NCBI GenBank assembly: GCA_963844415.1
Contig: CAWJOA010000005.1
Location: 412,876 to 476,875, forward strand
DNA: 64,000 bases
Direction of reading: 5' to 3'
Source of the DNA: an uncultured Chloroflexia bacterium
Lineage (GTDB): Bacteria > Chloroflexota > Limnocylindria > QHBO01
In this document: piece after piece, positions 1-64,000 of the stretch
Layout of the letters: every line of letters starts with the position of its first letter
Position numbering within the stretch: the first letter of the stretch is position 1
Notes under the pieces: generated by a model
Database searches by the model: none
Told to the model about the DNA's origin: nothing
What the model saw: the letters and a program-made list of their open reading frames with translations, nothing else
Translations under genes and position numbers: made by a program

Positions 1-648
1 CTCACGCTCGAGCTGCCGGCCGTTCTCGTCGCGCGGCTCGGTCGAGCGTCCCCACTCCTCAATCGGCCGCTCCACGAAGCTACGGCCGAAGAGGCGCATC
101 GCTGCCCGGTTGCCGTACGTCCCGCGCAGCTCGCTGTCATACACGATCAGCGGCTCGGGGATGGCCTCGGCCACCTCCTCGAGCCGTGCGCGGTCGCGCT
201 CCGCCTCTGCGTGCGCCTGCTCGAGGAGCACGCCGCTGGCCGCGATCCGCTCGCGCTCGGCCTCGAGGCGCTGCTCCGCGGCCCGACTGGCGTCGAGGGC
301 GTCCGCCGCGACTGCGCGCGCCGTCTCGGCGCGGTTGACGAGGTAGACCAGGGCCGGCGCGCCGAAGACGAACGCGCCGAAGCGAACGAGGTCGCTCGTG
401 TCCAGGGACTGGACGCCACCGGGCTGGACGAGGACGAGCGCGAAGACGGTGGCTGCGCCGGCGACGTAGGCGGCGAGCGCGGCCAATGCCCCGAGACCCA
501 GGCCGACGAGGCCGATGGCCAGCACGAGGAGGACGACGTACGGCAGGTGCCGACCGTCGGGCCCGGCCAGCCAGGCCCCGACGAGCGTTGCGGCCACGCC
601 GACGGCGGCCCCGATCAGCGGCGCCTGCGCCTGACCGACGCGCTCCAT
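1..648 (-). CDS. Sensor protein (probable histidine kinase), N-terminal part: TM helices, coiled coil, start of PAS domain; continues beyond window start
   Basis: Absent from the ORF track because it runs off the window. Reverse-strand ATG at 648-646 opens 216 codons down to position 1 (MERVGQAQAPLIGAAVGVAATLVGAWLAG...EEVAEAIPEPLIVYDSELRGTYGNRAAMRLFG). GC3 is high. It starts 3 nt after the stop of the upstream J-domain gene. Confidence 0.55.
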   Translation of the reverse strand, partial: MERVGQAQAPLIGAAVGVAATLVGAWLAGPDGRHLPYVVLLVLAIGLVGLGLGALAALAAYVAGAATVFALVLVQPGGVQSLDTSDLVRFGAFVFGAPALVYLVNRAETARAVAADALDASRAAEQRLEAERERIAASGVLLEQAHAEAERDRARLEEVAEAIPEPLIVYDSELRGTYGNRAAMRLFGRSFVERPIEEWGRSTEPRDENGRQLERE

Positions 649-651
649 CGC

Positions 652-1788
652 TCAGCCCGCCGCGGCCAGGCCGCGCCGCCGGGCGCGCGCGAGGCGCTCG
701 CGCGCGGTGGCGATTCGTTTGAGCGGGCCGGTCACGCGACGGCGGTCGAGGGCCTCGGGATGCTCGCCGCGCGCGATCTCGGCGAGCAGGGTCGACGCCC
801 GGTCGAGCTGCCCGGCCTCGGTGAGCAGCTGGACGAGGCTGAACCAGCGGCCAGCCTCGCTGACCGGTGCCCGCACCACGCGCTCGACGAGCTCGGTTGC
901 CCGTTCCGTGTTGCGCGCCCGACGGTGCGCGACGATCGCGGCACGGTAATCGGTGAAGCTCGGCTCGAGGCCGATCGACTCGAGGAAGTTGAGGAGCAGC
1001 TCGGCGTTCTCGGCGCGCTGGGCCGGCGCGCCGCGCCGGACGTGCTGGTCGCGGTACTCGCCCAGCAGGACGCGCAGCTCGCGATCGGCCCAGCGTCGCT
1101 GCGGCGAGTCGGGCGGATGACCCTCCGCGATGCCGGCCACGACCATCGCGCCGCGCAGCTCCTCGCCGGCGGCGATATACGCCTCGCGCAGGCCGGCGTC
1201 CACGATCTCGGCCATCGGCGGGTCCTGGTCGAGCATGAGCTCCAGGGCGCCGAGCATGTCGTCGGTCCGGCCGCGCTCCCCGTAGTGACGGGCCGCGAAA
1301 CGCAGCCAGTAGCGCTGGGTGTGCTCGCGCCAGTCCTCGCCGGCGATGTGGTGATCGATGATCCATCGGTCCTGGGCGGTCGGCCCGGCCAGGAAGACCT
1401 CGGCCGGGACGCGGAAGCCGGAGACCCAGCGCCACTGCGGCTGGTGCCACGGGCTCGGCTCCTCGACCCGCGGCCGCCGCGCCCGACGCCGGGTGGCGCG
1501 CCGAGCCTCCCCGGGGTCCAGCGGCCAGTCGAGCGTCGCGGCGGTGCCGTTCTCGAGGGCGTGGTCGTAGTGGAGCCGGCGAACCGGGTCGCGCAGCTCG
1601 GCCCACGCCCGGTTCAGTGTCGACGTCCGCCGCGTCGCCACCTCCGACGACGGTGCGCGATCGGGATGGTGGCGGAGCACCGCCCCGCGGAAGGCAGCGC
1701 GCAACTGCGCGGCGGACGCCGACGGCTCGGCGCCGAGCACCTCGTAGTAGTCGCGCTCTTCGGTCTGCATCGGCTCCGACGGGGGCAT
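652..1788 (-). CDS. J-domain (DnaJ-like) protein with ~300-aa helical C-terminal region
   Basis: Lies inside track ORF 652..2529(-). DYYEVLGAEPSASAAQLRAAFRGAVLRHHPDRAP is a J domain with the HPD motif. Start set at ATG 1788 because TAGACT sits 7 nt upstream on the coding strand. ATG 1770 is an alternative. Confidence 0.75.
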   Translation of the reverse strand: MPPSEPMQTEERDYYEVLGAEPSASAAQLRAAFRGAVLRHHPDRAPSSEVATRRTSTLNRAWAELRDPVRRLHYDHALENGTAATLDWPLDPGEARRATRRRARRPRVEEPSPWHQPQWRWVSGFRVPAEVFLAGPTAQDRWIIDHHIAGEDWREHTQRYWLRFAARHYGERGRTDDMLGALELMLDQDPPMAEIVDAGLREAYIAAGEELRGAMVVAGIAEGHPPDSPQRRWADRELRVLLGEYRDQHVRRGAPAQRAENAELLLNFLESIGLEPSFTDYRAAIVAHRRARNTERATELVERVVRAPVSEAGRWFSLVQLLTEAGQLDRASTLLAEIARGEHPEALDRRRVTGPLKRIATARERLARARRRGLAAAG

Positions 1789-1822
1789 CCGATCGAGTCT
1801 AGCGTTCGGTATGCTGCGCGCC

Positions 1823-2815
1823 ATGCCTGCCACGCCCAGCCCCGGGCAGGCCCGGGCCGGCCATCTTCTCATCATCGGCGGGGCCGAGGACAAGCTCCGC
1901 CAGCGCCAGATCCTGGCGCGCTTCGTGTCGCTGGCCGGCGGCGCCGAAGCTCGGGTCGTCGTCATCTCGACGGCCTCCTCGCTGGGCGACGAGGCGACCG
2001 ACCTGTACCTGTCGCTGTTCCGGCAGATGGGGATCGCCGACGTGCGCGGCATGCGCCCGCTCGTGCGCGACGACGCCAACGACAAGCGGCTCGTCGCCCC
2101 GCTCGACGACGCGACCGGGATCTTCATGACCGGCGGCAACCAGCTGCGCCTGTCGAGCGTGATCGCCGGCACGTTCCTCGGCAGGACGCTCGTCGAGCGG
2201 CACAAGCACGGCGCGATCGTGGCCGGCACGAGCGCCGGCGCATCGGCCATCGCCAGCCACATGGTGGCGTTCGGGACAAGCGGCGCCACGCCGAAGCAGC
2301 GCATGACCCAGATGAGCGCGGGGCTCGGCCTGCTGCCCGGCGTGCTCATCGACCAGCACTTCGAACAGCGCAACCGATTCGGGCGCCTGCTCGCGCTCGT
2401 TGCCCAGTCGCCGGCACTGCTCGGCATCGGCATCGACGAGGACACCGCGGCGCTCGTGAGCCCGAAGGGGATCGCCGAGGTGCTCGGCAAGGGCGCGATC
2501 ACCATCCTCGACCCGGCAAACATCCGCACCGATGCCTACGAGGTCAAGCGGCATCGGCCGATCATGGTCTCCGGCGTCATCCTCCACTCGCTGCCATCGG
2601 GCTATCGGTTCGACCTGCGCAAGCGCAAGCTGATGGCGCCGCTGCGCCCGGTGAGCGCCACCGATCGCGAGCTCGCCAGCCTCCAGGCCGCAACGATCGC
2701 CACCCGCCGGCTCATCCGCACGATCGCGGCCGAGGGCGCCGACGACACCGCGCCCGAGCGCGCCCGCCGCCGCGCCGTGCGCGCGCGCCGCGTCGAGGAG
2801 GAGGCCAGCGAATGA
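1823..2815 (+). CDS. cphB: Cyanophycinase (S51 peptidase)
   Basis: Track ORF 1811..2815. Motifs HLLIIGGAED, FMTGGNQLRL, AGTSAGASA, LIDQHFEQRNRFGRL. ATG 1823 is preferred (TATGCT-N7-ATG); ATG 1811 lies inside that -10 box. The stop overlaps the cphA start (ATGA at 2812-2815). Confidence 0.9.
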   Translation: MPATPSPGQARAGHLLIIGGAEDKLRQRQILARFVSLAGGAEARVVVISTASSLGDEATDLYLSLFRQMGIADVRGMRPLVRDDANDKRLVAPLDDATGIFMTGGNQLRLSSVIAGTFLGRTLVERHKHGAIVAGTSAGASAIASHMVAFGTSGATPKQRMTQMSAGLGLLPGVLIDQHFEQRNRFGRLLALVAQSPALLGIGIDEDTAALVSPKGIAEVLGKGAITILDPANIRTDAYEVKRHRPIMVSGVILHSLPSGYRFDLRKRKLMAPLRPVSATDRELASLQAATIATRRLIRTIAAEGADDTAPERARRRAVRARRVEEEASE

Positions 2816-5631
2816 CGGCCACGAACAACCGCGCCAACGCTCGTCGGGAGCGAACGGCCGCCGGCGCGCCGCCCGGATCGGTCCCGAAGGCGGAGCTGAC
2901 GATCGTCGAGACCCGGGTCTTCCGCGGCCCGAACTACTGGAACTACGACCCGGCCATCAAGCTCGTCGTCGACCTCGGCATCCTCGAGCACTACCCGACG
3001 AACACGATCCCCGGCTTCACCATCGCGTTGCTCGAGATGCTGCCCGCCGTCGGCCAACACACCTGCGGGACGGGGCGCGTTGGCGGCTTCTCCGACCGGC
3101 TGCGCGACGGCACCTGGGTCGGGCACGTCGCCGAGCACATCGCCCTCCAGCTCCAGCGCGAGGCCGGCACCGAGGTCGGCCGCGGCAAGACGCGCGGCAC
3201 CGGTGAGCCGGGGCAGTACCACGTGGTCTACTCGTACGCCGAGGAGGGCGTCGGCGTCGCCGCCGGCAAGCTCGCCGTGCGCCTCGTCAACCACCTCGTC
3301 GAGGCCGAGCCGGACTTCGACTTCGGCGCCGAGCTCGAGCGCCTCATCCTGCTGGCGGAGCGCCTCGCGTTCGGGCCCTCGACGCAGGCCATCCTCGACG
3401 AGGCCGCGCTGCGCGACATCCCGTCGATCCGCCTCAACGACCAGTCGCTCGTCCAGCTCGGCCACGGCATCCACCAGAAGCGCATCCGCGCCACGATGAC
3501 CTCGCTGACCGGGTCGCTCGGCGTCGACATCGCCGGGGACAAGAAGCTCACGAACAAGCTGCTGGCGGCGACCGGCGTGCCGGTTCCGCGCGCGGAGACC
3601 GTCCGCAACGCCGATGCGGCGGTGGCCGCCGCGACGCGCATCGGCTTCCCGGTGGCGATGAAGCCCCTCGACGGCAACCACGGGCGCGGCGTGATGCTCA
3701 ACCTCGCCGACGAGGAGGCCGTTCGCGCCGCCTACGCGGTCGCGCGCCGGGAGAGCCGCGGCGGCACGGTGGTCGTCGAGACGTTCCTCACCGGCAACGA
3801 CTATCGGTGCCTCGTCATCGGTGGCACGCTGGTCGCGGTGGCGCAGCGGGTGCCGGCCCACGTGGAGGGCGACGGGGAGCATTCCCTCGCGGAGCTCGTC
3901 GAGATCACGAACACCGACCCGCGCCGCGGCATCGGTCACGAGAAGGTCCTGACGCGCATCAAGGTCGACGACGAGGCGATCGCCTACGCCCGCGAGCAGG
4001 GCTTCGAGTTGAGCGACGTGCCGCCGCGCTCGCAGCGGGTCTACCTCAAGCGCACCGGCAACATGAGCACCGGCGGCATCAGCATCGATCGCACCGAGGA
4101 GGCGCATCCCGACAACGTCGAGCTGGCCGAGCTTGCGGCGCAGGTCGTGGGGCTCGACATCGCCGGGATCGACCTCATCTGCCCCGACGTCGGGCTGCCG
4201 GTCCGCGAGACGGGCGGCGGGATCGTCGAGGTCAACGCCGCGCCGGGCTTCCGGATGCACACGCACCCGACCGAGGGCGAGGCGCAGTACGTCGCCAAGC
4301 CGGTGATCGACATGCTCTTCCCGCCGGGAGCGCCGTCGCGCATTCCGATCGTCGCGGTGACCGGCTCGAACGGCAAGACGACGACCGCCCGGATGATCAG
4401 TCACATCATGAAGGGCATGGGCCGCAAGGTCGGCCTCACGTCGACCGATGGCATCTACGTCGACGGCCGGATCGTGCGCAAGGCGGACGCATCGGGCCCG
4501 AAGTCCGCGTCGATGGTGCTCCAGAACCCGACCGTCGACCTGGCCGTCTTCGAGGTCGCCCGCGGCGGCATCCTGCGCGAGGGCCTCGGCTACCACCGCA
4601 ACGACGTCGCCGTCGTGATCAACGTGACCGGAGACCACCTGGGGCTGGGCGGCATCCACTCGATCCGCCAGCTGGCCGAGGTCAAGCGCGTCGTCGTCGA
4701 GGCCGTTCCCCGCGACGGCGTGGCCGTGCTCAACGCAGATGACCCCCTTGTGGCTGCGATGGCGCGCCACTGCTCCGGCTCGGTCATCTACTTCAGCACC
4801 GATCCTGAGCACGAGCGCCTGAAGTTCCAGGCCGCCCGCGGGCGCCGCGCGGTGACGCTGGAGCAGGGTCGCAACGGCGAGATGATCGTCCTGCGCCAGG
4901 GACGCAAGTCGATGTCGCTGGTGTGGACCCACCTGATTCCCGCGACGTTCGAGGGCCGCGCGCGGATGAACGTCCAGAACGCGCTGGCCGCCACCGGCGC
5001 AGCGTGGGCCGCCGGGGCCCATCTCCACGACATCCGCCAGGGCCTGCGCACGTTCACGACGTCGTACTACATGGCGCCGGGCCGGATGAACATGTTCGAG
5101 CTCGACGGCTACCGCGTCGTCGTCGACTACGCCCACAACCCGCCAGCGCTGCGGGCCGTCGGCGACTTCGTCGAGCGCCTGACCGTGCCGTCGCCGGGTG
5201 GCGCCCGCGCCCCGGTCACCGGCCGCCGGATCGGCGTGGTGGCCACGGCCGGCGACCGCCGCGACGAGGACATCCGCGAGATCGGTCGCGTGGCGGCGGG
5301 CATCTTCGACGAGATCATCATCCGCGAGGACGAGAACAACCGCGGCCGGCCGCGCGGCAACACCGCGGAGCTGATCGCGGAGGGAATCGAGTCAGCCGGC
5401 GCCGAGCGTCGCGCCACCTCGGTCTCAACGTCGCTCGTCGAGCTGGAGGCCACCCGCGAGGCACTCGACCGCGCCACCGATGGCGACGTCGTGGTCGTCT
5501 GCGTCGATCACGCCAACCAGGTCTGGAAGGAGCTCCAGCGCCGCCAGCACGGCGGAGCCAGCGAGACCGATGGACTCCGCGCCGTCGTCGGCATCCCGGA
5601 CGCCGACGACGAGGTCGACATCGAGGTTTAG
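2812..5631 (+). CDS. cphA: Cyanophycin synthetase, 939 aa (N domain, ATP-grasp G domain, Mur-ligase-like M domain)
   Basis: C-terminal 940 codons of track ORF 211..5631. Motifs IVETRVFRGPNYWNYDPAIKLVVDLG, GDKKLTNKLLAATGVPVP, VTGSNGKTTTARMI, ARGGILREGLGY, DYAHNPPAL, ATAGDRRDED. The frame is intact. Confidence 0.95.
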   Translation: MTATNNRANARRERTAAGAPPGSVPKAELTIVETRVFRGPNYWNYDPAIKLVVDLGILEHYPTNTIPGFTIALLEMLPAVGQHTCGTGRVGGFSDRLRDGTWVGHVAEHIALQLQREAGTEVGRGKTRGTGEPGQYHVVYSYAEEGVGVAAGKLAVRLVNHLVEAEPDFDFGAELERLILLAERLAFGPSTQAILDEAALRDIPSIRLNDQSLVQLGHGIHQKRIRATMTSLTGSLGVDIAGDKKLTNKLLAATGVPVPRAETVRNADAAVAAATRIGFPVAMKPLDGNHGRGVMLNLADEEAVRAAYAVARRESRGGTVVVETFLTGNDYRCLVIGGTLVAVAQRVPAHVEGDGEHSLAELVEITNTDPRRGIGHEKVLTRIKVDDEAIAYAREQGFELSDVPPRSQRVYLKRTGNMSTGGISIDRTEEAHPDNVELAELAAQVVGLDIAGIDLICPDVGLPVRETGGGIVEVNAAPGFRMHTHPTEGEAQYVAKPVIDMLFPPGAPSRIPIVAVTGSNGKTTTARMISHIMKGMGRKVGLTSTDGIYVDGRIVRKADASGPKSASMVLQNPTVDLAVFEVARGGILREGLGYHRNDVAVVINVTGDHLGLGGIHSIRQLAEVKRVVVEAVPRDGVAVLNADDPLVAAMARHCSGSVIYFSTDPEHERLKFQAARGRRAVTLEQGRNGEMIVLRQGRKSMSLVWTHLIPATFEGRARMNVQNALAATGAAWAAGAHLHDIRQGLRTFTTSYYMAPGRMNMFELDGYRVVVDYAHNPPALRAVGDFVERLTVPSPGGARAPVTGRRIGVVATAGDRRDEDIREIGRVAAGIFDEIIIREDENNRGRPRGNTAELIAEGIESAGAERRATSVSTSLVELEATREALDRATDGDVVVVCVDHANQVWKELQRRQHGGASETDGLRAVVGIPDADDEVDIEV

Positions 5632-5632
5632 A

Positions 5633-7237
5633 TCACCGGTCCTGCGTGAGACGCCGCAATCGATCGAAGTCCACCGGGCGGAAGCCCTCGCCCTCGAGCC
5701 ACCCGAAGAGCTCGGCGCGCTCGACATGGGCCATGACCGCGCAGACGTCGCCGCGATCGGCCCGCGCGATGAGCGCCTGGAGCGACGAGAGCTCCGTCGG
5801 GAAGTCCTCGATCGCGCTGGCGTAGCCGCCCTCTCGCGCACCCGAGCGAAGGATCTCGTTCATCTCGTCGAGGTCGCGGCCGCGCAGGTAGTGGCGCTTC
5901 TCGCAGATGACGAGGTCGTCGGCGGCTGCGGCGAGGACGCCCAGGCGGTGGAGGATCTCATCGGTGCGGTCGCCGGCGGTGCCATAGGCGAGCCGCACCT
6001 TGTGCTGACCGGCCACGGCACGCGCAACGTCCATCAACCCGGCCAGGCCGGCCTCGTTGTGGGCGAAGTCGACGATGGCGAACACGCCGTCGCGCTCGAA
6101 CAGGTTCAGGCGGCCGGGGTTGGCCGAGCGATCGACGCCGAAGGACCGCAGGCCGGCCTTGATCTGGCGCGTCGTCAGCCCGAGCGCATCGCAGGCCGCG
6201 GCCGCAGCCAGCGCGTTGGCGATGTTGTGACGCGACAGCCCGCCCACCGTGACCGGCAGCTCGGCCGCCTCGAGCAGCCGGCGCGGCCGCTTCGTCGCCC
6301 CGTGCAGCACGATCCAGCCGTCCTCGAGGGTCGCCGCCCGGCCGCGATGCCGGAGCGCGCGACGGACCTCATCGGTCCGGCCCTCCATGCTGAAAGCGAA
6401 GACGCGGGCGCGGGTCGCGCGGCGCATGCCCCAGGCACGCGGATCGTCGGCGTTCAGCACCGCCCAGCCGTCGCGTTTCGTGATGCGCACGACGGTCGAC
6501 TTCACGTCGGCGAGCTCGTCGACGGTGTCGATCCCCTGCAGGCCGAGGTGGTCGGCGCTGACATTGGTGACGACGCTCACGTCGTTTGACGCGTAGCCGA
6601 TGCCACGCAGCAGGATGCCGCCCCGCGCTGTTTCGAGGATCGCGACGTCCAGGCCATGCTCCGAGAGGATCCGCTCAGCCCCGCCGAAGCCGGTCCAGTC
6701 CCCCGCCTCGACCAGCTCGCCGCGCACGTAGATCCCGTCCGAGTTCGTCATTCCCACGTCCATGCCCGCCGTGGCGCAGACGTGGGCGACCAGCCGGGTC
6801 GTCGTGCTCTTCCCGTTCGTGCCGGTGATCGCCACGATCGGGATGCGCGGCTTCGGCAGGTGCGCCAGCTGCCCCAGCGCCATCGCCCGCAGCCCACCGA
6901 GCTCACGCTTGTAGGTCGAGCGCCCGAGGGCAATGCGCGTGGCCGAGGCGCCGATCGCCTGCGAGATCGTCCGCCGTCGCCACGGAAAGGCGATCGCCGA
7001 ACGCAGGTCGTCGACCGAATCGCGCGTCGCCAGTCTCGGCTCCGGCAAGCCCAGCTCCGTTGACAGCCGACGCACCGCTCGCCCGGCCGCCTCGGTCACG
7101 CGCGCCGCGTCGCCCGGCTGCACCCCGGCGAACTCGAGCTTCACCGCGGGCCGCGAGAAGAATCGGTTCGGCCCATCCAGCACCCGGAGCTCCACGAGCT
7201 CCACGTCGCGCCCGCGGCGTCCGACCTTCGGCGGCAT
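5633..7237 (-). CDS. CphA paralogue without ATP-grasp domain (CphA-type N-terminal segment fused directly to Mur-ligase M/C domains), 534 aa
   Basis: Track ORF 5633..7444(-), start ATG 7237. VELVELRVLDGPNRFFSRPAVKLEF resembles the CphA N-terminus. It is followed directly by ITGTNGKSTT and blocks close to the CphA M domain: ARGGILLRGIGYASNDVSVVTNVSADHLGLQGI, GRLNLFERDGVFAIVDFAHNEAGL, GTAGDRTDE. TATACT-N7-ATG precedes the start. Its stop is 1 nt from the cphA stop. Confidence 0.8.
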   Translation of the reverse strand: MPPKVGRRGRDVELVELRVLDGPNRFFSRPAVKLEFAGVQPGDAARVTEAAGRAVRRLSTELGLPEPRLATRDSVDDLRSAIAFPWRRRTISQAIGASATRIALGRSTYKRELGGLRAMALGQLAHLPKPRIPIVAITGTNGKSTTTRLVAHVCATAGMDVGMTNSDGIYVRGELVEAGDWTGFGGAERILSEHGLDVAILETARGGILLRGIGYASNDVSVVTNVSADHLGLQGIDTVDELADVKSTVVRITKRDGWAVLNADDPRAWGMRRATRARVFAFSMEGRTDEVRRALRHRGRAATLEDGWIVLHGATKRPRRLLEAAELPVTVGGLSRHNIANALAAAAACDALGLTTRQIKAGLRSFGVDRSANPGRLNLFERDGVFAIVDFAHNEAGLAGLMDVARAVAGQHKVRLAYGTAGDRTDEILHRLGVLAAAADDLVICEKRHYLRGRDLDEMNEILRSGAREGGYASAIEDFPTELSSLQALIARADRGDVCAVMAHVERAELFGWLEGEGFRPVDFDRLRRLTQDR

Positions 7238-7259
7238 GCGCGTGAGTATATTGACGGCC
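7238..7259. promoter_or_regulatory. 22-bp divergent intergenic region with overlapping -10 boxes (leaderless mRNAs predicted in both directions)
   Basis: On the + strand, TATATT (7247-7252) is followed by 7 nt and ATG 7260. On the - strand, TATACT (complement of 7245-7250) is followed by 7 nt and ATG 7237. This is the only AT-rich patch in the region. Confidence 0.4.
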
Positions 7260-8427
7260 ATGCCCGATCCCGCCGCGCTGTCGCGCATCGTCGAGTCGCG
7301 CCTCCCCCGCTTCCTGGCCGAGCTCGAGCAGCTCGTGAACATCGACTGCGGCTCGTACACGCCCGACGGCGTCAACCGCGTCGCCGACTTCGTGACCGAT
7401 GCGCTCCAGTCCCTCGGCGCGACCGTCGAGCGCACGCCGCACACAGCCGGCCGCTGACCAGCCGCAGCTCGGCGACCTCGTCGTCGGCCGGTTGGATGGC
7501 GACGGCCCGCGCCTGCTGCTCATCGGTCACATGGACACCGTCTTCGACCCGGGCACGGCCGCGCTGCGGCCGTATCGGTCCGATGGTGGGAAGGCGTTCG
7601 GACCCGGCGTGACCGATATGAAGGCCGGGCTCCTGGCTGGCCTCCACGCCGTCGGTGCGTTGGCCGACGCCGGCGAGCGGCCGGCGATCACGTTCGTCGC
7701 CAACCCGGACGAGGAGATCGGCTCGCCGTTCAGCACCCCGGTCATCCGTTCGTTGGCGCCGGAGCACGACGCCGTGCTCGTCCTCGAGTGCGCGCGGGCG
7801 AACGGCGACATCGTGTCCGCCCGCAAGGGCATCGCCGACTACCACGTGACGATCACCGGCCGCGCCGCGCACGCCGGCGTCGAGCCGGAGAAGGGCCGAT
7901 CGGCGATCCTCGAGGCCGCGCACCAGGTCGTTGCGTTGCATGCGCTCAACGGCCGATGGCCCACCGTCACCGTCAACGCCGGCGTCATCCACGGCGGCAC
8001 ACGGCCGAACGTCGTGCCCGAGCGCTGCTCGCTCGAGGTGGATCTCCGCGCGGCGACCGTCGACGCCTTCGACGCGGCGGCGGCCGAGATCGAGCGGCTC
8101 GCGTCGGCGCCAACCGTGCCCGATGTGTCCGTATCGCTGACGCGGACCGCGGGCCATCCGCCGATGGAGAAGACTGATGCTTCCGCCCGGCTGGTGGCGC
8201 TGGCGGTGGGGATCGCCGGCGAGCTCGGCTTCGAGCTCCGCGATGCCGCCACCGGCGGAGCCTCCGATGCCAACACCACCGCGGCACTGGGCATCCCCAC
8301 GTTGGACGGCCTGGGACCGGTCGGCGGCGACGATCACTCCGTCGACGAATGGCTGGACCTCGACAGCGTCGTGCCGCGGACGGCGCTGCTGGCAGGGCTC
8401 ATGTCGCGCATCGGTCTAGCGGTCTAG
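7260..8427 (+). CDS. M20 family metallopeptidase (carboxypeptidase G2 / deacylase-like), frame broken once
   Basis: The N-terminus MPDPAALSRIVESRLPRFLAELEQLVNIDCGSYTPDGVNRVADFV...VERTPHTAG (frame of ATG 7260) ends at TGA 7455-7457. The rest (QLGDLVVGRLDGDGPRLLLIGHMDTVF...GGASDAN) is track ORF 7399..8427 in the +1 frame. This implies a one-nt-scale indel near 7446-7457. Confidence 0.75.
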
Positions 8428-8430
8428 GAC

Positions 8431-8458
8431 GCCGGCGTATATACCTATATACTCCGGC
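8431..8458. promoter_or_regulatory. AT-rich palindrome overlapping a -10 box: candidate operator/promoter of the RHH gene
   Basis: GCCGGCGTATATA-cc-TATATACTCCGGC, with 12 of 13 arm positions complementary. TATACT (8448-8453) is followed by 7 nt and ATG 8461. Confidence 0.45.
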
Positions 8459-8460
8459 GC

Positions 8461-8652
8461 ATGCCAGCCAAACGTGTCCTCATCTCGATCGACGAGCGGA
8501 TCCTCGCGCGCATCGACGACGCCGCCCAGCGCACCGGCCAGACCCGCAGCGGCTTCCTCGCGCAAGCGGCCATGGCCCAGATCGAGGGTCCCGGCACGCA
8601 GCCGGGCTCCAAGGACTCCCTGCGCGCGCTCGACGACCTCGCGAAGCGGTGA
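8461..8652 (+). CDS. Ribbon-helix-helix (CopG/MetJ-type) antitoxin-like protein, 63 aa
   Basis: Track ORF 8461..8652. KRVLISIDERILARIDDAAQRTGQTRSGFLAQAA fits the RHH strand-helix-helix pattern. Confidence 0.7.
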   Translation: MPAKRVLISIDERILARIDDAAQRTGQTRSGFLAQAAMAQIEGPGTQPGSKDSLRALDDLAKR

Positions 8653-8741
8653 AGCGGGTCGTCCTGCACCCGTCCGCCTTCGCGGACTGGTTCGAGGACG
8701 GTGGCACGCCACATCCTGGCTGGATGTGCCGATCGCGGTGA
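8649..8741 (+). pseudogene. Possible remnant of a cognate PIN/VapC-like toxin, truncated
   Basis: GTG 8649 overlaps the RHH stop (GTGA). VKRVVLHPSAFADWFEDGG resembles a VapC N-terminus with the first acidic residue changed. It stops after 30 codons, and only ~140 nt remain before the next promoter. Confidence 0.3.
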
Positions 8742-8796
8742 GCGATCCCGAGCTGCGGCGGCCGCTCAAGACCCTGCCCCAAGCTGTCTAGTCCCT

Positions 8797-8818
8797 CGCG
8801 TATACACATATATACGCG
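8797..8818. promoter_or_regulatory. Second AT-rich palindrome, near-copy of 8433-8450
   Basis: CGCGTATA-cacata-TATACGCG. The 18-mer GCGTATACACATATATAC matches GCGTATATACCTATATAC at 16 of 18 positions. It lies 25 nt upstream of TAGAAT (8843-8848), followed by GTG 8858. Confidence 0.35.
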
Positions 8819-8857
8819 CGCGCCCAACACAGAACCACCCGCTAGAATGGCCCCTCC

Positions 8858-9301
8858 GTGACCGATGAGCTTCGTCACCGCACGCCCCTGCAGGTTCGCT
8901 TTCGCGACACCGATGCGTTCGGGCATGTCAACAACGCCGTCTTCTTCAGCTACATCGAGCTGGCCCGGATCCGGTACTTCCTCGACGTCCTCCGGCCGGA
9001 CGAGCCGTTCGAGCGGATGCCGCTGATCCTGGCACGTGTCGAGCTGGACTTCCGCTCGCCGATCATGTTCGGCGAGGAGGTCGAGGTGGAGACGCGGGTG
9101 GACCGCATCGGTCGATCCAGCATCGCGATGAGCCATCGGATGACGGCTGACGGCCGTCTCGTTGGCGAGTCGGAGTCGGTGCTCGTGACCTATGACTACG
9201 CGAACGCCAGGCCGATGCCCGTCCCCGACGCCTGGCGCGCGAAGTTCGCCGCCTACGAGGGTCGCGCCCTCGAGGCCGAACCAGCGGTTGCGGCCGGCTG
9301 A
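8858..9301 (+). CDS. Acyl-CoA thioesterase, hotdog fold (4HBT/YbgC-like)
   Basis: Track ORF. VRFRDTDAFGHVNNAVFFSYIELARIRYF is the typical 4HBT catalytic-Asp context. Confidence 0.8.
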   Translation: MTDELRHRTPLQVRFRDTDAFGHVNNAVFFSYIELARIRYFLDVLRPDEPFERMPLILARVELDFRSPIMFGEEVEVETRVDRIGRSSIAMSHRMTADGRLVGESESVLVTYDYANARPMPVPDAWRAKFAAYEGRALEAEPAVAAG

Positions 9302-10719
9302 TGGCGGATCCGCAGCGGTTCGACCTGCTCATCCTCGGCGGCGGCATGAGCTACGTCGGCGCCATCCGCGCCGCGCAGCTGGGCCTCAACGTGGGGCTGG
9401 TCGAGCGCGACAAGCTCGGCGGCACGTGCCTGAACCGTGGGTGCATCCCGTCGAAGGCGCTCCTGGAGACGGCCGACCTGCTGCACCGTGTGCAGGAGCA
9501 GGGCGGCGAGTTCGGCCTCTCCGGCCACGAAGGCATCGGTCTCGACTACGGGGCACTGGGCACGCGCCGCGACGCGGTGATCGACAAGCACGTGTCCGGC
9601 GTCGAGTTCCTGTTGAAGAAGAACAAGGTGACCGTGCTGCGCGGGAACGGGACGCTGACGGGTCCGACCAGCGTGCAGGTGGGCGGCGGGGAGTCCGGCG
9701 ACCTGGACGCGAGCGCAGACAACCTCATCCTCGCCACCGGCAGCGCGCCCCGCAGCCTCCCCGGCCTCGACGTCGACGGCCGCCTGATCATCACCAGTGA
9801 CGAGGCGCTGACGCGCGGCGACGTCCCCGGTCGCGTGGCGATCGTCGGCGCCGGCGCGATCGGTGTCGAGTGGGCGTCCATGTACCGCGACTTCGGGTCC
9901 GAGGTCACGCTCATCGAGTTCGCCGACCGAATCGTGCCGCTCGAGGACCCCGAGGTCGGCAAGGAGCTCGCGCGCGTCTTCCGCAAGCGCGGCATCACCT
10001 CCCACGTCGCGTCGACGATCGACACCGAAACCCTGAAGAAGGGCGAGGACGAGGTCAGCTTCCAGATCGCGACGAAGGACGGCTCGAAGCGGACCGACCT
10101 GACCGTCGACGTCATCCTCGTGGCCGTCGGCCGCCGCCCGCTCACCGAGAACATCGGCCTCGAGGCCATCGCCGGCGTCGAGGTCGACCGCGGCTACGTC
10201 ACGGTCGACGAGTTCATGCGGACCGGGGCGCCGAACCTGTACGCCATCGGCGACATCGTCCCCGGCTTCGCGCTGGCCCATGTCGCCAGCCACGAGGCGG
10301 TCGTCGCCGTCGAGCACATGACCGGCCACGACCCGGAGCCCGTGCGCATGGACCTCATGCCGCGGGTGACGTTCTGCCGGCCGCAGATCGCATCGGTCGG
10401 CTGGACCGAGGAGGAGGCGCAGGCGCAGGGTCGCGAGACCAAGTCCGGCTCGTTCCCGTTCCGGGCGCTCGGCAAGGCAACGATCGTCGGCGAGGTCGAC
10501 GGCTTCGCGAAGTTCGTGACCGATGCCGGCAGCGGCGAGCTGCTCGGCGCGCACATCATCGGCCCGCACGCGGGCGACCTCCTGGCGGAGCCGACGCTGG
10601 CCCGCCTGGTGCAGGGAACCGCAGCGGAGATCGCGATGAGCGTCCACGCTCATCCCACCCTGACCGAGGTCCTCGCCGAGGCCGCCCTCGCGGTCGACGG
10701 CGCGGCCATCCACGTGTAG
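9301..10719 (+). CDS. lpdA: Dihydrolipoyl dehydrogenase (E3)
   Basis: Track ORF. Motifs FDLLILGGGMSYVGAIRAAQLG and GGTCLNRGCIPSKALL (redox disulfide). The start overlaps the upstream stop (TGATG). Confidence 0.9.
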   Translation: MADPQRFDLLILGGGMSYVGAIRAAQLGLNVGLVERDKLGGTCLNRGCIPSKALLETADLLHRVQEQGGEFGLSGHEGIGLDYGALGTRRDAVIDKHVSGVEFLLKKNKVTVLRGNGTLTGPTSVQVGGGESGDLDASADNLILATGSAPRSLPGLDVDGRLIITSDEALTRGDVPGRVAIVGAGAIGVEWASMYRDFGSEVTLIEFADRIVPLEDPEVGKELARVFRKRGITSHVASTIDTETLKKGEDEVSFQIATKDGSKRTDLTVDVILVAVGRRPLTENIGLEAIAGVEVDRGYVTVDEFMRTGAPNLYAIGDIVPGFALAHVASHEAVVAVEHMTGHDPEPVRMDLMPRVTFCRPQIASVGWTEEEAQAQGRETKSGSFPFRALGKATIVGEVDGFAKFVTDAGSGELLGAHIIGPHAGDLLAEPTLARLVQGTAAEIAMSVHAHPTLTEVLAEAALAVDGAAIHV

Positions 10720-10737
10720 CAAGGAGGGACGGCAGCC

Positions 10738-11784
10738 GTGGCAAAGACCGATACGCGCCGCCGGCACGCCGAGCTCGGCCTCAGCGACGAGGACGTGCTC
10801 GGGATGTACCGCGCCATGCTGCTCGCCCGCGGCGTGGACGAGCGGATGTGGCTGATGCAGCGTGCCGGCAAGATCGCCTTCATCATCAGCGGCCAGGGGC
10901 ACGAGGGCGCGCAGGTCGCGACCGCCTGGCCGATGCGGCGCGGCACCGACTGGATGGCGCCGTACTACCGCTCGATCGCCTCGGCGATGACCTTCGGAAT
11001 GAGCGCCGAGGACATCATCACCGCCCACCTCGCCAAGGCCGACGACGTGTCATCCGGTGGACGGCAGATGCCCGGCCACTACGGCGGCGCGCCGTACAAC
11101 ATCGTCTCGCTGTCGTCGCCGGTCGGGACGCAGGTCCTCCATGCGGTCGGGATCGCGATGGGCGCCTGGGTCCGCGGCGACAGCGTCGTGGCCCAGACCT
11201 CCTTCGGCGAGGGCACCGCGAACCAGGGCGAGGTCCACGAGGCGATGAACTTCGCCGGCGTGCACAACCTGCCGGTCATCTTCATCTGCGAGAACAACGG
11301 CTACGCCATCTCCGTTCCGCTCGATCGCCAGGTGGCCGGTGGCTCGGTGGCGGCACGCGCGGAGGGCTACGGGATGCCGGGCGTCGTCGTCGACGGCGGG
11401 GACGTCCTCGCCTGCTACGCCGCCGCGAAGAAGGCCCACGACCGCGCGCTGCGCGGCGACGGCCCGACGCTGATCGAGGCGCAGGTCGTACGGCTGACGT
11501 CGCATTCGTCGGACGACGACCAGCGCCGGTACCGCGACCCGGGCGAGGTCGAGGCGCTCAAGGAGCGCGACCCGATCCCGATGTTCGCCAACGAGCTGCG
11601 AGCCGCGCGCGTCCTGACCGACGAGATCGACGAGCGCCTGAAGGCCGAGGTCAAGGCCGAGGTCAACGAGGCCTCGAAGCGCGCGGAGGCGCGGCCCGAG
11701 CCATCCGCCGACGACGCCCACGAGCGCGTCTACGCCGAGCCGATCCCCGGCGGCGGCACGGCCGTTCCACTGGAGGGCCACTGA
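10738..11784 (+). CDS. 2-oxoacid dehydrogenase E1 alpha subunit (BCKDH/PDH heterotetrameric type, TPP-binding)
   Basis: Track ORF. Motifs GQGHEGAQVA and FGEGTANQGEVHEAMNFAGVHNLPVIFICENNGYAIS. Confidence 0.9.
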   Translation: MAKTDTRRRHAELGLSDEDVLGMYRAMLLARGVDERMWLMQRAGKIAFIISGQGHEGAQVATAWPMRRGTDWMAPYYRSIASAMTFGMSAEDIITAHLAKADDVSSGGRQMPGHYGGAPYNIVSLSSPVGTQVLHAVGIAMGAWVRGDSVVAQTSFGEGTANQGEVHEAMNFAGVHNLPVIFICENNGYAISVPLDRQVAGGSVAARAEGYGMPGVVVDGGDVLACYAAAKKAHDRALRGDGPTLIEAQVVRLTSHSSDDDQRRYRDPGEVEALKERDPIPMFANELRAARVLTDEIDERLKAEVKAEVNEASKRAEARPEPSADDAHERVYAEPIPGGGTAVPLEGH

Positions 11785-12770
11785 TGGCCGAGCTCAACAT
11801 CCTCGAGGCGATCCGCTCGGCGATGGACGAGGAGATGGAGCGCGACGAGCGGGTCATGGTCCTGGGCGAGGACGTCGGCAAGAAGGGCGGCGTCTTCGGC
11901 GCCACCGAGGGGCTGTGGGCGAAGTACGGCGACAAGCGAGTGCTCGACACGCCGCTCACCGAGGGCATGATCGCCGGCGCCGCGATGGGCGCCGCGGTCT
12001 ACGGCCTGCGTCCGATCGCCGAGATGCAGTTCGCCGACTTCGTCTATCCCGGCTTCAACCAGATCGTGTCGGAGATCAGCCGGATCCACTACCGATCGAA
12101 CGGCACGTTCTCCGCACCGATGGTCATCCGCATGCCGTACGGCGGCGGCGTCCACGGCGCGCTGTACCACTCGCAGTCGAACGAGGCGTACTTCACCTCC
12201 ACGGTTGGGCTGAAGGTCGTCGCACCCGGCACGCCGGCCGACGCGAAGGGCCTGCTGAAGGCCGCCGTCCGCGACCCCGACCCGGTGATGTTCTTCGAGC
12301 ACAAGAAGACGTATCGGCTCTTCAAGGCCGAGGTTCCCGACGGCGACACGGTCGTGCCGATCGGCAAGGCGTCGGTGGCCCGCGAGGGCACGCACCTGTC
12401 GATCTTCTGCTACGGCTACATGCGCGTCTGCGCGCTCGAGGCGGCCGAGACCCTCGCGCGCGAGGACGGCGTCGAGGCGGAGGTCGTCGACCTGCGCACG
12501 CTCCGTCCGCTCGACCTCGAGACGGTGCTCGCGTCGGTCGCCAAGACGGGCAAGGCGCTCGTCGTCCACGAGGCGAACCGCTTCGGCGGATTCGGCGCCG
12601 AGATCGCCGCGGAGATCGGCGAGAAGGGCTTCGAGCACCTCGACGGCCCGGTCACCCGCCTCGCCGGACCCGACGTCCCCGGCGTGCCGTATCACCACAA
12701 TCTCGAGGACTGGTTCATGATCGGTCCCGACCGAATCGTCGCCGCTGCGCGTCAGCTGGCCTCCTACTGA
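11784..12770 (+). CDS. 2-oxoacid dehydrogenase E1 beta subunit
   Basis: ATG 11784 overlaps the E1alpha stop. MAELNILEAIRSAMDEEMERDERVMVLGEDVG...DTPLTEGMIAG, found inside track ORF 9870..12770. Confidence 0.9.
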   Translation: MAELNILEAIRSAMDEEMERDERVMVLGEDVGKKGGVFGATEGLWAKYGDKRVLDTPLTEGMIAGAAMGAAVYGLRPIAEMQFADFVYPGFNQIVSEISRIHYRSNGTFSAPMVIRMPYGGGVHGALYHSQSNEAYFTSTVGLKVVAPGTPADAKGLLKAAVRDPDPVMFFEHKKTYRLFKAEVPDGDTVVPIGKASVAREGTHLSIFCYGYMRVCALEAAETLAREDGVEAEVVDLRTLRPLDLETVLASVAKTGKALVVHEANRFGGFGAEIAAEIGEKGFEHLDGPVTRLAGPDVPGVPYHHNLEDWFMIGPDRIVAAARQLASY

Positions 12771-12844
12771 CCGATCCCGACCTGCCTGCCACAATCACGA
12801 AGACACGACCGAGACGAAGCGACCGCGAGAGAGGCTCCGAACCG

Positions 12845-14322
12845 ATGGCAACGACGATCAAGATGCCCCAGCTGGGCGAGTCGGTCACCGAAGGCACGAT
12901 CGAGCGCTGGCTCGTCAAGGAAGGTGACACCGTCGAGCAGTACGACCCGCTGTTCGAGGTCGTCACCGACAAGGTGAACGCCGAGGTGCCTGCCGAGGTC
13001 GGCGGGACGATCGCGAAGATCCTCGTCCCCGACGGCGAGACGGTTGCGGTCGGCACGCCGGTCGCCGAAATCGACGCCGAGGGCGGCGCGGCCGCCGCCG
13101 AGGAGCCGGCGGCCGAGGCCCGGCGGCCGAGGCTCCGGCGGCTGAACCGCCCGCCGAAGAGCCGCCGCAGCCCGAAGCGGCCCCAGCGGCCGTCGAGGAG
13201 CAGGAGCAGCAGCCCGAACCGGCACCCGCCGCCCCCGAGGCCGCGCCCGCTCCGGAGCCGCCCGCGCAGCCCGAGGCTCAGCCGGTCGCCGCCCAGGAGC
13301 CGGCACAGCCGAGCGGTGGCAACGGCGCCGCGGCGGCGCGGATGACGCCCGCGGTGCGCCGGCTCGTCCGCGAGCACGACATCGACGTTGCCCAGCTCTC
13401 GGGCAGCGGTGCCGGCGGCCGCGTGACCCGTGACGACGTCCTCGCCTTCATCGACAAGGGCGCTCCGGCGTCCGGATCGGCGGCTCCGGCTCCCGCCGAG
13501 CAGCCACCGGCTGCCGAGGCTCCGCCTCCGACCCCGGCTCCGGCGCAGCCGCAGGCCGCGGCCGCGGCGCCGGCAGCGCGGCCGGCGCCGCCATCGGTCC
13601 CGGCCCCGTCCGGCGGCGATGTCGAGCTGCCGCTGACGCAGATGCGCAAGGGCATCGCGAAGAAGATGACCCAGGTCAAGCAGACCGTCCCCCATGCCTA
13701 CACGGTGGTCGAGGTCGACATGACCAACGTCGTGAAGTGGCGCGAGGCCAACAACATGGCCTTCAAGGCGCGCGAGGGTGCGGCCCTGTCCTACGTCGCC
13801 GTCGTCGTGAAGGCCGTGACCGAGACGCTGCGCAAGCACCCGACGCTGAACAGCCAGTTCGCCGACGACAAGATCATCCTCAAGCAGGCGATGAACATCG
13901 GGATCGCGGTCGCCGTCGACAACGGGCTGATCGTGCCGGTCATCGCGAACGCCGACCAGCTCTCGATCAGCGGCGTGAACGCGCGGATCCGCGACATCTC
14001 CAGCCGCGCGCAGGGCGGCAAGCTCCGGCTCGACGAGCTCCAGGGCGGCACGTTCACGGTGAACAACACCGGCTGGTTCGGGTCGGTCGTGAGCATGCCG
14101 ATCATCAATGCGCCGGAGGTCGCGATCCTGTCGATGGAGGCGATCGTGAAGCGGCCGCGGGTCATGGAGATCGACGGCGCGGACGTCATCGCCATCCGCC
14201 ACATGATGAACATGACCTGCTCGTTCGATCACCGCGTGCTCGACGGTGCGCAGGTCGGGTTCTTCCTGGCCGACGTCCGCACGTTCCTCGAGGAGTGGGA
14301 CGCCAACACGCCGATCGGGTAG
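12845..14322 (+). CDS. Dihydrolipoamide acyltransferase (E2): lipoyl domain, linker, PSBD, catalytic domain; frame broken in the linker
   Basis: The lipoyl domain MATTIKMPQLGESVTEGTIERWLVKEGD...VVTDKVNAEV starts at ATG 12845. PSBD (TPAVRRLVREHDIDVAQLSGSGAGGRVTRDDV) and the catalytic core (SFDHRVLDGAQ) lie in track ORF 13342..14322. The frame switches at 13106-13133. Confidence 0.85.
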
Positions 14323-14340
14323 GGATCGCGGAGGTGGCGG

Positions 14341-14574
14341 CTACCGCGCGGGCGCGTCCTCGTCCCCCCGGAGGCGCTTGACCGCCGGGATCCACGCCAG
14401 CGCGCCCATCGCCTGGAGCGCGACCCAGACGAGGAGCAAGATGCCCGGCACGCCAAGCGTGGCCGCCGGCATGCTCCAGATCTCGATGCCGGCGAGCAGG
14501 TCGATCTCCGCCGCGCCGAGGTCGAGCTGCGGCTCGTCGAACGCGACGCGCGGGGCGGCGTTCTCAACCGGCAC
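14341..14574 (-). CDS. Small membrane protein, 77 aa (hypothetical)
   Basis: GTG 14574 is preceded by GGAGGAG 5 nt upstream. C-terminal TM segment GVPGILLLVWVALQAMGALAWIP. It is the tail of track ORF 14341..15162(-). Confidence 0.35.
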   Translation of the reverse strand: MPVENAAPRVAFDEPQLDLGAAEIDLLAGIEIWSMPAATLGVPGILLLVWVALQAMGALAWIPAVKRLRGDEDAPAR

Positions 14575-14639
14575 GGCCGCTCCTCCACCCTGCCCCGCCC
14601 CGGCGCACCGAGCCGAGAACCATGGGACCCCCCGGTACT

Positions 14640-15362
14640 TCAGGCGGCCGGCCGGCCCTCGCGAAATGCCGCCATCAGCGCGTCGCCGGCGGGGAGGTAC
14701 TTGACCGCCTCGCGCATCGTGACCCCGCTGGCCCGGTCCGTCCGCGGGGCGAGCCAGGCCGACACCTCGTCCGGCCGCCGCTTTCCTGCCTCGCGCAGGA
14801 CCCAGCCGATCGCCTTGCGGATGAAGAACTCGCGTTCGGCGAGCATCGGGTCGGCGCGCGCGAGGAACCGATCGAGTGGCGCGCCGGCGCGGATCGGCCG
14901 CAGCTCGCAGAGCAGCGACGAGCGGCGCACCCAGAAGTCGTCGTCGGTCGCCCATCGGTCCATGGCAGGCGTCATCCGCTCGGGGTCGGCGATGACCATG
15001 CGCCCGAGCACGTCTCCGGCGAGATAGTCGACGAGCGCCCACGTGCGCGACTCGCGCACGAGCCGCTCGAGGAGCGGCAGGTCCGCAACCGTCACCAGGC
15101 GGGGGTGGCGCTGGAGGAAGATCGTCGCCGCCAGGCGGCGCTCGAACACCGGTTTCGACCACAGCGCCTCCACCAGCGTCAGCAGGGCGTCGTGATCCAG
15201 CGACAGTTCGTCGTCGAGCCGCTTCACCTCCGCGCGCGTGTCGGTCACCATCGTCCCGGTGAAGTCGAGGTCGCTCTTGAGGTAGGCCCTCTCGCCTTCG
15301 GCGCGATGCGCGGTGCCGATGGCGCGGAGCGACGCCTCGAGCCGGTCGGCGATGTCGCGCAT
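14640..15362 (-). CDS. DNA alkylation repair protein (AlkD-like HEAT-repeat glycosylase family)
   Basis: Track ORF. Motifs RAYLKSDLDFTGT, DFWVRRSSLL, REFFIRKAIGWVLRE. TAGGAT-N6-ATG precedes the start. Confidence 0.75.
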   Translation of the reverse strand: MRDIADRLEASLRAIGTAHRAEGERAYLKSDLDFTGTMVTDTRAEVKRLDDELSLDHDALLTLVEALWSKPVFERRLAATIFLQRHPRLVTVADLPLLERLVRESRTWALVDYLAGDVLGRMVIADPERMTPAMDRWATDDDFWVRRSSLLCELRPIRAGAPLDRFLARADPMLAEREFFIRKAIGWVLREAGKRRPDEVSAWLAPRTDRASGVTMREAVKYLPAGDALMAAFREGRPAA

Positions 15363-15398
15363 CGGCGCATCCTACGGCCGAGTCGCTAGACTTTTCGC

Positions 15399-16460
15399 AT
15401 GGCCCTCGACACGCCGCGACCCGATTTCAGCTCGCTCGGCGAGCTGAACGTGGTCTCGAACCCAGAGAGCGGGGGCCACGCGTCGCCGTCCGAGGTGATG
15501 TATCCGGGCGGCCCCCAGACCGATGGCGGCCTCCTCGCCGCCGGCGACCCGGTGCCGGAAAATGCCGGGCCGGGTGGGCGACGGCCGGAGTGGCTGAAGG
15601 TCCGCATCGGTGCCGGTTCGACATTTGCGAACACGAAGCACGTCCTCCGCGACGAGGCGCTGAACACCGTCTGCGAGGAGGCGCGCTGCCCGAACATCGG
15701 CGAGTGCTGGGCGCTGGGCACGGCGACGTTCATGATCCTCGGCTCGGTGTGCACGCGGAACTGCGGGTTCTGCGCGATCGACACCGGCCGGCCGCCGATC
15801 ACCGACCACGACGAGCCGCGACGCGTGGCCGAGGCGACGAAGCTCATGGGCCTGCAGCACGTCGTCGTCACGATGGTCGCCCGCGACGATCTCCCGGACG
15901 GCGGGGCGCGCATGGTCGCCGAGACGATCCGTCAGATCCGGCTCGAGAACGCCGGGACGAGCATCGAGGTGCTGATCAGCGACCTGAACGGCCGCCCGAA
16001 CGACATCCGCACCGTCGTCGAGGCCCAGCCCGACATCCTCAACCACAACGTCGAGACGGTCCCCCGCCTCCAGAAGGCCGTCCGGCGGCGCGCGCGCTGG
16101 GATCGGTCCGTGTCGGTGCTGACGCAGGGGCGCGAGGTCGCGGCCGAGATCGGCTTCGACGAGATGGTCACGAAGACCGGGATCATGCTCGGGCTCGGCG
16201 AGACCTGGGACGAGATCGTCGACGCCATGCGCCTGCTGCGTGCGGCCGACGTCGACGTCCTCACGATCGGCCAGTACCTGCGCCCGTCCCGCCAGCACCT
16301 GCCGCTGGTGAAGTACTACACCCCGGCCGAGTTCATGGCGCTGCGCCGGATCGGACTGGAGATGGGCTTCAAGCACGTCCAGTCCGGGCCGCTGGTGCGC
16401 TCCTCCTACCACGCCGCCGAGCAGGTCCCCGGGGCTGCCGCGGCCGCCGCGGCGGTCTGA
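15399..16460 (+). CDS. lipA: Lipoyl synthase
   Basis: Track ORF. Motifs CEEARCPNIGEC and CTRNCGFC (two Fe-S clusters). TAGACT-N6-ATG precedes the start. Confidence 0.95.
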   Translation: MALDTPRPDFSSLGELNVVSNPESGGHASPSEVMYPGGPQTDGGLLAAGDPVPENAGPGGRRPEWLKVRIGAGSTFANTKHVLRDEALNTVCEEARCPNIGECWALGTATFMILGSVCTRNCGFCAIDTGRPPITDHDEPRRVAEATKLMGLQHVVVTMVARDDLPDGGARMVAETIRQIRLENAGTSIEVLISDLNGRPNDIRTVVEAQPDILNHNVETVPRLQKAVRRRARWDRSVSVLTQGREVAAEIGFDEMVTKTGIMLGLGETWDEIVDAMRLLRAADVDVLTIGQYLRPSRQHLPLVKYYTPAEFMALRRIGLEMGFKHVQSGPLVRSSYHAAEQVPGAAAAAAAV

Positions 16461-16502
16461 GCTGGGTTTCCGCCAGATTCAGATGACCGTCGCAGTGGAC
16501 CG

Positions 16503-17312
16503 ATGACGACCTTCCGCGACATCAGCACGCCACAGCCGCCTACGGAGACCGAGCCGCGGCGCCCAGATCGCGACGCGCCGCACCGACCGGCGAGCAACGA
16601 GCACCCGCTGCTCCTCGGTCACGGCGGCGTGCTCACCGTCGACCGGCTCGGGACCGTCGCGTACCGCCCGACCTGGGAGCTCCAGGACGAGCTCGCCGAG
16701 CAGCGACGCGGCCGAAGGATCGGCGACCGGCTGCTGCTCGTCGAGCATTTCCCCGTCTACACGATTGGCCGCGGCGGCAACGAGTCGAACCTGCTGGCGA
16801 CGCCGGAGCGGCTGCGTGAGATCGGCGCCGAACTGATCCGCGTGGACCGCGGCGGCGACATCACGTTCCACGGGCCGGGCCAGATCGTGGCCTACCCGAT
16901 CGTCGAGCTGAAGGACGCGCTCGACCTGCGCCGCTACGTCCGCACCCTCGAGGCGGCGGTGATCGAGACCGCCGGCACCTTCGGCGTCGCGGCCGCGCCC
17001 CTGGAGGGCCATCCCGGCATCTGGGTCGACGGCGAGCGGAAGCTGGCCGCGATCGGGGTGCGGGTGAAGCGCGGCGTGACGACCCACGGCCTCGCGCTGA
17101 ACGTCAACACCGACCTGCGCTGGTTCGACGAGATGATCCCGTGCGGCATCCCCGACAAGTCCGTCACGACCCTGGCCCGGGAGCGCGGACAGTCGCTGCC
17201 GACCGCCGAGGTCGAGGACGAGCTCGCGCGTCAGCTGGCCGCGCACCTGGGCCTTCGTCTCACCGATGGTGCGCACGGCGTCATCGGTCCCGGAGGCGGA
17301 CGCGAGCAGTGA
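16503..17312 (+). CDS. lipB: Lipoyl(octanoyl) transferase
   Basis: Track ORF. Motifs RGGDITFHGPGQIVAYPI, KLAAIGVRVKRGVTTHGLALNV, IPCGI. The true start may lie downstream of 16503. Confidence 0.9.
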   Translation: MTTFRDISTPQPPTETEPRRPDRDAPHRPASNEHPLLLGHGGVLTVDRLGTVAYRPTWELQDELAEQRRGRRIGDRLLLVEHFPVYTIGRGGNESNLLATPERLREIGAELIRVDRGGDITFHGPGQIVAYPIVELKDALDLRRYVRTLEAAVIETAGTFGVAAAPLEGHPGIWVDGERKLAAIGVRVKRGVTTHGLALNVNTDLRWFDEMIPCGIPDKSVTTLARERGQSLPTAEVEDELARQLAAHLGLRLTDGAHGVIGPGGGREQ

Positions 17313-17374
17313 CCGACGAGGCCATCGTCGAGCACAACGGCGTCCCGGCCGAGGACGCCGCACACGGCGTGCGG

Positions 17375-18011
17375 ATGGAGGTCGGGGCGTTCGGGCCGTG
17401 GGAGACGAACGCCTATCTCGTCTGGGACGGCCGGTCGTCCGAGGCGCTCGTCGTCGATCCGGGCATGGGCGCCGCGGCAGCCGCTGATGGAGCGCGCGGA
17501 GGCGAACGGGCTGCGCCTGCATCTCATCGCGAACTCGCACGGGCACATCGACCACATCTTCGACAACGCCCCGTTGATGGCGGCCTCGAAGGCTCCGCTG
17601 GCGATCCATCCCGACGACGCGTATCGGCTCGACGGTCGCAACACGTACGGCTTCGAGATGACGCCGGTGCAAGCCGGCCGCGACCTCACCGAACGCGAGC
17701 AGATCCGCATCGGTGACCTCGTCTTCGATGTGCTCCACACGCCGGGCCACACCGAGGGATCGGTCTGCCTGTACGAGGAGCGCCACGGGCTGCTCCTGGC
17801 CGGCGACGTCCTGTTCGCCGGCAGCTACGGCCGGACCGATCTCCCCGGCGGCAACGACGAGCAGATGGTGGCGTCGCTCGCGCGCCTGGCGCGCGAGATC
17901 CCGCCAGCCGTCCGCGTCCTGCCCGGGCACGGCGTCGAGACGACGATCGGTCGCGAGCTCGCCTGGATGGTCCGGATCGCGGAGGCAGGCCGGCTGCTCG
18001 CTCCGAGCTGA
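17375..18011 (+). CDS. MBL-fold metallo-hydrolase (glyoxalase II-like), frame broken once
   Basis: MEVGAFGPWETNAYLVWDGRSSEALVVDPGMGAAAA lies in the frame of track ORF 17141..17716. It continues as LMERAEANGLRLHLIANSHGHIDHIF...HTPGHTEGS in track ORF 17487..18011. The break is near 17465-17490. Confidence 0.75.
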
Positions 18012-18131
18012 GCTCCTCCTGCCCTGTTCCGCGTCGCTCCGTCCCACCGGGCGTGTCTGGTTCTGGTCTTCCCGTGCGTTGTGAGTGGTGACGGCAGCTC
18101 AACTACGCTGCCGACCTCGGAGGTCAATCGC

Positions 18132-18677
18132 ATGAGGGTGTCGATCTTGGACGCGGACCATGAACTGGGCGCCGTCGGGACCGACCCCGTCCGGCTCGTG
18201 CCGTCGTCGTTTGCGCCGATGTACGAGGCACACCGCCTCAGTGTCTACCGGTACCTGCGTGCGAAGACCTCGAGCGACGACGAGGCGCTCGACCTGACAG
18301 CGGTGACCTTCGAGCGAGCCTTCGCCAACCACCGCCGCTTCCGGCGGCGCGACGGCGGGGTCCATGCCTGGCTCCTGCGGATCGCACGGAACGCCGCAAT
18401 CGACGCAAACCGTCGCCGCCGACCGACGATCGACCTCGCAGGAGCAGATGCCCATCTGGGCCGCCGCGCCGTCGAGGCGGACCGCCTGGCCCAACAGAAC
18501 GCCGAGGTGCTCGATCTCGTCGGGCGGCTTCCCGACGACCAGCGTGACGCCCTCCTCCTGCGGTATGCGGGCGGACTGACGGCCCGAGAGATCGGCATCG
18601 TCATGGGCAAGCGTGAATCAGCCGTTCAGAAGCAGATCGAGCGCGGGCTTGCCGCGCTCCGGGAGGCAATTCGATGA
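18132..18677 (+). CDS. ECF-type RNA polymerase sigma factor
   Basis: Track ORF 18081..18677. ATG 18132 follows GGAGG by 8 nt. Region 2: VYRYLRAKTSSDDEALDLTAVTFERAF. Region 4: LPDDQRDALLLRYAGGLTAREIG. Confidence 0.85.
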   Translation: MRVSILDADHELGAVGTDPVRLVPSSFAPMYEAHRLSVYRYLRAKTSSDDEALDLTAVTFERAFANHRRFRRRDGGVHAWLLRIARNAAIDANRRRRPTIDLAGADAHLGRRAVEADRLAQQNAEVLDLVGRLPDDQRDALLLRYAGGLTAREIGIVMGKRESAVQKQIERGLAALREAIR

Positions 18678-19798
18678 CCATGCATGACGACGTCGAGATC
18701 CGGCTTCGCCAGGCTCTCGAGGTGAGCCCTCCCGAGGAGGGCGGTCGGATGCTCGACGCTCGGGTCGCTCGCGCGATGAGCCAGCCGATCACAGCGCGAG
18801 GGTGGCGCTGGGGCGGCTCCTCCGCGCTCCTCAGAGCCGTCGCCCTCGCAGCGGCACTGGCCCTTCTGACCGGCACAGTGGCTGCCACACTGACCCTGCT
18901 CGACCGGATTGCCGGCGAGTCGACCCCGGGCGTCCAGGCGGCATGGCACAACGCCGAGCTATTGGCTATCGAGGAGACGCACGCCGGCGTGACGATCACC
19001 CTCGAACGCGCCTACGCGGACCTCAACCAGGTCGCGGTCTTCTTCACGGTCGAGGGACTCGACACGGTCACGTCTGACTCCGGAGAGACCGCGCCACTCG
19101 AGTGGACCGCCCAGCTTCGCGATCCAGCCGGCCGATCGGCGGAGGAGTGGGCCGTGGTCCGCAGCGGGACCGAGGCCAATGAGCTCGGCCTCTCGGCGAA
19201 CGTCCACACGTGGGAAGGCGCCGTCACACCGATGGCCGGCACGTGGGAGCTCACGTTCCCTTCGGTCGGCTACAACGGTGGCGGCTTCGTTGGCGGCGCG
19301 TGCGACGCGGAGTCGAACGATCCCGTGTGCGCCAGCTCGCCACCGAGCGCCATGGTCGAGGGCAGCTGGCAGTTCGAGTTCGCCCTGCCACCACCCGCGG
19401 GCTCGCTCGTGTCGACCGACCTGACGGCAACCGCAGATGACGCGATCGTGACGATCAGCGAGCTCCGCATCAGCCCCACGATGATCGCTGCGTCGATGGC
19501 CCTGCGGGTCGATGACGAGATCGTGACCTCCTGGGGAACGGCCAACAACACGCTCGTCTCGATCGAGGGACCCAGCGGCACCTATCCGGCCAACACCAGC
19601 TACCACGTGACGCAGGACCCGGATGACCAGGGACCGGACGGCGATCGGAACCTGTTCATGACCACCGAGGGATCTGACCAGGCCACCGGCTCCTGGACCA
19701 TCACCATCCCGCAGCTCTGGTACGCGACCGACGACGGTGGACCGGAGACGGGAACGACCGTGACCGAGCCGGTGACCTTCACGGTCGACGTGCCCTAG
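18674..19798 (+). CDS. Putative anti-sigma factor, single TM with large extracytoplasmic domain (DUF4179-like)
   Basis: Track ORF. ATGA overlap with the sigma gene. TM segment SALLRAVALAAALALLTGTVAATLTLL. Confidence 0.6.
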   Translation: MTMHDDVEIRLRQALEVSPPEEGGRMLDARVARAMSQPITARGWRWGGSSALLRAVALAAALALLTGTVAATLTLLDRIAGESTPGVQAAWHNAELLAIEETHAGVTITLERAYADLNQVAVFFTVEGLDTVTSDSGETAPLEWTAQLRDPAGRSAEEWAVVRSGTEANELGLSANVHTWEGAVTPMAGTWELTFPSVGYNGGGFVGGACDAESNDPVCASSPPSAMVEGSWQFEFALPPPAGSLVSTDLTATADDAIVTISELRISPTMIAASMALRVDDEIVTSWGTANNTLVSIEGPSGTYPANTSYHVTQDPDDQGPDGDRNLFMTTEGSDQATGSWTITIPQLWYATDDGGPETGTTVTEPVTFTVDVP

Positions 19799-19860
19799 AG
19801 CCCGCGCGGCGACGATGACCGGGCGGCTGCTCGCTCCGTGGCGGCGTCTAGGATGGGCCG

Positions 19861-22800
19861 ATGCAGGACGTGGCCGCCGCCGTGGCCCGGGATGATCCCG
19901 AGGCGTACATCGCGCGCGACCGCCGGCGAGCCCTGGCCGCCCATGAGCCGATGCCGGACCGCGTCACCGGCGCCGCGCTCTTCGCCGATATCTCCGGCTT
20001 CACCCCGCTGACCGAGGCGCTCGCCACCGAGCTCGGCCCACAGCGCGGCCCGGAGGAGCTCACCGCCCACATCGGCCGGGTCTTCCACGCCGTCATCGAA
20101 GAGCTGGACCGGCGCGGTGGCGACGTCATCTATTTCTCGGGCGACGCGATCACCTGCTGGCTCGATGGGGACGATGGGACCCGGGCCGTCGCGGCCGCTG
20201 TCGCGATGCAGGAGGCGATGGGGCGCGTCGGGCGGATCACGACGCCGGCCGGCACCACGGTCGACCTGGCGCTCAAGGTCGCGGTGGCGGTCGGCAGCGC
20301 GCGGCGCTTCGTCGTCGGCGACCCGCAGATCCAGCTCATCGACGTCCTTGCCGGCTCGCTCATCGACGACCTCGCCGAGGCGGAGCACTACGCCGCGAGC
20401 GGCGAGATCGTGCTCGACTCGTCGGCGCTCGCCGCGCTCGGCGACCGGGTGGAGATCGCCGAGGAGCGCCGCGACGCGGCAACCGGACGCACCTTCGCCG
20501 TCGTGCGAGGCCTCCGCGTCGACGTCCCGACCGTCGACGTCGTCGAGCCCCCGCGCCTCGACGACGGCCTCGTCCGCCCCTGGCTCCTCCCCGCCGTCTA
20601 CGAGCGGATGCGCGCCGGCCATGGCGAGCTGCTCGCCGAGCTGCGTCCCGCGTACCCGCTTTTCCTGCGCTTCGCGGGCATCGACTTCGACGACGATCCC
20701 GATGCGGTCGAGGCGCTCGACGCGTTCGTGCGATCCGCGCAGCGGATCATGTCGGGCTACGGCGGCAACTTGCTCCAGCTCACGCTCGGCGACAAGGGCG
20801 CCTACCTGTACGGCGTGTTCGGTTCGCCGATCGCCCACGAGGACGATGCCGCCCGCGCCGCGGCGGCCGCGCTCGAGCTGCGCGAGCTGGCGCGGACGAC
20901 GCGGGCGCGCGACATCCAGATCGGCATGGCCCGCGGGCGTCTGCGGAGCGGAACGTACGGGCACGCGATGCGGCGCACGTTCGTGTGCCTCGGCGACTCG
21001 GTGAACCTCGCCGCACGGCTGATGGCGAAGGCGCCGGCCGGTGGCATCTACGTCGACGACCGGGTCCGGACCGATGCCGGCGACGCCTACATCTGGGAGC
21101 GGCTCGGTGACCTCGAGGTCAAGGGCAAGAAGGGCGCGATCGTTGCGCACGCACTCACCGGCTCCCTCGAGCGCGCCTCGCGCCGGAAGACGCGCTATGA
21201 GCTCGAGCTCGTCGGCCGCCGGGCCGAGCTGGAGCGGCTCGAGACCGCGCTCGATCGCACCGTCGCCGGGGACGGCCGGATCGTCGCGATCGCGGCGGAG
21301 GCCGGCATGGGCAAGTCGAGGCTGATCGCCGAATTCGTCCGCAACGCGCGTCGCCGTGGGCTGTTCGTGGCCCTCGGCGAGTGCCAGTCGTTCGGCACGA
21401 ACGCCAGCTACCACGTCTGGAGCGAGATCTGGCGACGCCTCCTCGACCTCGACGAGGCCGACGGACCCGACCTCCAGCGCGAACGGCTGACGGCCGCCCT
21501 GGCCGGGGCCGATGCCGACCTCGTCGCGCGCGCACCACTGCTGGCCCCGGTCATCGGTCTCGAGATCCCCGACACCGAGCTCACCGCGTCGTTTGACGCG
21601 AAGCTGCGCAAGTCGTCGCTCGAGGACCTCCTCGCCACGTTGCTCCGCGCACGCGCGAGCCGCGAGCCGATCGTGCTCGTGCTCGAGGACTGCCACTGGA
21701 TCGATGCGCTCTCGCGCGATCTCCTCGAGGCGCTCGGTCGAACGGCCGCGGTGCTGCCGGTGCTCTTCGTCCTCGCGTACCGGCCCGACGCGACGCCCGG
21801 CGGCGGCCTCGGCGTCGAGCGCATCGCGGACTTCGAGGAGATCGTGCTCGACCAGCTCGATGCCGATGATGCGGCGACGCTCGTACGGTCGAAGCTGGCG
21901 CAGGTGCTCGGCGCATCGGCCCCCACCGAGGTCGGCGACGTGCTCGTGGCGCTCGTCCACGATCGGTCCGAGGGCAACCCCCTGTACGCCGAGGAGCTCG
22001 TCACCTACCTCGCCGGTCGCGGGATCGACCTCCACGACGCCGATGCCATCCGTGCCATCGAGCTGCCCGAGAGCCTCCACAGCCTCGTGCTGTCGCGGAT
22101 CGACGAGATGACCGATGCGCCCCGACGAACGCTCAAGGTCGCATCGGTCGTAGGACGCGTGTTCGAGGCGCCCATCATCTCCGGCGCCTACCCCGACCTC
22201 GGCGAGCTGCCCGAGGTCGTCGACAACCTCGACGTCCTGCGCACCGCGGACCTCGTGCGGCTCGATCGAGAGCTCGAGCAGGCCTACCTGTTCAAGCACG
22301 TCGCGACGCAGGAGGTGGCGTATACGAGTCTCCCCTTCGCCGTACGCGCGCGGCTCCACGTCCGCATCGGCTCGTACCTCGAGGCGTCCGATCCGGACGG
22401 GGTGGAGCGACGCCTGGACATCCTGGCCCACCATTTCTGGAACGGCGATGACGAGGAACGGAAGCGAACCTATCTCGCGCGCGCCGCGGACGCCGCGCGG
22501 GCGAGCTACGCGAACGCGGCCGCGGTGGACTACCTCACCCGGCTCGTCCCGCTGCTCGATGGCGGCGAGCGGGTCGAGTCGCTGCTGAAGCTCGCGAAGG
22601 CGCAGGAGTTCACCGGCGACTGGCCGACGGCCGAGGCCACGGCCCGCGACGCGCTGGCCGGCGCCACCGAGCTCGGCGACGACGCATCGTGCGGATGGGC
22701 CGAGGTCGGGCTGGCCGAGTCAACTCGCAAGCAGGGCCGCTTCGAGGAGGCGGGTGCGCATCTCGCGGCGGCGCGGGGCCACTTCGACGCAGTCGGCCTC

Positions 22801-23556
22801 GACGAGGGCGTGGGCCAGGTGCTCCACCTCGCCGGCACCGTCGCCGCGCAGCAGGGAGATCTCGTCGGCGCCCGGGAGCGGTACAACGAGAGCCTCGCCA
22901 TCCGCGAGCGCCTCGACGACAAGGCGAGCCTCGGCGGCCTCTACTCGAACCTCGCGATCGTCGCCGAGTACGAGGGCGACATGGCGACCGCGCGCCAGCA
23001 CAACGAGCGCGCGCTTGCCCTCCGACGCGAGGTCGGCGACAAGTGGGCGATCGGCGTGAGCGAGAACAACCTCGGGATGATCGCCCTGCACGAGAAGGCC
23101 TTCGAGGATGCCCGCGGCCACTTCGAGGCCTCGATGCGGCTGAACCGCGAGGTCGGCGACCCGTGGATGGTCGCGATCGGCCACAACAACCTCGGCAACG
23201 CGACCCGCGGCCTCGGCGACCTCGACGCCGCGCGCGAGCACTACGGCGCCGCCCTAGAGGCCTATCGCGACTACGACGACCGGTGGGCGATGGCGTTCCT
23301 GCTCGAGGACATGGGCATCCTGGCCGCTCGGGCGGGTGATCCGGAGGCGGCCCACGAGGCCATCGGGGTGGCCGAGCGCATGCGCGCCGAGATCGAGTCG
23401 CCTCGGGCGCCGGCGCTCGAGGAAGAGCTCGGCGCGGCACTGGCCGATGCGCGCGCCGCGCTCGGCGAGGAGTCGGCGGAGGCCGCCCTGGCGCGCGGAC
23501 GCACCATGGATGCGGACGGCGTCGAGGAGCTCGGGCGACGGATCTGCGCGTCGTGA
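19861..23556 (+). CDS. Tandem class III nucleotidyl cyclase domains + AAA (STAND-type) ATPase + TPR repeats, 1231 aa
   Basis: Track ORF, intact. Motifs ALFADISGFTPLTE...FSGDAITCWL, LGDKGAYLYGVFG...LGDSVNLAARLM, P-loop AAEAGMGKSRL. TPR-like helices occupy the last ~350 aa. TAGGAT-N6-ATG precedes the start. Confidence 0.85.
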   Translation: MQDVAAAVARDDPEAYIARDRRRALAAHEPMPDRVTGAALFADISGFTPLTEALATELGPQRGPEELTAHIGRVFHAVIEELDRRGGDVIYFSGDAITCWLDGDDGTRAVAAAVAMQEAMGRVGRITTPAGTTVDLALKVAVAVGSARRFVVGDPQIQLIDVLAGSLIDDLAEAEHYAASGEIVLDSSALAALGDRVEIAEERRDAATGRTFAVVRGLRVDVPTVDVVEPPRLDDGLVRPWLLPAVYERMRAGHGELLAELRPAYPLFLRFAGIDFDDDPDAVEALDAFVRSAQRIMSGYGGNLLQLTLGDKGAYLYGVFGSPIAHEDDAARAAAAALELRELARTTRARDIQIGMARGRLRSGTYGHAMRRTFVCLGDSVNLAARLMAKAPAGGIYVDDRVRTDAGDAYIWERLGDLEVKGKKGAIVAHALTGSLERASRRKTRYELELVGRRAELERLETALDRTVAGDGRIVAIAAEAGMGKSRLIAEFVRNARRRGLFVALGECQSFGTNASYHVWSEIWRRLLDLDEADGPDLQRERLTAALAGADADLVARAPLLAPVIGLEIPDTELTASFDAKLRKSSLEDLLATLLRARASREPIVLVLEDCHWIDALSRDLLEALGRTAAVLPVLFVLAYRPDATPGGGLGVERIADFEEIVLDQLDADDAATLVRSKLAQVLGASAPTEVGDVLVALVHDRSEGNPLYAEELVTYLAGRGIDLHDADAIRAIELPESLHSLVLSRIDEMTDAPRRTLKVASVVGRVFEAPIISGAYPDLGELPEVVDNLDVLRTADLVRLDRELEQAYLFKHVATQEVAYTSLPFAVRARLHVRIGSYLEASDPDGVERRLDILAHHFWNGDDEERKRTYLARAADAARASYANAAAVDYLTRLVPLLDGGERVESLLKLAKAQEFTGDWPTAEATARDALAGATELGDDASCGWAEVGLAESTRKQGRFEEAGAHLAAARGHFDAVGLDEGVGQVLHLAGTVAAQQGDLVGARERYNESLAIRERLDDKASLGGLYSNLAIVAEYEGDMATARQHNERALALRREVGDKWAIGVSENNLGMIALHEKAFEDARGHFEASMRLNREVGDPWMVAIGHNNLGNATRGLGDLDAAREHYGAALEAYRDYDDRWAMAFLLEDMGILAARAGDPEAAHEAIGVAERMRAEIESPRAPALEEELGAALADARAALGEESAEAALARGRTMDADGVEELGRRICAS

Positions 23557-23650
23557 CCTTGCGTAAGGGGTAGCCGGACCAGTACTCTCGGCGCCACCGA
23601 GACTGCCCGCGTGCCCAGCACGGGTGACCCGAGCCACGTAGAGGACCAAC

Positions 23651-26600
23651 TTGATCCGGCATCCCGAGCCCAGTGCCGCCCCGACCGTTCAGCGGTCGGT
23701 TACCCGCGCGATCGTCGCGTCCATCGCCGCCGTCGTCGCCCTCACCGGCGTCTTCACGCTGCCCCCCGCACCCACGCGCGCCGCGACGTTCACCGTCACG
23801 AGCACCACCGACTCTGGCCTTGGTTCGCTGCGCCAGGCGATCCTCGATGCCAACGCTGCGACCGGGGTCGACACGATCGACTTCAGCATCGCCGGCTCGG
23901 GACCTCACACGATCGCGCTCTTGTCCGCCCTGCCGCCCGCCGACGAGGCGATCACGATCGACGCGAGCGCCGAGCTGCTTGGCAGCGCGCCTGGCGTCGT
24001 CCTTGACGGGACCGCGACGAGCGCCGCCGACGGTCTCGTGATCGCCAATCCGCTCGGCTTCGGAACGATCATCGGTCTCCAGATCGTTAACTTCGACGGC
24101 GCAGGGATTCGGGTGATCGGGTCGGATGGCGCGATCGTCCGTGGCAACCGCATCGGTACCGACGGCTCAGCGGACCTCGGGAACGGCATCGGCGTCGCGG
24201 TCGAGGACTCCTTCGAGGTGATCGTCGGGGGGACCGATCCCTCTGACGGCAACGTCATCGCCTGGAACGACGGGGATGGCGTCCAGGTCGCGAACTCGGG
24301 CTCCGTCTCCGTCCGGGGGAACAGCATCCACGACAACGGCGGGCTCGGCATCGATCATCGACACCGATGGCGTCGGCGGTGGATTCGTCATTCGCCCGGC
24401 CATCACCGTCGGCGAGCGCGACCAGCATCGAGGGCACGCGCCGACCCCGACGTTTCAATCGAGGTCTTCGCCAACGCTGCCTGCGACGCCTCGGGCTCCG
24501 GCGAAGGCGCAGCGCTTCTCGGGACGACAACGTCAGGCCCGGCGGGCAACTGGACGATCGCTGCCCCGGCCACGAACGGGACGCAGCTGAGCGCAACTGC
24601 AACGTTCTCGGACATCAGCGAGACGACTACGTCCGAGTTCGGGACGTGCTTCGAGGTCGTCGACGGGCTGCCCGCTGCCGGGACATGGGTCGGCGAGAGG
24701 ACGTCAGCCACCGGCGGCGTCGTCCCCGGCGGCGATGCCGTGCTCGCCGCCGGATCGGCAGAAGCGGGACCCGCACAGTTCACGTATGGCGCCGCGGACC
24801 CGCTCCCGGACTCCGGGATCGGAGCGTCCGGATCCTGGACGTTCGAGACGACCGCGGCTGCCGCCGCCTCGATCGAGATCCCGTGGCGATACACCGGATT
24901 CCATGCCTTCGCCGGCGTGACCGTGGGCCTCGAAGCGTTCGTGACCGGTTCCGGGGACGTCATCACGCCGCAGCCACTGGTCAGCACGCTGGCGACGTCG
25001 TGCATCCCGATTCCGCCCGACCCGGGCTGCCCGGAGCCCTCGGGCGGCTTCGACTACAACGGGACTGTCGAGTTCAACGTCCAGCCCGGCGACATCTACG
25101 GCTTCATCCTGACGGGATCGAACGGCGATTCGAACGAGACGCTCCGCGGCGAGCTCGTGCTCGGCACGGAGCTGCCGACCGACTGTGCCGATGCACAGGC
25201 GCTGTACGCCGCCGACGATGACGGCCGCTACGTGATCCTGCCGGCCGGGGGCCAGCGGTTCTCGGTGCACTGCGCCGACATGGACGCGACGGCCAAGGAC
25301 TACCTCGAGCTCCATCCCCAGGTCACGGGCCCGGGCTTCAACTTCAGCTCGTACGCCGCCGGCGGCGCGTCCCCCGGGACGACGGTCACATCCTCGTTCA
25401 CGAAGGTCCGTCTCAATCCCGCCACATTGCTGGTCGACATCGACGACAGGACGTTCTCGAATCCCGCGGGAGGGCTGACGCACAGCCAGGTTTCCGACCC
25501 GCATCCCGTGAGCTCGATGCCATTTGCAACCGCGATGGCCTGTAACAACGGCGCCGCGAACGGCACCGCAAACGTCAACCTGTTCGGCACCCCGTTTGTC
25601 GTCGACGACGCCTGGACCCCGAGCGGAACGGCTTCGTCCAACTTCGACAGCGCGACCTTCTCGGCCGGCGACACGGTGGTGGACATCGAGGGCAACGGTT
25701 TCTGCGGCTGGAATCACCCTGACCAGGCCGGGCCGTTCTACGTCTTCGATCCGAACCCGAACCGGTTCGTCCTCCAGCTCGCATACGCGACCGATGCGGT
25801 GCAGCTCGAGACTCCGACGCTGTTCGCATCGGTGAGCCGGGGTCCAACGACCGCGGACCTCTACGGGCGAGTCGATGGCGCGCAGAACACGCCGCTCGAC
25901 GTCGCGATTCACACGAGCGCGAGCTGCACCGACGGGGTGCTGACGAGCCCGGGGGCACCGCTGACGACGGAGAGACGTCACCACCGATGCGGAGGGGTAT
26001 CTGCGCCTCGAGAACATCGACGGCATCGCATCGGGCGACTACGTGACGATCACGGTCACCGCGCCGGATGCCACGGCAGCCTCGTCGTGCGTTCGCACGA
26101 CGGCGGACAACGACTACTGGCCGAAGGCCCTCGAGGTGTCCGCCGGTGCCCAGGACGTGGTGGAGATCGAAGGCCGGGCGCGCTGGTATCGGTTCCCGAT
26201 CGTCCCGGACCAGCAGATCACCGTAACGCTGTCGAGCCTGCCGGCGGACTACGACCTTGCGATCTTCCGCGACATCGCCGCCGAGTTCGAGTCGCAGCTC
26301 GTTCCGGCGAACGCGGACGACCTGACCCGGCTCTCGGCCGAGTTCGCCCCGAGCGTGTTCAGCCCCAGCGTCTTCTCGCCATCGGTCTTCAGCCCGAGCG
26401 TGTTCAGCCCGGACGCCTACGCGCCGAGCGTGTTCAGCCCGAGCGTCTTCTCGCCATCGGTCTTCAGCCCGAGCGTCTTCTCGCCATCGGTCTTCAGCCC
26501 GAGCGTCTTCTCGCCATCGGTCTTCAGCCCGAGCGTGTTCAGCCCGAGCGTGTTCAGCCCGAGCGTCTTCTCGCCATCGGTCTTCAGCCCGAGCGTGTTC

Positions 26601-29600
26601 AGCCCGAGCGTGTTCAGCCCGGAGGAGATCTCGCAGGCCTTCTCGAGCGCCCAGACCCGGAGCCTGATCGGGGTCTCGGCCACGCCCGGCACCGGTGACG
26701 AGACGGTCGTCGTGAATTCCTGGAACAACACCGGCTCCTTCTACGTGCGCGTGACGGGTCGAGGCGGCGCCTTCGATCCGGAAGACCTCTTCACGGTTTC
26801 GGTCGCGAAGTCCGCGAGCACATGCGAGGGCGTCGCGGAGCTTGACGACTCGGTCGCGGCGTTCGCCGCGGTTCCAAGCCTCAGCCAGGTCGAGACCGGC
26901 GCGCCGGTGGAGACGGTGATCCTCACCGACTCGTCCGAGCTCACGCTGGGTTCCGGCGCGGGTTCGCTGCAGTCCCACCTCGACGCGCTCGCCGCGCACG
27001 AGCGGGCGAACGGCGTGATCATCGACGTCAACGATGCTCAGTGGGCGGATCGGATCGCGCCGCTGCGGCAGCAGATGGAGGACAGCGCGGACTGCCCATA
27101 CGCTGCGAACCTCCTCGCGGAGGAGATCAAGAGCATCGTCGACCTGCACCGTGCCACCAACGACATCCGGTACGTCACGATCATCGGCGATGACACCGTC
27201 ATCCCGTTCTTCCGCTACCCCGACCAGAGCGGGCTGGGCCCGGAGTCGCAGTACTTCCCGCCGACCGCCAGCGACACGACCTCCGACGCCAGCCTGCGAC
27301 GTGACTTCGTCCTGAGCCAGGACGCGTACGGCGCCGACGTCAGCATCGACATTCGCACGAACGTCTTCCCCATCCCCGACCTCGCCGTCGGACGCCTGGT
27401 GGAGAGCGAAGCCGAGATCACGAACATGATCGACGCGTTCCTCGACGTGGATGGCACGGTCACCCCCGGCAACTCCCTCGTCACCGGCTACGACTTCCTG
27501 ACCGATGCGGCCGACGCAGTCGTGACCGAACTCGATGAAGGCGGCACCGACGTCGACGAGCTGATCACCGATGCGGACGTGTCGCCACAGCAGCTCGAAG
27601 CGCCAAGCCTCACCGATCCACGACGCTGGTCGTGGACGGCCGACGACCTGCGTGAAGAGCTCCTCGGCGAGCGCCACGATGTCGTCTACCTCGCCGGTCA
27701 CTTCAGCGCCCAGAGCGCGCTGGCCGCCGACTACGACACCAGCGTCCTGACGAGCGAGCTCGCGAGCTCGGACGTCGACCTCCGCAACTCGCTCGTGTTC
27801 AGCGGTGGCTGCCACTCCGGCTACAACCTCGTCGACGGCCACGCGCTGGTGACCACCTCTCCGCTCGACTGGGCGCAGGCCTTCGCGCAGAAGGGCGCCG
27901 TCCTCGTCGGTGGCACCGGCTACCAGTACGGCGACACCGAGTTCCTCGAGTACTCCGAACGGCTGTACCGCGACTTCGCCGAGGAGCTTCGCGCCGGCCA
28001 GGCGGGCACGGCCATCTCCATCGGTGAAGCGCTCATGCGCGCGAAGCGCACGTACCTCGCCACGACCCCGGACATCCGGGGCATCCACGAGAAGGCGATC
28101 CTCGAGGCGACGGTCTTCGGGCTCCCGATGTTCGGCGTCGACATGCCCGACGGCCGCGGCGCGGTCCCCGGGACCGGTGGCGGGACGCTGGATCCGATGG
28201 AGATCGACATCCTGGAACCCGCCGGTGAGCTGGGCCTGGCCACGCACGACCTCGACTTCGTGAGCCAGAACACGGCGGACAGCCTGGAGCTCGACGTCGT
28301 CGAGGCAGGCGGCGTGACCGGGACCGTCACTGCGCACTGGTTCAACGGCCCGTCGGGCGTCGTCACGAATCCGGCCGATCCGGCACTGCCGAAGCACGTC
28401 GAATCGGTCACGTCAGAGGACTCGTCGCAGGTGCTTCGAGGTGTTGGCTGGCGCGGCGGCGAGTACATCGAGGAGGACGAGATCCTGCCGTTGACCGGCG
28501 CGCCGACGACCGAGCTGCGCGGCGTCCATGCGCCCTTCGTCTCACCGGTCTTCTATCCGATGAAGATGTGGACGCCCAACTACTTCGGCCAGCTCAGCGG
28601 GTCGGGCGGGACGAATCTCATCGTGACACCGGTCCAGCACAAGACCGATACGGCGCACCCGGGCCAGACCATTCGGCGCGAATTCACCGATCTCGACCTT
28701 CGGCTGTTCTACAGCTCGAACCTGACAGACGCGGCGCTCTCCGATGCGCCGACGATCGTGAAAGTCTCGACGGCGCCGGATGGAGGCGACATCGTGTTCC
28801 GCGCCGACGTCGTCGGCGACCCGAAGGCGGCCGTGCATGAGGTCTGGATCGTTGCAACCGACGGCGGCGGGACCTGGGCACCGCTCGACCTGCAGCAGTG
28901 CACGCTCGAGACCCCGGCCGACTCGTTGCCGGTCGACTGCGATGGGCTCGACGACTCGAGAGTCTGGGTGGGACGGCTGGCGAACGCACCCTCCAGCATC
29001 GACTATGTCGTCCAGGCGGCGAGCGGTGTCGGACTCGTGGCCTTCGACGACAACCGCGGCCAGTACTACGCCGCGTCGACGACGCCCGCACCCGAGCCGG
29101 TCGCCACGACCCTGACGCTCAACGCCCCGTCGAACGGGACGTACGGCGATACCGCGATCGTGAACGTCGACCTGACGGCGTCCGGCAGCCCGGTGCCGGA
29201 CGCGCTCGTGTTCATCAAGGTCGGCGGCACCGGCGCGGTCGGGATCACCGACGCCTTCGGCCACGCGTCGGTTCCGGTGTCGCTGAACTCGACACCGGCG
29301 ACAAGCCAGGTCACCGCGTCGTTCGGGGGCATGCCGGGGTACCTGCCGTCGACTGCCAGCGCGCCATTCACGATCGCGAAGGCGCCGACCGACTTCGGCC
29401 CATTGACCCCGTTCCTCACGACGACCGAGATCGGCGAGGGCCGTGCACTGACCGTCCTGACCGCCGAACGGGGCGACACGACGCAGCCCCTCATCGATAC
29501 GAGCGTCACGGTCACGCTCTCCGGCGCAACGACCCAGGTCCTGTCGGTGAAGACGAACTACCTCGGCGAGGTCAAGCTGCCCGTGGGCGTCGCGCCGGGG

Positions 29601-30005
29601 TCGTACACCGTGACGGTCGTATTCGCGGGTGATGTGACCTATGAGCCGGCATCGGCATCGGGAACGGCCGCCGTCGTCGACTTCCACTTCCTCGCGCCGA
29701 TCGACGAGGCCCCGGTCGTGAACGTGGTGAAGCCCGGATCGACCGTACCGATCAAGTTCAGCCTCGGCGGCAACCATGGCCTCGGGGTCCTGGATGGGAC
29801 GCCGCGGACCGTCGCCTACGACTGCGACACGGGCGCCCTGCAGGATCCGGTGGAGACCACGAACACCGCGAACAGCGGCCTGACCTTCTCGGACGGGGTC
29901 TACCAGTACAACTGGAAGACGGCGAAGAATGCCCGCGGCTGCTTCCGGTTCGAGCTCGCCCTCGACGACGGCAGCGTCTACGTCGCGCTCTTCCGGCTGC
30001 GCTGA
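23651..30005 (+). CDS. Giant secreted multidomain protein (~2100 aa once frames are joined): signal peptide, CSLREA/parallel beta-helix repeats, GON domain, PPC-like domain with (S/A)PSVF repeat, clan-CD-like Cys peptidase-like domain, Ig-like repeats, C-terminal PxKF domain
   Basis: Joins track ORFs 23651..26698 and 26043..30005. TTG 23651 follows GAGGA by 5 nt. Signal peptide AIVASIAAVVALTGVFTLPPAPTRA. Motifs: GSLRQAILDAN; GNRIGTDG/GNSIHDNGGLGID; GRYVILPAGGQRFSVHCADM...KVRLNP (GON); RARWYRFPI...ADYDLAIF...GSFYVRVTG (PPC-like); IIGDDTVIPFF, YLAGHFSA, FSGGCHSG; VKPGSTVPIKFSL...YQYNWKT...CFRFEL (PxKF). Frame breaks near 24356, 24407, 24439 and 25968. Confidence 0.75.
26346..26615 (+). repeat. 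18 tandem 15-bp units encoding (S/A)PSVF x17 plus one SPDAY, in frame inside the giant gene
   Basis: Three alternating unit variants: agcccgagcgtgttc, agcccgagcgtcttc, tcgccatcggtcttc. Higher-order 30- and 60-nt periodicity is visible. Confidence 0.95.
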
Positions 30006-30127
30006 CGCGGAGTCCGATTCACTCGAAGGCGAGGACGCAGCTCCGGTCGGCGTGGATCGACCGGCCCCAATGCGGGTCGGCATCGGTCCTGCGGTTAGAT
30101 CTGTCCAGCACGTTCGAGGAGAGACCG

Positions 30128-30844
30128 ATGGCGAACCTGCGCATCACCAGGCTCGGGCACGGCGGCGTCCTGTATCGGTCGCCCGACGACGCCTGGGTCT
30201 GGGTGGACCGATGGACCGGCGCGCCAACCTACGCCGATGCGTTCCGCACCGCGGACAAGGTGAGCGTCGTTGCGCCGACGCACTGCCACTTCGACCACGT
30301 CGGCGACGACTGCGTCGATCTCGTCGAGCTGGCCAGCGTCGAGGGCGCCGCGACGATCGGCTCGCACGAGATGAGCATCTGGCTCGCCGGCCGCGGCGTC
30401 GAGGCGATCGGGATGAACAAGGGCGGCACGGTCGAGGCGGCCGGCATCCGCATCACGATGGTCCACGCCGACCACACCGGCGGAGCAACACTCACCACCG
30501 GCTCCGAGCAGGTCACGCGCGACTTCGGCTGCTGGGGCTGGGTCCTCGAGTTCGAGGACGGCACGACGGTCTATCACTCCGGCGACACCGACCTGTTCGG
30601 CGATATGAACCTCGTTCGCGAGCGCTTCGAGCCCGAGATCGCGGTGCTGCCGATCGGCGGGCACTACACGATGGGACCGCGCGACGCTGGCCGGGCGCTG
30701 GCCCTGATCGGTGCGTCGACGGTCATCCCGGTCCACTACGGCACCTTCCCGATCCTGGCCGGAACGCCGGACCAGCTCGCGGATGCGACCGACGCGCGCG
30801 TCGTCGCCCTCGAGCCGGGCGAGACCTGGGAAGCCGAGCCGTAA
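30128..30844 (+). CDS. MBL-fold metal-dependent hydrolase (UPF0173 family)
   Basis: Track ORF. Motifs PTHCHFDHVGD, YHSGDTDLF, VIPVHYGTF. GAGGAGAG Shine-Dalgarno 5 nt upstream. Confidence 0.8.
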   Translation: MANLRITRLGHGGVLYRSPDDAWVWVDRWTGAPTYADAFRTADKVSVVAPTHCHFDHVGDDCVDLVELASVEGAATIGSHEMSIWLAGRGVEAIGMNKGGTVEAAGIRITMVHADHTGGATLTTGSEQVTRDFGCWGWVLEFEDGTTVYHSGDTDLFGDMNLVRERFEPEIAVLPIGGHYTMGPRDAGRALALIGASTVIPVHYGTFPILAGTPDQLADATDARVVALEPGETWEAEP

Positions 30845-30854
30845 CCAAGGCGCG

Positions 30855-31424
30855 CTAGGCGCCGACCCGCAGGACCGACTCGGTCAAGATGTGGAAGACA
30901 AGGGCCGCGCCGACGAGCACGGCGAGCGTCGCGACGACGATGTTCGCGGTCACCGCATGGACCCGCACGGCGACGACGGAATCGCCGGCCTCGCGCTCGA
31001 TGCGCAGATCCAGGAGCGGGATCAGCGCGACGACGAACGCAAGCAGCGGTGCGATCACGAGGGCCAGATCGAGGGGACGCACGGTGCCGATCCAGGCGAC
31101 CCATGGATCGGTGACGGCCGCGACAGCGCCGAACCCCAGCTCGTGACCGAGGAGCGAGAGAGCCACCACCGCGAGGGTCGGGAGCAGCAGGACGCCCGCG
31201 GCCAGCGCGAAGGCCGATGGGTGGCGGTAGGCCGGCTCGAAGCGCATTGGTGCACCTCCATACAGGTGCTCGCGCCAGGCCGATCGGGCAAGGTCGGCCG
31301 CATCGGCCAGCGAGCTGTCGGAATGCTCGACGAGGTCAGCGACCTCGTCCGCGTAGCGGGCACGCCAACCCGCTGGATGCAGGCGGACCGCGGCGCGAGC
31401 GAGCGCGCGACCGAGGCGGGTCAC
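30855..31424 (-). CDS. Membrane protein co-transcribed with PadR (hypothetical)
   Basis: Track ORF. Four predicted TM segments. The start overlaps the padR stop. Confidence 0.5.
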   Translation of the reverse strand: MTRLGRALARAAVRLHPAGWRARYADEVADLVEHSDSSLADAADLARSAWREHLYGGAPMRFEPAYRHPSAFALAAGVLLLPTLAVVALSLLGHELGFGAVAAVTDPWVAWIGTVRPLDLALVIAPLLAFVVALIPLLDLRIEREAGDSVVAVRVHAVTANIVVATLAVLVGAALVFHILTESVLRVGA

Positions 31425-31720
31425 GCGGCGACCTCGATCCGTCGCAGGCCAGTCTGGACGGCCGCGTTCAGGCCGCGCAGCCGACCAGCAAGGGACGTCC
31501 GACCGCGATCCGTGAGGCGATATGGTCGACGCCTGCCTTCGGCTTCCTTCGCCTCGATGAGCCCCTCGGCCTCGAGGCGACCGATCGCCCCATAGAGCGT
31601 GCCCGGACCGAGACGGACGCCCGCGAAGGCCTCGACGTCGAGCATGATCGCGTGCCCGTGCCGAGGGCCAGCCGCGAGGCTGACGAGCACGAGCAGGTTC
31701 GGGTCGTTGGTTGCCCCCAT
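31421..31720 (-). CDS. PadR family transcriptional regulator, 99 aa
   Basis: MGATNDPNLLVLVSLAAGPRHGHAIMLDVE...GTLYGAIGRLEAEGLIE...RRPYRLTDRG, within track ORF 31421..31915(-). Confidence 0.85.
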   Translation of the reverse strand: MGATNDPNLLVLVSLAAGPRHGHAIMLDVEAFAGVRLGPGTLYGAIGRLEAEGLIEAKEAEGRRRPYRLTDRGRTSLAGRLRGLNAAVQTGLRRIEVAA

Positions 31721-31731
31721 TCGGCGCTCAC

Positions 31732-31750
31732 TACTACGTACCACGTAGTA
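31732..31750. promoter_or_regulatory. Palindrome between padR and ggt (candidate PadR operator)
   Basis: TACTACGT-acc-ACGTAGTA, perfect 8-bp arms. Confidence 0.4.
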
Positions 31751-31796
31751 TCGACGCTCAGTCAAGCCCGGCGTCGATCCTGCTACCGTCACGGCC

Positions 31797-33368
31797 ATGT
31801 CCTCCCCAGCCTCGCCGAACGGGATGATCGTCACGCCGCATCCAACGGCAACGGCGGCCGGCGTCGAAGCGCTCCGCGCGGGCGGTACAGCGGTCGACGC
31901 GGCCGTCGCGGCCAACGCGATGCTCGCGGTCGTCTACTGCAACGCCTGCGGCCTCGGCGGCGACGCATTCGCCCTCGTCTGGGACCCCGGCGAGGGCCGG
32001 CTCCACGGCTTCAACGGCAGCGGACGCTCCCCCGCCGCGCTTACGATCGACGCCGTCCGCGCCGCCGGCCACGACACGATGCCGCCGCGCGGTCCGCTGA
32101 CGATCGACGTCCCGGGAGCGGTGGACGCCTGGGTACAGCTGCTCGACCGATTCGGCCGCCGTTCCCTGGCCGATGCCCTCGCGCCCGCGGCGACCACCGC
32201 CGACGACGGCTACGGGCTGACGGCGATCACCTCGCGCGCGATCCATGCGTCGCTCCCATCCTTCGACGGTGCCGCACAGGCGGTGTTCGGCAGCGCGGGC
32301 AACGCTGGCGAGACCTTCCGCCAGCCGCTGCTTGCCGCAACCCTGCGCGCACTTGGCGATGGCGGCCGCGAGGCCTACTACGGCGGACCGATCGGCGAGG
32401 AGATCGCCCGGGCCATCCAGGCCGCGGGCGGGGTCATGACTTCCGACGACATCGCCGCGCACCGCGGCGAGTGGGTCGACCCCGTCTCCACGACTTATGC
32501 CGGGGCCGAGATCGCCACGATCCCGCCGAACTCGCAGGGCATCACTGCGCTGATCGCGCTCAACGTCCTCTCCACGCTCGAGTGGCCGATGGATGCTCCG
32601 ATCGACCGGCTGCACGCCCAGCTCGAGGCGGTCAAGGTGGCCTGGAGCGAGCGCGACCGATGCGTCGCCGAGCCCGATCGGGGCCTGGCGGACCCATCGG
32701 CGCTGCTATCGCCGGAACATGCCGAGTGGCTCGCGTCACGGCTGTCGCCGGATCGGGCGCATCGGTACACGCCGACGAACCCGCCCGGCGGCGGCACGGT
32801 CTACCTGTGCGCCGCCGACGGCGACGGGATGATGGTCAGCCTCATCGAGTCGAACTACATGGGCTTCGGCTCGGGGATCATCGGCGGGTCGACCGGGATC
32901 ATGCTCCAGAACCGCGGCGCCTACTTCTCGCTGGATCCGTCGCACCCCAACGCCCTGGCGCCGCGCTCGCGGCCGCTGCACACGCTCATGCCCGGGATGC
33001 TGCTGCGCGACGGTCGTGCGGAGGTCGCGCTCGGCGCGATGGGCGGCGATGGCCAGCCGCAGACGATGGTCCAGCTCGTCACGGGGCTGCTCGACGACGG
33101 GCTCGACCCGCAGGCCGTCGTGGACCGGCCGCGCTGGGTCGTCTCGACCGAGGGCTCCGGCCAGCCGCTCGGGCCGGTGCATCTCGAGTCCGATGGGTGG
33201 GACGCGTTCGACCGTCGAGGCGCTGGAGGCGCTCGGCCACACCGCGGCGCTCATCGAGCCACGGACACCGGCGACCGGTTGGGCGCAGGTCATCCGCCGG
33301 CGGCCCGACGGCTCCTACGAGGGCGGCGCAGATCCCCGAGCGGACTCGCTGGCCGCCGGCTGGTCTGA
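31797..33368 (+). CDS. ggt: Gamma-glutamyltransferase; last ~55 codons read out of the conserved frame
   Basis: Track ORF. Motifs GGTAVDAAVAANAMLAVV, GGDAFALVW, autoprocessing context PPGGGTVYLCAAD, MGGDGQPQ. The conserved C-terminus TVEALEALGHTAALIEP...GGADPRADSLAAGW lies in the +1 frame (track ORF 33016..33891). TACCGT-N7-ATG precedes the start. Confidence 0.85.
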   Translation: MSSPASPNGMIVTPHPTATAAGVEALRAGGTAVDAAVAANAMLAVVYCNACGLGGDAFALVWDPGEGRLHGFNGSGRSPAALTIDAVRAAGHDTMPPRGPLTIDVPGAVDAWVQLLDRFGRRSLADALAPAATTADDGYGLTAITSRAIHASLPSFDGAAQAVFGSAGNAGETFRQPLLAATLRALGDGGREAYYGGPIGEEIARAIQAAGGVMTSDDIAAHRGEWVDPVSTTYAGAEIATIPPNSQGITALIALNVLSTLEWPMDAPIDRLHAQLEAVKVAWSERDRCVAEPDRGLADPSALLSPEHAEWLASRLSPDRAHRYTPTNPPGGGTVYLCAADGDGMMVSLIESNYMGFGSGIIGGSTGIMLQNRGAYFSLDPSHPNALAPRSRPLHTLMPGMLLRDGRAEVALGAMGGDGQPQTMVQLVTGLLDDGLDPQAVVDRPRWVVSTEGSGQPLGPVHLESDGWDAFDRRGAGGARPHRGAHRATDTGDRLGAGHPPAARRLLRGRRRSPSGLAGRRLV

Positions 33369-33381
33369 GCGGGTTCACGCG

Positions 33382-33561
33382 CCTCGATGTATCGAGGTGA
33401 ATTCACCTGACGGCTTTCCCGCGCGCAGTTCCCGCGCTGTATCGAGAGCCCCGCAGCGTGAGCCGCGCGCCCGCGAGCACTTCATGCGTCCCGGCTCTCG
33501 ATGGACCGCGGAAATCGCACCGGACAGGGCCCTCACGTCACTTTCCCTCGATCTATCGAGA
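33382..33561. repeat. 180-bp intergenic module built from CTCGAT-NN-ATCGAG palindromes
   Basis: CCTCGATgtATCGAGG at 33382-33397 and CTCGATctATCGAG at 33547-33560. Between them is an everted pair, ATCGAGAGCC (33441-33450) and GGCTCTCGAT (33493-33502), each 44 nt from its flanking palindrome. GGTGAATTCACC lies at 33396-33407. Confidence 0.5.
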
Positions 33562-33588
33562 CGCGCGGTTGCGTGCGGTGCCCGTCGC

Positions 33589-34254
33589 CTACGAGAGGTC
33601 CTTGTCCTCCATCTCCCAGGCGTGGTCGAGCACGTGATAGGCGGTGTGCCGCAGCAGCAACGCGATCGTCCAGTTTCGGCCTCTCGCCATCTTCCCCTGC
33701 GCGTTGTGGTCACGCATGGCCGCCACGAATTGATCGCGGTGCGAACGGAGGCCCTCGGGTGTCAGCGAATCGTCGGCAGAGAGGACGCCGACCTTCCTCG
33801 CCAGGTCGCCCCGCTCGTTGCCGACGACGTGGCGGACGATCTGGTCGCGATTGCGACCGCCGCCTCGCGGACCTCGCGCCAGCTCGGGTGAGACCCGAGC
33901 GGCGACGTCGTCGAAGTAGCGCCACGCCGCCTCGAGCAGCGTGAGCTTGCGTTCCAGCTCATCCTCGGGCATCGAGCCCTCCTCGAGCGAGGACGGGGCG
34001 AAGGAGATGCCCCAGAAGTCGGTCGATCCCACCCCGACGTGGTCCTCGACGATCTCGAGTGGGCCTGCCGCGTCGAACTCCGCCTCCAGCCCCGCGAGGT
34101 GTGCGATGGGCCGATAGCGGTCTCGGTAGGCGTCGAGCAGATCGACCGCGTCGCCGGGCGTCTTCGCGCCGCGGCTCCAGCCCGGCCAGTCGACGGCGAA
34201 GACGGCGGTCTTCTTGTCCTTCGGGCCATGCTGGACGACGGTGCGAACGGGCAT
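33589..34254 (-). CDS. Hypothetical protein with DinB-like C-terminal helices
   Basis: Track ORF, high GC3. C-terminus LLRHTAYHVLDHAWEMED. TAGGGT-N6-ATG precedes the start. Function not recognised. Confidence 0.5.
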   Translation of the reverse strand: MPVRTVVQHGPKDKKTAVFAVDWPGWSRGAKTPGDAVDLLDAYRDRYRPIAHLAGLEAEFDAAGPLEIVEDHVGVGSTDFWGISFAPSSLEEGSMPEDELERKLTLLEAAWRYFDDVAARVSPELARGPRGGGRNRDQIVRHVVGNERGDLARKVGVLSADDSLTPEGLRSHRDQFVAAMRDHNAQGKMARGRNWTIALLLRHTAYHVLDHAWEMEDKDLS

Positions 34255-34357
34255 GAGACGACCCTAGCACGCGAATCCTGACACTCTCCGGCAGGAATGC
34301 CTACGACGATTGACCGATGAGACCCGTCGTCGGCATCGGTCTATCATGACGACCCCC

Positions 34358-35294
34358 ATGAGCACGCCCCGAGTCTCTCGTCCATGCCCGCGGACTGACG
34401 AAGCGCTACGCGAACGGCTTCACCGCCGTCGACGGCGTCGACTTCGACGTGCGCCCGGGCAAGGCGTTCGGCTTCCTCGGGCCGAACGGCGCGGGCAAGA
34501 CGAGCACGATGCGCATGATCGCGTGCAGCTCCCCGGTGACCGATGGCGAGCTGAGCGTCATCGGCATGGACCCACGCACCCAGGCGCGCCAGATCAAGTC
34601 GAAGCTCGGCGTCGTTCCGCAGATCGACAACCTCGACACCGAGCTGACGGTGCGCGAGAACCTCGAGATGTACGCGCGCTACTTCGACATCCCGGCCGAG
34701 GTCTTCCGCAAGCGCGCGCAGGAGCTGCTGGAGTTCGTCCAGCTCGAGGAGCGCGCCACGGACCAGGTCGAGCCACTGTCCGGCGGGATGAAGCGGCGCC
34801 TCACGATCGCCCGCGCCCTCATCAACGAGCCGGAGCTCGTCATTCTCGACGAGCCGACCACCGGCCTCGACCCGCAGGCGCGCCACCTCCTCTGGGAACG
34901 CCTCTACCAGCTGAAGCGGCGCGGGGCGACGCTCATCATCACGACCCACTACATGGACGAGGCGGAGCAGCTGTGCGACCACCTCGTGGTCATGGACAAG
35001 GCGAAGATCGTGGCCGAGGGCTCGCCGCGCCAGCTCATCGACGAGCACTCGACGCGCGAGGTGCTCGAGCTTCGCGTCACCGACAACGTCCGCGACGGCC
35101 TCGACGGCAAGCTCGACGGTCTCGCCGATCGCGTCGAGGAGCTGCCAGACCGGCTCCTGCTCTACACCGCCGACGGCGAGCGCACCCTCGAGCAGGTCAA
35201 CCAGCGGCAGATCCCGATCGAGTCGGCGCTCGTCCGTCGCTCGAGCCTGGAGGACGTCTTCCTGCGCCTGACCGGGCGCTCGCTGGTCGAATAG
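34358..35294 (+). CDS. ABC transporter ATP-binding protein (DrrA/NodI-like), N-terminus displaced by a frame slip
   Basis: ATG 34358 gives MSTP, then a CCCC run (34367-34370). ESLVHARGLTKRYANGFTAVDGVDFDVRPGKAFGFLGPNGAGKTS continues in the frame of track ORF 34449..35294. Motifs LSGGMKRRL and ILDEPTTGLD. Confidence 0.85.
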
Positions 35295-35304
35295 GCCGGG
35301 ACCG

Positions 35305-36084
35305 ATGACCGTCATCGCCGCCTCCGGCCGCGTCTGGCACCGCAACTGGCTCGTCTACCGGCGCCTCTGGCATCGGTCGCTGGCGTTCGGGTTCCTCCAG
35401 CCGGTCCTCTTCCTGACCGCCATGGGCCTCGGCCTCGGCACACTGATGACGACCGACGACCTCAGCGCGTTCGGTGGCTTCGAGTACGTCGTCTGGCTCG
35501 GTCCCGGCCTGCTCGCCGCGACGGCGATGCAGACGGCGACGTTCGAGTCGACCTACCCGATCATGAACAAGATCATGTGGGGCCGGAACTACGAGGCGAT
35601 GCTCTCGACGCCGCTCCAGATCCGCAACATCGTGTGGGGCGAGCTCGGCTGGTCCGCGTTCCGCATCGGCTCGCTGGCGGTCGTCTTCCTCGTCGTGCTC
35701 TTCCTGTTCGGCGTGCCACGCTCGCCGATGGCCGTGCTCGCCATCCCGTTCAGCATCCTCATCGGCCTTGCCTTCAGCGCGTGCCTGATCGCGTTCACCG
35801 CCACCCAGAAGAACGACGTCGGGTTCAGCGCGGTCTTCCGCTTCGTCATCAACCCGCTGTTCCTGTTCAGCGGCACGTTCTTCCCGCTCACGCAGCTGCC
35901 CGAAGGGCTCCAGGTCGTGGCGTGGGCCACGCCGCTCTTCCACGGCGTCGAGCTCGTCCGCGGCTCGATCCTCGGCACCCTGGATCCGCTCGCCGCCGTC
36001 CTGCACCTGGCCTACCTGCTGACGATGTTCGCGATCGGTGCCTGGCTCGCCGAGCGCACCCTGACCAAGCGAATGGCCGGCTAG
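35305..36084 (+). CDS. ABC-2 type transporter permease
   Basis: Track ORF, six TM segments. FLFSGTFFPLTQLP is typical ABC-2. Confidence 0.8.
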   Translation: MTVIAASGRVWHRNWLVYRRLWHRSLAFGFLQPVLFLTAMGLGLGTLMTTDDLSAFGGFEYVVWLGPGLLAATAMQTATFESTYPIMNKIMWGRNYEAMLSTPLQIRNIVWGELGWSAFRIGSLAVVFLVVLFLFGVPRSPMAVLAIPFSILIGLAFSACLIAFTATQKNDVGFSAVFRFVINPLFLFSGTFFPLTQLPEGLQVVAWATPLFHGVELVRGSILGTLDPLAAVLHLAYLLTMFAIGAWLAERTLTKRMAG

Positions 36085-36088
36085 ACCG

Positions 36089-36922
36089 ATGACGTCGCTG
36101 GCCCCCACCGCCCCCGCTCCCGCCCGGCCGAACCCGCTGGCGGTCGCCTGGTCGCGCCTCTGGCGCTCCCGGCGGCTCGTCGAGCGCAACATCCTCGTCT
36201 ACCGCCACCAGTGGATCATCATCTTCAGCGGCGTCTTCGAGCCGATCTTCTACCTCATCGGGATCGGCCTCGGCGTCGGCGGGATCATCGGCACGCTCGT
36301 GCTACCCGACGGGCGAACGATCAGCTACCTCGCCTTCGTCGCGCCCGCCCTGCTGGCCACCGCCGCGATGAACGGCGCGGTGTTCGAGACGATCTTCAAC
36401 GTCTTCTTCAAGCTCAACTTCGCGAAGACGTACGACGGCGTGCTGGCCACGCCGATGGGCATTACCGAGATCGCCCTCGGCGAGATGCTGTGGGCCCTCA
36501 TCCGCGCCTTGCTCTATGCGGTCGCGATGTTCGTGATCATGCTCGTCCTCGGGCTGATCCTCTCGCCTTGGGGCCTGCTCATCGTGCCGGCCGCGCTGCT
36601 CGTCGCCGCCGCCTTCGCCGCCGCCGGGCTGGCCGGGACGTCGTACCTGCGCACGGTCAACGACTTCGACGTGCCGATGGGCCTCATCGTCATGCCGATG
36701 TTCCTCTTCAGCGGCACGTTCTTCCCGATCGAGGCCTACCCAGAGCCCCTCCAGTGGGTCATCCAGCTCACGCCGCTGTACCACGCCATCAACCTCATCC
36801 GTGGCCTCTCGCTCGGCGTCGTCGGGCTGCCCCAGCTGTGGGACTTCATCTACCTCATCGCGTTCTTCGCGATCTGCATCACGCTCGCGATGCGCCAGAT
36901 GGAGAAGCGGCTCATCAAGTAG
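36089..36922 (+). CDS. ABC-2 type transporter permease (second subunit)
   Basis: Track ORF. Paralogous to 35305..36084 (FLFSGTFFPIEAYP). Confidence 0.8.
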   Translation: MTSLAPTAPAPARPNPLAVAWSRLWRSRRLVERNILVYRHQWIIIFSGVFEPIFYLIGIGLGVGGIIGTLVLPDGRTISYLAFVAPALLATAAMNGAVFETIFNVFFKLNFAKTYDGVLATPMGITEIALGEMLWALIRALLYAVAMFVIMLVLGLILSPWGLLIVPAALLVAAAFAAAGLAGTSYLRTVNDFDVPMGLIVMPMFLFSGTFFPIEAYPEPLQWVIQLTPLYHAINLIRGLSLGVVGLPQLWDFIYLIAFFAICITLAMRQMEKRLIK

Positions 36923-37046
36923 GCCCGCGGGGGCGAGTGCCACTGTATGGCGATGAAGCAATCGACTGCGGTCTTCCAGTGCCGATTACGCCAATGTCAA
37001 GTTTCTCCCATCGGGTTCCAAGCGAGCTGGTCATACACTCAGGTTG

Positions 37047-37538
37047 ATGCCAGAGACTGACAGCGCTCTCCTGACTCTATCCGCCGAATCACCGGATCTC
37101 GGAGAGGCGGAGTGGGTACGGTCTGGGGAGGTTCGATGGTCTCCGCGACTTGGAACCGAACCAGTAACTGGAGACGAGCTCGCTCGTAGAGATGCCCGAC
37201 TCGCGGAGCGACTCCGCCACGCGTTTGGTACTTCGCCGTATGGCCCCGTAACCCGAGATGCGGTGACGGCGAAGAAGGCCCTCGAAGTCGCAACCGGGAC
37301 AGAGGTGCGTGAAGGGCGGGGAGGGCTCCCAGCTTGCACCTGCACCCTCGGAGTCGCGCGGAGCGGGTCTGACGCGGAGCAGTACGCCGATCTCCACTTG
37401 GCTTATGCAGCCCTTGATCAAGAACACGACAGACGCATCTACACCTGCGCACAAACCGGTCGGCACTGGCAGCTGGTATACCGTGGCAGTTACTACCCCG
37501 ACGCGGATTTGTCGCCGCTGTCCGACCTCGATGCGTGA
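37047..37538 (+). CDS. Hypothetical protein
   Basis: Track ORF 37044..37538. No recognisable motif. Coding is inferred from ORF length only. Confidence 0.4.
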   Translation: MPETDSALLTLSAESPDLGEAEWVRSGEVRWSPRLGTEPVTGDELARRDARLAERLRHAFGTSPYGPVTRDAVTAKKALEVATGTEVREGRGGLPACTCTLGVARSGSDAEQYADLHLAYAALDQEHDRRIYTCAQTGRHWQLVYRGSYYPDADLSPLSDLDA

Positions 37539-37749
37539 GGTCCGGTCGTGATGTGGCTCACTGGCACTTGCAGGCGTCGTCGTCCCAAACGTCCGGGCCT
37601 AGCGGCCACCCGAGGTCAAGTAGGCCGTTTTGCAGGCGCCGCAGCCAAGGGAATCGGCTTCATGATGTGGACGGGTCTGTGACAATGGAATCTCGGAGCG
37701 CACGCACGCCTACGGGTGGGTGAGGCGGGTCCACATGAGGCAATGACCG

Positions 37750-38349
37750 ATGGTCGGGCAATTGGACTTCGCGCAGACGGTGGCGGCGGGCGCAGTCAAT
37801 GCGCTGTTCACGGCGGCGTTCACGGCGGCCTTCGTGGTGATCTTTGGCGGGATCGTCGTGCGATGGTACGAGGGGCGCGCCACTGATCGGCGTCGGCACG
37901 AGGAAGAGCTCCATGAGGAGTTCTTGCAAGGTCGCCAGCTCGAGCACCAGACCCGCGCCGCCTTGCGCGAAACCTACGCCCGCTTTCTGGTGGCACAGCG
38001 GCGGTCACGACAAGCTTCCATAGCCCTCGCGGACGCCGGCGGCTCGTCTTCCGCCAAGGATCTTGACAAGGCGGCTCTGCAGGCGCACGACGAGTTCATT
38101 GACGTGTATCACCTGCTAAACCTCGACGCATCACGAGAGATGTGGCTGGACGCGCGCGGGCTGCGGGCAGCGCTGGACGATTTGCTCAAACTCGGCCAAA
38201 AAGGCAACGCGGCGGAATGCGAGCCGCTCGTAGAGCTAGCGCGGAAGTTACGCCAAAACCTCGAATGGAGCTTCCGGCTCCGTCTCGACCCCAAGCGACC
38301 GCCCCTCCAGGACCGGAACAAGGACGTCGGCGAGTACGCTCGAGTCTGA
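37750..38349 (+). CDS. Hypothetical N-terminally membrane-anchored helical protein
   Basis: Track ORF. TM segment AVNALFTAAFTAAFVVIFGGIVV followed by a charged helical region. Confidence 0.45.
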   Translation: MVGQLDFAQTVAAGAVNALFTAAFTAAFVVIFGGIVVRWYEGRATDRRRHEEELHEEFLQGRQLEHQTRAALRETYARFLVAQRRSRQASIALADAGGSSSAKDLDKAALQAHDEFIDVYHLLNLDASREMWLDARGLRAALDDLLKLGQKGNAAECEPLVELARKLRQNLEWSFRLRLDPKRPPLQDRNKDVGEYARV

Positions 38350-38440
38350 ATCTGGCAACAGCTCACACCGCGGTACCGGGATTCGGCTTCATGGCGTCTC
38401 GGCACTGCTCTCCAGTGCCGGAGGTTACTCGGCGCCCCTC

Positions 38441-38761
38441 TCAATCGTGTGCTATCCAGCTGACAAGCACGCTGTAGATCAGCGAATCCCCAAACGTCGT
38501 TACGCGAATATTGAACTCCTCGGCTTGCACCTCTTCGGCACTCACCGTGACGCGGAGGTTGAACTGGTGTTCTGCGTCGATTACGGCCAGCGCCACGATA
38601 ATGCGCGGCGGAAGTTCGAACGGCACCTTGAAGGGAATGTCCAGCGAGCGGGACGTTCTTGGGGCTCCTCCTTCGGAGCCCTCAGGCCCCGGGACGTTTA
38701 GGGTCCATTCCGGCGAGTCGGCTGCGCCGTCCCCGAGTTCTATGATTCCGGACTGAATCAT
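38441..38761 (-). CDS. H-type lectin domain-like protein, 106 aa
   Basis: Track ORF. The pattern IPFKVPFELPPRIIVALAVID...FNIRVTTFGDS...VLVSWIAHD resembles the H_lectin fold signature. AGGAGGA lies 9 nt upstream. Confidence 0.5.
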   Translation of the reverse strand: MIQSGIIELGDGAADSPEWTLNVPGPEGSEGGAPRTSRSLDIPFKVPFELPPRIIVALAVIDAEHQFNLRVTVSAEEVQAEEFNIRVTTFGDSLIYSVLVSWIAHD

Positions 38762-38853
38762 CGTGCGCGGTCCTCCTGCAACGCCGCGGTTCCTCCGCGG
38801 CTTAGGAGGACATTGTCCCTATGGCCTATGCGGTAACACTGCGGCGGCATAAG

Positions 38854-38920
38854 GAAGCCGCGGCTATCCCGACGCACCGATCCTCCCTGCTAGCTCAGGA
38901 GGCGGGTATGGCCGGGCTTC
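38854..38920 (+). repeat. Dispersed palindromic repeat, copy A (full length, ~67 nt)
   Basis: GAAGCCGCGGCtatcccgacgcaccgatCCTCCctgctagctcaGGAGGcgggtatgGCCGGGCTTC, with outer and inner arms complementary. Confidence 0.7.
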
Positions 38921-38990
38921 GCGGTGGCTCGAGTCGGAGGCTACTCCTGGGTCGCTTACTGGCGGCTTACTGACTCGAAGGCGTCTCGGA

Positions 38991-39236
38991 CTATGGAGCG
39001 GGGCACGCGGGAGTGTCGAAACCCCCAGCGCCGAAACTGAGTGGAGGGATCAGGCCGCTGATCACCGCCGCTGCAGGCGTGTCGTCGACCCGGTTGGCGC
39101 CATCATCCTCAACTCCGACGCAGCGGAGCGGGGTGATTCCGTGCACATGTGCTGACGCGGTTCCGATAGCTGCCACACTCAGCATTGCTGCGGTGACAAT
39201 GGCGATGCCGATTCGTCGCATGGGGACTCCAGTCAC
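38991..39236 (-). CDS. Small secreted protein (hypothetical)
   Basis: Track ORF. Signal peptide MRRIGIAIVTAAMLSVAAIGTASA. Confidence 0.4.
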   Translation of the reverse strand: MTGVPMRRIGIAIVTAAMLSVAAIGTASAHVHGITPLRCVGVEDDGANRVDDTPAAAVISGLIPPLSFGAGGFDTPACPAP

Positions 39237-39310
39237 AGAGCGAGTTCCGTCAGTGGTTGATACGCAGCAAGTTGCCCGCCGCCTCGAGGGAGCTCGCGAA
39301 ATGGGGACGC

Positions 39311-39378
39311 GCCGCTATCCCGGACGCACCGATCCTCTCTGCTAGCTCAGAAGGCGGATACTGGCCGGGCTTCGCGGC
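39311..39378 (+). repeat. Dispersed palindromic repeat, copy B (full length)
   Basis: gccgctatcccggacgcaccgatcctctctgctagctcagaaggcggatactggccgggcttcgcgg. By eye it aligns with copy A along its whole length, with scattered substitutions and two 1-nt indels. Confidence 0.7.
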
Positions 39379-39403
39379 GGCGCGACTGTCCGCGGACCTA
39401 ACG

Positions 39404-39872
39404 CTAGCGGCGAAGGAGCGTCACTAGAACACCCAGCGCCGCGCCATAGACCAGTGGGCTGCGACCATCGTCATGACGCGCGCACGCCGGTCGCTCGATG
39501 CGGGCGGCATGATGCCAAGAGCCGGGACACAGCTCTGATAGCTCACGAGCCAGATACACGTTGCGTAGATCATGCCCTTGACCGCCGCGATCGCGAGCGA
39601 GCTGTGTGCGGACCTCGGTCGCGTCGTCAGAAGGCCGAACAGGGCGCCGGCAAACGCTCCGAAGCCGAGGTGCACGACGGCGGCGATGGCATCTCGCCGT
39701 GATCATCCGGCTGTTCTGAAGAGAACGCGTCGATCGCCCTGCCGGTGATCCGCTCGGGCGGCAACTCTCCGGTGACACCCGCTCGCTTCGCCCCGAGCAT
39801 GACCGCGCTCATCGAGACTGTTGAGAGGACACCGGCCGTGGCGCCGACTAACGAGGAAACTACAGCCTTCAT
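39404..39872 (-). pseudogene. Small multi-TM membrane protein with at least two frame breaks
   Basis: MKAVVSSLVGATAGVLSTVSMSAVMLGAKRAG... (ORF 39627..39941) continues as HLGFGAFAGALFGLL...IWLVSYQ (ORF 39424..39675). A plausible C-terminus VYGAALGVLVTLLRR lies in a third frame (ORF 39404..39778). Confidence 0.45.
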
Positions 39873-39947
39873 GCTGGCCGTTGAGCAAGGGCCGTACCGG
39901 CCCCGGCGGCCGCGAGCAGACCGAATGCGCCGCCTAGTCACCGCCAG

Positions 39948-40030
39948 AGCGCTATCCCCGCACCATTCAGAAAGCCGCCGCTATCCCCTGCTCATCCACA
40001 GGCGGCAGACCTGGGTGGTTGCGGCCGGCG
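39948..40030 (+). repeat. Dispersed repeat, degenerate copies D'/D
   Basis: agcgctatccccgcaccattcag is followed by gaaagccgccgctatccc[15-nt gap relative to copy A]ctgctcatccacaggcggcagacctgggtggttgcggccggcgg. Confidence 0.5.
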
Positions 40031-40077
40031 GATAGATCCAGTCCGCCGCACCGCTGACTTGCACGTAGGATCAGTCC

Positions 40078-40964
40078 ATGCGTGGCCTACTGAGCCGAGT
40101 GTTGGTAATCGGTGCCGATCGCGCGGACGACGAGGACACGCGGCTTCGGAAACTACTGCTGCTCGTTACCGCGCTCACCATGACGCCGCTTTCCGTCCTC
40201 TGGGGACTCCTCTATTGGCTGGCAGGAAACCCTATGGCCGCACTCATCGCATGGACATACGTAGGCGTGTCGTTCATCGGTCTGAGCACGTTCGCCGCAA
40301 CGCGCCGATATCCATGGTTCGCCGCGAGCCAGTTCACGCCGTACATGATCCTTCCATTCGTCCTGATGTGGGCGTTAGGCGGGCCGATCAGCGGCAGCGC
40401 GGTCCACTATGGGCTGGACTTGGGCCGATCTATGCCCTCTTGCTCGGGCATCGACGGCTGGCGACTCTCCTCGCGGGCGCATACGCGGCGCTGGTATATG
40501 TCAGCGACCTCGCTCCAGCTCCCGTAGATGCGGATACCGCGGTCGAGTCGCGCGAACAACACTACGACTAGAACTTGGCTAGAGTGCCCTTAGAGGCGTG
40601 GCTGTTGGTGCGGGTCTTTGCCGGTGGACGCGAAGGCGCCTTGGCGACGGTCTGGACAGTCGACCGCCGCTATCTCCCCGCAGACTACGTCACGCTGCTC
40701 AGCGCCGATCCACAGCGCCGCGACCTCGGCGGTCAGGTGGCCGAGACACGCTGTAGTACGCCGATCTCGGAGACTACTCGGCCTATGCCAGGCGAGAGCA
40801 CCGAGCGAGGTGGACGCCTAGCGAACTGGTACTACGGTGCCGCGAAGCCAGCGATCAACGAGGAGGGCGGCACGCCTGTGCACCTCCCAGGCGACGCGAC
40901 TACGCTATCTACGGCGCGACGACGCTGCGAGCTGACAAGCTGCGCGAGAAAGTCGGGCGGCTAG
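40078..40964 (+). pseudogene. Decayed membrane-anchored class III adenylate cyclase (N-terminal TM region plus degenerate catalytic domain)
   Basis: DEDTRLRKLLLLVTALTMTPLSVLWGLLYWLAGNPMAALIAWTYVG is the typical cyclase membrane N-terminus. There is a frame break near 40400 and an in-frame TAG at 40569-40571. RYLPADYVTLLSADPQRRDLGG...LANWYYGAAKPAINEEGGTPVHLPGDAT aligns in spacing with RYLP...LGGE...LLNxYFxxMxxxIxxxGGTVDKFIGDA, with hydrophobic positions lost. Confidence 0.6.
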
Positions 40965-41790
40965 CGAGATCTAGGAGCGGACTGCGCAACTAGGCGAACT
41001 GCCGATCAGCGGACTGCGCTACAGCAACGGCAACAACTAAGAGAAAGAGATGGAGGGGAACAACGAGAGAGACGAAAAAAGAAACTACAAAGAGAAAGGA
41101 GACAAGACAAAAGACGATACGAGACTACAGAACGACGAGAGAGACGGGAAAAAAGAAAAAGGGATGGAGACTGCTAGGCTACTAGATGGAACGAGGGAAA
41201 TGGAGGCTCTAGGAGAGATCACGAGAAGGGACGGTCGAACACGGACGACGCTATGAGGAACGAAACACGGCGCTGAACAATGCTGGCCTGAGCTCCTCGA
41301 GACGGATCGACCGAGCACGAGCGGCGACGGCTACTCGAAGGCAATGACCGAACCAGAGACACAAGTGGATCGGAACGAGAACGAGCCGACTGACAAGTCC
41401 GCAAGTCTGCCACGAGCGCCACACCAACGGTGCCAGCGAACTCCACCTAGAGGAACAGCCCTACTGAGAGACGACCTGCACGCAGAGTCCATACAAAGCG
41501 ATTCTAGCTAGTCTGGCTCAAGATCGAACGGTGCCGGCACGAGCCGGCACGACACAGACGAGACGGTACCACTGAGCAAGACTACAGATCGCGCGAGAAC
41601 CCAAGAGCGAGAACTCGGACGGCGACACGAGAGCGAGCGCAGGGCGACGACCTGATGGCGACGGAACGGCACAGCGGAACAGACCCGAGAAGGCGAAGGG
41701 CGCACCAGTCTCGGTGACGAACGAGTCGGATGACTCGAGGTAGCAGACCGGCGCGGCGAGCACGGTAGGAGACCCCAGCTCCCTCGACTT
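40965..41790 (+). other. T-depleted, purine-rich non-coding-looking tract
   Basis: Hand count over 41041-41760: 242 A against 65 T in 720 nt. In 41041-41160 there are 66 A and 4 T in 120 nt, about 85% purine. Stop codons occur in all + frames. Confidence 0.8.
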
Positions 41791-41891
41791 GCCCGCGAAG
41801 AGGAAGGGGGCGGCGTCGTCATCCCACTGGCGCGTCTGCAGGCGGCCCTCGACGGCGCCAGCTGGCCCTTCAACAGGGCTCGCACATCTGG

Positions 41892-42344
41892 CTACGGTGT
41901 ATCGAGGTTGTACTGTCCCGGAGCCCATGGGGCTGGCTGTGCCGGTCCATCGGCAGCCGCGACCATGCCGGCGACGAGGATCAAAATCATGAGCAGCATC
42001 ATGCCTGCCAACACGATCCAACCGGTTCGACCGGATGACGGCTCATCGCTGCGCCGAGGGACTGTGGCGGCGCGTGCGCCGTGCCAGTCCGGCTGGCCGC
42101 TGGGCGGCCATTCCCAGACAGCCATCGCCAATCCGCCGCGGGCACGCCGATGCTGATCCGATAGTGTCTGCCACGCCTCGTTGATGGCTTGCATTCGCTT
42201 GCCGGATCCATCGGCTGCCAAATCGGGATGGAATTGCTTGGCGAGACGGCGTCGAGCACGCGCGATCTCGAGGAGCGACGCGCCGCGGGGAACGCCGAGC
42301 ACGACGTACGGGTCGGCGCCTTCATGAGTCACGGCAACCTCCAT
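41892..42344 (-). CDS. J-domain protein with C-terminal TM anchor
   Basis: Track ORF. DPYVVLGVPRGASLLEIARARRRLAKQFHPD, and TM segment GWIVLAGMMLLMILILVAGMVAA. Confidence 0.7.
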   Translation of the reverse strand: MEVAVTHEGADPYVVLGVPRGASLLEIARARRRLAKQFHPDLAADGSGKRMQAINEAWQTLSDQHRRARGGLAMAVWEWPPSGQPDWHGARAATVPRRSDEPSSGRTGWIVLAGMMLLMILILVAGMVAAADGPAQPAPWAPGQYNLDTP

Positions 42345-42410
42345 CCCTCACGGGTGGGGCTGCGACGAGTGGCCGGACTATTGTCGAGGCGTGGTCAACT
42401 GGCGACAGTG

Positions 42411-42453
42411 GACCGCCGACAACCCGACGCACCGATTCTCCCGGCTAGCACGG
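42411..42453 (+). repeat. Dispersed repeat, left-half copy F (diverged)
   Basis: gaccgccgacaacccgacgcaccgattctcccggctagcacgg. Confidence 0.5.
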
Positions 42454-42486
42454 TGGGGCACAAATGCCGAGCTCGCAGGTGTCCCC

Positions 42487-42585
42487 ATGCCTGATCCGTT
42501 GGTGTGGCTCACGGCCGCCCTCCTCGCGGCAATCATCGCGGTCGTAATGCGCGCCTTGAGCTGGTTCAACAGGCGGCGACGGTGA
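42487..42585 (+). CDS. Possible 32-aa single-TM peptide
   Basis: ATG 42487 follows AGGTG by 5 nt. MPDPLVWLTAALLAAIIAVVMRALSWFNRRRR, mostly GC3 codons. Below the track size cut-off. Confidence 0.25.
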   Translation: MPDPLVWLTAALLAAIIAVVMRALSWFNRRRR

Positions 42586-42591
42586 GCACTC

Positions 42592-42628
42592 GGAAGCCGC
42601 CGCTGTCCCGCGACACCAATACTCCCTG
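42592..42628 (+). repeat. Dispersed repeat, left-half copy G (diverged)
   Basis: ggaagccgccgctgtcccgcgacaccaatactccctg. Confidence 0.55.
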
Positions 42629-42654
42629 ATGCCCTAGCAGCCAGCTAGTCAGAC

Positions 42655-42691
42655 GAAGCCGCCGCTATCCCGACGCACCGATCCTCCCTGC
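42655..42691 (+). repeat. Dispersed repeat, left-half copy C
   Basis: gaagccgccgctatcccgacgcaccgatcctccctgc, 36 of 37 identical to copy A. It lies 21 nt beyond the pgsA stop. Confidence 0.7.
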
Positions 42692-42711
42692 CACAAACAG
42701 GGATGACGCCA

Positions 42712-43326
42712 CTAGCCGTCGTGCGGCGGGTCCCCGACCAGGATCGGCCAGGCGGCGGCGACGTAGGCGTAGCCCGAGATGACGCTGAGCGCCGTGGCAG
42801 CGGCGAGGACCCACAGCCCGACGACATGGATCACGACGCCGGTGCCGGTTGCGGCCAGCGGCCCGCCGCTCGCCGCATCGGCCGCGAGCAGGAGCAGGGC
42901 GATGCCGGCGTTCGTGGCGAGCGTCTTGGCCTTGCCCAATGCGCGGGCGCTGATCACAACGTCCTCGGCCGCGGCGAGCTGACGGACGGCCTGCACGACG
43001 AACTCGCGGATGAGGATCGTCGCCGCGATCCAGGTCGGGACGAGGCCGGCCTCGACCATCGCGATGAGGACGCCGGCGACGAGGACCTTGTCGGCGGCCA
43101 GGTCCATGAACACGCCGAGTGGCGTCACCTCGTGGCGAGCCCGCGCGATCCAGCCGTCGGCGACGTCGCTGAGGGCGGCGACGACGAAGAGGATGGCGGC
43201 GGCGAGATCGGTTCCCTCACCCGGCAGGAGGAGGAGCGCCATGACGACCGGCGTGGCGAGGATGCGGCCAACGCCGAGGAGGTTCGGAAGGGTGGCGATC
43301 GTGCCGGGCCGCGTTCGATCGGCCAT
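42712..43326 (-). CDS. pgsA: CDP-diacylglycerol--glycerol-3-phosphate 3-phosphatidyltransferase
   Basis: Track ORF. DVADGWIARARHEVTPLGVFMDLAADK is the CDP-alcohol phosphatidyltransferase motif. Confidence 0.85.
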   Translation of the reverse strand: MADRTRPGTIATLPNLLGVGRILATPVVMALLLLPGEGTDLAAAILFVVAALSDVADGWIARARHEVTPLGVFMDLAADKVLVAGVLIAMVEAGLVPTWIAATILIREFVVQAVRQLAAAEDVVISARALGKAKTLATNAGIALLLLAADAASGGPLAATGTGVVIHVVGLWVLAAATALSVISGYAYVAAAWPILVGDPPHDG

Positions 43327-43931
43327 CAGTGCTCGCCCAGCCTGCGCTCGGTGCCCGACAGCAGCCGACCGATGTTATCGGCGTGCGCGACGATCACGAC
43401 GACCGCGATGAGCGCGGCAGCCACGACGACCTCGAGCCCGACCCAGCCGATGGCGTAGAGGACGCCGCTCACCAGCACGACGGTGATCGAGGCGCTGATC
43501 GACGCGAGCGACACGAGCCGGGTCGCCGCGACGATCACGACGAGCTCGACCGCCGCCGCGACCGCGGCCAGCGGCGCGAGCACGAGCATCGCCCCACCGC
43601 CGGTGGCCACCCCGCGACCGCCCTTGAAGCCGATGAAGACCGACCACACGTGACCGATGACCGCCGCCACCGCGGCGAGGGCGCCAGCCCACGGCTCGGG
43701 ACCGATCGCGTTGGCCGCCAGGACCGCCACCACCCCCTTTGCGAGGTCGAGCACCGCGACGGCCGCGGCCCAGCGCCTGCCGAGGCTGCGCAGCGCGTTC
43801 GTCGTGCCGGTTCGACCCGAGCCGGAAGCCCGCGGGTCACGCCCGGCCAGGCGGCCGATGACGACGCCGGACGGAAAGGCGCCGATGAGGTAGCCGACGA
43901 TGACCGCGACGACGAGGCTGAGCGCCGGCAT
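43326..43931 (-). CDS. plsY: Glycerol-3-phosphate acyltransferase PlsY
   Basis: Track ORF. Motifs GSGRTGTTNALR and FKGGRGVATGGG. The stop overlaps the pgsA start. Confidence 0.9.
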   Translation of the reverse strand: MPALSLVVAVIVGYLIGAFPSGVVIGRLAGRDPRASGSGRTGTTNALRSLGRRWAAAVAVLDLAKGVVAVLAANAIGPEPWAGALAAVAAVIGHVWSVFIGFKGGRGVATGGGAMLVLAPLAAVAAAVELVVIVAATRLVSLASISASITVVLVSGVLYAIGWVGLEVVVAAALIAVVVIVAHADNIGRLLSGTERRLGEH

Positions 43932-43940
43932 CGGCCCGCC

Positions 43941-44273
43941 TCAGGGAGCGCGCGAGACGCGCGCCATGAGGAAGCGGAGGGCGAAGATCGTCACGAGGGC
44001 TACGGCCCCGGCCGCGAGGCCGATATACGCCGCGCGCGGCATGCCCTCGCTCCATTGGACGCTGAACGCCAGGAAGCCGACGGCGACGGCGACGAGCACG
44101 GTGCGGACGACGAAGCGGCGAGAGAACGGGCGCGACGGCTCCGTGGTGGTGCGACGAGCCTCGCGCTTCGCCGCGGTGCGCTCGGCGCGGGCCCTGGCGG
44201 CCGGCGGCAGCGCCGGAGTCTTCTCGTAGGCCTTCATCTGGCGCTGGTAGGCGCGCCGCTCTTCTCGTGACAT
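43941..44273 (-). CDS. Hypothetical membrane protein, 110 aa
   Basis: Track ORF. Basic N-terminus followed by two TM segments. Confidence 0.5.
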   Translation of the reverse strand: MSREERRAYQRQMKAYEKTPALPPAARARAERTAAKREARRTTTEPSRPFSRRFVVRTVLVAVAVGFLAFSVQWSEGMPRAAYIGLAAGAVALVTIFALRFLMARVSRAP

Positions 44274-44295
44274 CGGTTCGCAAGTCTAGCGACGC

Positions 44296-45673
44296 TCAGC
44301 CACGCGGGTCGAACGAGCGTGGCCGAGGACGGCGCGTGCCCGACGGTCCCATCCCGCCGCGTTCACCGGGGTAGTCGACCTTCAGCTGCACCGGATCGGA
44401 GCCGAAGATGGCGTGGACGAGCCAGTCCATCCCCACGCGCGCCTTGCCGCCGATCCCCGGCACCCGGGTCCAGTAGTAGCCGCGCCACATGAACCACGCG
44501 ATCCAGCCACGGACCTTGATCCCGAACACGACCCCGACGCCGGTGCGGTGGCCGATGCTGGCCAGCGTCCCGATCACCTCGTAGCGGAACGGCCGGATCT
44601 CCTGCGTGCGCCCGTCGATCGCCGCCATCACGTTGCGGGCCAGCTGCTTCGCCTCACGCACCGCGTTCTGGGCCGTCGGAGCGTGGAACGCGCCGTCAGT
44701 GTCGGCATCGGGGATGCGCGCGCAGTCGCCGATGGCCCACACCCCGGGCCGGCTCGTCTCCATCGTCGGCTGCACGACCGCTCGGCCGGCGCGGTCGACC
44801 TCGATCCCCGACTCGCCGACCATCGGCGACGGCTGGACGCCGCCGGTCCAGATCACCGTCCGCGCAGGGATGTACTCACCGTCGCCGATGACGACGCCGC
44901 CCTCGCGGACCTCGCGGATCGGCGTTTCGAGGTGGATCTGATAGCCGCGCTCGCGGAGCTTGCGGGCGGCGTACTCCCCCATCTCTGCGGGCATCTCGGG
45001 CAGAACGCGGTCCTTCAGCTCGACGAGGTGGACCCGGATCTCATCGGCGCCGGATCTTCGGGTAGAACCGCCGCCGCACGCGGCGGATGAAGTCCTCGAT
45101 CTCGCCCGCCGTCTCGACCCCGCTGAACCCGGCGCCGCCGACGACGAACGTCAGCTCCGCGGCGCGCTCGTCGGGCTGATCCTCGAGGTCGGCGCGCTCG
45201 AGCATCTCGATGATCCGGTTGCGGAGGGCGAACGCATCGGCCAGCGTCTTCATGCCGACCGCGAACTCGTCGATGCCCGCGATCCCGAACGTGGCCGTCT
45301 CGCCGCCGAGGGCGATCACCAGGCTGTCGTAGTTGAGCCGATGCAGGTCGCCGTCGCCGCCGAGCACCGTGACCTGCGTCGCGTCGAGGTCGATGCCCTC
45401 CACCTCGGCCGTCACCGCCCAGCTCGACGGGCGGCGCATCTGGGCGCGGAGGGCGGTCACGCAGTGGCGCGCCTCGATGTGGCCGGAGCAGACCTCCGGC
45501 AGCAGCGGCGTGAACAGCGAGAAGTTCTCGCGGCTGACGAGCCAGATCTCGACGTCGTCCCGTCGCCGCGTGAGCCGCTCGAGGTGCTTCGCCGTCTCGA
45601 CCCCGGCGAAGCCGCCGCCGAGGATGAGGACGCGATGCGGCCAGGGCGGCTCGGATCGATAGATCGTGCGCAT
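44296..45673 (-). CDS. ndh: Type II NADH dehydrogenase, frame broken once
   Basis: The N-terminal half is track ORF 45041..45673 (RVLILGGGFAGVE, VVGGAGFSGVE). The C-terminal half is ORF 44296..44994 (VWAIGDCA). The junction FYPKIR/DEIRVHLVELKDRVLPEM needs a 1-nt correction near 45040-45050. Confidence 0.8.
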
Positions 45674-45731
45674 CGCTGCCGATCATGCCACTCGCCACCG
45701 ATCGGGATCGGTCTGTACCATAGCCATCGAG

Positions 45732-48425
45732 ATGCAACGACCGATTCACGACGTGTTCGACCAGTTCAAGCAGCAGCTGCCCGACATCGACCCGGTCGAG
45801 ACCGGCGAGTGGATCGACTCGCTCGAGGACGTCGTCGAGGCCCAGGGCAAGGAGCGGGCCCGCTTCATCCTCTACCGGCTCCTCAAGCGCGCGCGCCAGC
45901 TCCAGGTCGGCCTGCCGAGCCTGACCCAGACGCGCTACATCAATACGATCAGCCCCGAGCAGGAGCCCTACTTCCCCGGCGACGAGGCGATGGAGCTGCG
46001 CGTCCGGCGCATGATCCGATGGAACGCGCTGGCGATGGTGCTGCGCGCGAACACCCGCTTCGAGGGCATCGGCGGCCACCTGTCGACGTACGCCAGCGCC
46101 GCGAGCCTGTACGAGGTCGGCTTCAACCACTTCTTCCGCGGCTCGGACGAGGCGCCCGGCGACCAGATCTTCTTCCAGGGCCACGCCGCGCCGGGCATCT
46201 ACGCCCGCGCCTTCCTCGAGGGACGCCTGACCGAGGAAAACCTCGACCACTTCCGCCGCGAGTCGCTGACCCCGAGCGTCGGACTCTCGAGCTACCCGCA
46301 CCCGCGCCTGATGCCCGGCTTCTGGCAGTTCCCCACCGTCAGCATGGGCCTCGGCCCGATGGCCGCCGTGTACCAGGCCCGCTTCAATCGCTACCTTGCT
46401 GCGCGCGGCATCGCCGACACGAGCGCCGCCCGGGTATGGGCATTCGTCGGCGACGGCGAGATGGACGAGCCGGAGGCGGTCGGCGCGCTGAGCCTCGCCG
46501 CGCGCGAGGGGCTCGACAACCTCACCTTCGTCGTCAACTGCAACCTCCAGCGCCTCGACGGCCCGGTGCGCGGCAACGGCAAGGTCATCCAGGAGCTGGA
46601 GTCGATCTTCCGCGGCGCCGGCTGGAACGTCATCAAGGTCATCTGGGCGCGGGAGTGGGACGACCTCCTGGCGCGCGACAAGGACGGCGTGCTGCTCGCC
46701 AAGATGAACGAGACCCTCGACGGCGACTACCAGCGCCTGGCCGTCAGCGACGGCGCCACGGTCCGCGAGACCTTCTTCGGGCCGGAGCCGCGCCTGAAGG
46801 CCCTGGTCGAGCACCTGACCGATGACGACCTCGCCAAGCTCCGCCGCGGCGGCCACGACTACCGAAAGGTGTACGCCGCGTACGCGGCCGCGGTCGAGCA
46901 CAAGGGCGCGCCGACGGTGATCCTCGCCAAGACGCTGAAGGGCTGGACGCTCGGCCCGGGGATCGCCGGCCGCAACGTCACGCACCAGGCCAAGAAGCTG
47001 ACCGCCGACGAGCTGAAGATCTTCCGCGACCGCCTCGAGCTGCCGATCCCCGACGACCAGCTCGCCGACGCGCCGTACTACCACCCCGGCGAGGACGCGC
47101 CGGAGATCCAGTACATGCTCGAGCGCCGCGCGGCCCTCGGCGGCGTCGTGCCGAAGCGCACGTATGTCGCCAAGCCGCTGCCCGCGGCGAAGGACGAAGC
47201 CTTCACCGACTTCTACGCGGGCTCCGACCGACCGGCCAGCACGACGAGCGCCTTCAGCCGGCTCGTCCGCAATCTCGTACGCGACCCGCAGATCGGCGGG
47301 CGCGTCGTCCCGATCATTCCCGACGAGGCGCGCACGTTCGGCATGGACCCGCTGTTCAAGGAGGTCGGGATCTACAACCCGCTCGGCCAGAAGTACACGC
47401 CGGTCGACAAGGAGCTGCTGCTCTCCTACCTCGAGAAGGCCGACGGCCAGCTGCTCGAGGAGGGCATCACCGAGGCGGGCTCGATGTCCTCGTTCCAGGC
47501 GGCGGGCACCGCATACGCGACCTGGTCGGAGCCGATGGTGCCGTTCTACACGTTCTACTCGATGTTCGGCCTCCAGCGCACCGGCGACCAGGTGTGGGCC
47601 TTCGGCGACGCCCGCGGGCGCGGCTTCATGATGGGCGCCACCGCCGGGCGAACGACGCTCACCGGCGAGGGCCTCCAGCACGACGACGGGCAGTCGCACC
47701 TGCTTGCCTCCACGATCCCGAACGTCCTCGCCTACGACCCGGCCTTCGCCTACGAGCTGGCGATCATCGTCCGCGAGGGCATCGACCGCATGTACGGCGC
47801 GCGCGGCGAGGACGTCTTCTATTACGTCACGATCTACAACGAGAACTGGGTCCAACCGGCCAAGGCCGATGGTGTCGAGGACGGCGTGCTGCGCGGCCTG
47901 TATCGGTTCCGCGAGGCATCGTCCGGCTCACGACGCGTTCAGATCCTTGCATCCGGACCGATCGTCCAGCAGGCGCTCCGCGCCCAGGAGATCCTCGGCG
48001 AGAAGTACGACGTCGCGGCCGATCTATGGTCGGCGACCTCGTTCCAGCAGCTGCGCAACGAGGCACTCGACGTCGAGCGCTGGAACCGCCTGCACCCCGA
48101 CCAGGAGCAGCGCGTCCCGTACGTGCGGGAGTGCCTGGGGCCGTCGGCCGGACCGATCGTCGCGGCCACCGACTACATGAAGGCGGTCCCGGACATGGTC
48201 TCGCGCTGGATCGACCGGCCGTACACCGTCCTCGGGACCGATGGATTCGGCCGTTCCGACACCCGCGAGGCGCTGCGCACCCACTTCGAGGTCAACGCCG
48301 AGCACATCGCCTACGCCGCGCTCCACGGTCTCTGCCTCGACGGCGCCTCCACGCCCGACGAGCTGAAGCGCGCGATCGCCGACCTGGGGATCGATCCGGA
48401 GCGCGTGAACCCGCTCTACGCGTAG
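45732..48425 (+). CDS. aceE: Pyruvate dehydrogenase E1 component, homodimeric type, 897 aa
   Basis: ATG 45732 inside track ORF 45666..48425. Motifs PDIDPVETGEWIDSL, GGHLSTYASAASLYEVGFNHFFRG, GDGEMDEPE. The frame is intact. Confidence 0.9.
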   Translation: MQRPIHDVFDQFKQQLPDIDPVETGEWIDSLEDVVEAQGKERARFILYRLLKRARQLQVGLPSLTQTRYINTISPEQEPYFPGDEAMELRVRRMIRWNALAMVLRANTRFEGIGGHLSTYASAASLYEVGFNHFFRGSDEAPGDQIFFQGHAAPGIYARAFLEGRLTEENLDHFRRESLTPSVGLSSYPHPRLMPGFWQFPTVSMGLGPMAAVYQARFNRYLAARGIADTSAARVWAFVGDGEMDEPEAVGALSLAAREGLDNLTFVVNCNLQRLDGPVRGNGKVIQELESIFRGAGWNVIKVIWAREWDDLLARDKDGVLLAKMNETLDGDYQRLAVSDGATVRETFFGPEPRLKALVEHLTDDDLAKLRRGGHDYRKVYAAYAAAVEHKGAPTVILAKTLKGWTLGPGIAGRNVTHQAKKLTADELKIFRDRLELPIPDDQLADAPYYHPGEDAPEIQYMLERRAALGGVVPKRTYVAKPLPAAKDEAFTDFYAGSDRPASTTSAFSRLVRNLVRDPQIGGRVVPIIPDEARTFGMDPLFKEVGIYNPLGQKYTPVDKELLLSYLEKADGQLLEEGITEAGSMSSFQAAGTAYATWSEPMVPFYTFYSMFGLQRTGDQVWAFGDARGRGFMMGATAGRTTLTGEGLQHDDGQSHLLASTIPNVLAYDPAFAYELAIIVREGIDRMYGARGEDVFYYVTIYNENWVQPAKADGVEDGVLRGLYRFREASSGSRRVQILASGPIVQQALRAQEILGEKYDVAADLWSATSFQQLRNEALDVERWNRLHPDQEQRVPYVRECLGPSAGPIVAATDYMKAVPDMVSRWIDRPYTVLGTDGFGRSDTREALRTHFEVNAEHIAYAALHGLCLDGASTPDELKRAIADLGIDPERVNPLYA

Positions 48426-48635
48426 CGCCGAAGCGCGTCGGCCGCGCCTCCGCATCGGTGTTCCGTCGCATGCAGGCCAGAGCGGCACCAGCTGCGGATC
48501 AGGGCCCTGAATCCGTCACCTGCGGCGGTCACCGTGCAGGATGGACAGTTCGGAGCCGCGAAGGCGGAATAGTGCTGCGGTGGCCAGAATCTGACGGGAT
48601 CGGCGCCGGGGTCAGCGGCCTGCGAGCACCGAAGC

Positions 48636-49130
48636 TCAGCCGTCTGTCGGCAGCCGCGCGCCGCACGCGCCGCAGAACGCGTCTTCGTCGTCCAGGATCA
48701 CGGCCCGGCAGCCGGGGCAGCGGTCGGGCAGGAGCTCCGCCACCGTCGCGCGCACGCCGACGACGGTCGCCTTGGCGTAACGCTCGACCGCCGTCTGCGG
48801 CCCCGGCAGCGAGTACACGGGCGTGAACGGAACCTGCGGACGCGGGCGGAATGCGACGGAGCCACGCATGTCATGGAACCGCCGACGCTCGCGGTCGTAG
48901 ATGGCTCGGCTCTCGGGATCGGTCAGGACCTGGCGCACCGTGTTGACGACCTGCATCTCGGCCGTGGCCCGCGTCGACCGGTTGTGGTCCGGATGGAAGG
49001 TGCGCGCCAGCCGCCGGCAGGCGGCGGTGATCTCATCGGTCGAGGCCGACGATGGGACGCCCAACAGGCGGTAGACGTCGCGGTCGGGGGTGTACGGAAG
49101 AAGCGGCTGGAGCATCGGGACCTCGGTCAT
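48636..49130 (-). CDS. J-domain protein with C-terminal zinc ribbon
   Basis: Track ORF 48636..49184. DVYRLLGVPSSASTDEITAACRRLARTFHPD, and CPGCRAVILDDEDAFCGACGARL. Confidence 0.7.
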   Translation of the reverse strand: MTEVPMLQPLLPYTPDRDVYRLLGVPSSASTDEITAACRRLARTFHPDHNRSTRATAEMQVVNTVRQVLTDPESRAIYDRERRRFHDMRGSVAFRPRPQVPFTPVYSLPGPQTAVERYAKATVVGVRATVAELLPDRCPGCRAVILDDEDAFCGACGARLPTDG

Positions 49131-49211
49131 GGTAGCGCCTTGGCCCGGGTGGTGCCGCGAGGAACCGCATCGCGTGATTAGCAACAGCCATTGCTATTTT
49201 GCCATGCAGAC

Positions 49212-49240
49212 TTGACATATTTCGTACTCCACCGTAGTCT
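49212..49240 (+). promoter_or_regulatory. Near-consensus sigma-70-type promoter
   Basis: TTGACA (49212-49217), a 17-nt spacer, then TAGTCT (49235-49240). It lies ~200 nt upstream of the DUF2089 gene. A TAGCAA-cagcca-TTGCTA hairpin followed by TTTT sits just upstream. Confidence 0.45.
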
Positions 49241-49301
49241 ACGGCACATCTGACGACCATTCGGCACGTACGGACTGCGAAATCTCAGGAGCACCGGACC
49301 G

Positions 49302-49445
49302 ATGTATGACTACCGACTCGTCTCCGCGTACATGAGACACCACCTGCCATCCACGGAGCGACGCCCGGCGCCAGCACTTCCGACCAGCCGCGTCTACCAG
49401 CTCCCCACCCAGCGGCGCACGCCGCGCAACGAGCGAAGCCGCTGA
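49302..49445 (+). CDS. Possible 47-aa basic leader ORF
   Basis: ATG 49302, with AGGAG ~11 nt upstream. MYDYRLVSAYMRHHLPSTERRPAPALPTSRVYQLPTQRRTPRNERSR, GC3-rich. Its stop is 2 nt before ATG 49448. Confidence 0.25.
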   Translation: MYDYRLVSAYMRHHLPSTERRPAPALPTSRVYQLPTQRRTPRNERSR

Positions 49446-49447
49446 CC

Positions 49448-49888
49448 ATGGTCCACGACGTCATCGCCACCTGCCCGGTCTGCTCGGGCGAGCTCACGAT
49501 CACCCGCCTCCATTGCCGTGCCTGCGGGTCGGCCCTGGAGGGCGAGTTCGGTGTCGGTCGCTTCGGGCGCCTCGACCGCGAGCAGCTGGGCCTGCTCGAG
49601 AGCTTCCTCCGTTCGCGGGGCAACCTGAAGGAGATGGAGCGCGAGCTCGGCATCAGCTACCCCACCGTCCGCGGCCGGGTCGACGCACTCGTGCGCGCCC
49701 TCGGATTCGGCGACGCGCCCGACGCCCCCGTCGAGGACGACTTCGACGCCGACACCGACCTTGAGACCGAGATCGCCGAGGCCGATGCGGCGACGGATCG
49801 CCGCGAGATCCTCGAGCGCCTGGCGCGCAAGGAGATCGGCGCCGAGGAGGCCGCGGAGGCACTTCGCGCCCTTGGCAGCGCGGGCTGA
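49448..49888 (+). CDS. DUF2089-type zinc-ribbon + HTH protein
   Basis: Track ORF. Motifs CPVCSGELTITRLHCRACGSALEG and GNLKEMERELGISYPTVRGRVDAL. Confidence 0.7.
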   Translation: MVHDVIATCPVCSGELTITRLHCRACGSALEGEFGVGRFGRLDREQLGLLESFLRSRGNLKEMERELGISYPTVRGRVDALVRALGFGDAPDAPVEDDFDADTDLETEIAEADAATDRREILERLARKEIGAEEAAEALRALGSAG

Positions 49889-50901
49889 TGGCGACCTACG
49901 TCCGAACCCAGGAGATCGCGCACGAGATCGGTGCGCGCGGGCGCTTCACGCTGCGGGTCACGAGCCCCGACGTCGAGCTGCGCGCCGGCGACGACACGAC
50001 GGCGATCGTCCGCGTCAAGATCGAGCTGCGCGCCGGCAGCGAGGAAGAGGCCGACGAGCTCTTCGAGCGCATGCGCTTCCATGTCCGCCAGGCCGATGGC
50101 GTGCTCGAGGTGGCCGAGCCGCGGCGCGATGACTCGGGCATCGGCAGCATCGTGCGCCTCCTCGGCATCGGCAGTGCCCGCCTTGACGACGCCTCGGTAG
50201 ACGCTGTGCTTCCCGCGGGCACCGAGATCGTGTTCGAGGGCGTCAGCACCGACCTCACCGCGTCGGGCTTCACCGGCTCGCAGCAGTACCGCACCGTTTC
50301 AGGCGACATGGTCCTCGACCGCGTCGCCGGCGACGTCAGGGTCCGCGACGTCTCGGGCGACGTGAGCATCCGCGCCGAGGAGCCGCTGCGCCTCGAGATG
50401 AATACGGTGAGCGGCGACATCTCTGCGGTCGCGCCACGGTTCGACCAACTCCGCCTCGTGACGGTGAGCGGCGACGTCGAGATCGAGGGCGACTTCGCCG
50501 AGGGCGGTCACCATCGCGTCGAGACGGTCAGCGGCGACCTGTCGCTCGGCGTCACCGATGGGCTAACCCTCGAGGTCCGCGGCCTGTCGACCGACACGCG
50601 CGTCTCCGTCCCGCACCGCTCGGAAGGCTCGCGCGACCGGCGGCGCTACGTGATCGGGGGCGGCGAGGGGCAGCTCCAGTTCAGCTCGATGTCCGGCGAC
50701 GCTTCGGTCCATCCCGGCCGGCGCCTGTCCGCGCCGATCCCACCGACCCATCCGACCGCGCCGACGCCACCCACACCACCGACCCCGGCGACGCCGGTCG
50801 ACACGGACGAACAGCTCGTGATCCTTCGCGCGCTCGAGGCCGGCGAGATCGGGGTCGACGAGGCCGCCGAGCGCCTCGCCGGCGGGACTACCGATGCCTG
50901 A
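49888..50901 (+). CDS. DUF4097-type (LiaG-like) beta-repeat protein
   Basis: Track ORF. Repeated VSGD(V/I/L)S motifs, a Pro/Thr linker and a C-terminal helical tail. Confidence 0.7.
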   Translation: MATYVRTQEIAHEIGARGRFTLRVTSPDVELRAGDDTTAIVRVKIELRAGSEEEADELFERMRFHVRQADGVLEVAEPRRDDSGIGSIVRLLGIGSARLDDASVDAVLPAGTEIVFEGVSTDLTASGFTGSQQYRTVSGDMVLDRVAGDVRVRDVSGDVSIRAEEPLRLEMNTVSGDISAVAPRFDQLRLVTVSGDVEIEGDFAEGGHHRVETVSGDLSLGVTDGLTLEVRGLSTDTRVSVPHRSEGSRDRRRYVIGGGEGQLQFSSMSGDASVHPGRRLSAPIPPTHPTAPTPPTPPTPATPVDTDEQLVILRALEAGEIGVDEAAERLAGGTTDA

Positions 50902-51337
50902 CGAGCTCGAGACGATCCTGCGCCTCGTGGCCGACGGCCGCCTCTCGCCGGAGGAGGCCGGGCCGATCATCGAGGCGCTGACGCGCGCCGAGCAGGCAGA
51001 GGGCCGCGCGGCCGAGCGCATGAGCCGCGGCGCGACGCGGCTGGATCGCGAGCTCACGCGCGCCCAGGGACGGATCGACCGGGCCCTCGAGCGGGCGCAG
51101 GTCCGTTTCGGCGCGCACGGCGGCCGTCAGCTTCGCATCCAGGTGAAGGAGCACGGGCGGCAGCACGTGAACCTGCGCATCCCGATCGGCTTCGTCGACG
51201 CCGCCCTCGGCTTCGTGCCCGGCCTGGCCGGCGACCAGGCCGATCGCATCCGCGAGGCGGTGAAGGCCGGCGAGATCGGACCGATCATCGACGTCGAGGA
51301 TCCGGACGGCGACGGCGTCCTCATCAGCGTGGAGTAA
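50894..51337 (+). CDS. Hypothetical protein with SHOCT-like N-terminal helix; third gene of the operon
   Basis: Track ORF. ELETILRLVADGRLSPEEAGPIIEAL. It overlaps the upstream gene by 8 nt. Confidence 0.55.
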   Translation: MPDELETILRLVADGRLSPEEAGPIIEALTRAEQAEGRAAERMSRGATRLDRELTRAQGRIDRALERAQVRFGAHGGRQLRIQVKEHGRQHVNLRIPIGFVDAALGFVPGLAGDQADRIREAVKAGEIGPIIDVEDPDGDGVLISVE

Positions 51338-51340
51338 CCG

Positions 51341-52639
51341 ATGGCAACCAGCGAGATCTCCCCCGCTGCGGCTGTCGCGACGACGGCGACGCCGGAAACG
51401 GGGCCGGCCCTCCTGCGGCCGCTGCGCATCCGCGACTTCCGGCTCCTCTTCGCCGGCGAGACGATCAGCGTGCTCGGCGACCAGTTCCACTTCGTGGCCC
51501 TCACCTGGCTCGCCCTCCAGCTGACCGGCTCGGGCCTCGTGCTCGGCACGGTGCTGATGACGGCCGCCATCCCGCGCGCGGCATTCATGCTGCTCGGCGG
51601 CGCGTTCAGCGACCGCTTCTCACCGCGCACGCTCATGCTGACCTCGAATGTCATCCGCGCCGTCGTGGTCGGCATCCTCGCGGCTCTCGTCCTCACCGGC
51701 CAGGCCGAGCTGTGGCAGCTGTACGTGCTCGCCGCGATCTTTGGCATCGTCGACGCGTTCTTCTACCCCGCCCTGAACACGATCGTCCCGATGCTCGTCC
51801 CCGAGCGGCAGCTGGCTCCCGCGAACGCGCTCGTCCAGAGCGCCCAGCAGGTGATGGGGCTGCTCGGGCCGGCGCTCGCCGGCGCGATGGTGGCGATCGT
51901 GCAGACCGGCCCGGCATTCGTCATCGACGCCGCGTCGTTCGCGGTCGCGGCGTTTGCGCTGCTCCTCATCCGGGGCGGGCGCCGTCAGGCATCGGTGCGC
52001 GACGCGCAGGGCGGCAACGTCCTGGCCGCCATCGGTGACGGCGTGCGGGCGGCATGGGCCGATCCGGCCGTACGCTCGATCGTGGTGCTCACCACGACCA
52101 TGAACTTCGCGATCGTCGGACCGATGAGCGTCGGGCTCGCGATCCTGGCCGACACGCGCTTCGACGGGGGCGCGGCCGCGTTCGGCCTCCTCTTCAGCGC
52201 CTTCGGCGCCGGCGCGGTCGTGGGCGCGATCGCCGCCGGGTCGATCCCCCGCCCGGCCCACCTCGGGGCGGTCACCCTCGCGATGACGACGCTGCTCGGC
52301 GTCGGGCTGGCCGGGATCGGCATCGCGCCGACGCTCGTCATCGCCCTCGCCATCCACGCGGCCATGGGCCTGCTCATCGGATTCGTGAACGTCCAGGCCA
52401 TCGCCTGGCTCCAGGCACGGATTCCCGATGAACGGCGCGGCAGGGTGATGAGCCTCGTGACGCTCGGGTCGGTCGGCCTGGCGCCGGTCTCGCTGGCGGT
52501 GGCCGGCGCGCTCGTCGAGCTCGGCGCCGTCACGCAGATCTTCCTCGCCGGCGGCGCGATCATCATCACGGCGTCGCTTGCCGGGTATGCCTGGGGCGTG
52601 CCGAAGCTCATGGTCTGGGCAGACGAGGACGCCGCTTAA
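51341..52639 (+). CDS. MFS transporter
   Basis: Track ORF, 12 TM segments. Motifs FRLLFAGETISVLGDQ and LGGAFSDRFSPR. Confidence 0.85.
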   Translation: MATSEISPAAAVATTATPETGPALLRPLRIRDFRLLFAGETISVLGDQFHFVALTWLALQLTGSGLVLGTVLMTAAIPRAAFMLLGGAFSDRFSPRTLMLTSNVIRAVVVGILAALVLTGQAELWQLYVLAAIFGIVDAFFYPALNTIVPMLVPERQLAPANALVQSAQQVMGLLGPALAGAMVAIVQTGPAFVIDAASFAVAAFALLLIRGGRRQASVRDAQGGNVLAAIGDGVRAAWADPAVRSIVVLTTTMNFAIVGPMSVGLAILADTRFDGGAAAFGLLFSAFGAGAVVGAIAAGSIPRPAHLGAVTLAMTTLLGVGLAGIGIAPTLVIALAIHAAMGLLIGFVNVQAIAWLQARIPDERRGRVMSLVTLGSVGLAPVSLAVAGALVELGAVTQIFLAGGAIIITASLAGYAWGVPKLMVWADEDAA

Positions 52640-52791
52640 GGTTCCGCCTGCGCCAGGCGCGCCCGGACCTCGTCCGCGAGCGGCAGGACCGAGCCGGCGA
52701 TCAGCAGCCACACGTACGACACCGCCACCGTCAGGATCGGTGCGATCAGGACGGTGGACGCGACGAGCACGAGCGCCGATCCGAGTGCCAC
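52636..52791 (-). CDS. Possible 51-aa two-TM peptide
   Basis: GTG 52791. ALGSALVLVASTVLIAPILTVAVSYVWLLIAGSVLPLADEVRARLAQAEP, GC3-rich. Below the track cut-off. Confidence 0.25.
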   Translation of the reverse strand: MALGSALVLVASTVLIAPILTVAVSYVWLLIAGSVLPLADEVRARLAQAEP

Positions 52792-52835
52792 CCCTCCGAC
52801 GCGGCGCGGCGCATGCGGTGCTAACGTTCGTCGCC

Positions 52836-54881
52836 GTGAGCCGCTCCCGCGACCCCGCCGACCAGGGCCGCGTCGACCCGCTCCTCGAGGTGCGTCAGAA
52901 ACGCCGCGGGCAGCGCCCCGGCGACGCGTATGTGCGCGTCGTGCGCCCCTACGAGGACACCTTCCGGAAGGGCGAGGACGAGGGCGAGCTCATCGCCACC
53001 GAGCGCACGGTCCTCGAGCGGCGTGGCTGGAAGTCCGGGCTCCGGCACGTGCGGACGTGGCTCATCGGCCGCCCGATCCACAGCGAGCGCGAGGAGCACG
53101 AGCGCCTGACCAAGGTCAAGGGCCTCGCGATCTTCTCGAGCGACAACATCAGCTCATCGGCCTACGGGCCCGAGGAGATCATGCACGTGCTGGTCCTCGC
53201 CGGCACGGGCGCGCTGGCGCTGACGCTGCCGCTGGCGGGCCTGATCATCGTGATGCTCGGGATCGTCACGGTGTCGTATCGGCAGACGATCAAGGCCTAC
53301 CCCACCGGTGCCAGCAGCTACATCGTGGCCAGCGACAACCTGGGATCGACGATGGGGGTCCTGGCGGCGGCCGCGCTGCTGATCGGGTACGTCGTCACGG
53401 TGTCGGTCTCCGTGTCGGCCGGCGTGGCGGCGATGACGTCGATCCTGCCGCAGATCTACGACGCCCGCGTCTGGATCAGCGTGGCACTGGTCGCGCTGCT
53501 CATGCTCGGCAACCTTCGTGGCATCCGCGAGTCGGGCACGATCTTCATGGTCCCGACGTACGCGTACATCGTCGTCATGCTCGGGATCATTGCCTTTGGG
53601 CTGTACCAGGTCACGTTCGGCGAGATCCCGCCGTTCGTGCCGCCAACCTCGTGGGCGTCCGTCGAGCAGGGCGGCCAGACGCTCGGCCTCTTCCTGATCT
53701 TGCGGGCCTTCAGCCAAGGTGCCGTGGCGCTCACCGGCGTGGAGGCCATCAGCGACGGCGTGCCGGCGTTCAAGCCGCCGGAGTGGAAGAACGCGCGGAC
53801 GACGCTGACGTGGGCGGCCATCGTCTTCGCGATCCTCTTCCTGGGGATCGCGTATCTGCTTACGACCCTCCGCATCGTCCCCGACCCGAACCACGAGCAG
53901 ACGGTCCTCAGCCTCCTGGTCCGCCACCTTGCGGGCGATGGGGTCGTGCTCGTCGTGGCGCAGGTGGCGACGGCGCTCATCCTCGTATTGGCGGCGAACA
54001 CGAGCTTCGCCGACTTCCCACGGCTGAGCTCGTTCCTCGCGCGCGACGGCTTCCTCCCGCGGCAATTCGCATTCCGCGGCGAGCGGCTCGCGTTCACGAC
54101 CGGGATCGTCGCGCTGTCACTGATGGCCATGGCGCTGATCATCGGCTTCGACGCCAGTGTCACCGGGCTGATCCCGCTCTATACCCTGGGCGTCTTCATC
54201 GCCTTCACGCTGTCGCAGGGCGGCATGCTCCAGCGCTGGTGGACCCGCCGCGAAGACGGCTGGCGGGCGGGTCTGGCAATCAACGGGCTCGGGACGCTCA
54301 CGACCGCGGTCGTTGCCGTCGTGGTCGGCACCAGCAACTTCTTCCAGGGCGCCTGGCTCGTGATCGTGCTCGTGCCGATTCTCATGCTGATCCTCGCAGG
54401 CATCAACCGCCACTACCGCGAGATGGATCGGGCACTCGCGCTCGACCACATCCCGCAGGCCGAGGAAGTGGCGCCGCGGCCGATCGTGATCGTGCCGATC
54501 GCTCGCCTCGACCGCCCGGCGCGGCAGGCGATCGCCTTCGCCAACTCGATCAGCTCCGAGGCGGTCGCGGTGCACGTCACGAACGACCCCGCGACGGCCG
54601 ACGAGCTGCGCGAGCGCTGGCCCGAGTGGGCGGGCTCGACCGAGCTGGTCGTCGTCGAGTCGCCGTATCGGGCGCTCATCGGTCCGCTGCTGGCGTACAT
54701 GGATGCGCTCCAGCGCCAGGCGCCGGACCGCCCGGTCCTCGTCGTGCTCAGCGAGTTCGTGCCGAAGCACTGGTGGGAGAACCTCCTCCACAACCAGACT
54801 GCGCTCCGACTGAAGCTGCGCCTCTTCACTCGCCGCAATACGATCGTCGCCGACGTGCCATTCCACCCGGACCGGGATTGA
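52836..54881 (+). CDS. APC superfamily permease with large cytoplasmic C-terminal domain
   Basis: Within track ORF 52578..54881; GTG 52836 chosen. Motifs LAIFSSDNISSSAYGPEE and VEAISDGVPAFKPPEWKNA, 12 TM segments. Confidence 0.8.
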   Translation: MSRSRDPADQGRVDPLLEVRQKRRGQRPGDAYVRVVRPYEDTFRKGEDEGELIATERTVLERRGWKSGLRHVRTWLIGRPIHSEREEHERLTKVKGLAIFSSDNISSSAYGPEEIMHVLVLAGTGALALTLPLAGLIIVMLGIVTVSYRQTIKAYPTGASSYIVASDNLGSTMGVLAAAALLIGYVVTVSVSVSAGVAAMTSILPQIYDARVWISVALVALLMLGNLRGIRESGTIFMVPTYAYIVVMLGIIAFGLYQVTFGEIPPFVPPTSWASVEQGGQTLGLFLILRAFSQGAVALTGVEAISDGVPAFKPPEWKNARTTLTWAAIVFAILFLGIAYLLTTLRIVPDPNHEQTVLSLLVRHLAGDGVVLVVAQVATALILVLAANTSFADFPRLSSFLARDGFLPRQFAFRGERLAFTTGIVALSLMAMALIIGFDASVTGLIPLYTLGVFIAFTLSQGGMLQRWWTRREDGWRAGLAINGLGTLTTAVVAVVVGTSNFFQGAWLVIVLVPILMLILAGINRHYREMDRALALDHIPQAEEVAPRPIVIVPIARLDRPARQAIAFANSISSEAVAVHVTNDPATADELRERWPEWAGSTELVVVESPYRALIGPLLAYMDALQRQAPDRPVLVVLSEFVPKHWWENLLHNQTALRLKLRLFTRRNTIVADVPFHPDRD

Positions 54882-54903
54882 GGCGCCGGCTGGGCACGAA
54901 TCT

Positions 54904-55149
54904 GCCGCTCAGCGACTGTGGGCCCGGCGCGCGGGCAAACTGGCCCGTGCCCGATAACGGCCGCCCAGCGACTGTAGGCGCGACCGATGGACCAGGGTCA
55001 GCCGCTCAGCGGCTGATATCGCGACCGAGAGGTGTGGTGACGTTCGAAACAGCCGGCGCGTGCTCGATCTCCGCCGCCCACCGACTGGAATCTGGGCTGG
55101 CGCGACCCTGAGCGGGCATTCGTTCGCGAAAGAGTCGCTCAGCGACTAC
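54904..55149. repeat. Cluster of five short palindromic (REP-like) repeats between convergent genes
   Basis: GCCGC(T/C)CA(G/C)CG(A/G)CTG begins at 54904, 54960, 55001 and 55073, with a variant at 55135. Perfect palindromes: CAGCCGCTcAGCGGCTG (54999-55015) and GTCGCTcAGCGAC (55135-55147). Confidence 0.55.
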
Positions 55150-55174
55150 GAAGAGACACGCGCCGATGCGCTCT

Positions 55175-55621
55175 TCATGGCATCTCGAGGCGGAAGTATC
55201 GGCCCTGGCTGAGGATGTGGCGGCGAGCAGCCCGATAGATCAGGTTGCCCGGGAACGGCTGCTGCTCGGCGGTTGCCAGGATGACGGCCGTGCGTTCAGG
55301 TCCGTCATCCAGCGCGATCGCAGTGACCTCGAACGTCTCCTCTGAGCGCGGTGCGATGCTCGCCTGACCGGCCTCGCGCAGGTTCGCCGTCCATCCGACC
55401 TCGCCGTTCGGATGGCCGACGTACCAGTTGCCGTCGACCCGGAGCAGGCCCACCAGCACGCTTCGCGGGCGGCCGGTCCGACGGCCGCGCACGGTCAGCT
55501 TCGCGGTGATCCCGATGCCGACGCTGAACCACGCCCAGCGGATGAGCGGGTCGAGCAGCCGAAGGACCGCGTACTCGATGCGGAGGGCGACGGTCCAGGC
55601 AGCCGATCGGCGCGGGGTCAT
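55175..55621 (-). CDS. Deazaflavin-dependent nitroreductase-family (Ddn-like) oxidoreductase
   Basis: Track ORF. LTVRGRRTGRPRSVLVGLLRVDGNWYVGHPNGEVGWTANLREAG fits the split beta-barrel Ddn pattern. Confidence 0.55.
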   Translation of the reverse strand: MTPRRSAAWTVALRIEYAVLRLLDPLIRWAWFSVGIGITAKLTVRGRRTGRPRSVLVGLLRVDGNWYVGHPNGEVGWTANLREAGQASIAPRSEETFEVTAIALDDGPERTAVILATAEQQPFPGNLIYRAARRHILSQGRYFRLEMP

Positions 55622-55658
55622 CGGTCAATGATGGCGCGCCAGTGCGACACTTCCGCGG

Positions 55659-57404
55659 ATGCGCGCTGCACCGCCGACGACGTCCTCGCGTCAATTGACA
55701 CGATTCGTCCCGATCCTCGAGTGGTCGAGAAGCTACGACCGCCGATGGCTCCGCGGCGACCTCATCGCCGGTGTCGCTGTCGCGGCGATGATCGTGCCCA
55801 AGAACCTCGGCTACGCGGGCATCGCAGGGATCCCCGTCGAGAACGGGCTGTATGCGGCAGCGGCGGCAGCGATCATCTACAGCCTCTTCTGCACATCTCG
55901 ACACATCTCGACCGGCCCGAGCTCGTCGCTCGCGGCCGTCGCCGGCGGCGCGGTCATCTTGACGGGCCTCAGTGGCAACGAGGCGGCACAGATGGTCGCG
56001 GCCATCGCCGTCGTGACCGGCGCGCTGTTCCTCCTGGTCGCCGTCCTCAGGCTCGGCTGGCTGGCGAGCTTCCTCTCGCTGGCGGTCGTGACCGGATTCC
56101 TCGCCGGCGCCGCGATCGACGTCGTCATCGGCGAGCTGCCAAAGCTCACCGGAACATCCGCCGACGGCGTGAATGCGTGGCAGGAGCTCGCGTCGTGGTT
56201 CCGTGGGCTGGGCGACCTCAGCCTGGCGACGTTGCTGGTCGGCCTGGTTGCCCTTGCGGTCATCCTCGGGCTTCGATTTGCGTATCCGAGGATGCCGGGT
56301 GCGCTCGTGCTCGTGGTCGGCGGCCTGATCGGCTCGGTCGTCCTCGACCTCGGAGCGCAGGGAGTCGCGCTGGTGGGCCCCGTCCCACGCGGGCTGCCGC
56401 TTCCGCAGCTGCCATCGCTCGAGGTCGTGTCGCAGAACCTCCCGACGATCGTCATCTCGTCATTCGCGCTCCTGCTCATCGGGTTCTCCCAGACTGCGGG
56501 TGATGCCCAGGCATTCGCGACGAAGCATCGGTATCGCATCGACCTCAACCAGGAGTCGGTGGCACAGGGAATGGCAAACGTCGGCGCCGGCGTCTTCCAG
56601 GGAATGCCCGTGTCCACCAGCCTCTCGGCGAGCTCGCTGAACGAGTCCGCAGGGGCGAGGACGCCGGTCGCCTCGCTCGCAACCGGAGGGATCGTCGTCG
56701 CGACGCTGATCCTCCTCGCGCCGCTCTTCTCCGAGCTGCCCAAGGCGGTCCTGGGCGCGATCATCATCGACGCGGTCGTCTTCGGGATGATCAACCTCGC
56801 GGAGTTCGGACGGCTTCGGCGGGTGAAGCCGTTCGATTTCTGGATCGCGATCGCCGCAGTCATCGGCGTGCTGTCGGTGGGGGTGCTGCTCGGCGTCGTC
56901 GTCGGCATCGCGCTGTCCCTGCTGTGGCTCATCAACGTCGCGACCCGACCGTCCATGCCGATCCTGGGGCGTGAGCCCGGCACGCACGTGTACCGCGATC
57001 TCGACGAGCACCCGGACGGCGAGACCTATCCGGGGGTGGCGGTGATCCGGATCGATGGTGGCGTGTTCTTCGCGACGGCTGCGGCCCTGGACGAGCGCGT
57101 GCGCGCGATCCTCGGGAGCCAGCCCGACCTGCACTCACTCGTGCTGGACCTCGAGGGCGTGAACTTCGTCGACTCGCAAGGCGCAGCGAAGCTGAGCGAC
57201 CTCCATGAGCTGACCGAGACGAACGCGATCGAGCTGCGCCTCGCCCGGGTGAAGCCCGACGTGTCAAGGGTGCTGGCGGCCGATGGGCTCATCGACCGGA
57301 TCGGGCGCGAGCGGATCCACGGCAACGTCCACCGGGCGGTCGAGGCGGCGAAGAGAGCAGATGCTCGAAGACAGGAGGAGGCAGCAACGCCGCCCACACC
57401 GTAG
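55659..57404 (+). CDS. SulP family anion permease with C-terminal STAS domain
   Basis: Track ORF. Motifs RGDLIAGVAVAAMIVPKNLGYAGIAG and LVLDLEGVNFVDSQGAAKL. Confidence 0.9.
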   Translation: MRAAPPTTSSRQLTRFVPILEWSRSYDRRWLRGDLIAGVAVAAMIVPKNLGYAGIAGIPVENGLYAAAAAAIIYSLFCTSRHISTGPSSSLAAVAGGAVILTGLSGNEAAQMVAAIAVVTGALFLLVAVLRLGWLASFLSLAVVTGFLAGAAIDVVIGELPKLTGTSADGVNAWQELASWFRGLGDLSLATLLVGLVALAVILGLRFAYPRMPGALVLVVGGLIGSVVLDLGAQGVALVGPVPRGLPLPQLPSLEVVSQNLPTIVISSFALLLIGFSQTAGDAQAFATKHRYRIDLNQESVAQGMANVGAGVFQGMPVSTSLSASSLNESAGARTPVASLATGGIVVATLILLAPLFSELPKAVLGAIIIDAVVFGMINLAEFGRLRRVKPFDFWIAIAAVIGVLSVGVLLGVVVGIALSLLWLINVATRPSMPILGREPGTHVYRDLDEHPDGETYPGVAVIRIDGGVFFATAAALDERVRAILGSQPDLHSLVLDLEGVNFVDSQGAAKLSDLHELTETNAIELRLARVKPDVSRVLAADGLIDRIGRERIHGNVHRAVEAAKRADARRQEEAATPPTP

Positions 57405-57413
57405 CCGCAGTGC

Positions 57414-57490
57414 TGGCGCGCCCGGAGGGATTCGAACCCCCGACCTGCTGATCCGAAGTCAGCTGCTCTGATCCACTGAGCTACGGGCGC
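57414..57490 (-). tRNA. tRNA-Arg (anticodon TCG), CCA encoded
   Basis: GCGCCCG ta GCTC agtggatca GAGC a GCTGA ctTCGga TCAGC aggtc GGGGG ttcgaat CCCTC CGGGCGC g cca. All four stems pair. Confidence 0.9.
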
Positions 57491-57590
57491 ACTATTCACG
57501 CTCAAACTGAGCGGAAAACTCGTTCTGCATTGTGCCACAGCGCTCAGTGCAGGCCACGGGGTCATGAGGGGGCGCTAGACCAGATTGGTG

Positions 57591-58697
57591 CTAGGCACCT
57601 GGTCCTTCTACCCGAGCACGCTGCGCCTGTAGGGCTGCTTCGCGCTCATGGTGGCGAGTGATTTCGTGGGGGTCCGCGCCCGAGTGCTCGCATGGGTTGA
57701 CGTGGATGATCGCCATGTCAAGCCGGGATATCTCGTGAAGCAGACGGTGACGTACCTCCTCCGAAACCCGGTGGCCATCCGCGACAGTGAGATCGCGATC
57801 GACGGTGATCGCGAGCGTTGCCTCGAGACCATGGCCGAGCCACCGCACGCGGAGACGCTCCACGTCCTGGACCTCCGGCACCGACGCCGCAACCGCCTCC
57901 ACCTGCTGAACGATCTCCGGCTCGACGGCGTCCATGAGCCGGGCGACAACATGGCCCGCGGCCTGGCGCAGGACAAACAGAATGACGACCGTGATGAGCA
58001 GCCCGACGAGTGGGTCGGCAAGCGGGTAGCCCGCCGCGACGCCGATGGCTCCAGCAACGACTGCCAGCGATGTAAGCCCGTCGGTCCGGGCGTGGTGGCC
58101 ATCCGCCACGAGGGCGGCCGACCCGATCGAGCGTCCCACCCGTATCCGGTACAGGGCGACCGCCTCATTGCCCACGAACCCGATCACACCCGCGACCATG
58201 ACGATCGGAAGATTCGCGACCGGCTGCGGATCGATGAGGCGATGAATCGATTCGTATGCGGCGAGGCCCGCTGACGCGGCGATCATGAGCAGGATGAACA
58301 GGCCCGCCAGGTCCTCCGCACGCCGATAGCCGAAGGTGTAGCGTCTGGTGGCCGCCCGGCTGCCGAGGGCGAACGCGATCCACAAGGGTACCGAGGTCAA
58401 CGCATCGCTGAAGTTGTGGACCGTGTCCGCGAAGAGGGCCACCGACCCCGAAATCAGGACTACCCCGAGTTGGGCGAGGGCGGTGACTCCGAGGACCGCC
58501 AGCGACACCTTGACTGCCCGGATGCCGCGAGCGTCGGAGGTCAGCGCATCGTCGACCGAGTCGGACGGGTCGTGGGAATGCCCAAGGATGCCCGCAAGGA
58601 AGCCACGCACGCCAGCATGGCGGCGGATGTGGTCGGCGTTATGAGCGTGGCCGTGGCCGTGCTCGTCAGGGACAGCGTCGCGCAGCTCATCGGACAC
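57591..58697 (-). CDS. Cation diffusion facilitator (CzcD/ZitB-like) with His-rich N-terminus
   Basis: Track ORF. Motifs DEHGHGHAHNADH, ALFADTVHNFSDALTS, HHARTDGLTSL. TACACT-N6-GTG precedes the start. Confidence 0.9.
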   Translation of the reverse strand: MSDELRDAVPDEHGHGHAHNADHIRRHAGVRGFLAGILGHSHDPSDSVDDALTSDARGIRAVKVSLAVLGVTALAQLGVVLISGSVALFADTVHNFSDALTSVPLWIAFALGSRAATRRYTFGYRRAEDLAGLFILLMIAASAGLAAYESIHRLIDPQPVANLPIVMVAGVIGFVGNEAVALYRIRVGRSIGSAALVADGHHARTDGLTSLAVVAGAIGVAAGYPLADPLVGLLITVVILFVLRQAAGHVVARLMDAVEPEIVQQVEAVAASVPEVQDVERLRVRWLGHGLEATLAITVDRDLTVADGHRVSEEVRHRLLHEISRLDMAIIHVNPCEHSGADPHEITRHHEREAALQAQRARVEGPGA

Positions 58698-58822
58698 GGA
58701 GCAAGTGTAGGCCGCCTGTGTGCCGCTTCCTCATTTCGAATCTGGCGCGTCGGATCGGTACGGTGCGGTTGAGGCTTGCCCAACCGCCAATGCGAACGGC
58801 GCGACGTGGTCCTGTGCGGAAC

Positions 58823-60039
58823 CTATCGAAGAAGGACGATACCCAGGGCGCCGGCTCCCAAGATGACGACCGGAACCGCCGCGCCTGCCCGCCAGAGGTA
58901 GAGGGCCGCAAGCGCCAATCCGAAGATCAGCACCGTTAGCAGGCTCGTCAGAGCGGCCATCCCGAGTTGCAGGGTGGTGGCGGCAACCAGGCCAATGACT
59001 GCGGCCGTAATGCCATCGAGGATGGCGTGTAGGCGGTGGTTGTTGACCATCCGCTCCAAGAGGCCGTGCCCGAGCAAGGTGATAGCAAAGGCAGGCACGA
59101 ACATCCCGACAGTGATTGCCGTTGCGCCGACGATGCCGCCGCCGACGAAGCCGACGAACGTCGCGAAGATGACCAGTGGCGCCGGGATGATGCCTGCGAG
59201 GGCCAGGCCATCGAGAAACTGATCGTCGCCCATCCAGCCATCCGACCCGACCGCATCGTTCCGGACGAAGGGGATCGAGGTATAGGCGCCGCCGAACGTC
59301 AGTGCCCCGCCCTTGAGGCCGGTGACGAATAGCTGGCCGGGAGTCACCTCCGCGCCTGAACTGGCAGGCAGTTCTGCTCGGTTGGAAAAGCCGAGGTCGG
59401 CAACGATCACGAACACGATCGCCACGGCTAGAAGCACCAGCGGAACACCAGCCACTCGCGAGTGGCCGCGCTCATCCAGCAGGAAGACGAGCCCACCGAC
59501 CGTGAGCGGAATCACAAAGGGCAGGCCCGCCAAGCCAGCCCCGGCCGCCAACCCCGCCACCACAAATGAGACTGGGCTCCCCAGAACTCGCTCGCCGATG
59601 CGGTGGAAGCCGCGCAGGACAAGAGCGACCACCGCGGCTTGGCAACCGGCGAAGGCCGCCGCGACGATCGGGGACTCGAGACCCGCCTCGACGTAGAGCC
59701 ACGACAACGTCAGCATCAGCATGAAGCCCGGCAGCATGAAGCCGAGCCCGGCGAGCAGTCCGCCGATGCGTCCACGGGCGACCATGCCGAAGAAACCGCC
59801 AGCTCCTGCGCCTCTGGACCGGGGAGTACTTGGTAGACCGCCAACGTGCGGTTGAATCTCGCTGACGAGATCCACTCTTGCTGGTCGACCAAACCGGTCC
59901 GGAGCATGCCGATCTGCGCGACCGGACCACCCCAAGCCAGTATCCCGAACCGCAGAAAGCGCACAAATAACGAGGCAAGCGACTGATGGGGTGGACCTGC
60001 TTCGTTCTGCCCGCGGTCGGCATGGGGGGCGATGCTCAC
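58823..60039 (-). CDS. chrA: Chromate transporter family protein, frame broken once
   Basis: The N-terminus is track ORF 59716..60039 (FLRFGILAWGGPVAQIGMLR...VLPGPEAQELA). The rest is ORF 58823..59935 (FFGMVARGRIGGLLAGLGFMLPGF...). The break is near 59785-59800. TAACCT-N7-GTG precedes the start. Confidence 0.8.
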
Positions 60040-60201
60040 GCCGCCTAGGTTACGGTGAGCGTCTGGCTTGGCTCCCGCCTAACCGGGAACCGTCAGGCCG
60101 TTGCGGATGCGGGCCGCCTAGCAAAGCCAGAAGAGAGCAGATAACTCGACACGTTTCGCTCCCCCATCCACGCTTGGGCTACAGCGCATCGGCCGGGATA
60201 G

Positions 60202-60304
60202 TCCGAAGTCAGCTGCTCTGATCCACTGAGCTACGGGCGCCGATTCACGCTCAAACAGAGCGGATAACTCGTCCCTGCATTGTGCCACAGCGCTTACTCA
60301 GTGC
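60202..60304 (-). repeat. Truncated tRNA-Arg (positions 1-38 only) plus upstream flank; direct repeat of 57452-57550
   Basis: 39 of 39 nt are identical to the tRNA 5' half, up to the 3' edge of the anticodon loop. The following ~60 nt match roughly 90%, with a 4-nt indel. Confidence 0.8.
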
Positions 60305-60361
60305 CTGAGCGTGCGGAGAGAGGCGGCAGAGCTGCCGCGATCGGGTCTGCCCTCCGAAGCT

Positions 60362-60385
60362 TCACACTAACCACTGTTAGTGTGA
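60362..60385. promoter_or_regulatory. Perfect 10-bp inverted repeat (hairpin or operator)
   Basis: TCACACTAAC-cact-GTTAGTGTGA. Confidence 0.4.
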
Positions 60386-60525
60386 TCACGCTTTAGGGCA
60401 TCCTGGATCGGTCTACTGGCGGGACGCGGCGCGGGTGCAGCGAAAATACCTGGCGGCTTCCGCTCGAGGGCAGCCTCACGCCACGGGTCTCCTGTGCTCG
60501 GGAGCCGAGGAGTTAGAGTTAGAGA

Positions 60526-60574
60526 AGAGCCGCCGGGTCAACTGTGTTCCCCCCACAGTGTGTCCGGCGGCTCT
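60526..60574 (-). terminator. Long imperfect hairpin downstream of the tetR-ABC operon
   Basis: AGAGCCGCCGG gtca ACTGTG ttcccc CACAGT gtgt CCGGCGGCTCT. On the minus strand it is followed by CTCTTCTCTAACTCT. Confidence 0.4.
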
Positions 60575-60604
60575 GGTGTACCGATTGCACCGAGCGTGCC
60601 ATCC

Positions 60605-60638
60605 GAAATCGCCGCTATCCCAACGCACCGGTCTCCCC
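60605..60638 (+). repeat. Dispersed repeat, left-half copy E
   Basis: gaaatcgccgctatcccaacgcaccggtctcccc, 16 nt beyond the stop of the ABC-2 permease gene. Confidence 0.55.
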
Positions 60639-60653
60639 ACAAGGCGCGCCCGG

Positions 60654-61443
60654 TCATTCGGACTGATCCGCACGCTCCCACCAGGCGACGGTCCCCGCCA
60701 GGCCGATGCCCGCGGCCACCAGGACGACGACCACGCCGCCGATCGTGACCGGCTCGACCTCCGAGCCGCCTGCTCCAGCAAGGATGGCCGGTACCGACCA
60801 CGGGAACCAGGCGCCCCAGCCCAGCACCGCCAGGATCTGGGCCAGCGCAACGGTGAGCACGGCGAACGCCCAATGGCGCGATGTAGCCGCGTCCGATGCC
60901 GGCGACGAGGGCGGTGCCGGTCTGGAGCGCGACGGTGAGGGCGGCGGCGAGGCCGATCGAGCCCAGCGCGCGGAGCGCGTCGTCGAACGACCAGCCGGGC
61001 AAGCCGACGACCGCGCCGATGGCCATGCCGACGGCCAGGACCCATGCGGAGATGGCGATGCCCCAGCCGGCGACGACGATCGCCTTCGCCAGCACGACCG
61101 CCCGGCGAGACGTCGGGATCGCCAGCAGGTCGCGAATCGTGCGGTCGGCGAACTCGCGACCGAAGATCCAGGCCGTGAGGAAGGCGAACAGGACCGCGCC
61201 GCCGATGGCGACCGCCTGCCCGAGCATGTTGAGAAACGTCGGCCAATCGGCGGTGCCGGCCGTGAGTGCTGCCTTGGTGCCGATCAGGCCGAGTGAGCGC
61301 GCCGCTTCAGGGTCCTTGAGGATCACCATGAACAGGCCACTCACGAGCGGCGCCAGGGTGAACGCGATGGCTACCAGCCATGGGACCCGTGAGCGCCGCG
61401 CCTTCAGCAGCTCGACGCCGAGAGCGGTGGGCAGCTGCGTCAT
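60654..61443 (-). CDS. ABC-2 type transporter permease, frame broken once
   Basis: The N-terminal ~190 aa are in track ORF 60538..61443. The C-terminus AVLTVALAQILAVLGWGAWFPWSVPAIL...WWERADQSE is in ORF 60654..60860. The break is near 60865-60875. Confidence 0.7.
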
Positions 61444-62384
61444 GCCGCAACCCTCGCATCGACCGCGCTGGTGAGACGGACGAAGTGCTCCTCGAGCGAC
61501 TCGCGCGCGATCGCGAGGTGCAGTGGCGGCACTCCGGCTGCGACCAGCAGGCTGGCGATCTCATCCGGGGCGTCGAGCGCGCGCGGATCGCGCAGCTCGA
61601 GCCGCACATTGCCCGTTGGGCCGGCGTGCGTTGGCGACAGGCCCGCGTTGCGTAGCGCGCGCTCCGCGGCGTCCAGGTCACGTGCCGCGATCTCGAGCCG
61701 CCGGTCGGCCTGCTCCTCGAGCGCCTCCGCGTCGAGCTCCTCGACCAGCCGCCCGCGATGGACGATCCCGATGCGGGTCGCCAGCCGCTCGACCTCGGCC
61801 AGGATGTGGCTCGACATGAAGACCGTCGCACCACGTTCCCTGGCCAGACGACGGATGAGCTCGCGGATCTCGATGACGCCCGCCGGGTCGAGGCCGTTGG
61901 CCGGCTCGTCAAGGAGGAGCAGCTCCGGCTCGGCAATGAGCGCCCGTCCCAGCGCCAAGCGCTGGAGGTTTCCGAGCGAGAGGGTGGCGGCCCGCCGCCG
62001 GTCGTAGGGCTCGAGCGCGAGCTCGTTGATCATGGCGTCGACCCTTCCCCGATCGGCGACGCCTGCCAGCCGCCGGGCGACTTCGAGGTTCTCGCGCACG
62101 GTCAGCTCGGGGTAGGCGGTCGCGCTCTCCACCAGGTGGCCGACGCGGCGCCACAGGTGAGTCGCGTCGGCGCGCACCGGCTCGCCCAACAGCTCAGCGT
62201 GACCGGCCGTCGGGCGAATCATGCCGAGCAGCATGCGGATGGTGGTCGACTTGCCCGCGCCGTTCAGGCCCAGGAAGGCGTAGATCTCGCCCCGCGCCAC
62301 CCGCAGGTCGAGCTGATCGACCGCGAGGACGCCGCCCCGATAGACCTTCGTCAAGCCGTTGGTTGCAACGGCCAGCTCAGACAT
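61440..62384 (-). CDS. ABC transporter ATP-binding protein
   Basis: ATG 62384 inside track ORF 61440..62453. Motifs GLNGAGKSTT, LSLGNLQRL, LLLDEPANGLD. Confidence 0.9.
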   Translation of the reverse strand: MSELAVATNGLTKVYRGGVLAVDQLDLRVARGEIYAFLGLNGAGKSTTIRMLLGMIRPTAGHAELLGEPVRADATHLWRRVGHLVESATAYPELTVRENLEVARRLAGVADRGRVDAMINELALEPYDRRRAATLSLGNLQRLALGRALIAEPELLLLDEPANGLDPAGVIEIRELIRRLARERGATVFMSSHILAEVERLATRIGIVHRGRLVEELDAEALEEQADRRLEIAARDLDAAERALRNAGLSPTHAGPTGNVRLELRDPRALDAPDEIASLLVAAGVPPLHLAIARESLEEHFVRLTSAVDARVAA

Positions 62385-63042
62385 GGGGCAGCTGCCCGTC
62401 GTAGCCCAGGCCGCGCAGCACAAAGGCGTTGAGCTCTCTGGTGACGGCGGCAACCTCGGTGGGGTCGCTCACCACATCGTGGAGCGAGGAGAAGCACGCG
62501 AAGACATAGGCGGCGGCGCGTACCGGATCGATGGCTCGAAACATCCCGGAATCGACGCCCTCGGCGACGATCGCCGAGACGAGGGGGGCCAGTGCGCGGA
62601 ATGTGTGTTCCGAGATCCGGTCATGAATCGCTCGGTTCTCCGGGCGATGGAAGATCTCGATGAGGTCGCGTTCGTACGAATTGCCGCCAACTTGCCCGAT
62701 CGCGGCCGCAAAGGCCAACAACCGCTCGACCGGTGACTGGTCCGGCTTCGACGCCGTCCCCTGAATCCGGTCCGCGACCTCGAGCACCATCGCTTCCGCG
62801 ACCGCCGTTACGACCGCGTCTTTCGTCGCGAAATAGAGGTAGAACGTGCCCTTCGCAACCCCGGCCGCACGGACGATGTCATCAACCGACGCCGCGGCCA
62901 CCCCTTGCTGCATGAAGACCGATGCGGCCGACTTGACGAGCTGCTCGCGCCGAGCCTCCTTACGCTTGGCTCGCTGCGTGGTGGCGATCGGCCTGGCGTC
63001 TTCCTCTCCGGTCGCTCTTCGCATTGGCATTCGCCTTTCCAT
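62377..63042 (-). CDS. TetR family transcriptional regulator
   Basis: Track ORF. The HTH is ASVDDIVRAAGVAKGTFYLYFATKD. An alternative start at ATG 63030 follows GGAAAGG. Confidence 0.85.
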   Translation of the reverse strand: MERRMPMRRATGEEDARPIATTQRAKRKEARREQLVKSAASVFMQQGVAAASVDDIVRAAGVAKGTFYLYFATKDAVVTAVAEAMVLEVADRIQGTASKPDQSPVERLLAFAAAIGQVGGNSYERDLIEIFHRPENRAIHDRISEHTFRALAPLVSAIVAEGVDSGMFRAIDPVRAAAYVFACFSSLHDVVSDPTEVAAVTRELNAFVLRGLGYDGQLPHV

Positions 63043-63056
63043 GCAATCCGCCGCAC

Positions 63057-63073
63057 TGACTGACGGTCAGTCA
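63057..63073. promoter_or_regulatory. Palindromic candidate TetR operator
   Basis: TGACTGAC-g-GTCAGTCA, 15 nt upstream of the tetR ORF. Confidence 0.5.
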
Positions 63074-63205
63074 CCATATCACGGAAGCGGCTATGGACGG
63101 GCTCCTACATCGCGCCGTCCGACGCGGTAGGCTGCGTCACTTTCGCCGCCACAACGGCTAATCGCGGACGTCCCGATCGGCAGACTGTTGCTCGCATCTC
63201 GGCGG

Positions 63206-63305
63206 TACACTGGGGCTGGCTCACCGCATGAGCCGGGCGCGGCGTCAAGCCCTTACCCCGACGCCGAAGGTGGAGACTGCGCATGGCGCAGTCTCCGTTT
63301 GTCTT
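63206..63305 (+). ncRNA. Candidate small RNA or 5' leader: three hairpins, the last an intrinsic terminator
   Basis: TACACT at 63206-63211. Hairpins: GGCTCA/TGAGCC (63218-63234); GGCGTC/GACGCC (63241-63265) with loop aagcccttacccc; GGAGACTGCGC-atg-GCGCAGTCTCC (63272-63296) followed by GTTTGTCTT. Confidence 0.4.
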
Positions 63306-63387
63306 ATACGGAGATGCCGATGGCCGAGCGGACGCCTCGGCCTGGAGCTGGCGTAAGGCGTCTCATCGAACCGGGTGGTGCAGGAAG

Positions 63388-64000
63388 ATGATTCCGTTCT
63401 GGGCGCTGGCGCTGGTTGCCGGCACTGCGATGGTGGCGGTGCTGCTGATGCTTGCTGCACGTCGGTTCAGCCCTCAGGGGCTACTCCACGATTCCGTTCC
63501 TGCCGCGGCCGTCTTCGGAGTGCTCGGCGTCGCGTTTGCCGTGATTCTCGCGTTCGTCATGTTCCTTGGGTTCGATAACTACGTCGTGGCCAGCGAAGGG
63601 GCGTCCCGCGAGGCCGTCGCGGTATCCCAATTGGCGCGCGTCAGCCGGTTGTTTCCCGATGCGCAGGGCGAAGAGCTCCGTGATGACCTCGGGTGCTATG
63701 CACGCGCCGTCATCTCGGACGAGTGGCCACTGATGCGCGAAGGCCGCGAGAGCGACGTGGTCCTCGGCTGGCTCGCGCAGATTGAAACGACGATCAACGA
63801 GATGCCCATCGATGACGGTGTGAGCCAGATCGCACTCGGCCACTGGCTGGATGAGCAGGCGGTCCGAAGAGAGGGCAGGCGGGCGCGGCTTGCCCAAGCC
63901 GCGCCGACCATCCCCGCCTCGGTCTGGTCGATGCTGGTGCTCGGGGCGGTCCTCACCGTCGCTTACGTGATCGTGTTTGCCGACCGGCGCGAGCGCTGGT
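63388..64000 (+). CDS. DUF4239-like membrane protein, 3' end outside window
   Basis: ATG 63388 directly follows AGGAAG. The frame stays open to the window end. MIPFWALALVAGTAMVAVLLMLAA...ISDEWPLMREG...IPASVWSMLVLGAVL. Absent from the track because it has no stop in the window. Confidence 0.55.
   Translation, partial: MIPFWALALVAGTAMVAVLLMLAARRFSPQGLLHDSVPAAAVFGVLGVAFAVILAFVMFLGFDNYVVASEGASREAVAVSQLARVSRLFPDAQGEELRDDLGCYARAVISDEWPLMREGRESDVVLGWLAQIETTINEMPIDDGVSQIALGHWLDEQAVRREGRRARLAQAAPTIPASVWSMLVLGAVLTVAYVIVFADRRERW

Follow-up and report, generated by a model that had tools for sequence, protein, structure and literature searches.

Background

Cyanophycin is a nitrogen-storage polymer, and its synthesis has been described as the work of a single enzyme: CphA1 or, for the recycling of dipeptides, CphA2, which polymerises beta-Asp-Arg. 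Full-length CphA1 combines an N domain, a G (ATP-grasp) domain and an M domain. A zinc peptidase motif of the N domain, Cx19HxxEH, has been defined and is carried by 83% of CphA1s (PMC9262961), and the ATP and Mg2+ ligands of TeCphA1 are also defined (PMC9427784). CphA2 is a reduced relative with a non-catalytic N domain, in which an active G domain has been kept and the M domain is truncated and inactive (PMC10273328).

Our literature search found no paper on a CphA paralogue lacking the G domain or on the function of such a protein. A bioinformatic survey of cyanophycin genes (PMC10206079) makes no mention of a gene of this kind, and the genome paper of Lysobacter capsici (PMC4742617) describes only a two-gene cphB-cphA cluster, leaving the gene unmentioned.

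Here we describe such a paralogue, encoded in a 64,000-nt stretch of DNA from an uncultured Chloroflexia bacterium (contig CAWJOA010000005.1), the whole of which is referred to as the window. In its product, designated the N+M protein, a CphA-type N domain of reduced size is joined directly to a complete CphA-type M domain, without a G domain. The features of the locus are collected in Table 1.

Table 1. Features of the cyanophycin locus, in window coordinates
Feature	Position	Strand	Evidence or remark
cphB, cyanophycinase	1811..2815	+	TIGR02069 249 bits (cut-off 126.6)
cphA1, full cyanophycin synthetase 1 (N+G+M, 939 aa), convergent partner	2812..5631	+	TIGR02068 1149 bits (cut-off 850); Pfam Cyanophycin_syn, ATP-grasp and Mur_ligase_M/C
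G+C-rich inverted repeat with 14-nt arms, inside the cphA1 3' end	5583..5611	.	on the minus-strand transcript, 22-50 nt 3' of the N+M stop
CDS, G-less CphA-like ligase (N+M protein), 534 aa	5633..7237	-	ORF, homologue lengths, TATACT-7 nt-ATG, GC3, dN/dS
C-terminal tail (aa 504-534), two predicted helices, conserved in close family	5636..5728	-	AF2 secondary structure; alignments
Mlid, Mur_ligase_C (aa 371-503)	5729..6127	-	Pfam PF02875 E 1.8e-8; residue mapping, conservation
Mcore, Mur_ligase_M (aa 130-370)	6128..6850	-	Pfam PF08245 E 2.3e-21; mapping onto TeCphA1
P-loop GTNGKST (aa 139-145)	6803..6823	-	within Mcore
Reduced CphA-type N domain (aa ~10-119), beta-beta-alpha-beta-beta-alpha-alpha	6881..7210	-	hhalign, AF2, Foldseek
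-10-like hexamer TATACT	7245..7250	-	7 nt upstream of ATG 7237
Divergent M20 metallopeptidase gene (CPG2-like), frameshift near 7445-7457	7260..8427	+	Pfam/NCBIfam; two reading frames

Results

The gene and its coding signal

The stop codon of the N+M gene (TGA, tca on the forward strand, 5633-5635) lies a single base (5632) from that of cphA1 (tag, 5629-5631), as originally reported, and the stop of cphB overlaps the start of cphA1 by 4 nt (ATGA, 2812-2815). Called mechanically, the N+M reading frame extends to position 7444, a GTG; most relatives, which are ~533 aa long, start at the ATG that lies here at 7237. In six loci, comprising the window and five relatives (L001-L005), the hexamer TATACT stands exactly 7 nt 5' of this ATG despite a G+C content of ~71%, and its position suggests that the mRNA is leaderless. 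The GC3 of the gene is 0.91, with cphA1 and cphB alike, and dN/dS against an 87%-identical orthologue is 0.19, the same value being obtained for the N part and the M part. The gene is thus under purifying selection. Full-length orthologues occur in several phyla among the matches listed, and this, together with the dN/dS value and the conserved catalytic residues, rules out a pseudogene or decaying duplicate of cphA1.

Domain organization

Profile searches with Pfam agreed with the predicted domain content. The protein matches Mur_ligase_M (77.1 bits, gathering cut-off 24) and Mur_ligase_C (35.7 bits, cut-off 28.4) and carries the P-loop of the Mur ligase superfamily. The neighbouring CphA1 matches eight ATP-grasp families; none was matched, to E 10, by the N+M protein or 15 close relatives. 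Only ~25 residues separate the N-terminal fold from the P-loop, so that a G domain of ~325 aa cannot fit between them.

The N-terminal region was more demanding. The first 130 aa have no Pfam or NCBIfam match (in Pfam none even at E 10 across 16 relatives), and pairwise similarity to CphA1 is weak (E 0.003). Profile-profile comparison with CphA1 N domains by hhalign, however, gave a probability of 96.4% (E 1.2e-9) over residues 10-103, with a deletion of ~40 aa that spans the zinc-site segment. The AF2 model of residues 1-128 is confident (pLDDT 88.6), and the best 14 PDB matches to it in Foldseek are all chains of CphA1 or CphA2. The CphA-type N-terminal strand of the original prediction therefore reflects real homology to the CphA N domain despite the weak pairwise score. 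This domain contains a hairpin, RVLDGPNRFF, and an invariant WRRR motif (aa 86-89), and is without the Cx19HxxEH zinc site; in other N+M subclades the N domain is larger, at 160-200 aa. When whole chains were aligned to CphA1 with Foldseek, rmsd values were 11-23 A, too large for a reliable reading of how the N and M domains are placed relative to each other.

Compared with the CphA1 structures (PDB 7LG5, 7LGJ, 7LGQ, 7WAC), the N+M protein shares the N-domain fold with its RxLxGPN hairpin, the MurE-like Mcore and Mlid with corresponding P-loop, Mg2+ and ATP ligand sites (35-43% M-domain identity), and the gene neighbourhood. It differs in having an N domain ~40 aa shorter, without the peptidase site, and no G domain, hence no backbone elongation. 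CphA2 (PDB 7TA5, 8FXH), which is among the best N-domain fold matches, is reduced in the mirror-image sense: where CphA2 has kept its G domain, the N+M protein has a complete and apparently active M domain, including Mlid. The original prediction had set the two apart by the G domain kept in CphA2, and this contrast holds.

Family affinity and active site of the M domain

The M module aligns with the M domain of the neighbouring CphA1 at 40% identity over 381 columns (E 1e-65), and the best five PDB sequence matches, like the best fold matches, are all CphA1. Lack of specific affinity to CphA was one of two outcomes set beforehand as refuting the prediction, and it was not observed: against the cyanophycin synthetase model TIGR02068 the protein scores 384 bits, covering model positions 477-848 only and staying below the curated cut-off of 850. 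Scores against other NCBIfam models are MurE 107 (cut-off 373), FolC 59 (163), MurT 42 (800) and CfbE 31 (250), all below threshold. MurE, the diamino-acid ligase acting on UDP-MurNAc-L-Ala-D-Glu, forms the second-best group among structural and profile matches and has the same two-domain catalytic core, but carries a UDP-binding N-terminal domain where the N+M protein has a CphA N domain; the N+M gene also lies outside any cell-wall gene cluster.

Mapping onto TeCphA1 paired N141 with N497, K143 with K499, S144 with T500, S166 with T522, E202 with E558, H337 with F692, R376 with R731 and H393 with H748. Further residues noted were D229-H230, K246, N262 and N341 in Mcore, and D390, N394, D423-R424, R452 and R454 in Mlid. 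In 27 N+M orthologues all key residues are retained, barring N262G in four and D423N, within the GDR motif, in four gammaproteobacterial proteins. Between 24 CphA1 M domains and 64 N+M proteins, 44 positions are identical and at least 90% conserved, including D180, R205, D423-R424 and R452-R454. With its ATP and Mg2+ ligands present, the stand-alone M domain is apparently catalytically competent.

Systematic differences from CphA1 were confined to two positions: G186 corresponds to Ser in CphA1, and R211 to Glu, Ser or Ala. Position 186 is G in the 27 orthologues (A in 3) and S in 28 partner CphA1s (A in 3); position 211 is R (K in 2) in the former and E, S, A or G in the latter. Among the 64 clade members, G186 is found in 86% and R211 in 91%. 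These two residues could alter specificity. At no other position is a residue conserved in CphA1 exchanged for a chemically different conserved residue in the N+M proteins. An alternative-substrate role, as suggested in the original prediction, is accordingly not favoured by the active-site comparison.

A clade of G-less proteins

In a neighbour-joining tree of M domains, which is distance-based, unrooted, without an outgroup and poorly resolved within each half, 64 G-less proteins including that of the window fell on one side and all 24 CphA1s on the opposite side in 170 of 200 bootstraps; the subclade of the window's own protein was recovered in 200 of 200. Of 80 sampled G-less proteins, 11 match PF18921 (Cyanophycin_syn) and 8 match DUF4938 (PF16292). 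The architectures joining either family to a Mur ligase have the same layout as the N+M protein and no assigned function; their N-terminal regions share homology with that of the query, which is itself too divergent to match either model. NCBI names the N+M protein only "Mur ligase family protein", and JGI names N+M proteins of ~530-600 aa "cyanophycin synthetase". Because N+M proteins cannot build the backbone, cphA numbers in surveys relying on such names could come out too high.

Linkage to cphA1

Linkage to cph genes in other genomes was borne out: N+M adjoins or lies near cphA1 in all 24 informative loci retrieved via the N+M gene (17/17, 3/3 and 4/4), almost always with cphB too. The arrangement varies. 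N+M is convergent with cphA1 in Chloroflexota and Actinomycetota, and co-directional with it in Proteobacteria and Myxococcota, where the myxococcal loci have cphB, cphA1 and N+M in this order on one strand; 8 gammaproteobacterial loci found via cphA1 have the same order. Stop and start codons of the two genes abut or overlap in a Lysobacter and a Nannocystaceae genome (L048 and L085), and in relatives the two genes lie between 3 nt and about 8 kb apart. Overlap of convergent transcripts, as proposed for the window, is thus not a conserved feature of these loci. In Kribbella, the genes between N+M and cphA1 (an ECF sigma factor, a Dyp peroxidase and PCuAC) look unrelated.

In each of the 28 partner CphA1s examined, the M domain is intact and the N-domain peptidase motif (Cx19-21HxxEH) is present; the window's CphA1 carries it as Cx19HxxEH, read from the translation, and its orthologues do as well. 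The N+M gene is therefore not replacing a dead domain, and compensation for a partner's dead M domain or missing primer peptidase is ruled out. The M20 peptidase gene, whose orthologues are intact in L002, L003 and L005, is a neighbour only in the five closest, Limnocylindria-type loci (L001-L005) and was ruled out as a universal partner.

A scan for promoter and terminator consensus sequences found nothing near the gene ends, including no terminator-like site by the stops, so that overlap of the convergent N+M and cphA1 transcripts in the window is plausible. The inverted repeat inside the cphA1 3' end folds as RNA at -36.1 kcal/mol (z -1.9, marginally better than shuffled sequence and thus of weak significance) and has no U-tract.

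Discussion

On its domain content, the N+M protein could decorate side chains only. We consider it most likely, with a probability of roughly 60%, that it acts in trans, joining arginine or a close analogue to the beta-carboxyl groups of Asp in cyanophycin or its precursors. It would then amount to the arginine-adding half of cyanophycin synthetase as an enzyme in its own right, with a mechanism copied from the CphA1 M domain and a trimmed N domain whose conserved hairpin corresponds to one that packs on the M domain in CphA1. The enzyme would bind ATP and Mg2+ and phosphorylate a free beta-carboxylate, presented by a terminal Asp of a cyanophycin chain or of a short precursor; the alpha-amino group of L-arginine, or of a very similar amine, would then attack the acyl-phosphate. 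Since the N+M protein cannot extend the backbone, it would have to act in trans on material from the neighbouring CphA1. The result may be a higher ratio of side-chain-ligating to backbone-ligating sites, or the filling of bare Asp residues left by CphA1. The clade travels with cphA1 and cphB through Chloroflexota, Actinomycetota, Myxococcota and part of Gammaproteobacteria. We infer the substrates and the in-trans role from these observations on domains, catalytic residues, descent, linkage and selection.

A plain duplicate of the arginine-ligating activity looks redundant, because every partner CphA1 has an intact M domain, and this redundancy therefore argues for a difference in substrate, timing or assembly. 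If the difference lies in the substrate, the protein might place an amine other than arginine, such as Lys, Orn, citrulline or Glu, on Asp side chains and yield a mixed-side-chain cyanophycin. Such a specificity would explain why both enzymes are kept when the partner's M domain is predicted to work, and the family-specific G186 and R211 within otherwise invariant motifs, as well as the D423N exchange in the four gammaproteobacterial members, fit it. The rest of the core is nevertheless identical to that of CphA1, with no conserved chemical change beyond these two positions, and we regard this alternative as unlikely. Alternatively, the protein might make primers or dipeptides and so hasten primer-independent synthesis by CphA1, whose first steps are reported to be very slow in all CphA1s (PMC9262961); the cutting down of the N domain to ~110 aa in the query clade, with loss of the zinc-site segment, fits a lesser need to hold a long polymer. 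We doubt this too: N+M organisms should not lack primers, because all their partner CphA1s keep the primer-generating peptidase motif, and the N domains of other subclades are not so reduced.

The protein might also be a structural or regulatory subunit that binds CphA1 or the polymer. The abutting or overlapping codons in the Lysobacter and Nannocystaceae genomes hint at co-production, and in CphA1 tetramers Mcore contacts neighbouring G cores (PMC9427784). Conservation of the ATP/Mg and catalytic residues across phyla would be needless in a purely structural role, just as the dN/dS value and the full-length orthologues speak against a decaying partial duplicate, and either account is highly improbable; complex formation and catalysis are compatible and not mutually exclusive. 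Scarcely credible is an unrelated Mur ligase, acting in cell-wall (MurE or MurT), FolC or poly-gamma-glutamate reactions, that merely sits beside cphA1. Membership of the superfamily and the bare NCBI name would allow it, but the MurE, MurT, FolC and CfbE scores are 3- to 10-fold below the CphA score and far under their cut-offs, the N domain is CphA-type and not MurE-type, and the N+M gene stays linked to cphA1 under two different arrangements.

We also tentatively put forward, at less than even odds, a reading in which cyanophycin biosynthesis has a previously unrecognised third enzyme, the N+M protein, for a task that CphA1 cannot perform efficiently: production of the initial beta-Asp-Arg units or primers, filling or capping of Asp, or addition of a non-arginine side chain.

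Conclusions

An N+M protein that works in trans could offer a tool for polymer engineering, with which poly-Asp or cyanophycin could be decorated apart from backbone synthesis, the Arg:Asp ratio shifted or other side chains added. The presence beside cphA1 of a gene that is conserved and, by sequence, catalytically intact suggests an extra step or subunit in several large phyla. If the N+M protein is such a third enzyme, cyanophycin synthesis would be a two-enzyme process in Chloroflexota, Actinomycetota, Myxococcota and Xanthomonadales-like Gammaproteobacteria, and the polymer of these organisms could differ from that of the textbooks.

Gene content and start site of the G-less ligase gene

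The gene described here, designated N+M, encodes the N-terminal (N) and the Mur-ligase-like, Arg-attaching (M) domains of a cyanophycin synthetase without the ATP-grasp, backbone-elongating G domain, and lies beside a complete cphA1. The proteins of the window have their nearest relatives in 'Candidatus Limnocylindria' and other Chloroflexota. As originally predicted, the two genes converge with one base between their stops (cphA1 tag at 5629-5631; N+M tca, as read on the plus strand, at 5633-5635). The mechanical open reading frame of N+M reaches a GTG at 7444. We fixed the start at the ATG at 7237 because the hexamer TATACT stands exactly 7 nt 5' of it both in the window (~71% G+C) and in the five closest related loci (L001-L005), in DNA of similar composition (~71% G+C). 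This start gives 534 aa, most homologues having ~533 aa, and the spacing suggests that the N+M mRNA is leaderless. The 22-bp gap separating this ATG from the divergent ATG at 7260 contains two overlapping -10-like hexamers (7245-7252), minus-strand TATACT and plus-strand TATATT. Both stand exactly 7 nt before a start codon, suggesting leaderless transcripts running back to back. GC3 is 0.91, typical for genes of the window, and dN/dS against the 87%-identical L001 orthologue is 0.19 in the N-terminal and ligase parts alike; N+M is therefore a real gene under purifying selection.

Features of the cyanophycin locus and the RNA gene of the window
Feature	Position	Strand	Remarks
DnaJ-domain gene		-	Also present in syntenic locus L001
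cphB (cyanophycinase)	1811-2815	+	TIGR02069, 249 bits
cphA1	2812-5631	+	TIGR02068, 1149 bits; Cyanophycin_syn, ATP-grasp, Mur_ligase_M/C
N+M gene	5633-7237	-
M20 metallopeptidase gene	7260-8427	+	CPG2-like; divergent from N+M
tRNA-Arg (anticodon TCG)	57414-57490	-	No other RNA gene detected

The cphA1 start and cphB stop overlap by 4 nt (ATGA, 2812-2815), as they do in L001, which indicates that the translation of cyanophycinase and of synthetase is coupled. Since the M20 gene is part of the conserved block M20 / N+M / cphA1 / cphB, kept only in L001-L005, its product might be a cyanophycin dipeptidase. In the window an apparent single-base frameshift near 7445-7457 divides this gene between two reading frames, so that either the assembly is wrong there or the gene is a pseudogene; orthologues are intact in L002, L003 and L005, and the L001 copy also appears fragmented. 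The tRNA aside, there were no Rfam matches at the gathering threshold in the 64-kb window.

A CphA-type M domain without a G domain

Pfam finds Mur_ligase_M (aa 137-349) and Mur_ligase_C (aa 375-503) in the N+M protein and nothing else. No ATP-grasp family matches it, against eight in the neighbouring CphA1, and none was detected in 15 close relatives at E values up to 10. The best NCBIfam match is cyanophycin synthetase (384 bits), confined to model positions 477-848, the M domain alone, with far lower scores for MurE (107 bits), FolC (59) and MurT (42). Its identity with the M domain of the partner CphA1 is 40% (E 1e-65), and all five of its top PDB sequence matches are CphA1. Both the absence of the G domain and the CphA character of the ligase module hold as predicted. 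Aligned with the ATP/Mg2+ ligands described for TeCphA1 (N497, K499, T500, T522, E558, F692, R731 and H748; PMC9427784), are, in order, N141, K143, S144, S166, E202, H337, R376 and H393.

The N-terminus had been likened to the first strand of CphA, a weak pairwise match (E 0.003) in a region without any Pfam match. The homology is nonetheless real, because profile-profile comparison aligns the family N-termini with CphA1 N domains (96.4% probability, E 1.2e-9, residues 10-103), AlphaFold models residues 1-128 with confidence (pLDDT 88.6), and the 14 best Foldseek matches of this model among 350,542 PDB chains are all CphA1 or CphA2 (E 6.6e-5 to 1.2e-2, TM ~0.6). It is a reduced N domain: a ~40-residue deletion removes the segment with the Cys of the Cx19HxxEH zinc site defined in CphA1 (PMC9262961), and the HxxEH residues are gone from the aligned helix. 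An RVLDGPNRFF hairpin is retained, the counterpart of a hydrophobic loop that in SuCphA1 packs against the M domain (PMC9262961), and a WRRR motif (aa 86-89) is invariant in the family.

Linkage to cphA1

A full cphA1 was present in 17/17 loci with enough flanking sequence (GTDB matches listed via the N+M gene, plus L001; two further contigs that end at N+M were left out). In these, cphB nearly always follows cphA1, and N+M and cphA1 are convergent and 0.07-8 kb apart. They belong to Chloroflexota, including Thermomicrobiales, a MAG labelled Methylomirabilota, and Actinomycetota (Kribbella, Terrabacter, Propionibacteriaceae, Micrococcales). The convergent layout recurs in all three contexts of a Thermomicrobiales-type subclade (gaps 3-120 nt), and a Myxococcota-rich subclade, with N-termini starting SRRLTGPN, has (amidohydrolase)-cphB-cphA1-N+M on one strand in 4/4, the N+M start overlapping the cphA1 stop in L085. 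Linkage to cphA1, proposed from the single locus, is thus essentially invariant among loci found via the N+M gene. Starting from CphA1, we found N+M directly downstream of cphA1 in eight gammaproteobacterial loci (Lysobacter, Luteimonas, Steroidobacteraceae and others), directly adjoining in Lysobacter (cphA1 stop 11314, N+M start 11315); the cphA1 loci sampled from Bacteroidota, cyanobacteria, acidobacteria and alphaproteobacteria showed no second such gene within flanks of up to 10 kb per side.

Several individual loci deserve mention. L004 (DATJIJ010000162.1, labelled Candidatus Methylomirabilota) shares the M20 / N+M / cphA1 / cphB block of the Limnocylindria-type loci at 62% identity and could be a mis-binned Chloroflexota contig or a horizontal transfer. 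In the Myxococcota-type loci L085-L088 and in Lysobacter (L048) the amidohydrolase is IadA-like and the order is amidohydrolase - cphB - cphA1 - N+M; in L086-L088, genes for an ECF sigma factor and for a cupin-domain protein come next. For Lysobacter capsici, the genome paper reports a cphB-cphA cluster of two genes only (PMC4742617). A Bacteroidetes MAG (L060) has two full-length cphA1 genes, both with a G domain (4578-6722 and 9041-11128) and separated by a few kb, with cphB downstream, a duplication of another kind than the N+M / cphA1 pairing.

Overlap of the cphA1 and N+M transcripts in the window is plausible. No consensus terminator was found near the two stops, and the region after the cphA1 stop contains nothing notable. 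A G+C-rich inverted repeat within the last 50 nt of cphA1 (5583-5611, 14-nt arms, 93% complementary) could, tentatively, serve as a hairpin just past the stop in the convergent N+M transcript, although it has no U-tract and is only marginally better than shuffled sequence (z -1.9). The tight stop spacing is not kept in relatives.

A widespread G-less clade

Among the best 150 matches of a cluster search covering 1.84 billion representatives, many were G-less proteins of 500-650 aa with an N-terminal RxLxGPN hairpin and 117-260 aa before the P-loop. All 80 sampled carry Mur_ligase_M and Mur_ligase_C, while 11 match PF18921 (CphA N domain) and 8 match DUF4938. N-terminal regions of four N+M subclades are mutually homologous (95.9-99.5%) and related to the CphA1 N domain (72.8-97.5%). 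A distance-based neighbour-joining tree of 111 M domains, built without an outgroup and hence without polarity, separates 64 N+M proteins, including the query, from all 24 CphA1 M domains and 23 other sequences, among them fragments as well as true N+M proteins whose N domains are full (170/200 bootstraps); the query's own subclade was recovered in 200/200. The protein thus belongs to a widespread G-less clade. Four representatives (P0198, P0208, P0232 and P0257) are G-less yet have a CphA1-type N domain of full length, in which the Cys and His residues of the zinc site are kept, and they cluster with CphA1 M domains, outside the N+M clade; they may reflect independent, more recent G-domain losses, or gene-calling artefacts.

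Likely function

A total of 44 positions are at least 90% conserved both in CphA1 M domains and in the N+M clade (64 members) and have the same residue in the two groups, including D180, E202, R205, D229-H230, K246, N262, N341, R376, D390, H393-N394, D423-R424 and R452-R454. Only two differences are systematic: position 186 is Gly in N+M and Ser in CphA1, and position 211 is Arg in N+M and Glu, Ser or Ala in CphA1. The simplest reading of these sequences is that N+M would share the chemistry of the CphA1 M domain, using ATP to join arginine or a close analogue to an Asp beta-carboxylate, and, having no G domain, would work in trans on CphA1-made chains or precursors. Its substrate, product and physiological benefit are inferred here. 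That the cphA1 stop abuts or overlaps the N+M start in Proteobacteria and Myxococcota is consistent with joint production of the two proteins, possibly as a complex. Rival readings are that N+M attaches an alternative side chain, that it makes a dipeptide or primer, or that its role is structural.

Two further roles were ruled out on the evidence of the partner CphA1s, which in 28/28 cases keep all M-domain catalytic residues and the Cx19-21HxxEH N-domain motif: N+M neither replaces a dead partner M domain nor stands in for a primer-generating peptidase that the partner lacks.

Comparison with known systems and annotation

N+M falls outside the CphA1 definition, lacking the G domain and scoring 384 bits against a cut-off of 850, and curated cut-offs exclude it from MurE, MurT and FolC. 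In CphA2 the G domain is active and the M domain vestigial (PMC10273328); N+M, as anticipated, is distinct from it and is its reciprocal, with the M domain kept and the G domain absent. The architecture is already in databases, with PF18921 and DUF4938 covering parts of it, and full-text searches of the literature found no description or functional study of such a protein. NCBI names it 'Mur ligase family protein' and JGI, wrongly, 'cyanophycin synthetase'; G-less proteins of 520-600 aa are sometimes called 'UDP-N-acetylmuramyl tripeptide synthase' or 'folylpolyglutamate synthase' by JGI. Counts of cphA drawn from such names could be inflated. The N+M protein itself is real, conserved and testable.

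What the first reader, a model, noticed from the sequence alone, without database searches (positions are those of the whole stretch)
26346..26615. Seventeen in-frame (S/A)PSVF pentapeptide units encoded by near-perfect 15-bp repeats inserted inside a PPC-like domain
There are 18 consecutive 15-bp units built from three codon variants: agcccgagcgtgttc, agcccgagcgtcttc and tcgccatcggtcttc. Their 30- and 60-nt super-periodicity implies recent unequal recombination or slippage. The repeat sits between the two halves of the PPC-like fold (after ADYDLAIFRD..., before ...GSFYVRVTG). It is not the classical A(D/N)LXX pentapeptide-repeat family. A perfect array of this kind is a candidate length-variable (contingency-like) module, or a linker or substrate-mimic for the adjacent peptidase-like domain. 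It is also a likely place for assembly collapse or expansion.
Basis: seen in the sequence. Interest (0 to 1): 0.6.

Follow-up and report, generated by a model that had tools for sequence, protein, structure and literature searches.

The report
Conserved fixed-length SPSVF pentapeptide loop
A run of 18 near-identical five-residue units (SPSVF) inside a secreted protease-like protein is an ancient part of a large undescribed protein family, kept letter-perfect and at a fixed length by selection, and is not a variable "contingency" repeat; its function is unknown.

Summary
Window 26346-26615 holds 18 in-frame 15-bp units: 17 x (S/A)PSVF, with SPDAY as unit 5. A degenerate 19th unit (SPEEI) follows. 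All lie in the + strand gene 23651-30005.

AlphaFold2 and Foldseek confirm three of its points:
- The array is a ~95-residue insertion in a loop of a PPC/collagen-binding-type beta-sandwich.
- It lies just before a clan-CD (C25-like) peptidase domain with an invariant His/Cys pair.
- It is not a classical pentapeptide-repeat beta-helix.

It is neither a contingency module nor a one-off expansion:
- Nearly all of ~300 homologues examined from Chloroflexota, Actinomycetota and Proteobacteria carry an array at the same place.
- About 70% of the first 120 have 18-19 units, usually with SPDAY at unit 5.
- 54 strain-level variants in 10 clusters show no length variation.

Units are letter-perfect within a protein but differ between lineages (at least 29 independent whole-array switches). 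Identical peptides are often encoded by nearly all-different codons, and neighbouring units avoid the same codons.

The window's copy is an ordinary family member with recent partial DNA homogenisation. My best guess at function is a fixed-length, non-globular loop of multiple identical motifs, read by a lineage-specific partner. I found no publication that describes it.

The parts
26346..26615 (+). Array of 18 in-frame 15-bp units: 17 x (S/A)PSVF plus SPDAY at unit 5
26406..26420 (+). Irregular unit 5 (SPDAY), followed by an A-initial unit. This positional landmark is conserved across phyla.
   Evidence: SPDAY or SPEAY is at unit 5 in 86 of 169 non-redundant arrays; 87 of 102 arrays with a Tyr/Trp unit have exactly 4 units before it
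26616..26630 (+). Degenerate 19th unit (SPEEI), leading into the conserved helix SQAFSSAQTRS
26097..26267 (+). N-terminal half of the PPC/collagen-binding-type beta-sandwich (strands up to ADYDLAIF)
   Evidence: AF2 pLDDT above 90; Foldseek matches to ColG/ColH collagen-binding domains and PPC 5sv5, TMt 0.68-0.73
26274..26342 (+). Two short helices (IAAEFESQL, ADDLTRLSAE) leading into the array; the DLTxLSAE(F/Y) motif is conserved
26631..26810 (+). Conserved helix (SQAFSSAQTRS) and C-terminal half of the beta-sandwich (IGVSAT...GSFYVRVTG...)
26904..28166 (+). Clan-CD (Peptidase_C25-like) domain. His at 27699-27701 (LAGHFS) and Cys at 27810-27812 (GGCHSG) are invariant in the family.
   Evidence: Pfam PF01364, 42.4 bits against a cut-off of 23; invariant columns H535 and C572; Foldseek matches to separase, CHAT and caspases
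23651..30005 (+). Whole gene for a roughly 2100-aa secreted protein: signal peptide, beta-helix, GON, PPC-like domain with array, clan-CD domain, Ig-like domain, PxKF C-terminal domain. One frame break lies at about 25952-25973.
   Evidence: tblastn of the intact relative P0308, 2113 aa, gives two pieces in different frames
19861..23556 (+). Neighbouring 1231-aa cytoplasmic gene with Guanylate_cyc, AAA_16 and TPR domains; a conserved partner of the family
   Evidence: Its best orthologue lies within a few kb of the giant gene in 41 of 50 genomes (one search compared with the ranges).

Best explanation
Shown: the array is the local copy of an ancient module that belongs to a large, unnamed family of giant secreted proteins. 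In every member, a loop of a PPC-like beta-sandwich just upstream of a clan-CD peptidase-like domain carries about 18-19 tandem pentapeptides, each with an aromatic residue at position 5. Selection keeps three things constant:
- the units, which stay letter-identical within a protein;
- the number of units and the total insertion length;
- a landmark irregular unit (SPDAY) at position 5.
The unit's two inner residues differ between lineages. At the DNA level, units are occasionally replaced by unequal recombination or gene conversion; the window's array is a recently homogenised example. Length-changing variants and identical neighbouring units are purged.

Inferred (about 40% likely): the array does not fold into a globular domain. 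It works as a fixed-length flexible loop that displays about 18 equivalent short motifs centred on the junction ...F|S-P.... This would be a multivalent docking array, substrate-like or pseudo-substrate-like, for a partner that reads each unit in a lineage-specific way. The most probable partner is the clan-CD domain of the same protein, about 100 residues downstream.
For: Conservation:
- The array is at the same site in all 120 closest homologues, with 18-19 units in 82 of 118.
- 494 relatives were found in species-level genomes of Chloroflexota, Actinomycetota and Beta/Gammaproteobacteria.
- The peptidase domain alone finds 2695 cluster representatives.
- Insertion length has a median of 128 aa, and 68% fall within 120-129 aa.
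- There is no length variation among 54 complete arrays in 10 clusters at >=90% identity.

Selection on the peptide:
- Identical units are encoded by up to 17 different DNA variants out of 18.
- About half of the arrays fit independent codon choice.
- Gaiellaceae arrays are positionally orthologous.
- Lineage-specific units arose through at least 29 independent whole-array switches.

Invariant junction:
- Position 5 is F or Y in 96% of units, position 1 is S, A or T in 99%, and position 2 is P in 98.5%. Positions 3 and 4 vary.

Non-globular state:
- In two independent AF2 runs (the window's SPSVF array and the SPDAF homologue L068), array pLDDT is 29-43, between domains with pLDDT above 90.

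Design against slippage:
- Neighbouring units are more different than random pairs in 85% of 82 arrays (Wilcoxon 7e-9).
- Identical neighbours number 64 observed against 103 expected.
- The effect also holds in non-homogenised arrays.

Turnover at constant count:
- The window and L082/L083 have about 90% flank identity and the same three codon variants in a different order, and all have 19 units.
Against: - Low pLDDT is not proof of disorder. AF2 is weak on perfect repeats.
- The conserved count and the landmark unit 5 could equally indicate a defined three-dimensional architecture.
- A contrast test over 24-29 independent unit-type switches found no column of the sandwich or peptidase that consistently tracks the unit type. 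The one significant column is a noisy S/A site, and the test is underpowered and confounded by divergence.
- The array contains none of the usual clan-CD P1 residues (R, K, N). Asp appears only in D-type lineages.
- Distant members have Pro-less units (TSNAF, SGQAF, TSSGF) and acidic units (SPDAF, SPEAF). Only the period-5 aromatic is universal, so the F|S-P junction motif does not hold across the whole family.
- There are no biochemical data of any kind.
Confidence: 0.4

Rival explanations
1. The array folds, alone, with metal ions or on oligomerisation, into a regular repeat structure. Examples would be a solenoid-like coil of 3-4 units per turn or a stacked aromatic ladder. AlphaFold2 cannot model this. 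On this reading the fixed number of units sets the length of a rigid rod or spacer.
For: - The count, the total length and the landmark irregular unit are tightly conserved. That is typical of a defined architecture.
- The period-5 aromatic is universal, even in Pro-less arrays such as TSNAF x19.
- Identity of all units would suit homotypic stacking.
Against: - Two AF2 runs give pLDDT 29-43 and no strands.
- No Pentapeptide-clan HMM matches at E<=10.
- No PDB sequence relative was found.
- The residue that would point inward two positions before Phe is Ser, Asp, Glu, Gln or Asn depending on lineage. This is hard to reconcile with a single hydrophobic core.
Confidence: 0.22
2. The array is a multi-copy peptide precursor. 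It would be cut after each aromatic residue, by the cis clan-CD domain or another protease, releasing about 17 identical lineage-specific pentapeptides. These would act as a signal sensed by the TPR domain of the neighbouring STAND cyclase.
For: - Letter-identical copies are kept by selection despite scrambled codons, and the 'word' is lineage-specific. This is the pattern seen in multi-copy pheromone or neuropeptide precursors (my own knowledge).
- The invariant residues straddle the unit junction F|S-P.
- A peptidase domain lies in cis.
- A Guanylate_cyc-AAA_16-TPR gene is adjacent in 41 of 50 genomes across phyla.
Against: - A precursor does not need a fixed copy number or a conserved irregular unit at position 5.
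- No spacer or classical processing sites are present.
- No oligopeptide importer was seen in the four distant neighbourhoods inspected.
- No peptidase column co-varies with the unit type.
- An earlier scan note on the same family (e1-4886510) reports that later checks priced the sensor-binds-word idea at 25/100, with several tests against it. I have not verified this.
Confidence: 0.12
3. The array is a passive linker or a carrier of post-translational modification, for example an O-glycosylated Ser/Pro-rich stalk. On this reading the exact sequence matters little.
For: - The composition is Ser/Pro-rich.
- There is a weak Extensin_1 match.
- The array is predicted to be non-globular.
Against: - Letter-perfect units with saturated synonymous sites show strong constraint on every residue.
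- Some arrays have no Ser or Thr at all, for example LPDQF.
- No glycosyltransferase or other modifying enzyme is conserved in the neighbourhoods inspected.
Confidence: 0.1
4. The array is a contingency-like, length-variable module produced by recent slippage. Alternatively it is a neutral one-off expansion.
For: In this window, four DNA variants make up the 15 SPSVF units, with 30- and 60-nt super-periods. The order of variants differs from the nearest relatives.
Against: - The count is identical in all strain-level variants and in the nearest relatives.
- The family mode is 18-19 units across three phyla.
- Codons are scrambled and neighbouring units are dissimilar.
- The unit is a multiple of 3 nt, so slippage would not switch the gene on or off.
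Confidence: 0.03
5. The array length is an assembly artefact, either a collapse or an expansion.
For: - Logan short-read contigs of other samples all break inside the array.
- A few homologues from short-read assemblies have 11-13 units while their close relatives have 18-19. These may be collapsed.
Against: - The window's count (18+1) equals the family mode and equals that of relatives assembled independently from other samples (L082, L083, P0308, P0313).
- The genome is in 9 contigs, which suggests a long-read assembly that spans a 285-bp array.
Confidence: 0.02

Closest known systems
Pentapeptide repeat proteins (Rfr fold; Pfam PF00805, PF13599, PF13576; e.g. MfpA, Qnr, HetL)
   Same: Tandem 5-residue period with a Phe or Leu-type residue once per unit, a small residue two positions before it, and tens of units.
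   Different: There is no A(D/N)LXX consensus and no HMM match even at E<=10. Pro occurs once per unit. AF2, which normally models Rfr helices well, predicts no beta-helix. Here the array is a loop insertion in another domain, with a fixed count of about 18-19 units.
In-frame 15-bp coding repeats of Neisseria surface proteins (AAEAP/AASAP pentapeptides of Lip/H.8, Laz, AniA) and contingency loci in general (my own knowledge)
   Same: 15-bp in-frame units encode Ser/Ala/Pro-rich pentapeptides in exported proteins. The repeat regions are non-globular.
   Different: Those arrays vary in number between strains and are DNA-level perfect repeats. Here the count is invariant among strain-level variants, codons are scrambled and neighbouring units avoid identity.
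Multi-copy peptide precursors (yeast alpha-factor MFalpha1, fungal dikaritin precursors such as UstA, FMRFamide-type neuropeptide precursors) and RRNPP-type TPR peptide receptors (my own knowledge)
   Same: Many identical copies of a short peptide are kept by selection while synonymous sites drift. The peptide identity is lineage-specific. A protease and a TPR-containing sensor are encoded in cis or next door.
   Different: There are no spacers or dibasic processing sites. The array is embedded in a loop of a folded domain of a 2100-aa protein. Copy number is fixed and there is a conserved irregular unit. Release of peptides has not been shown.
Hydrophobic Pro-containing pentapeptide repeats of elastomeric or cohesive low-complexity proteins (elastin VPGVG, FG-nucleoporin repeats) (my own knowledge)
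   Same: Regularly spaced hydrophobic or aromatic residues separated by small residues, with Pro preventing long strands. Predicted to be non-globular.
   Different: There is almost no Gly in the SPSVF type. Some lineages are uniformly acidic (SPDAF, SPEAF), so no common material property is conserved. The length is short and fixed, not long and variable.
PPC / collagenase collagen-binding beta-sandwich (PF04151; PDB 1nqd, 3jqw, 5sv5)
   Same: The host domain has the same fold: Foldseek probability 0.99-1.0 and TMt 0.68-0.73.
   Different: The sequence match is below the Pfam cut-off (13.7 against 25.9 bits). The domain lies N-terminal to the peptidase. It carries a roughly 128-aa helix-array-helix insertion that known PPC domains lack.
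Peptidase family C25 / clan CD (gingipains, PorU; by fold also separase, CHAT, caspases)
   Same: Pfam PF01364 scores above its cut-off. The His/Cys dyad is invariant. The fold matches clan-CD enzymes.
   Different: No PDB sequence relative was found. Activity and specificity are unknown. The architecture is different (variable N-terminal modules, PPC-like domain with array, Ig-like domain, PxKF).

Membership tests
Pentapeptide repeat proteins (Pfam clan Pentapeptide) | Sequence matches the A(D/N)LXX-type HMMs (PF00805, PF13599, PF13576) | tested here: not met
   hmmscan of the array, and of the array plus flanks, at E<=10 lists only Extensin_1, HCNGP, PPC (weak) and Keratin_B2_2. No Pentapeptide family appears.
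Pentapeptide repeat proteins (Pfam clan Pentapeptide) | Right-handed quadrilateral beta-helix with four units per coil | tested here: inconclusive
   Two AF2 runs give pLDDT 29-43 and no strands over the array. A low-confidence prediction does not prove that the fold is absent.
Contingency (phase- or length-variable) repeat loci | Repeat number differs between strains or close relatives | tested here: not met
   54 complete arrays in 10 clusters at >=90% identity show zero variation within a cluster. The window and its nearest relatives all have 19 units.
Contingency (phase- or length-variable) repeat loci | Perfect DNA-level repeats that favour slippage | tested here: not met
   Family-wide, identical peptides use up to 17 codon variants out of 18. 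Identical neighbours are depleted, 64 observed against 103 expected. The window itself is more homogeneous (4 variants), but its neighbouring units are still more dissimilar than chance (z=2.1).
PPC / collagen-binding beta-sandwich (PF04151) | HMM score above the gathering cut-off | tested here: not met
   13.7 bits against a cut-off of 25.9, matching the C-terminal half only.
PPC / collagen-binding beta-sandwich (PF04151) | Same three-dimensional fold | tested here: met
   Foldseek matches 1nqd, 3jqw, 2o8o and 5sv5 with probability 0.99-1.0 and TMt 0.68-0.73, on a model with pLDDT above 90 in this part.
Peptidase family C25 / clan CD | HMM above cut-off and a conserved catalytic His and Cys | tested here: met
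   PF01364 scores 42.4 bits against a cut-off of 23. H535 and C572 are invariant in 72 and 59 sequences. Fold matches to separase, CHAT and caspases.
Peptidase family C25 / clan CD | Proteolytic activity | not testable with these tools
   Needs an enzyme assay.
Extensin-like repeats (PF02095) | HMM above the gathering cut-off | tested here: not met
   27-31 bits against a cut-off of 105. This is a compositional match to Ser-Pro.
Multi-copy peptide precursor with cognate sensor | Identical copies maintained by selection on the peptide | tested here: met
Multi-copy peptide precursor with cognate sensor | Copies are excised and released | not testable with these tools
   Needs peptidomics or mass spectrometry.
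Multi-copy peptide precursor with cognate sensor | A receptor for the peptide is encoded nearby | tested here: inconclusive
   A Guanylate_cyc-AAA_16-TPR gene is adjacent in 41 of 50 genomes. Binding was not tested. The gene is absent or distant in 9 of 50.

The most novel reading that the evidence does not exclude
The array would be the payload of an undescribed bacterial peptide-signalling system found in three phyla. A secreted protein carries about 17 identical copies of a lineage-specific pentapeptide next to its own clan-CD protease. The copies are cut out after the aromatic residue and are sensed, after uptake, by the TPR domain of the adjacent STAND-type nucleotide cyclase. The signal is thereby converted into a cyclic-nucleotide output.
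Probability: 0.12. Interest if true: 0.85.

Novelty: new variant of a known kind. Interest (0 to 1): 0.58.

Why it matters
Tandem coding repeats in bacterial surface proteins are usually read as fast-evolving, length-variable material. This array shows the opposite regime:
- about 18 letter-identical pentapeptides are held at a fixed number across Chloroflexota, Actinomycetota and Proteobacteria;
- their codons are scrambled, and neighbouring units avoid the same codons;
- the whole array has nevertheless switched its "word" at least 29 times.

This combination points to a precise, still unknown molecular job for a module that has no Pfam or NCBIfam model, and that I could not find in the papers I could search. 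The module occurs in thousands of soil and water bacteria, coupled to a clan-CD peptidase domain and, in most genomes, to a sensor-cyclase gene.

It is also a clean natural example of selection acting on repeat number and on DNA-level repeat stability. For annotation, it warns that shorter arrays in short-read assemblies of this family are probably collapsed.

Tried and rejected
- Read-level test of unit number. No run holds the source strain (best word share 0.29). The Logan contigs of four metagenomes all break inside the array, so the test is uninformative.
- Sequence search of the PDB with the sandwich plus array, and with the peptidase part. No hits.
- Literature search for the repeat strings, six-residue substrings and 'PxKF domain'. 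Nothing relevant. A search for multi-copy RRNPP propeptides found nothing usable.
- Covariation of unit type with columns of the sandwich or peptidase, over 24-29 phylogenetically independent contrasts. One column passed Bonferroni correction but is a noisy S/A site with no consistent mapping. Differing pairs were also more divergent than control pairs. I treat the result as negative and underpowered.
- Nei-Gojobori pN/pS among units. Rejected as a measure because AGY<->TCN serine switches are counted as non-synonymous. I used counts of DNA variants against codon-usage simulations instead.
- Search for a conserved modifying enzyme or peptide importer near the gene. None was seen in seven neighbourhoods.
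- Paralogues in the window's own genome. Only this one copy was found.

Full report
**Observation**

In the frame of the + strand ORF 26043-30005, positions 26346-26615 read as 18 consecutive 15-bp units. These are APSVF, three SPSVF, SPDAY (unit 5), APSVF and twelve SPSVF. A degenerate SPEEI unit follows at 26616-26630. Tandem Repeats Finder reports periods of 15, 30 and 60 nt.

**Context**

- The ORF is the downstream part of one gene, 23651-30005. tblastn of an intact relative (P0308, 2113 aa) gives two pieces in different frames, meeting at about 25952-25973. Relatives are continuous at that point, so the break is either a local frameshift or a sequencing error.
- Pfam and NCBIfam find Beta_helix and GON in the upstream part. 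In the downstream part they find Peptidase_C25 (42 bits against a cut-off of 23), Big_3_5 and a C-terminal PxKF domain.
- AlphaFold2 on residues 26097-28202 with 72 homologues gives a confident model (pTM 0.83). Residues 1-57 and 190-238 form one beta-sandwich, and residues ~270-690 form a peptidase domain, both with pLDDT above 90. The array (residues 85-171) has pLDDT 32-43 and is flanked by short helices.
- Foldseek matches the peptidase part to separase, CHAT/Craspase and caspases. It matches the sandwich to collagenase collagen-binding and PPC domains, with TMt about 0.7.
- His535 and Cys572 (window 27699-27701 and 27810-27812) are invariant.
So is the statement that it is not a classical pentapeptide repeat: no Pentapeptide HMM matches at E<=10, and no beta-helix is predicted.
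- A second AF2 run on a distant SPDAF-type homologue (L068), with an independent alignment, gave the same picture. The array had pLDDT 29-42.

**The array is a family character, not a local accident**

- A word-indexed search found more than 1000 homologues. All 120 listed carry an array at the same site.
- A scan of one genome per species found 494 relatives in Limnocylindria and other Chloroflexota, in Gaiellales, Acidimicrobiia and other Actinomycetota, and in Beta- and Gammaproteobacteria.
- The peptidase domain alone finds 2695 cluster representatives.
- Unit number is 18 or 19 in 82 of 118 complete arrays. The range is mostly 16-22, with one outlier of 65.
- The insertion between the PADYDL and SSAQTRS anchors has a median length of 128 aa, and 68% fall within 120-129 aa.
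- SPDAY or SPEAY is unit 5 in 86 of 169 non-redundant arrays. Of 102 arrays with a Tyr/Trp unit, 87 have exactly four units before it.
- Within ten clusters at >=90% identity, which sample strain-level variants from independent assemblies, all 54 complete arrays have the cluster's own count.
- This rules out the contingency reading. It also makes an assembly artefact in the window unlikely, since the window's count equals that of independently assembled relatives.
- A few 11-13-unit arrays from short-read assemblies have close relatives with 18-19 units and are probably collapsed.

**Evolutionary signature**

- Within a protein the units are almost letter-identical. Between lineages they differ: SPSVF, SPSAF, SPAVF, SPTVF, SPSTF, SPSIF, SPDAF, SPDIF, SPEAF and others.
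- On a tree of the flanking domains, at least 29 phylogenetically independent whole-array switches can be placed.
- Distant members even have Pro-less units (TSNAF, SGQAF, TSSGF). Only the period-5 aromatic residue is universal.
- At the DNA level, identical peptides are often written with nearly all-different codons, for example 17 variants for 18 SPDAF units in L068.
- Simulations from each gene's own codon usage show that about half of 80 arrays fit independent codon choice. The other half, 42 arrays, have too few variants, which indicates partial homogenisation. The window is one of the most homogenised, with 4 variants against 12.4 expected.
- Compared with its nearest relatives (about 90% flank identity), the window uses the same three variants in a different order, at the same total count. 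Units therefore turn over by recombination while the number is held.
- In Gaiellaceae and one betaproteobacterial pair, the arrays are positionally orthologous, that is, stable.
- Neighbouring units are systematically more different at synonymous sites than random pairs of the same array: 85% of 82 arrays, Wilcoxon 7e-9, with 64 identical neighbours observed against 103 expected. This also holds in non-homogenised arrays (p=0.002). It is driven partly by alternation of AGY and TCN serine codons.
- This is what one expects if slippage-prone arrays, or their length variants, are purged. One caveat is that the arrays are phylogenetically related, so these P values overstate independence.

**Mechanism**

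What is shown is strong purifying selection on four things: every residue of every unit, the number of units, a positional landmark, and DNA-level repeat stability.

What is inferred is how the array works. The invariant residues in the close family straddle the unit junction (F|S-P), and the two inner residues are lineage-specific yet uniform. The array is predicted to be non-globular. On that basis I favour, at about 40%, a fixed-length loop that displays about 18 equivalent motifs to a lineage-specific reader. The most probable reader is the clan-CD domain in cis, with the array acting as tethered substrate or pseudo-substrate.

Several points count against this:
- The conserved count and landmark would also fit a folded repeat that AF2 cannot model (about 22%).
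- My covariation test found no peptidase column that tracks the unit type, although the test is underpowered.
- The F|S-P junction is not conserved in distant members.

**A conserved neighbour**

The 1231-aa Guanylate_cyc-AAA_16-TPR gene upstream (19861-23556) has its best orthologue within a few kb of the giant gene in 41 of 50 genomes from all three phyla. It lies upstream in some lineages and downstream in others (one search compared). This led me to a bolder reading: a peptide-signal precursor whose released pentapeptides are sensed by the TPR domain. I give it about 12% here. A precursor does not explain the fixed count or the landmark unit, and nothing shows release or binding.

**Novelty**

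No paper in the searchable library contains the repeat strings or the PxKF domain name. No Pfam or NCBIfam model covers the array. No PDB sequence relative exists. The window's copy is an ordinary member of this undescribed module.

Noticed in passing
window 25952-25973: There is a single frame break in the giant gene. The upstream part (23651-25951) and the downstream part (25974-30002) match the intact 2113-aa relative P0308 in different frames. Compared with L082, the window lacks 2 nt near CGG-AGAG-ACG. The nearest relatives L082 and L083 are also split, at other places, which suggests long-read indel errors more than decay.
   Followed up: partly
window 19861-23556 (+) and loci L002-L081: The Guanylate_cyc-AAA_16-TPR (STAND-type) gene is adjacent to the giant gene in 41 of 50 genomes across Chloroflexota, Actinomycetota and Betaproteobacteria. 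It lies upstream in Limnocylindria and Gaiellales and downstream in Anaerolineae. This looks like a conserved two-gene module.
   Followed up: partly
window 18081-19798 (+): An ECF-type sigma factor (Sigma70_r2/r4) and a weak DUF4179 protein, probably the anti-sigma factor, lie directly upstream of the cyclase gene on the same strand.
   Followed up: no
P0082 (Chloroflexota MAG protein, 1501 aa): This is an outlier with about 65 (S/A)PDAF units in several blocks, where the family norm is 18-19. It is either a real expansion or an assembly artefact.
   Followed up: no
P0138, P0150, P0153, P0191, P0246 (distant family members): The arrays sit at the same site but have Pro-less units: SGQAF/SAQAF, TSSGF, TASGF and TSNAF x19. 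They still have irregular Tyr units early in the array. Only the period-5 aromatic residue is universal.
   Followed up: partly
P0012, P0030, P0035, P0036: These arrays have 11-13 units and come from contigs of 6-17 kb, mostly JGI, NCBI or Logan metagenome assemblies. Their close relatives have 18-19 units. They are probably assembly collapses of the repeat.
   Followed up: no
arrays of L002-L084 and the window: Both serine codon families (AGY and TCN) are used at the same peptide positions within single arrays. They alternate between neighbouring units more often than chance (663 switches against 529 expected, out of 1303). Moving between the two families requires two or more base changes through a non-Ser codon.
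   Followed up: partly
window 30128-30844 (+); L083, L084: A metallo-beta-lactamase-fold gene directly downstream of the giant gene is syntenic in the close relatives. It is followed there by a gamma-glutamyltranspeptidase gene.
   Followed up: no
L054 and L055 (one Chloroflexia MAG, two contigs): The same genome carries two copies of the locus with 100% identical arrays and flanks. Each copy has a cyclase gene next to it.
   Followed up: no

What the first reader, a model, noticed from the sequence alone, without database searches (positions are those of the whole stretch)
40965..41790. 0.8-kb T-depleted, purine-rich tract with no credible ORF, directly 3' of a decayed cyclase gene
By hand count, 41041-41760 holds 242 A and 65 T (34% against 9%). 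The core 41041-41160 has 66 A and 4 T in 120 nt and is about 85% purine (gagaaagagatggaggggaacaacgagagagacgaaaaaagaaac...). I saw nothing comparable elsewhere in the window. The pentamer ACGAG occurs at least 12 times in ~700 nt. All + frames carry stops. The one + ORF (41050-41256) is a K/E/D/R peptide written in AAA/AGA/GAA codons that look foreign to this host. The minus-strand ORFs are S/L/P/V low complexity. T content appears to fall stepwise along the upstream pseudogene: the membrane remnant looks normal, the catalytic remnant (40575-40964) has lost its hydrophobic positions, and this tract is the extreme. One reading is strand-biased hypermutation of a dead gene. Alternatives are an acquired non-coding RNA, a disordered-protein gene, or a triplex-prone polypurine tract.
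Basis: seen in the sequence. Interest (0 to 1): 0.7.

Follow-up and report, generated by a model that had tools for sequence, protein, structure and literature searches.

The report
Adenine-directed hypermutation overlay on a cyclase gene
The odd A-rich, T-poor stretch is the back two-thirds of an otherwise intact membrane cyclase gene, plus about 0.5 kb behind it, in which well over a hundred T, C and a few G bases on one strand have been replaced by A, a pattern no known bacterial process produces, so it is either a new kind of strand-specific hypermutation or an unusual sequencing artefact.

Summary
The window's strongest A/T-skew outlier lies at 41041-41760 (242 A, 64 T; core 66 A, 4 T).

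The tract is not downstream of the cyclase. An intact orthologue (L003, Chloroflexota MAG) aligns base for base with window 40078-41278, so the core is the cyclase catalytic domain.

- Compared with L003 and ten other homologues, the changes in 40400-41278 are overwhelmingly to A. Window-unique bases are A 98, T 14, G 5 and C 4.
- The dose is graded. T not preceded by C rises from 0-25% to about 100% changed. C reaches about 50% only in 41039-41222, G about 13%, and A is untouched.
- There are seven 1-nt deletions and no longer indels.
- T after C is spared (3/43).
- Reverting the A's and filling the deletions restores an intact 401-aa MASE6-cyclase. The remaining differences are mostly synonymous.

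So this is a recent overlay on a working gene, not slow decay. It is confined to one gene cassette bounded by about 80-nt palindromic repeats. No RT, Rfam hit, RNA structure or second copy was found.

My best reading (about 0.45) is error-prone synthesis of the + strand, with dAMP inserted opposite minus-strand purines. The main rival (about 0.3) is a long-read sequencing or assembly artefact. The raw reads would decide between them.

The parts
39942..40047 (+). Partial copy of the roughly 80-nt palindromic intergenic repeat. It marks the left boundary of the cyclase cassette; homology with L003 begins at 39988.
40078..40399 (+). 5' part of the cyclase gene (MASE6 membrane domain). It is 91% identical to L003 with an ordinary substitution spectrum and is not affected by the overlay.
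40400..41038 (+). Ramp zone of the overlay. T to A at T's not preceded by C rises from 0-25% to about 100%, while C to A stays at 15% or less per 40-nt bin. Five single-nucleotide deletions fall here (after 40404, 40744, 40789, 40822 and 40897), plus one after 40935. The first of them is the frameshift that ends ORF P0001.
41039..41222 (+). Core of the overlay, corresponding to residues 323-384 of the catalytic domain. Of 64 differences from L003, 57 are to A. All T's not preceded by C are converted, about 50% of C's and about 10% of G's, while the A's are kept. Bases that are not A match L003 at 93%. There is no indel between 40936 and 41222.
41223..41278 (+). Last 56 nt of cyclase homology, carrying a moderate dose. 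The ancestral stop codon TGA lies at 41274-41276. One 1-nt deletion lies after 41222.
41279..41790 (+). Downstream half of the tract. It has the same composition (T about 10%, A about 30%) and the same sparing of T after C (51% of remaining T's follow C, against 35% background). No ancestor was found at DNA or protein level.
41791..41877 (.). Stretch of normal composition ending at the cassette junction at 41877/41878. It may be a degenerate remnant of the repeat. Close relatives L057, L058 and L059 each carry different DNA on this side of the same junction.
41892..42344 (-). Neighbouring gene for a J-domain membrane protein. It is 94-95% identical to L057 and L058, has an ordinary substitution spectrum, and shows no indel against the short-read-derived L058. 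It marks where the overlay is absent.

Best explanation
The tract covers the 3' two-thirds of a MASE6 / class III nucleotidyl cyclase gene (40078-41278) and the remaining roughly 0.5 kb of the same gene cassette. A recent burst of base changes, all in one direction, has been laid over it.

On the + strand, bases were replaced by A in the order T (unless preceded by C), then C, then G. Existing A's were never changed. A few single-base deletions accompany the substitutions. The dose varies along about 1.4 kb and saturates in 41039-41222.

The mechanism I think most likely is one or a few rounds of template-directed but very low-fidelity synthesis of the + strand on a minus-strand template, either an antisense RNA or single-stranded DNA of the cassette. 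The polymerase put dAMP opposite template A almost always, except when that A is followed 3' by G. It put dAMP opposite template G about half the time at the peak, and rarely opposite C. The product then replaced the resident strand by recombination or repair.

The only known enzymes that misread template purines at tens of percent per site in a single pass are the mutagenic reverse transcriptases of diversity-generating retroelements. An enzyme of that general kind, with relaxed specificity (A then G) and a strong dATP preference, is therefore the best candidate.

Shown: the identity of the DNA, the direction, spectrum, context dependence, dose profile and recency of the changes, and the confinement to one cassette. 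Inferred: that the changes exist in the organism's DNA, which strand was synthesised, the enzyme class, and the recombination step.

The result is a dead cyclase gene. The purine richness, the ACGAG copies and the K/E/D/R ORF are by-products with no function of their own.
For: - Colinear base-for-base alignment with the intact orthologue L003 across 40078-41278.
- Spectrum against L003 over the 3' part (L003 2929-3734): T to A 56, C to A 44, G to A 14. Every other class is 17 or fewer, and the 5' 400 nt show an ordinary spectrum.
- Polarisation with 11 homologues: at conserved sites T to A 37, C to A 33, G to A 10. Window-unique bases are A 98, T 14, G 5 and C 4, whereas no other lineage shows such a bias.
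- One spectrum applied at different doses. T's not preceded by C saturate first, and C follows only in the core.
- The core is substitution-only: no indel in 287 nt at 37% divergence, and its non-A bases match L003 at 93%.
- The context effect lies only on the 5' side on the + strand. Position -1 gives p=1e-6 (T after C 3/43, T after T 22/34), while position +1 gives p=0.5. T after C is spared even where that C itself became A, so the template context matters rather than the primer end. G after C is also spared (0/25).
- The same one-sided neighbour effect (the template's 3' neighbour), about 50% error per template A, dATP as the commonest misinsertion in vitro, and G as the next most error-prone template base are all reported for the Bordetella DGR reverse transcriptase (PMC7826257, PMC12875486).
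- Recency. The other differences are 39 synonymous to 24 non-synonymous. Identity ignoring A-sites is 0.907 in the 3' part against 0.94 in the 5' part.
- The first changes to A, including the TAG stop they create at 40525-40527, are present in a publicly deposited protein that matches 100% (P0001).
- The neighbouring J-domain gene has no such changes and no indel against a short-read contig.
- The tract ends inside the cassette, about 90 nt short of a junction shared by three relatives.
Against: - No known natural process gives pyrimidine-to-adenine changes at up to 100% per site.
- No reverse transcriptase, Avd, polymerase or recombinase gene was found among about 55 ORFs of the window.
- No template/target pair was found in the window.
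- Only one assembly carries the tract, and no independent copy of the hypermutated ORF was found among 5.8 billion proteins.
- The source looks like a long-read-only metagenome assembly. This is inferred from its relatives and from 1-nt frameshifts in two other genes nearby.
- A 'recent overlay on an intact gene' is also exactly what an artefact would look like.
- The dose profile (ramp, plateau, shoulder) has no simple explanation from a single polymerase pass.
- The outcome at template A is 84% A, much more one-sided than that of the known DGR enzyme (A 43%, C 34.5%, G 22.5% of errors in vitro).
Confidence: 0.45

Rival explanations
1. Sequence-record artefact. The organism carries an intact cyclase gene, and the changes to A and the 1-nt deletions were introduced during long-read basecalling or consensus. 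One route is systematic mis-decoding of a stretch supported by very few reads, possibly of one orientation only, at a strain-variable cassette junction.
For: - The overlay sits on an otherwise intact, constrained gene.
- It is present in only one assembly.
- Relatives with the same repeat family come from Flye/Medaka nanopore-only metagenomes (PMC12313526).
- Two other genes within 5 kb carry single-base frameshifts in short homopolymers.
- The tract lies beside a junction where three relatives differ in structure, so local read support may be thin.
- The 41279-41877 stretch has no detectable homologue anywhere.
- Substitution-only, strand-specific nanopore miscalls are documented for telomere repeats, for example TTAGGG read as TTAAAA (PMC9414165).
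Against: - Noisy nanopore sequence normally carries many indels. Here 287 nt at 37% divergence have none, and the lengths of the new A runs match the orthologue exactly.
- Every non-A call is correct (93% identity to L003, equal to the background divergence).
- The errors would have to run in one direction to a single base, with a graded T, C, G hierarchy and a purely 5'-sided context effect.
- The documented precedent concerns tandem repeats, and this sequence is not repetitive.
- If the source followed the Microflora Danica protocol, contigs below 8x read depth were discarded.
- The J-domain gene 100 nt away agrees with a short-read contig without a single indel.
- No similar tract occurs in about 250 kb of related long-read contigs.
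Confidence: 0.3
2. Damage-driven version of a real event. The minus strand of the cassette spent time as single-stranded DNA, for example as a recombination, transformation or repair intermediate. It lost or had blocked many purines, and a translesion polymerase filled in the + strand by the 'A rule', inserting dAMP opposite non-instructive sites and sometimes skipping a base.
For: - The spectrum equals purine-to-T on the minus strand plus 1-nt deletions.
- That is the classic outcome of abasic-site bypass in E. coli: dAMP insertion plus targeted one-base deletions, both modulated by sequence context (PMC4167244).
- All changes are coordinated on one strand and confined to one cassette.
Against: - Bypass of a single abasic site is under 1% efficient in E. 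coli. More than 117 lesions on one molecule, at up to 100% of adenines, could not be replicated.
- Spontaneous depurination favours G slightly over A (established chemistry), whereas here A far exceeds G.
- Deletions make up only 7 against 117 substitutions, far fewer than in the cited assays.
- An adenine-preferring glycosylase or adduct with sparing of A before G would have to be assumed.
Confidence: 0.08
3. Gradual, local, strand-biased mutation pressure on a long-dead pseudogene. Transcription- or replication-associated asymmetry acting over evolutionary time would be one form of this.
For: The T loss along the gene is graded. The gene lies in a 5.8-kb island that lacks the genome's codon-position GC signal and carries another broken gene.
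Against: - No ordinary decay accompanies the changes to A. There are no indels longer than 1 nt, the other differences are mostly synonymous, and identity ignoring A-sites is the same as in the unaffected 5' part.
- The equally non-functional 5' part downstream of the first frameshift (40405-40480) is almost untouched.
- The boundaries of the core are sharp.
- No known asymmetry gives transversions to A at saturation.
Confidence: 0.06
4. A canonical diversity-generating retroelement is at work. On this reading the tract is either a template repeat or a variable repeat of a DGR.
For: - Template adenine is the most error-prone base, dATP misinsertion is common, and the template's 3' neighbour matters.
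- The core of about 184 nt lies at the 3' end of a gene.
Against: - There is no RT or Avd gene in the 64-kb window.
- There is no second copy, even when A positions are masked.
- About half of the template G's are also changed.
- The outcome is nearly always A rather than any base.
- The affected length is 1.4 kb rather than about 100-150 bp.
- The target is inactivated by stops and frameshifts rather than diversified.
Confidence: 0.04
5. A functional element selected for its composition: a purine-rich non-coding RNA, a K/E/D/R-rich disordered protein, or a triplex-forming polypurine tract.
For: A 68-aa ORF lies at 41050-41256, and the core is 85% purine.
Against: - No Rfam match at E up to 1.
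- The RNA folds worse than shuffled controls (z = +1.29).
- No Pfam hit and no homologue for any frame.
- Every feature is explained as the cyclase sequence with bases replaced by A.
Confidence: 0.02

Closest known systems
Adenine mutagenesis by diversity-generating retroelements (Bordetella phage BPP-1 bRT-Avd)
   Same: It is strand-specific and localised, and a polymerase misreads template adenines at tens of percent per site in a single pass. In vitro, dATP is the commonest misinsertion, G is the next most error-prone template base, and the template's 3' neighbour has the largest effect (PMC7826257, PMC12875486).
   Different: No RT, Avd or template/variable repeat pair was found. Template G is misread at about 50% in the core, against 1.6% for bRT-Avd. 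The outcome is 84% A rather than a spread over three bases. The tract is 1.4 kb rather than about 0.1 kb. The gene is destroyed, not diversified.
Abasic-site bypass by the 'A rule' (SOS / Pol V type translesion synthesis)
   Same: The net changes are A:T to T:A and G:C to T:A, together with single-base deletions, and sequence context modulates them (PMC4167244).
   Different: Known bypass is under 1% efficient per lesion and has been studied for single lesions. Here more than 117 changes occur on one strand, at saturation, with template A affected far more than template G.
Deaminase-driven strand-coordinated hypermutation (APOBEC/AID kataegis, retroviral G-to-A hypermutation) and fungal RIP
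   Same: These produce dense clusters of one-directional changes on one strand that can inactivate a gene.
   Different: Those changes are transitions (C to T, or G to A) caused by deamination. RIP also needs duplicated DNA and acts on both strands. Here the changes are transversions of pyrimidines to A, in a bacterium. This comparison rests on established knowledge, not on a test here.
Nanopore repeat-calling errors (TTAGGG called as TTAAAA)
   Same: The errors are substitution-only, strand-specific and directed towards A, and they can be reproducible across reads (PMC9414165).
   Different: They are described for long tandem repeats under-represented in the training data. The present sequence is a unique coding sequence with a graded dose.
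Integron gene-cassette arrays
   Same: Small genes are separated by conserved imperfect-palindrome repeats of about 80 nt. Close relatives carry different neighbours at the same junction. A single-stranded recombination intermediate would offer a source of strand asymmetry.
   Different: The repeat has no GTTRRRY / RYYYAAC core. No integrase was found in the window or in 20 kb of L057. The genes lie in both orientations.

Membership tests
Class III adenylate/guanylate cyclase with MASE6 membrane domain (the gene underlying the tract) | Colinear homology over the whole length with intact family members | tested here: met
   Window 40078-41278 aligns with L003 2528-3733 with only eight 1-nt indels. 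There are blastn hits to more than 30 other homologues.
Class III adenylate/guanylate cyclase with MASE6 membrane domain (the gene underlying the tract) | Pfam PF00211 catalytic domain detectable in the translation | tested here: not met
   The actual ORFs give no Pfam hit at E up to 1. The orthologue scores 72.6 bits. The window sequence scores 68.9 bits once the A's are reverted and the deletions filled. It is therefore a pseudogene of the family, not a member in working order.
Class III adenylate/guanylate cyclase with MASE6 membrane domain (the gene underlying the tract) | Uninterrupted reading frame | tested here: not met
   There is a frameshift after 40404, a stop at 40525-40527, and six further 1-nt deletions.
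Diversity-generating retroelement | Reverse transcriptase (and usually Avd) encoded next to the repeats | tested here: not met
   No RT or Avd was found among about 55 ORFs across the 64-kb window. The rest of the genome could not be searched.
Diversity-generating retroelement | Template repeat / variable repeat pair that differs at template adenines | tested here: not met
   A scan of both strands of the window with A positions masked finds no partner above noise.
Diversity-generating retroelement | Changes restricted to template adenines and spread over the three other bases | tested here: not met
   Template G is also changed (C to A 44, against T to A 56). T to A: T to C: T to G is 56:8:3.
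Abasic-site / A-rule translesion mutagenesis | Purine-to-T changes on the damaged strand, with targeted 1-nt deletions | tested here: met
   Searches show the spectrum and the deletions. This matches the spectrum only.
Abasic-site / A-rule translesion mutagenesis | Presence of lesions, and a polymerase able to pass more than 100 of them | not testable with these tools
   Published bypass efficiency of under 1% per site argues against it.
Deaminase-type hypermutation (APOBEC-like, DddA-like) | C to T or G to A transitions dominate | tested here: not met
   C to T 17 and G to A 14, against 100 pyrimidine-to-A transversions.
Known structured RNA family (Rfam 15) | Covariance-model match, or a thermodynamically unusual fold | tested here: not met
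   There are no matches at E up to 1 in 38500-43500. The fold z-score is +1.29.
Integron cassette array (for the surrounding repeats) | attC sites with R'' RYYYAAC and R' GTTRRRY cores, and an IntI integrase | tested here: not met
   The repeat consensus lacks both cores. It does fold as an imperfect hairpin (z = -2.6 on one strand). No integrase was found in the window or in L057.
Long-read basecalling / consensus artefact | The alleles are absent from raw reads of the opposite strand or from short reads of the same sample | not testable with these tools
The indirect evidence is mixed.

The most novel reading that the evidence does not exclude
A real, previously undescribed bacterial hypermutation process. 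A mutagenic polymerase or reverse transcriptase copies one strand of a mobile gene cassette, inserting A opposite template A, G and occasionally C while sparing sites that follow a template G. The copy is then written back into the chromosome. In one burst this rewrites and kills the cassette gene. It would amount to a bacterial counterpart of RIP-like gene inactivation, or an off-target or ancestral form of DGR mutagenesis with a different specificity.
Probability: 0.2. Interest if true: 0.9.

Novelty: new variant of a known kind. Interest (0 to 1): 0.6.

Why it matters
If the sequence is real, it records a localised, strand-specific event that converted up to 100% of susceptible bases to adenine across more than 1 kb of a bacterial chromosome. 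No described bacterial mutagenic system has this spectrum (pyrimidine to A), this density or this context rule (sites after C are spared). It would point to an unknown error-prone polymerase or retroelement activity, possibly tied to the single-stranded intermediates of a cassette-shuffling system in Chloroflexota. It would also supply a ready-made signature with which to search other genomes.

If it is an artefact, it is a substitution-only, indel-free failure mode of long-read assemblies that turns an intact gene into an apparent pseudogene. Users of MAG catalogues would need to know about that. In either case the raw reads of one sample settle the question.

Tried and rejected
- Rfam search of 38500-43500 at E up to 1 found nothing.
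- Pfam searches of all ORFs and stop-free frames in the tract found nothing above noise.
- Tandem and inverted repeat searches found only short chance matches.
- A search for a second copy, or DGR-like partner, with A positions masked found nothing in either strand of the window or in 58 loci. The positive control scored 0.93.
- An A-neutral Smith-Waterman alignment of 41200-41900 against the DNA that follows the J-domain gene in L057, L059 and L060, and against L003 downstream of the cyclase, scored no better than shuffled controls.
- Scans of genome and metagenome collections for closer relatives gave 87% amino-acid identity at best (L003). None carries the tract.
- An exact look-up of nine tract ORFs in the 15-billion-protein collection found only P0001, the 5' ORF.
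- A homology search with the moderately mutated ORF 40575-40961 found no other copy.
- An exhaustive HMMER search with the 126-aa minus-strand frame 41521-41898 gave one low-complexity hit at E = 8e-5.
- Phase-specific composition analysis, meant to find a coding frame in 41285-41790, was uninformative.
- A DarT-type thymidine ADP-ribosylation motif (TNTC, recalled from memory) was considered. The observed context does not match, because T at position -2 is protective (1/27).
- N3-alkylation of + strand pyrimidines in single-stranded DNA was considered. It was rejected because C should then exceed T and G to T should appear. This rests on established chemistry and was not tested here.
- A double-strand break with two-sided resection was considered. 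It was rejected because the mutated strand does not switch along the tract.
Full report
**Observation.** The window is about 70% G+C. In 41041-41760 I count A 242, T 64, C 179 and G 235. In the core 41041-41160 I count A 66 and T 4, with 85% purine. This is the largest A-minus-T excursion in the window at window sizes of 120, 300 and 720 nt, at 6-8 standard deviations. The next candidates are ordinary minus-strand membrane-protein genes such as the chromate transporter at 58826-59935. In 340 kb of related loci fetched later, no 300-nt window exceeds |A-T| = 0.19, against 0.333 here. ACGAG occurs 13 times, where about 2 are expected.

**What the DNA is.** The ORF 40078-40527 has homologues that place the window in Chloroflexota of the Limnocylindria type. 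One locus, L003 (JALZJE010000079.1, a MEGAHIT short-read MAG contig), holds an intact 401-aa gene with a MASE6 membrane domain and a PF00211 cyclase domain.
- L003 aligns colinearly with window 40078-41278. The only gaps are seven 1-nt deletions and one 1-nt insertion in the window.
- The ancestral stop codon aligns at 41274-41276.
- The first 314 nt of the reported tract, including the extreme core, are therefore the C-terminal part of the cyclase catalytic domain and not DNA downstream of the gene.
- Homology to L003 ends at 41279.

**Spectrum and direction.**
- In the first 400 nt the two genes differ at 10% of sites, with an ordinary transition-rich spectrum.
- In the remaining 800 nt the differences are T to A 56, C to A 44, C to T 17, G to A 14 and A to G 12, with all other classes at 11 or fewer.
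- An alignment with eleven homologues polarises the changes. At sites conserved among the homologues the window shows T to A 37, C to A 33, C to T 13 and G to A 10.
- Bases seen in no homologue are A 98, T 14, G 5 and C 4. No other lineage shows such a bias.
- In the core 41039-41222, 57 of 64 differences are to A. The window's non-A bases match L003 at 93%, which is the background divergence.
- Between 40936 and 41222 there is no indel, despite up to 37% divergence.

**Dose and context.** T's not preceded by C are converted at 0-25% in 40400-40700, at 40-60% near 40800-40860, and at essentially 100% from 40880 to 41200. C to A stays at 15% or less until 41038, jumps to about 50% in 41039-41222, and falls to 0/11 after 41240. 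G to A reaches about 13% only in the core. A is unchanged at 26 of 27 sites. One relative spectrum (non-CT T: C: G of about 1: 0.15: 0.03) applied at different doses fits both zones.

The context dependence is one-sided.
- The 5' neighbour on the + strand matters. T after C is changed at 3/43, after G at 18/48, after A at 13/25 and after T at 22/34 (p = 1e-6). The 3' neighbour does not matter (p = 0.5).
- T after C is spared even where that C itself became A. G after C is never changed (0/25).
- Identical trinucleotides give mixed outcomes (for example CCG 5/9), so the process looks stochastic but modulated by context.
- In the downstream half 41285-41790, which has no comparator, 51% of the surviving T's follow C, against 35% in the rest of the window, and TT has almost vanished. 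The same process evidently extends to about 41790.
- The ACGAG copies derive from six different ancestral pentamers.

**Recency.** Differences from L003 other than those to A are 39 synonymous to 24 non-synonymous, where 27% synonymous is expected at random, and 40 of the 63 lie at third codon positions. Identity ignoring the A-sites is 0.907 in the affected part against 0.94 in the unaffected part. Reverting the A's and filling the deletions gives an uninterrupted 401-aa protein that scores 68.9 bits on PF00211, whereas the actual ORFs score nothing. The gene therefore evolved under constraint until the overlay was added. There is no sign of ordinary pseudogene decay.

**Surroundings.** The tract lies in a 5.8-kb island (36.9-42.75 kb) that lacks the genome's third-position GC signal. 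In this island small genes are separated by a conserved imperfect palindrome of about 80 nt:

GGAAGCCGCCGCTATCCCGACGCACCGATCCTCCCTGCTAGCTCAGGAGGCGGGTAATGGCCGGGCTTCGCGGCGGCTCC

- The same repeat separates small genes in relatives L057 (five copies), L058 and L003.
- The neighbouring J-domain gene (41892-42344, minus strand) is 94-95% identical to L057 and L058. Homology stops at 41877/41878 in all of them.
- Beyond that point L058 has a repeat, L057 and L059 have a SnoaL_2 gene, and the window has the tract. So 41877 is a cassette junction, and the overlay (about 40400-41790) is confined to the cyclase cassette (39988-41877).
- The J-domain gene shows an ordinary spectrum and no indel against the short-read-derived L058.
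- No RT, Avd, integrase, transposase or deaminase was found among about 55 ORFs.
- No second copy of the tract was found, even with A positions masked.
- There is no Rfam match, no RNA structure (z = +1.29) and no tandem repeat.
- No homologue of the downstream half was found at DNA or protein level.

**Explanation.** The changes amount to 'A written into the + strand in place of T, C or G', or equivalently minus-strand purines replaced by T.

The one-sided neighbour effect, and the fact that it follows the template rather than the product, are what is expected when a polymerase makes the + strand on a minus-strand template. The Bordetella DGR reverse transcriptase shows the same asymmetry. 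It misreads about half of template adenines in a single pass, inserts dATP most often in vitro, and has G as its next most error-prone template base (PMC7826257, PMC12875486).

A lesion-based version (abasic purines plus the A rule) reproduces the spectrum and the 1-nt deletions (PMC4167244). It fails on feasibility, however, because bypass is under 1% efficient per lesion, and on the excess of A over G.

I therefore favour one or a few rounds of intrinsically low-fidelity, template-directed synthesis, with the product then written back into the chromosome. An enzyme of the mutagenic-RT kind is the best candidate. This step is inference, and no such enzyme is encoded in the window.

**Main rival.** Everything above is also what a sequence artefact laid over an intact gene would look like.
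- The relatives that carry the same repeats come from Flye/Medaka nanopore-only metagenomes.
- Two other genes nearby have single-base frameshifts in short homopolymers. These are the DUF6789-like gene at 39424-39941 and ndh at 44296-45673.
- The tract abuts a junction that varies between strains, so read support there may be thin.
- No independent assembly or predicted protein carries the tract.
- Substitution-only, strand-specific nanopore miscalls are documented for telomere repeats (PMC9414165).

Several points argue against an artefact.
- There are no indels across 287 nt at 37% divergence.
- Every non-A call is correct.
- The sequence is unique rather than repetitive.
- The dose is graded and the context rule is 5'-sided.
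- If the Microflora Danica protocol applies, contigs below 8x read depth were discarded.
- The gene 100 nt away is free of indels.

I put the real event at about 0.6 in total: 0.45 for the polymerase version, with the remainder split among the lesion, gradual-pressure and canonical-DGR versions. I put the artefact at 0.3.

**Verdict.** The ncRNA, protein and triplex readings are not supported. The pattern has no described counterpart among bacterial mutational processes. Whether it is biology or an unusual long-read artefact can be settled by inspecting the raw reads or short reads of a single sample.

Noticed in passing
window 38846-38969, 39310-39385, 39942-40047 (partial), 42414-42460, 42599-42640, 42654-42691, 60611-60640; L057 8571-8683, 9840-9915, 10956-11014, 11568-11648, 12397-12480; L058 248-352; L003 about 2330, 4645 and 5100: A conserved imperfect palindrome of about 80 nt (9-bp terminal stem, inner CCTCC/GGAGG hairpin) separates small, unrelated genes. 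Close relatives carry different genes on one side of the same junction (41877/41878). This looks like a cassette-shuffling array in Limnocylindria-type Chloroflexota. There is no Rfam match, no integron attC core and no integrase nearby.
   Followed up: partly
window 36931-42751 and 57331-61000: Two islands lack the genome's strong third-codon-position GC signal and have a lower G+C of 62-66%. The second island starts at a tRNA-Arg gene (57414-57490, minus strand) and carries cation-efflux and chromate-transporter genes. Both were probably acquired horizontally.
   Followed up: partly
window 44296-45673 (-): A type II NADH dehydrogenase (Pyr_redox_2-like) gene is split into two ORFs by one extra C in ...CGGCGCCGATGAG... 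near 45000. This is either a real frameshift or a long-read indel error.
   Followed up: partly
window 39424-39941 (-): A DUF6789/DUF1440-like membrane protein gene is split by a single missing base (GAGGAT read as GAGAT near 39680). It is a second broken gene in the same island.
   Followed up: partly
L057 10001-10435 and 10606-10972: In the long-read relative L057, both the J-domain gene (three 1-nt insertions relative to the window and L058) and the SnoaL_2 gene (split in two relative to L059) carry single-base indels. This shows how frequent such errors are in that assembly family.
   Followed up: partly
window 14640-15362 (-): An AlkD-type 'DNA alkylation repair enzyme' glycosylase (PF08713, E = 3e-49) lies 26 kb from the tract. 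It excises alkylated purines and so creates abasic sites. No link to the tract was shown.
   Followed up: no
window 19861-23556 (+): A second, unrelated cyclase-domain gene (Guanylate_cyc + AAA_16 + TPR, 1231 aa) is intact and shows no similarity to the tract in the A-masked scan.
   Followed up: partly
window 1811-8427: A cyanophycin metabolism cluster: a peptidase S51 (cyanophycinase-like), a cyanophycin synthetase (916 aa), a second Mur-ligase-type protein on the opposite strand, and an M20 peptidase.
   Followed up: no
window 652-2529 (-), 41892-42344 (-), 48636-49184 (-): The window holds three separate J-domain (DnaJ) proteins of unusual architecture. Two of them are small membrane-anchored forms.
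   Followed up: no
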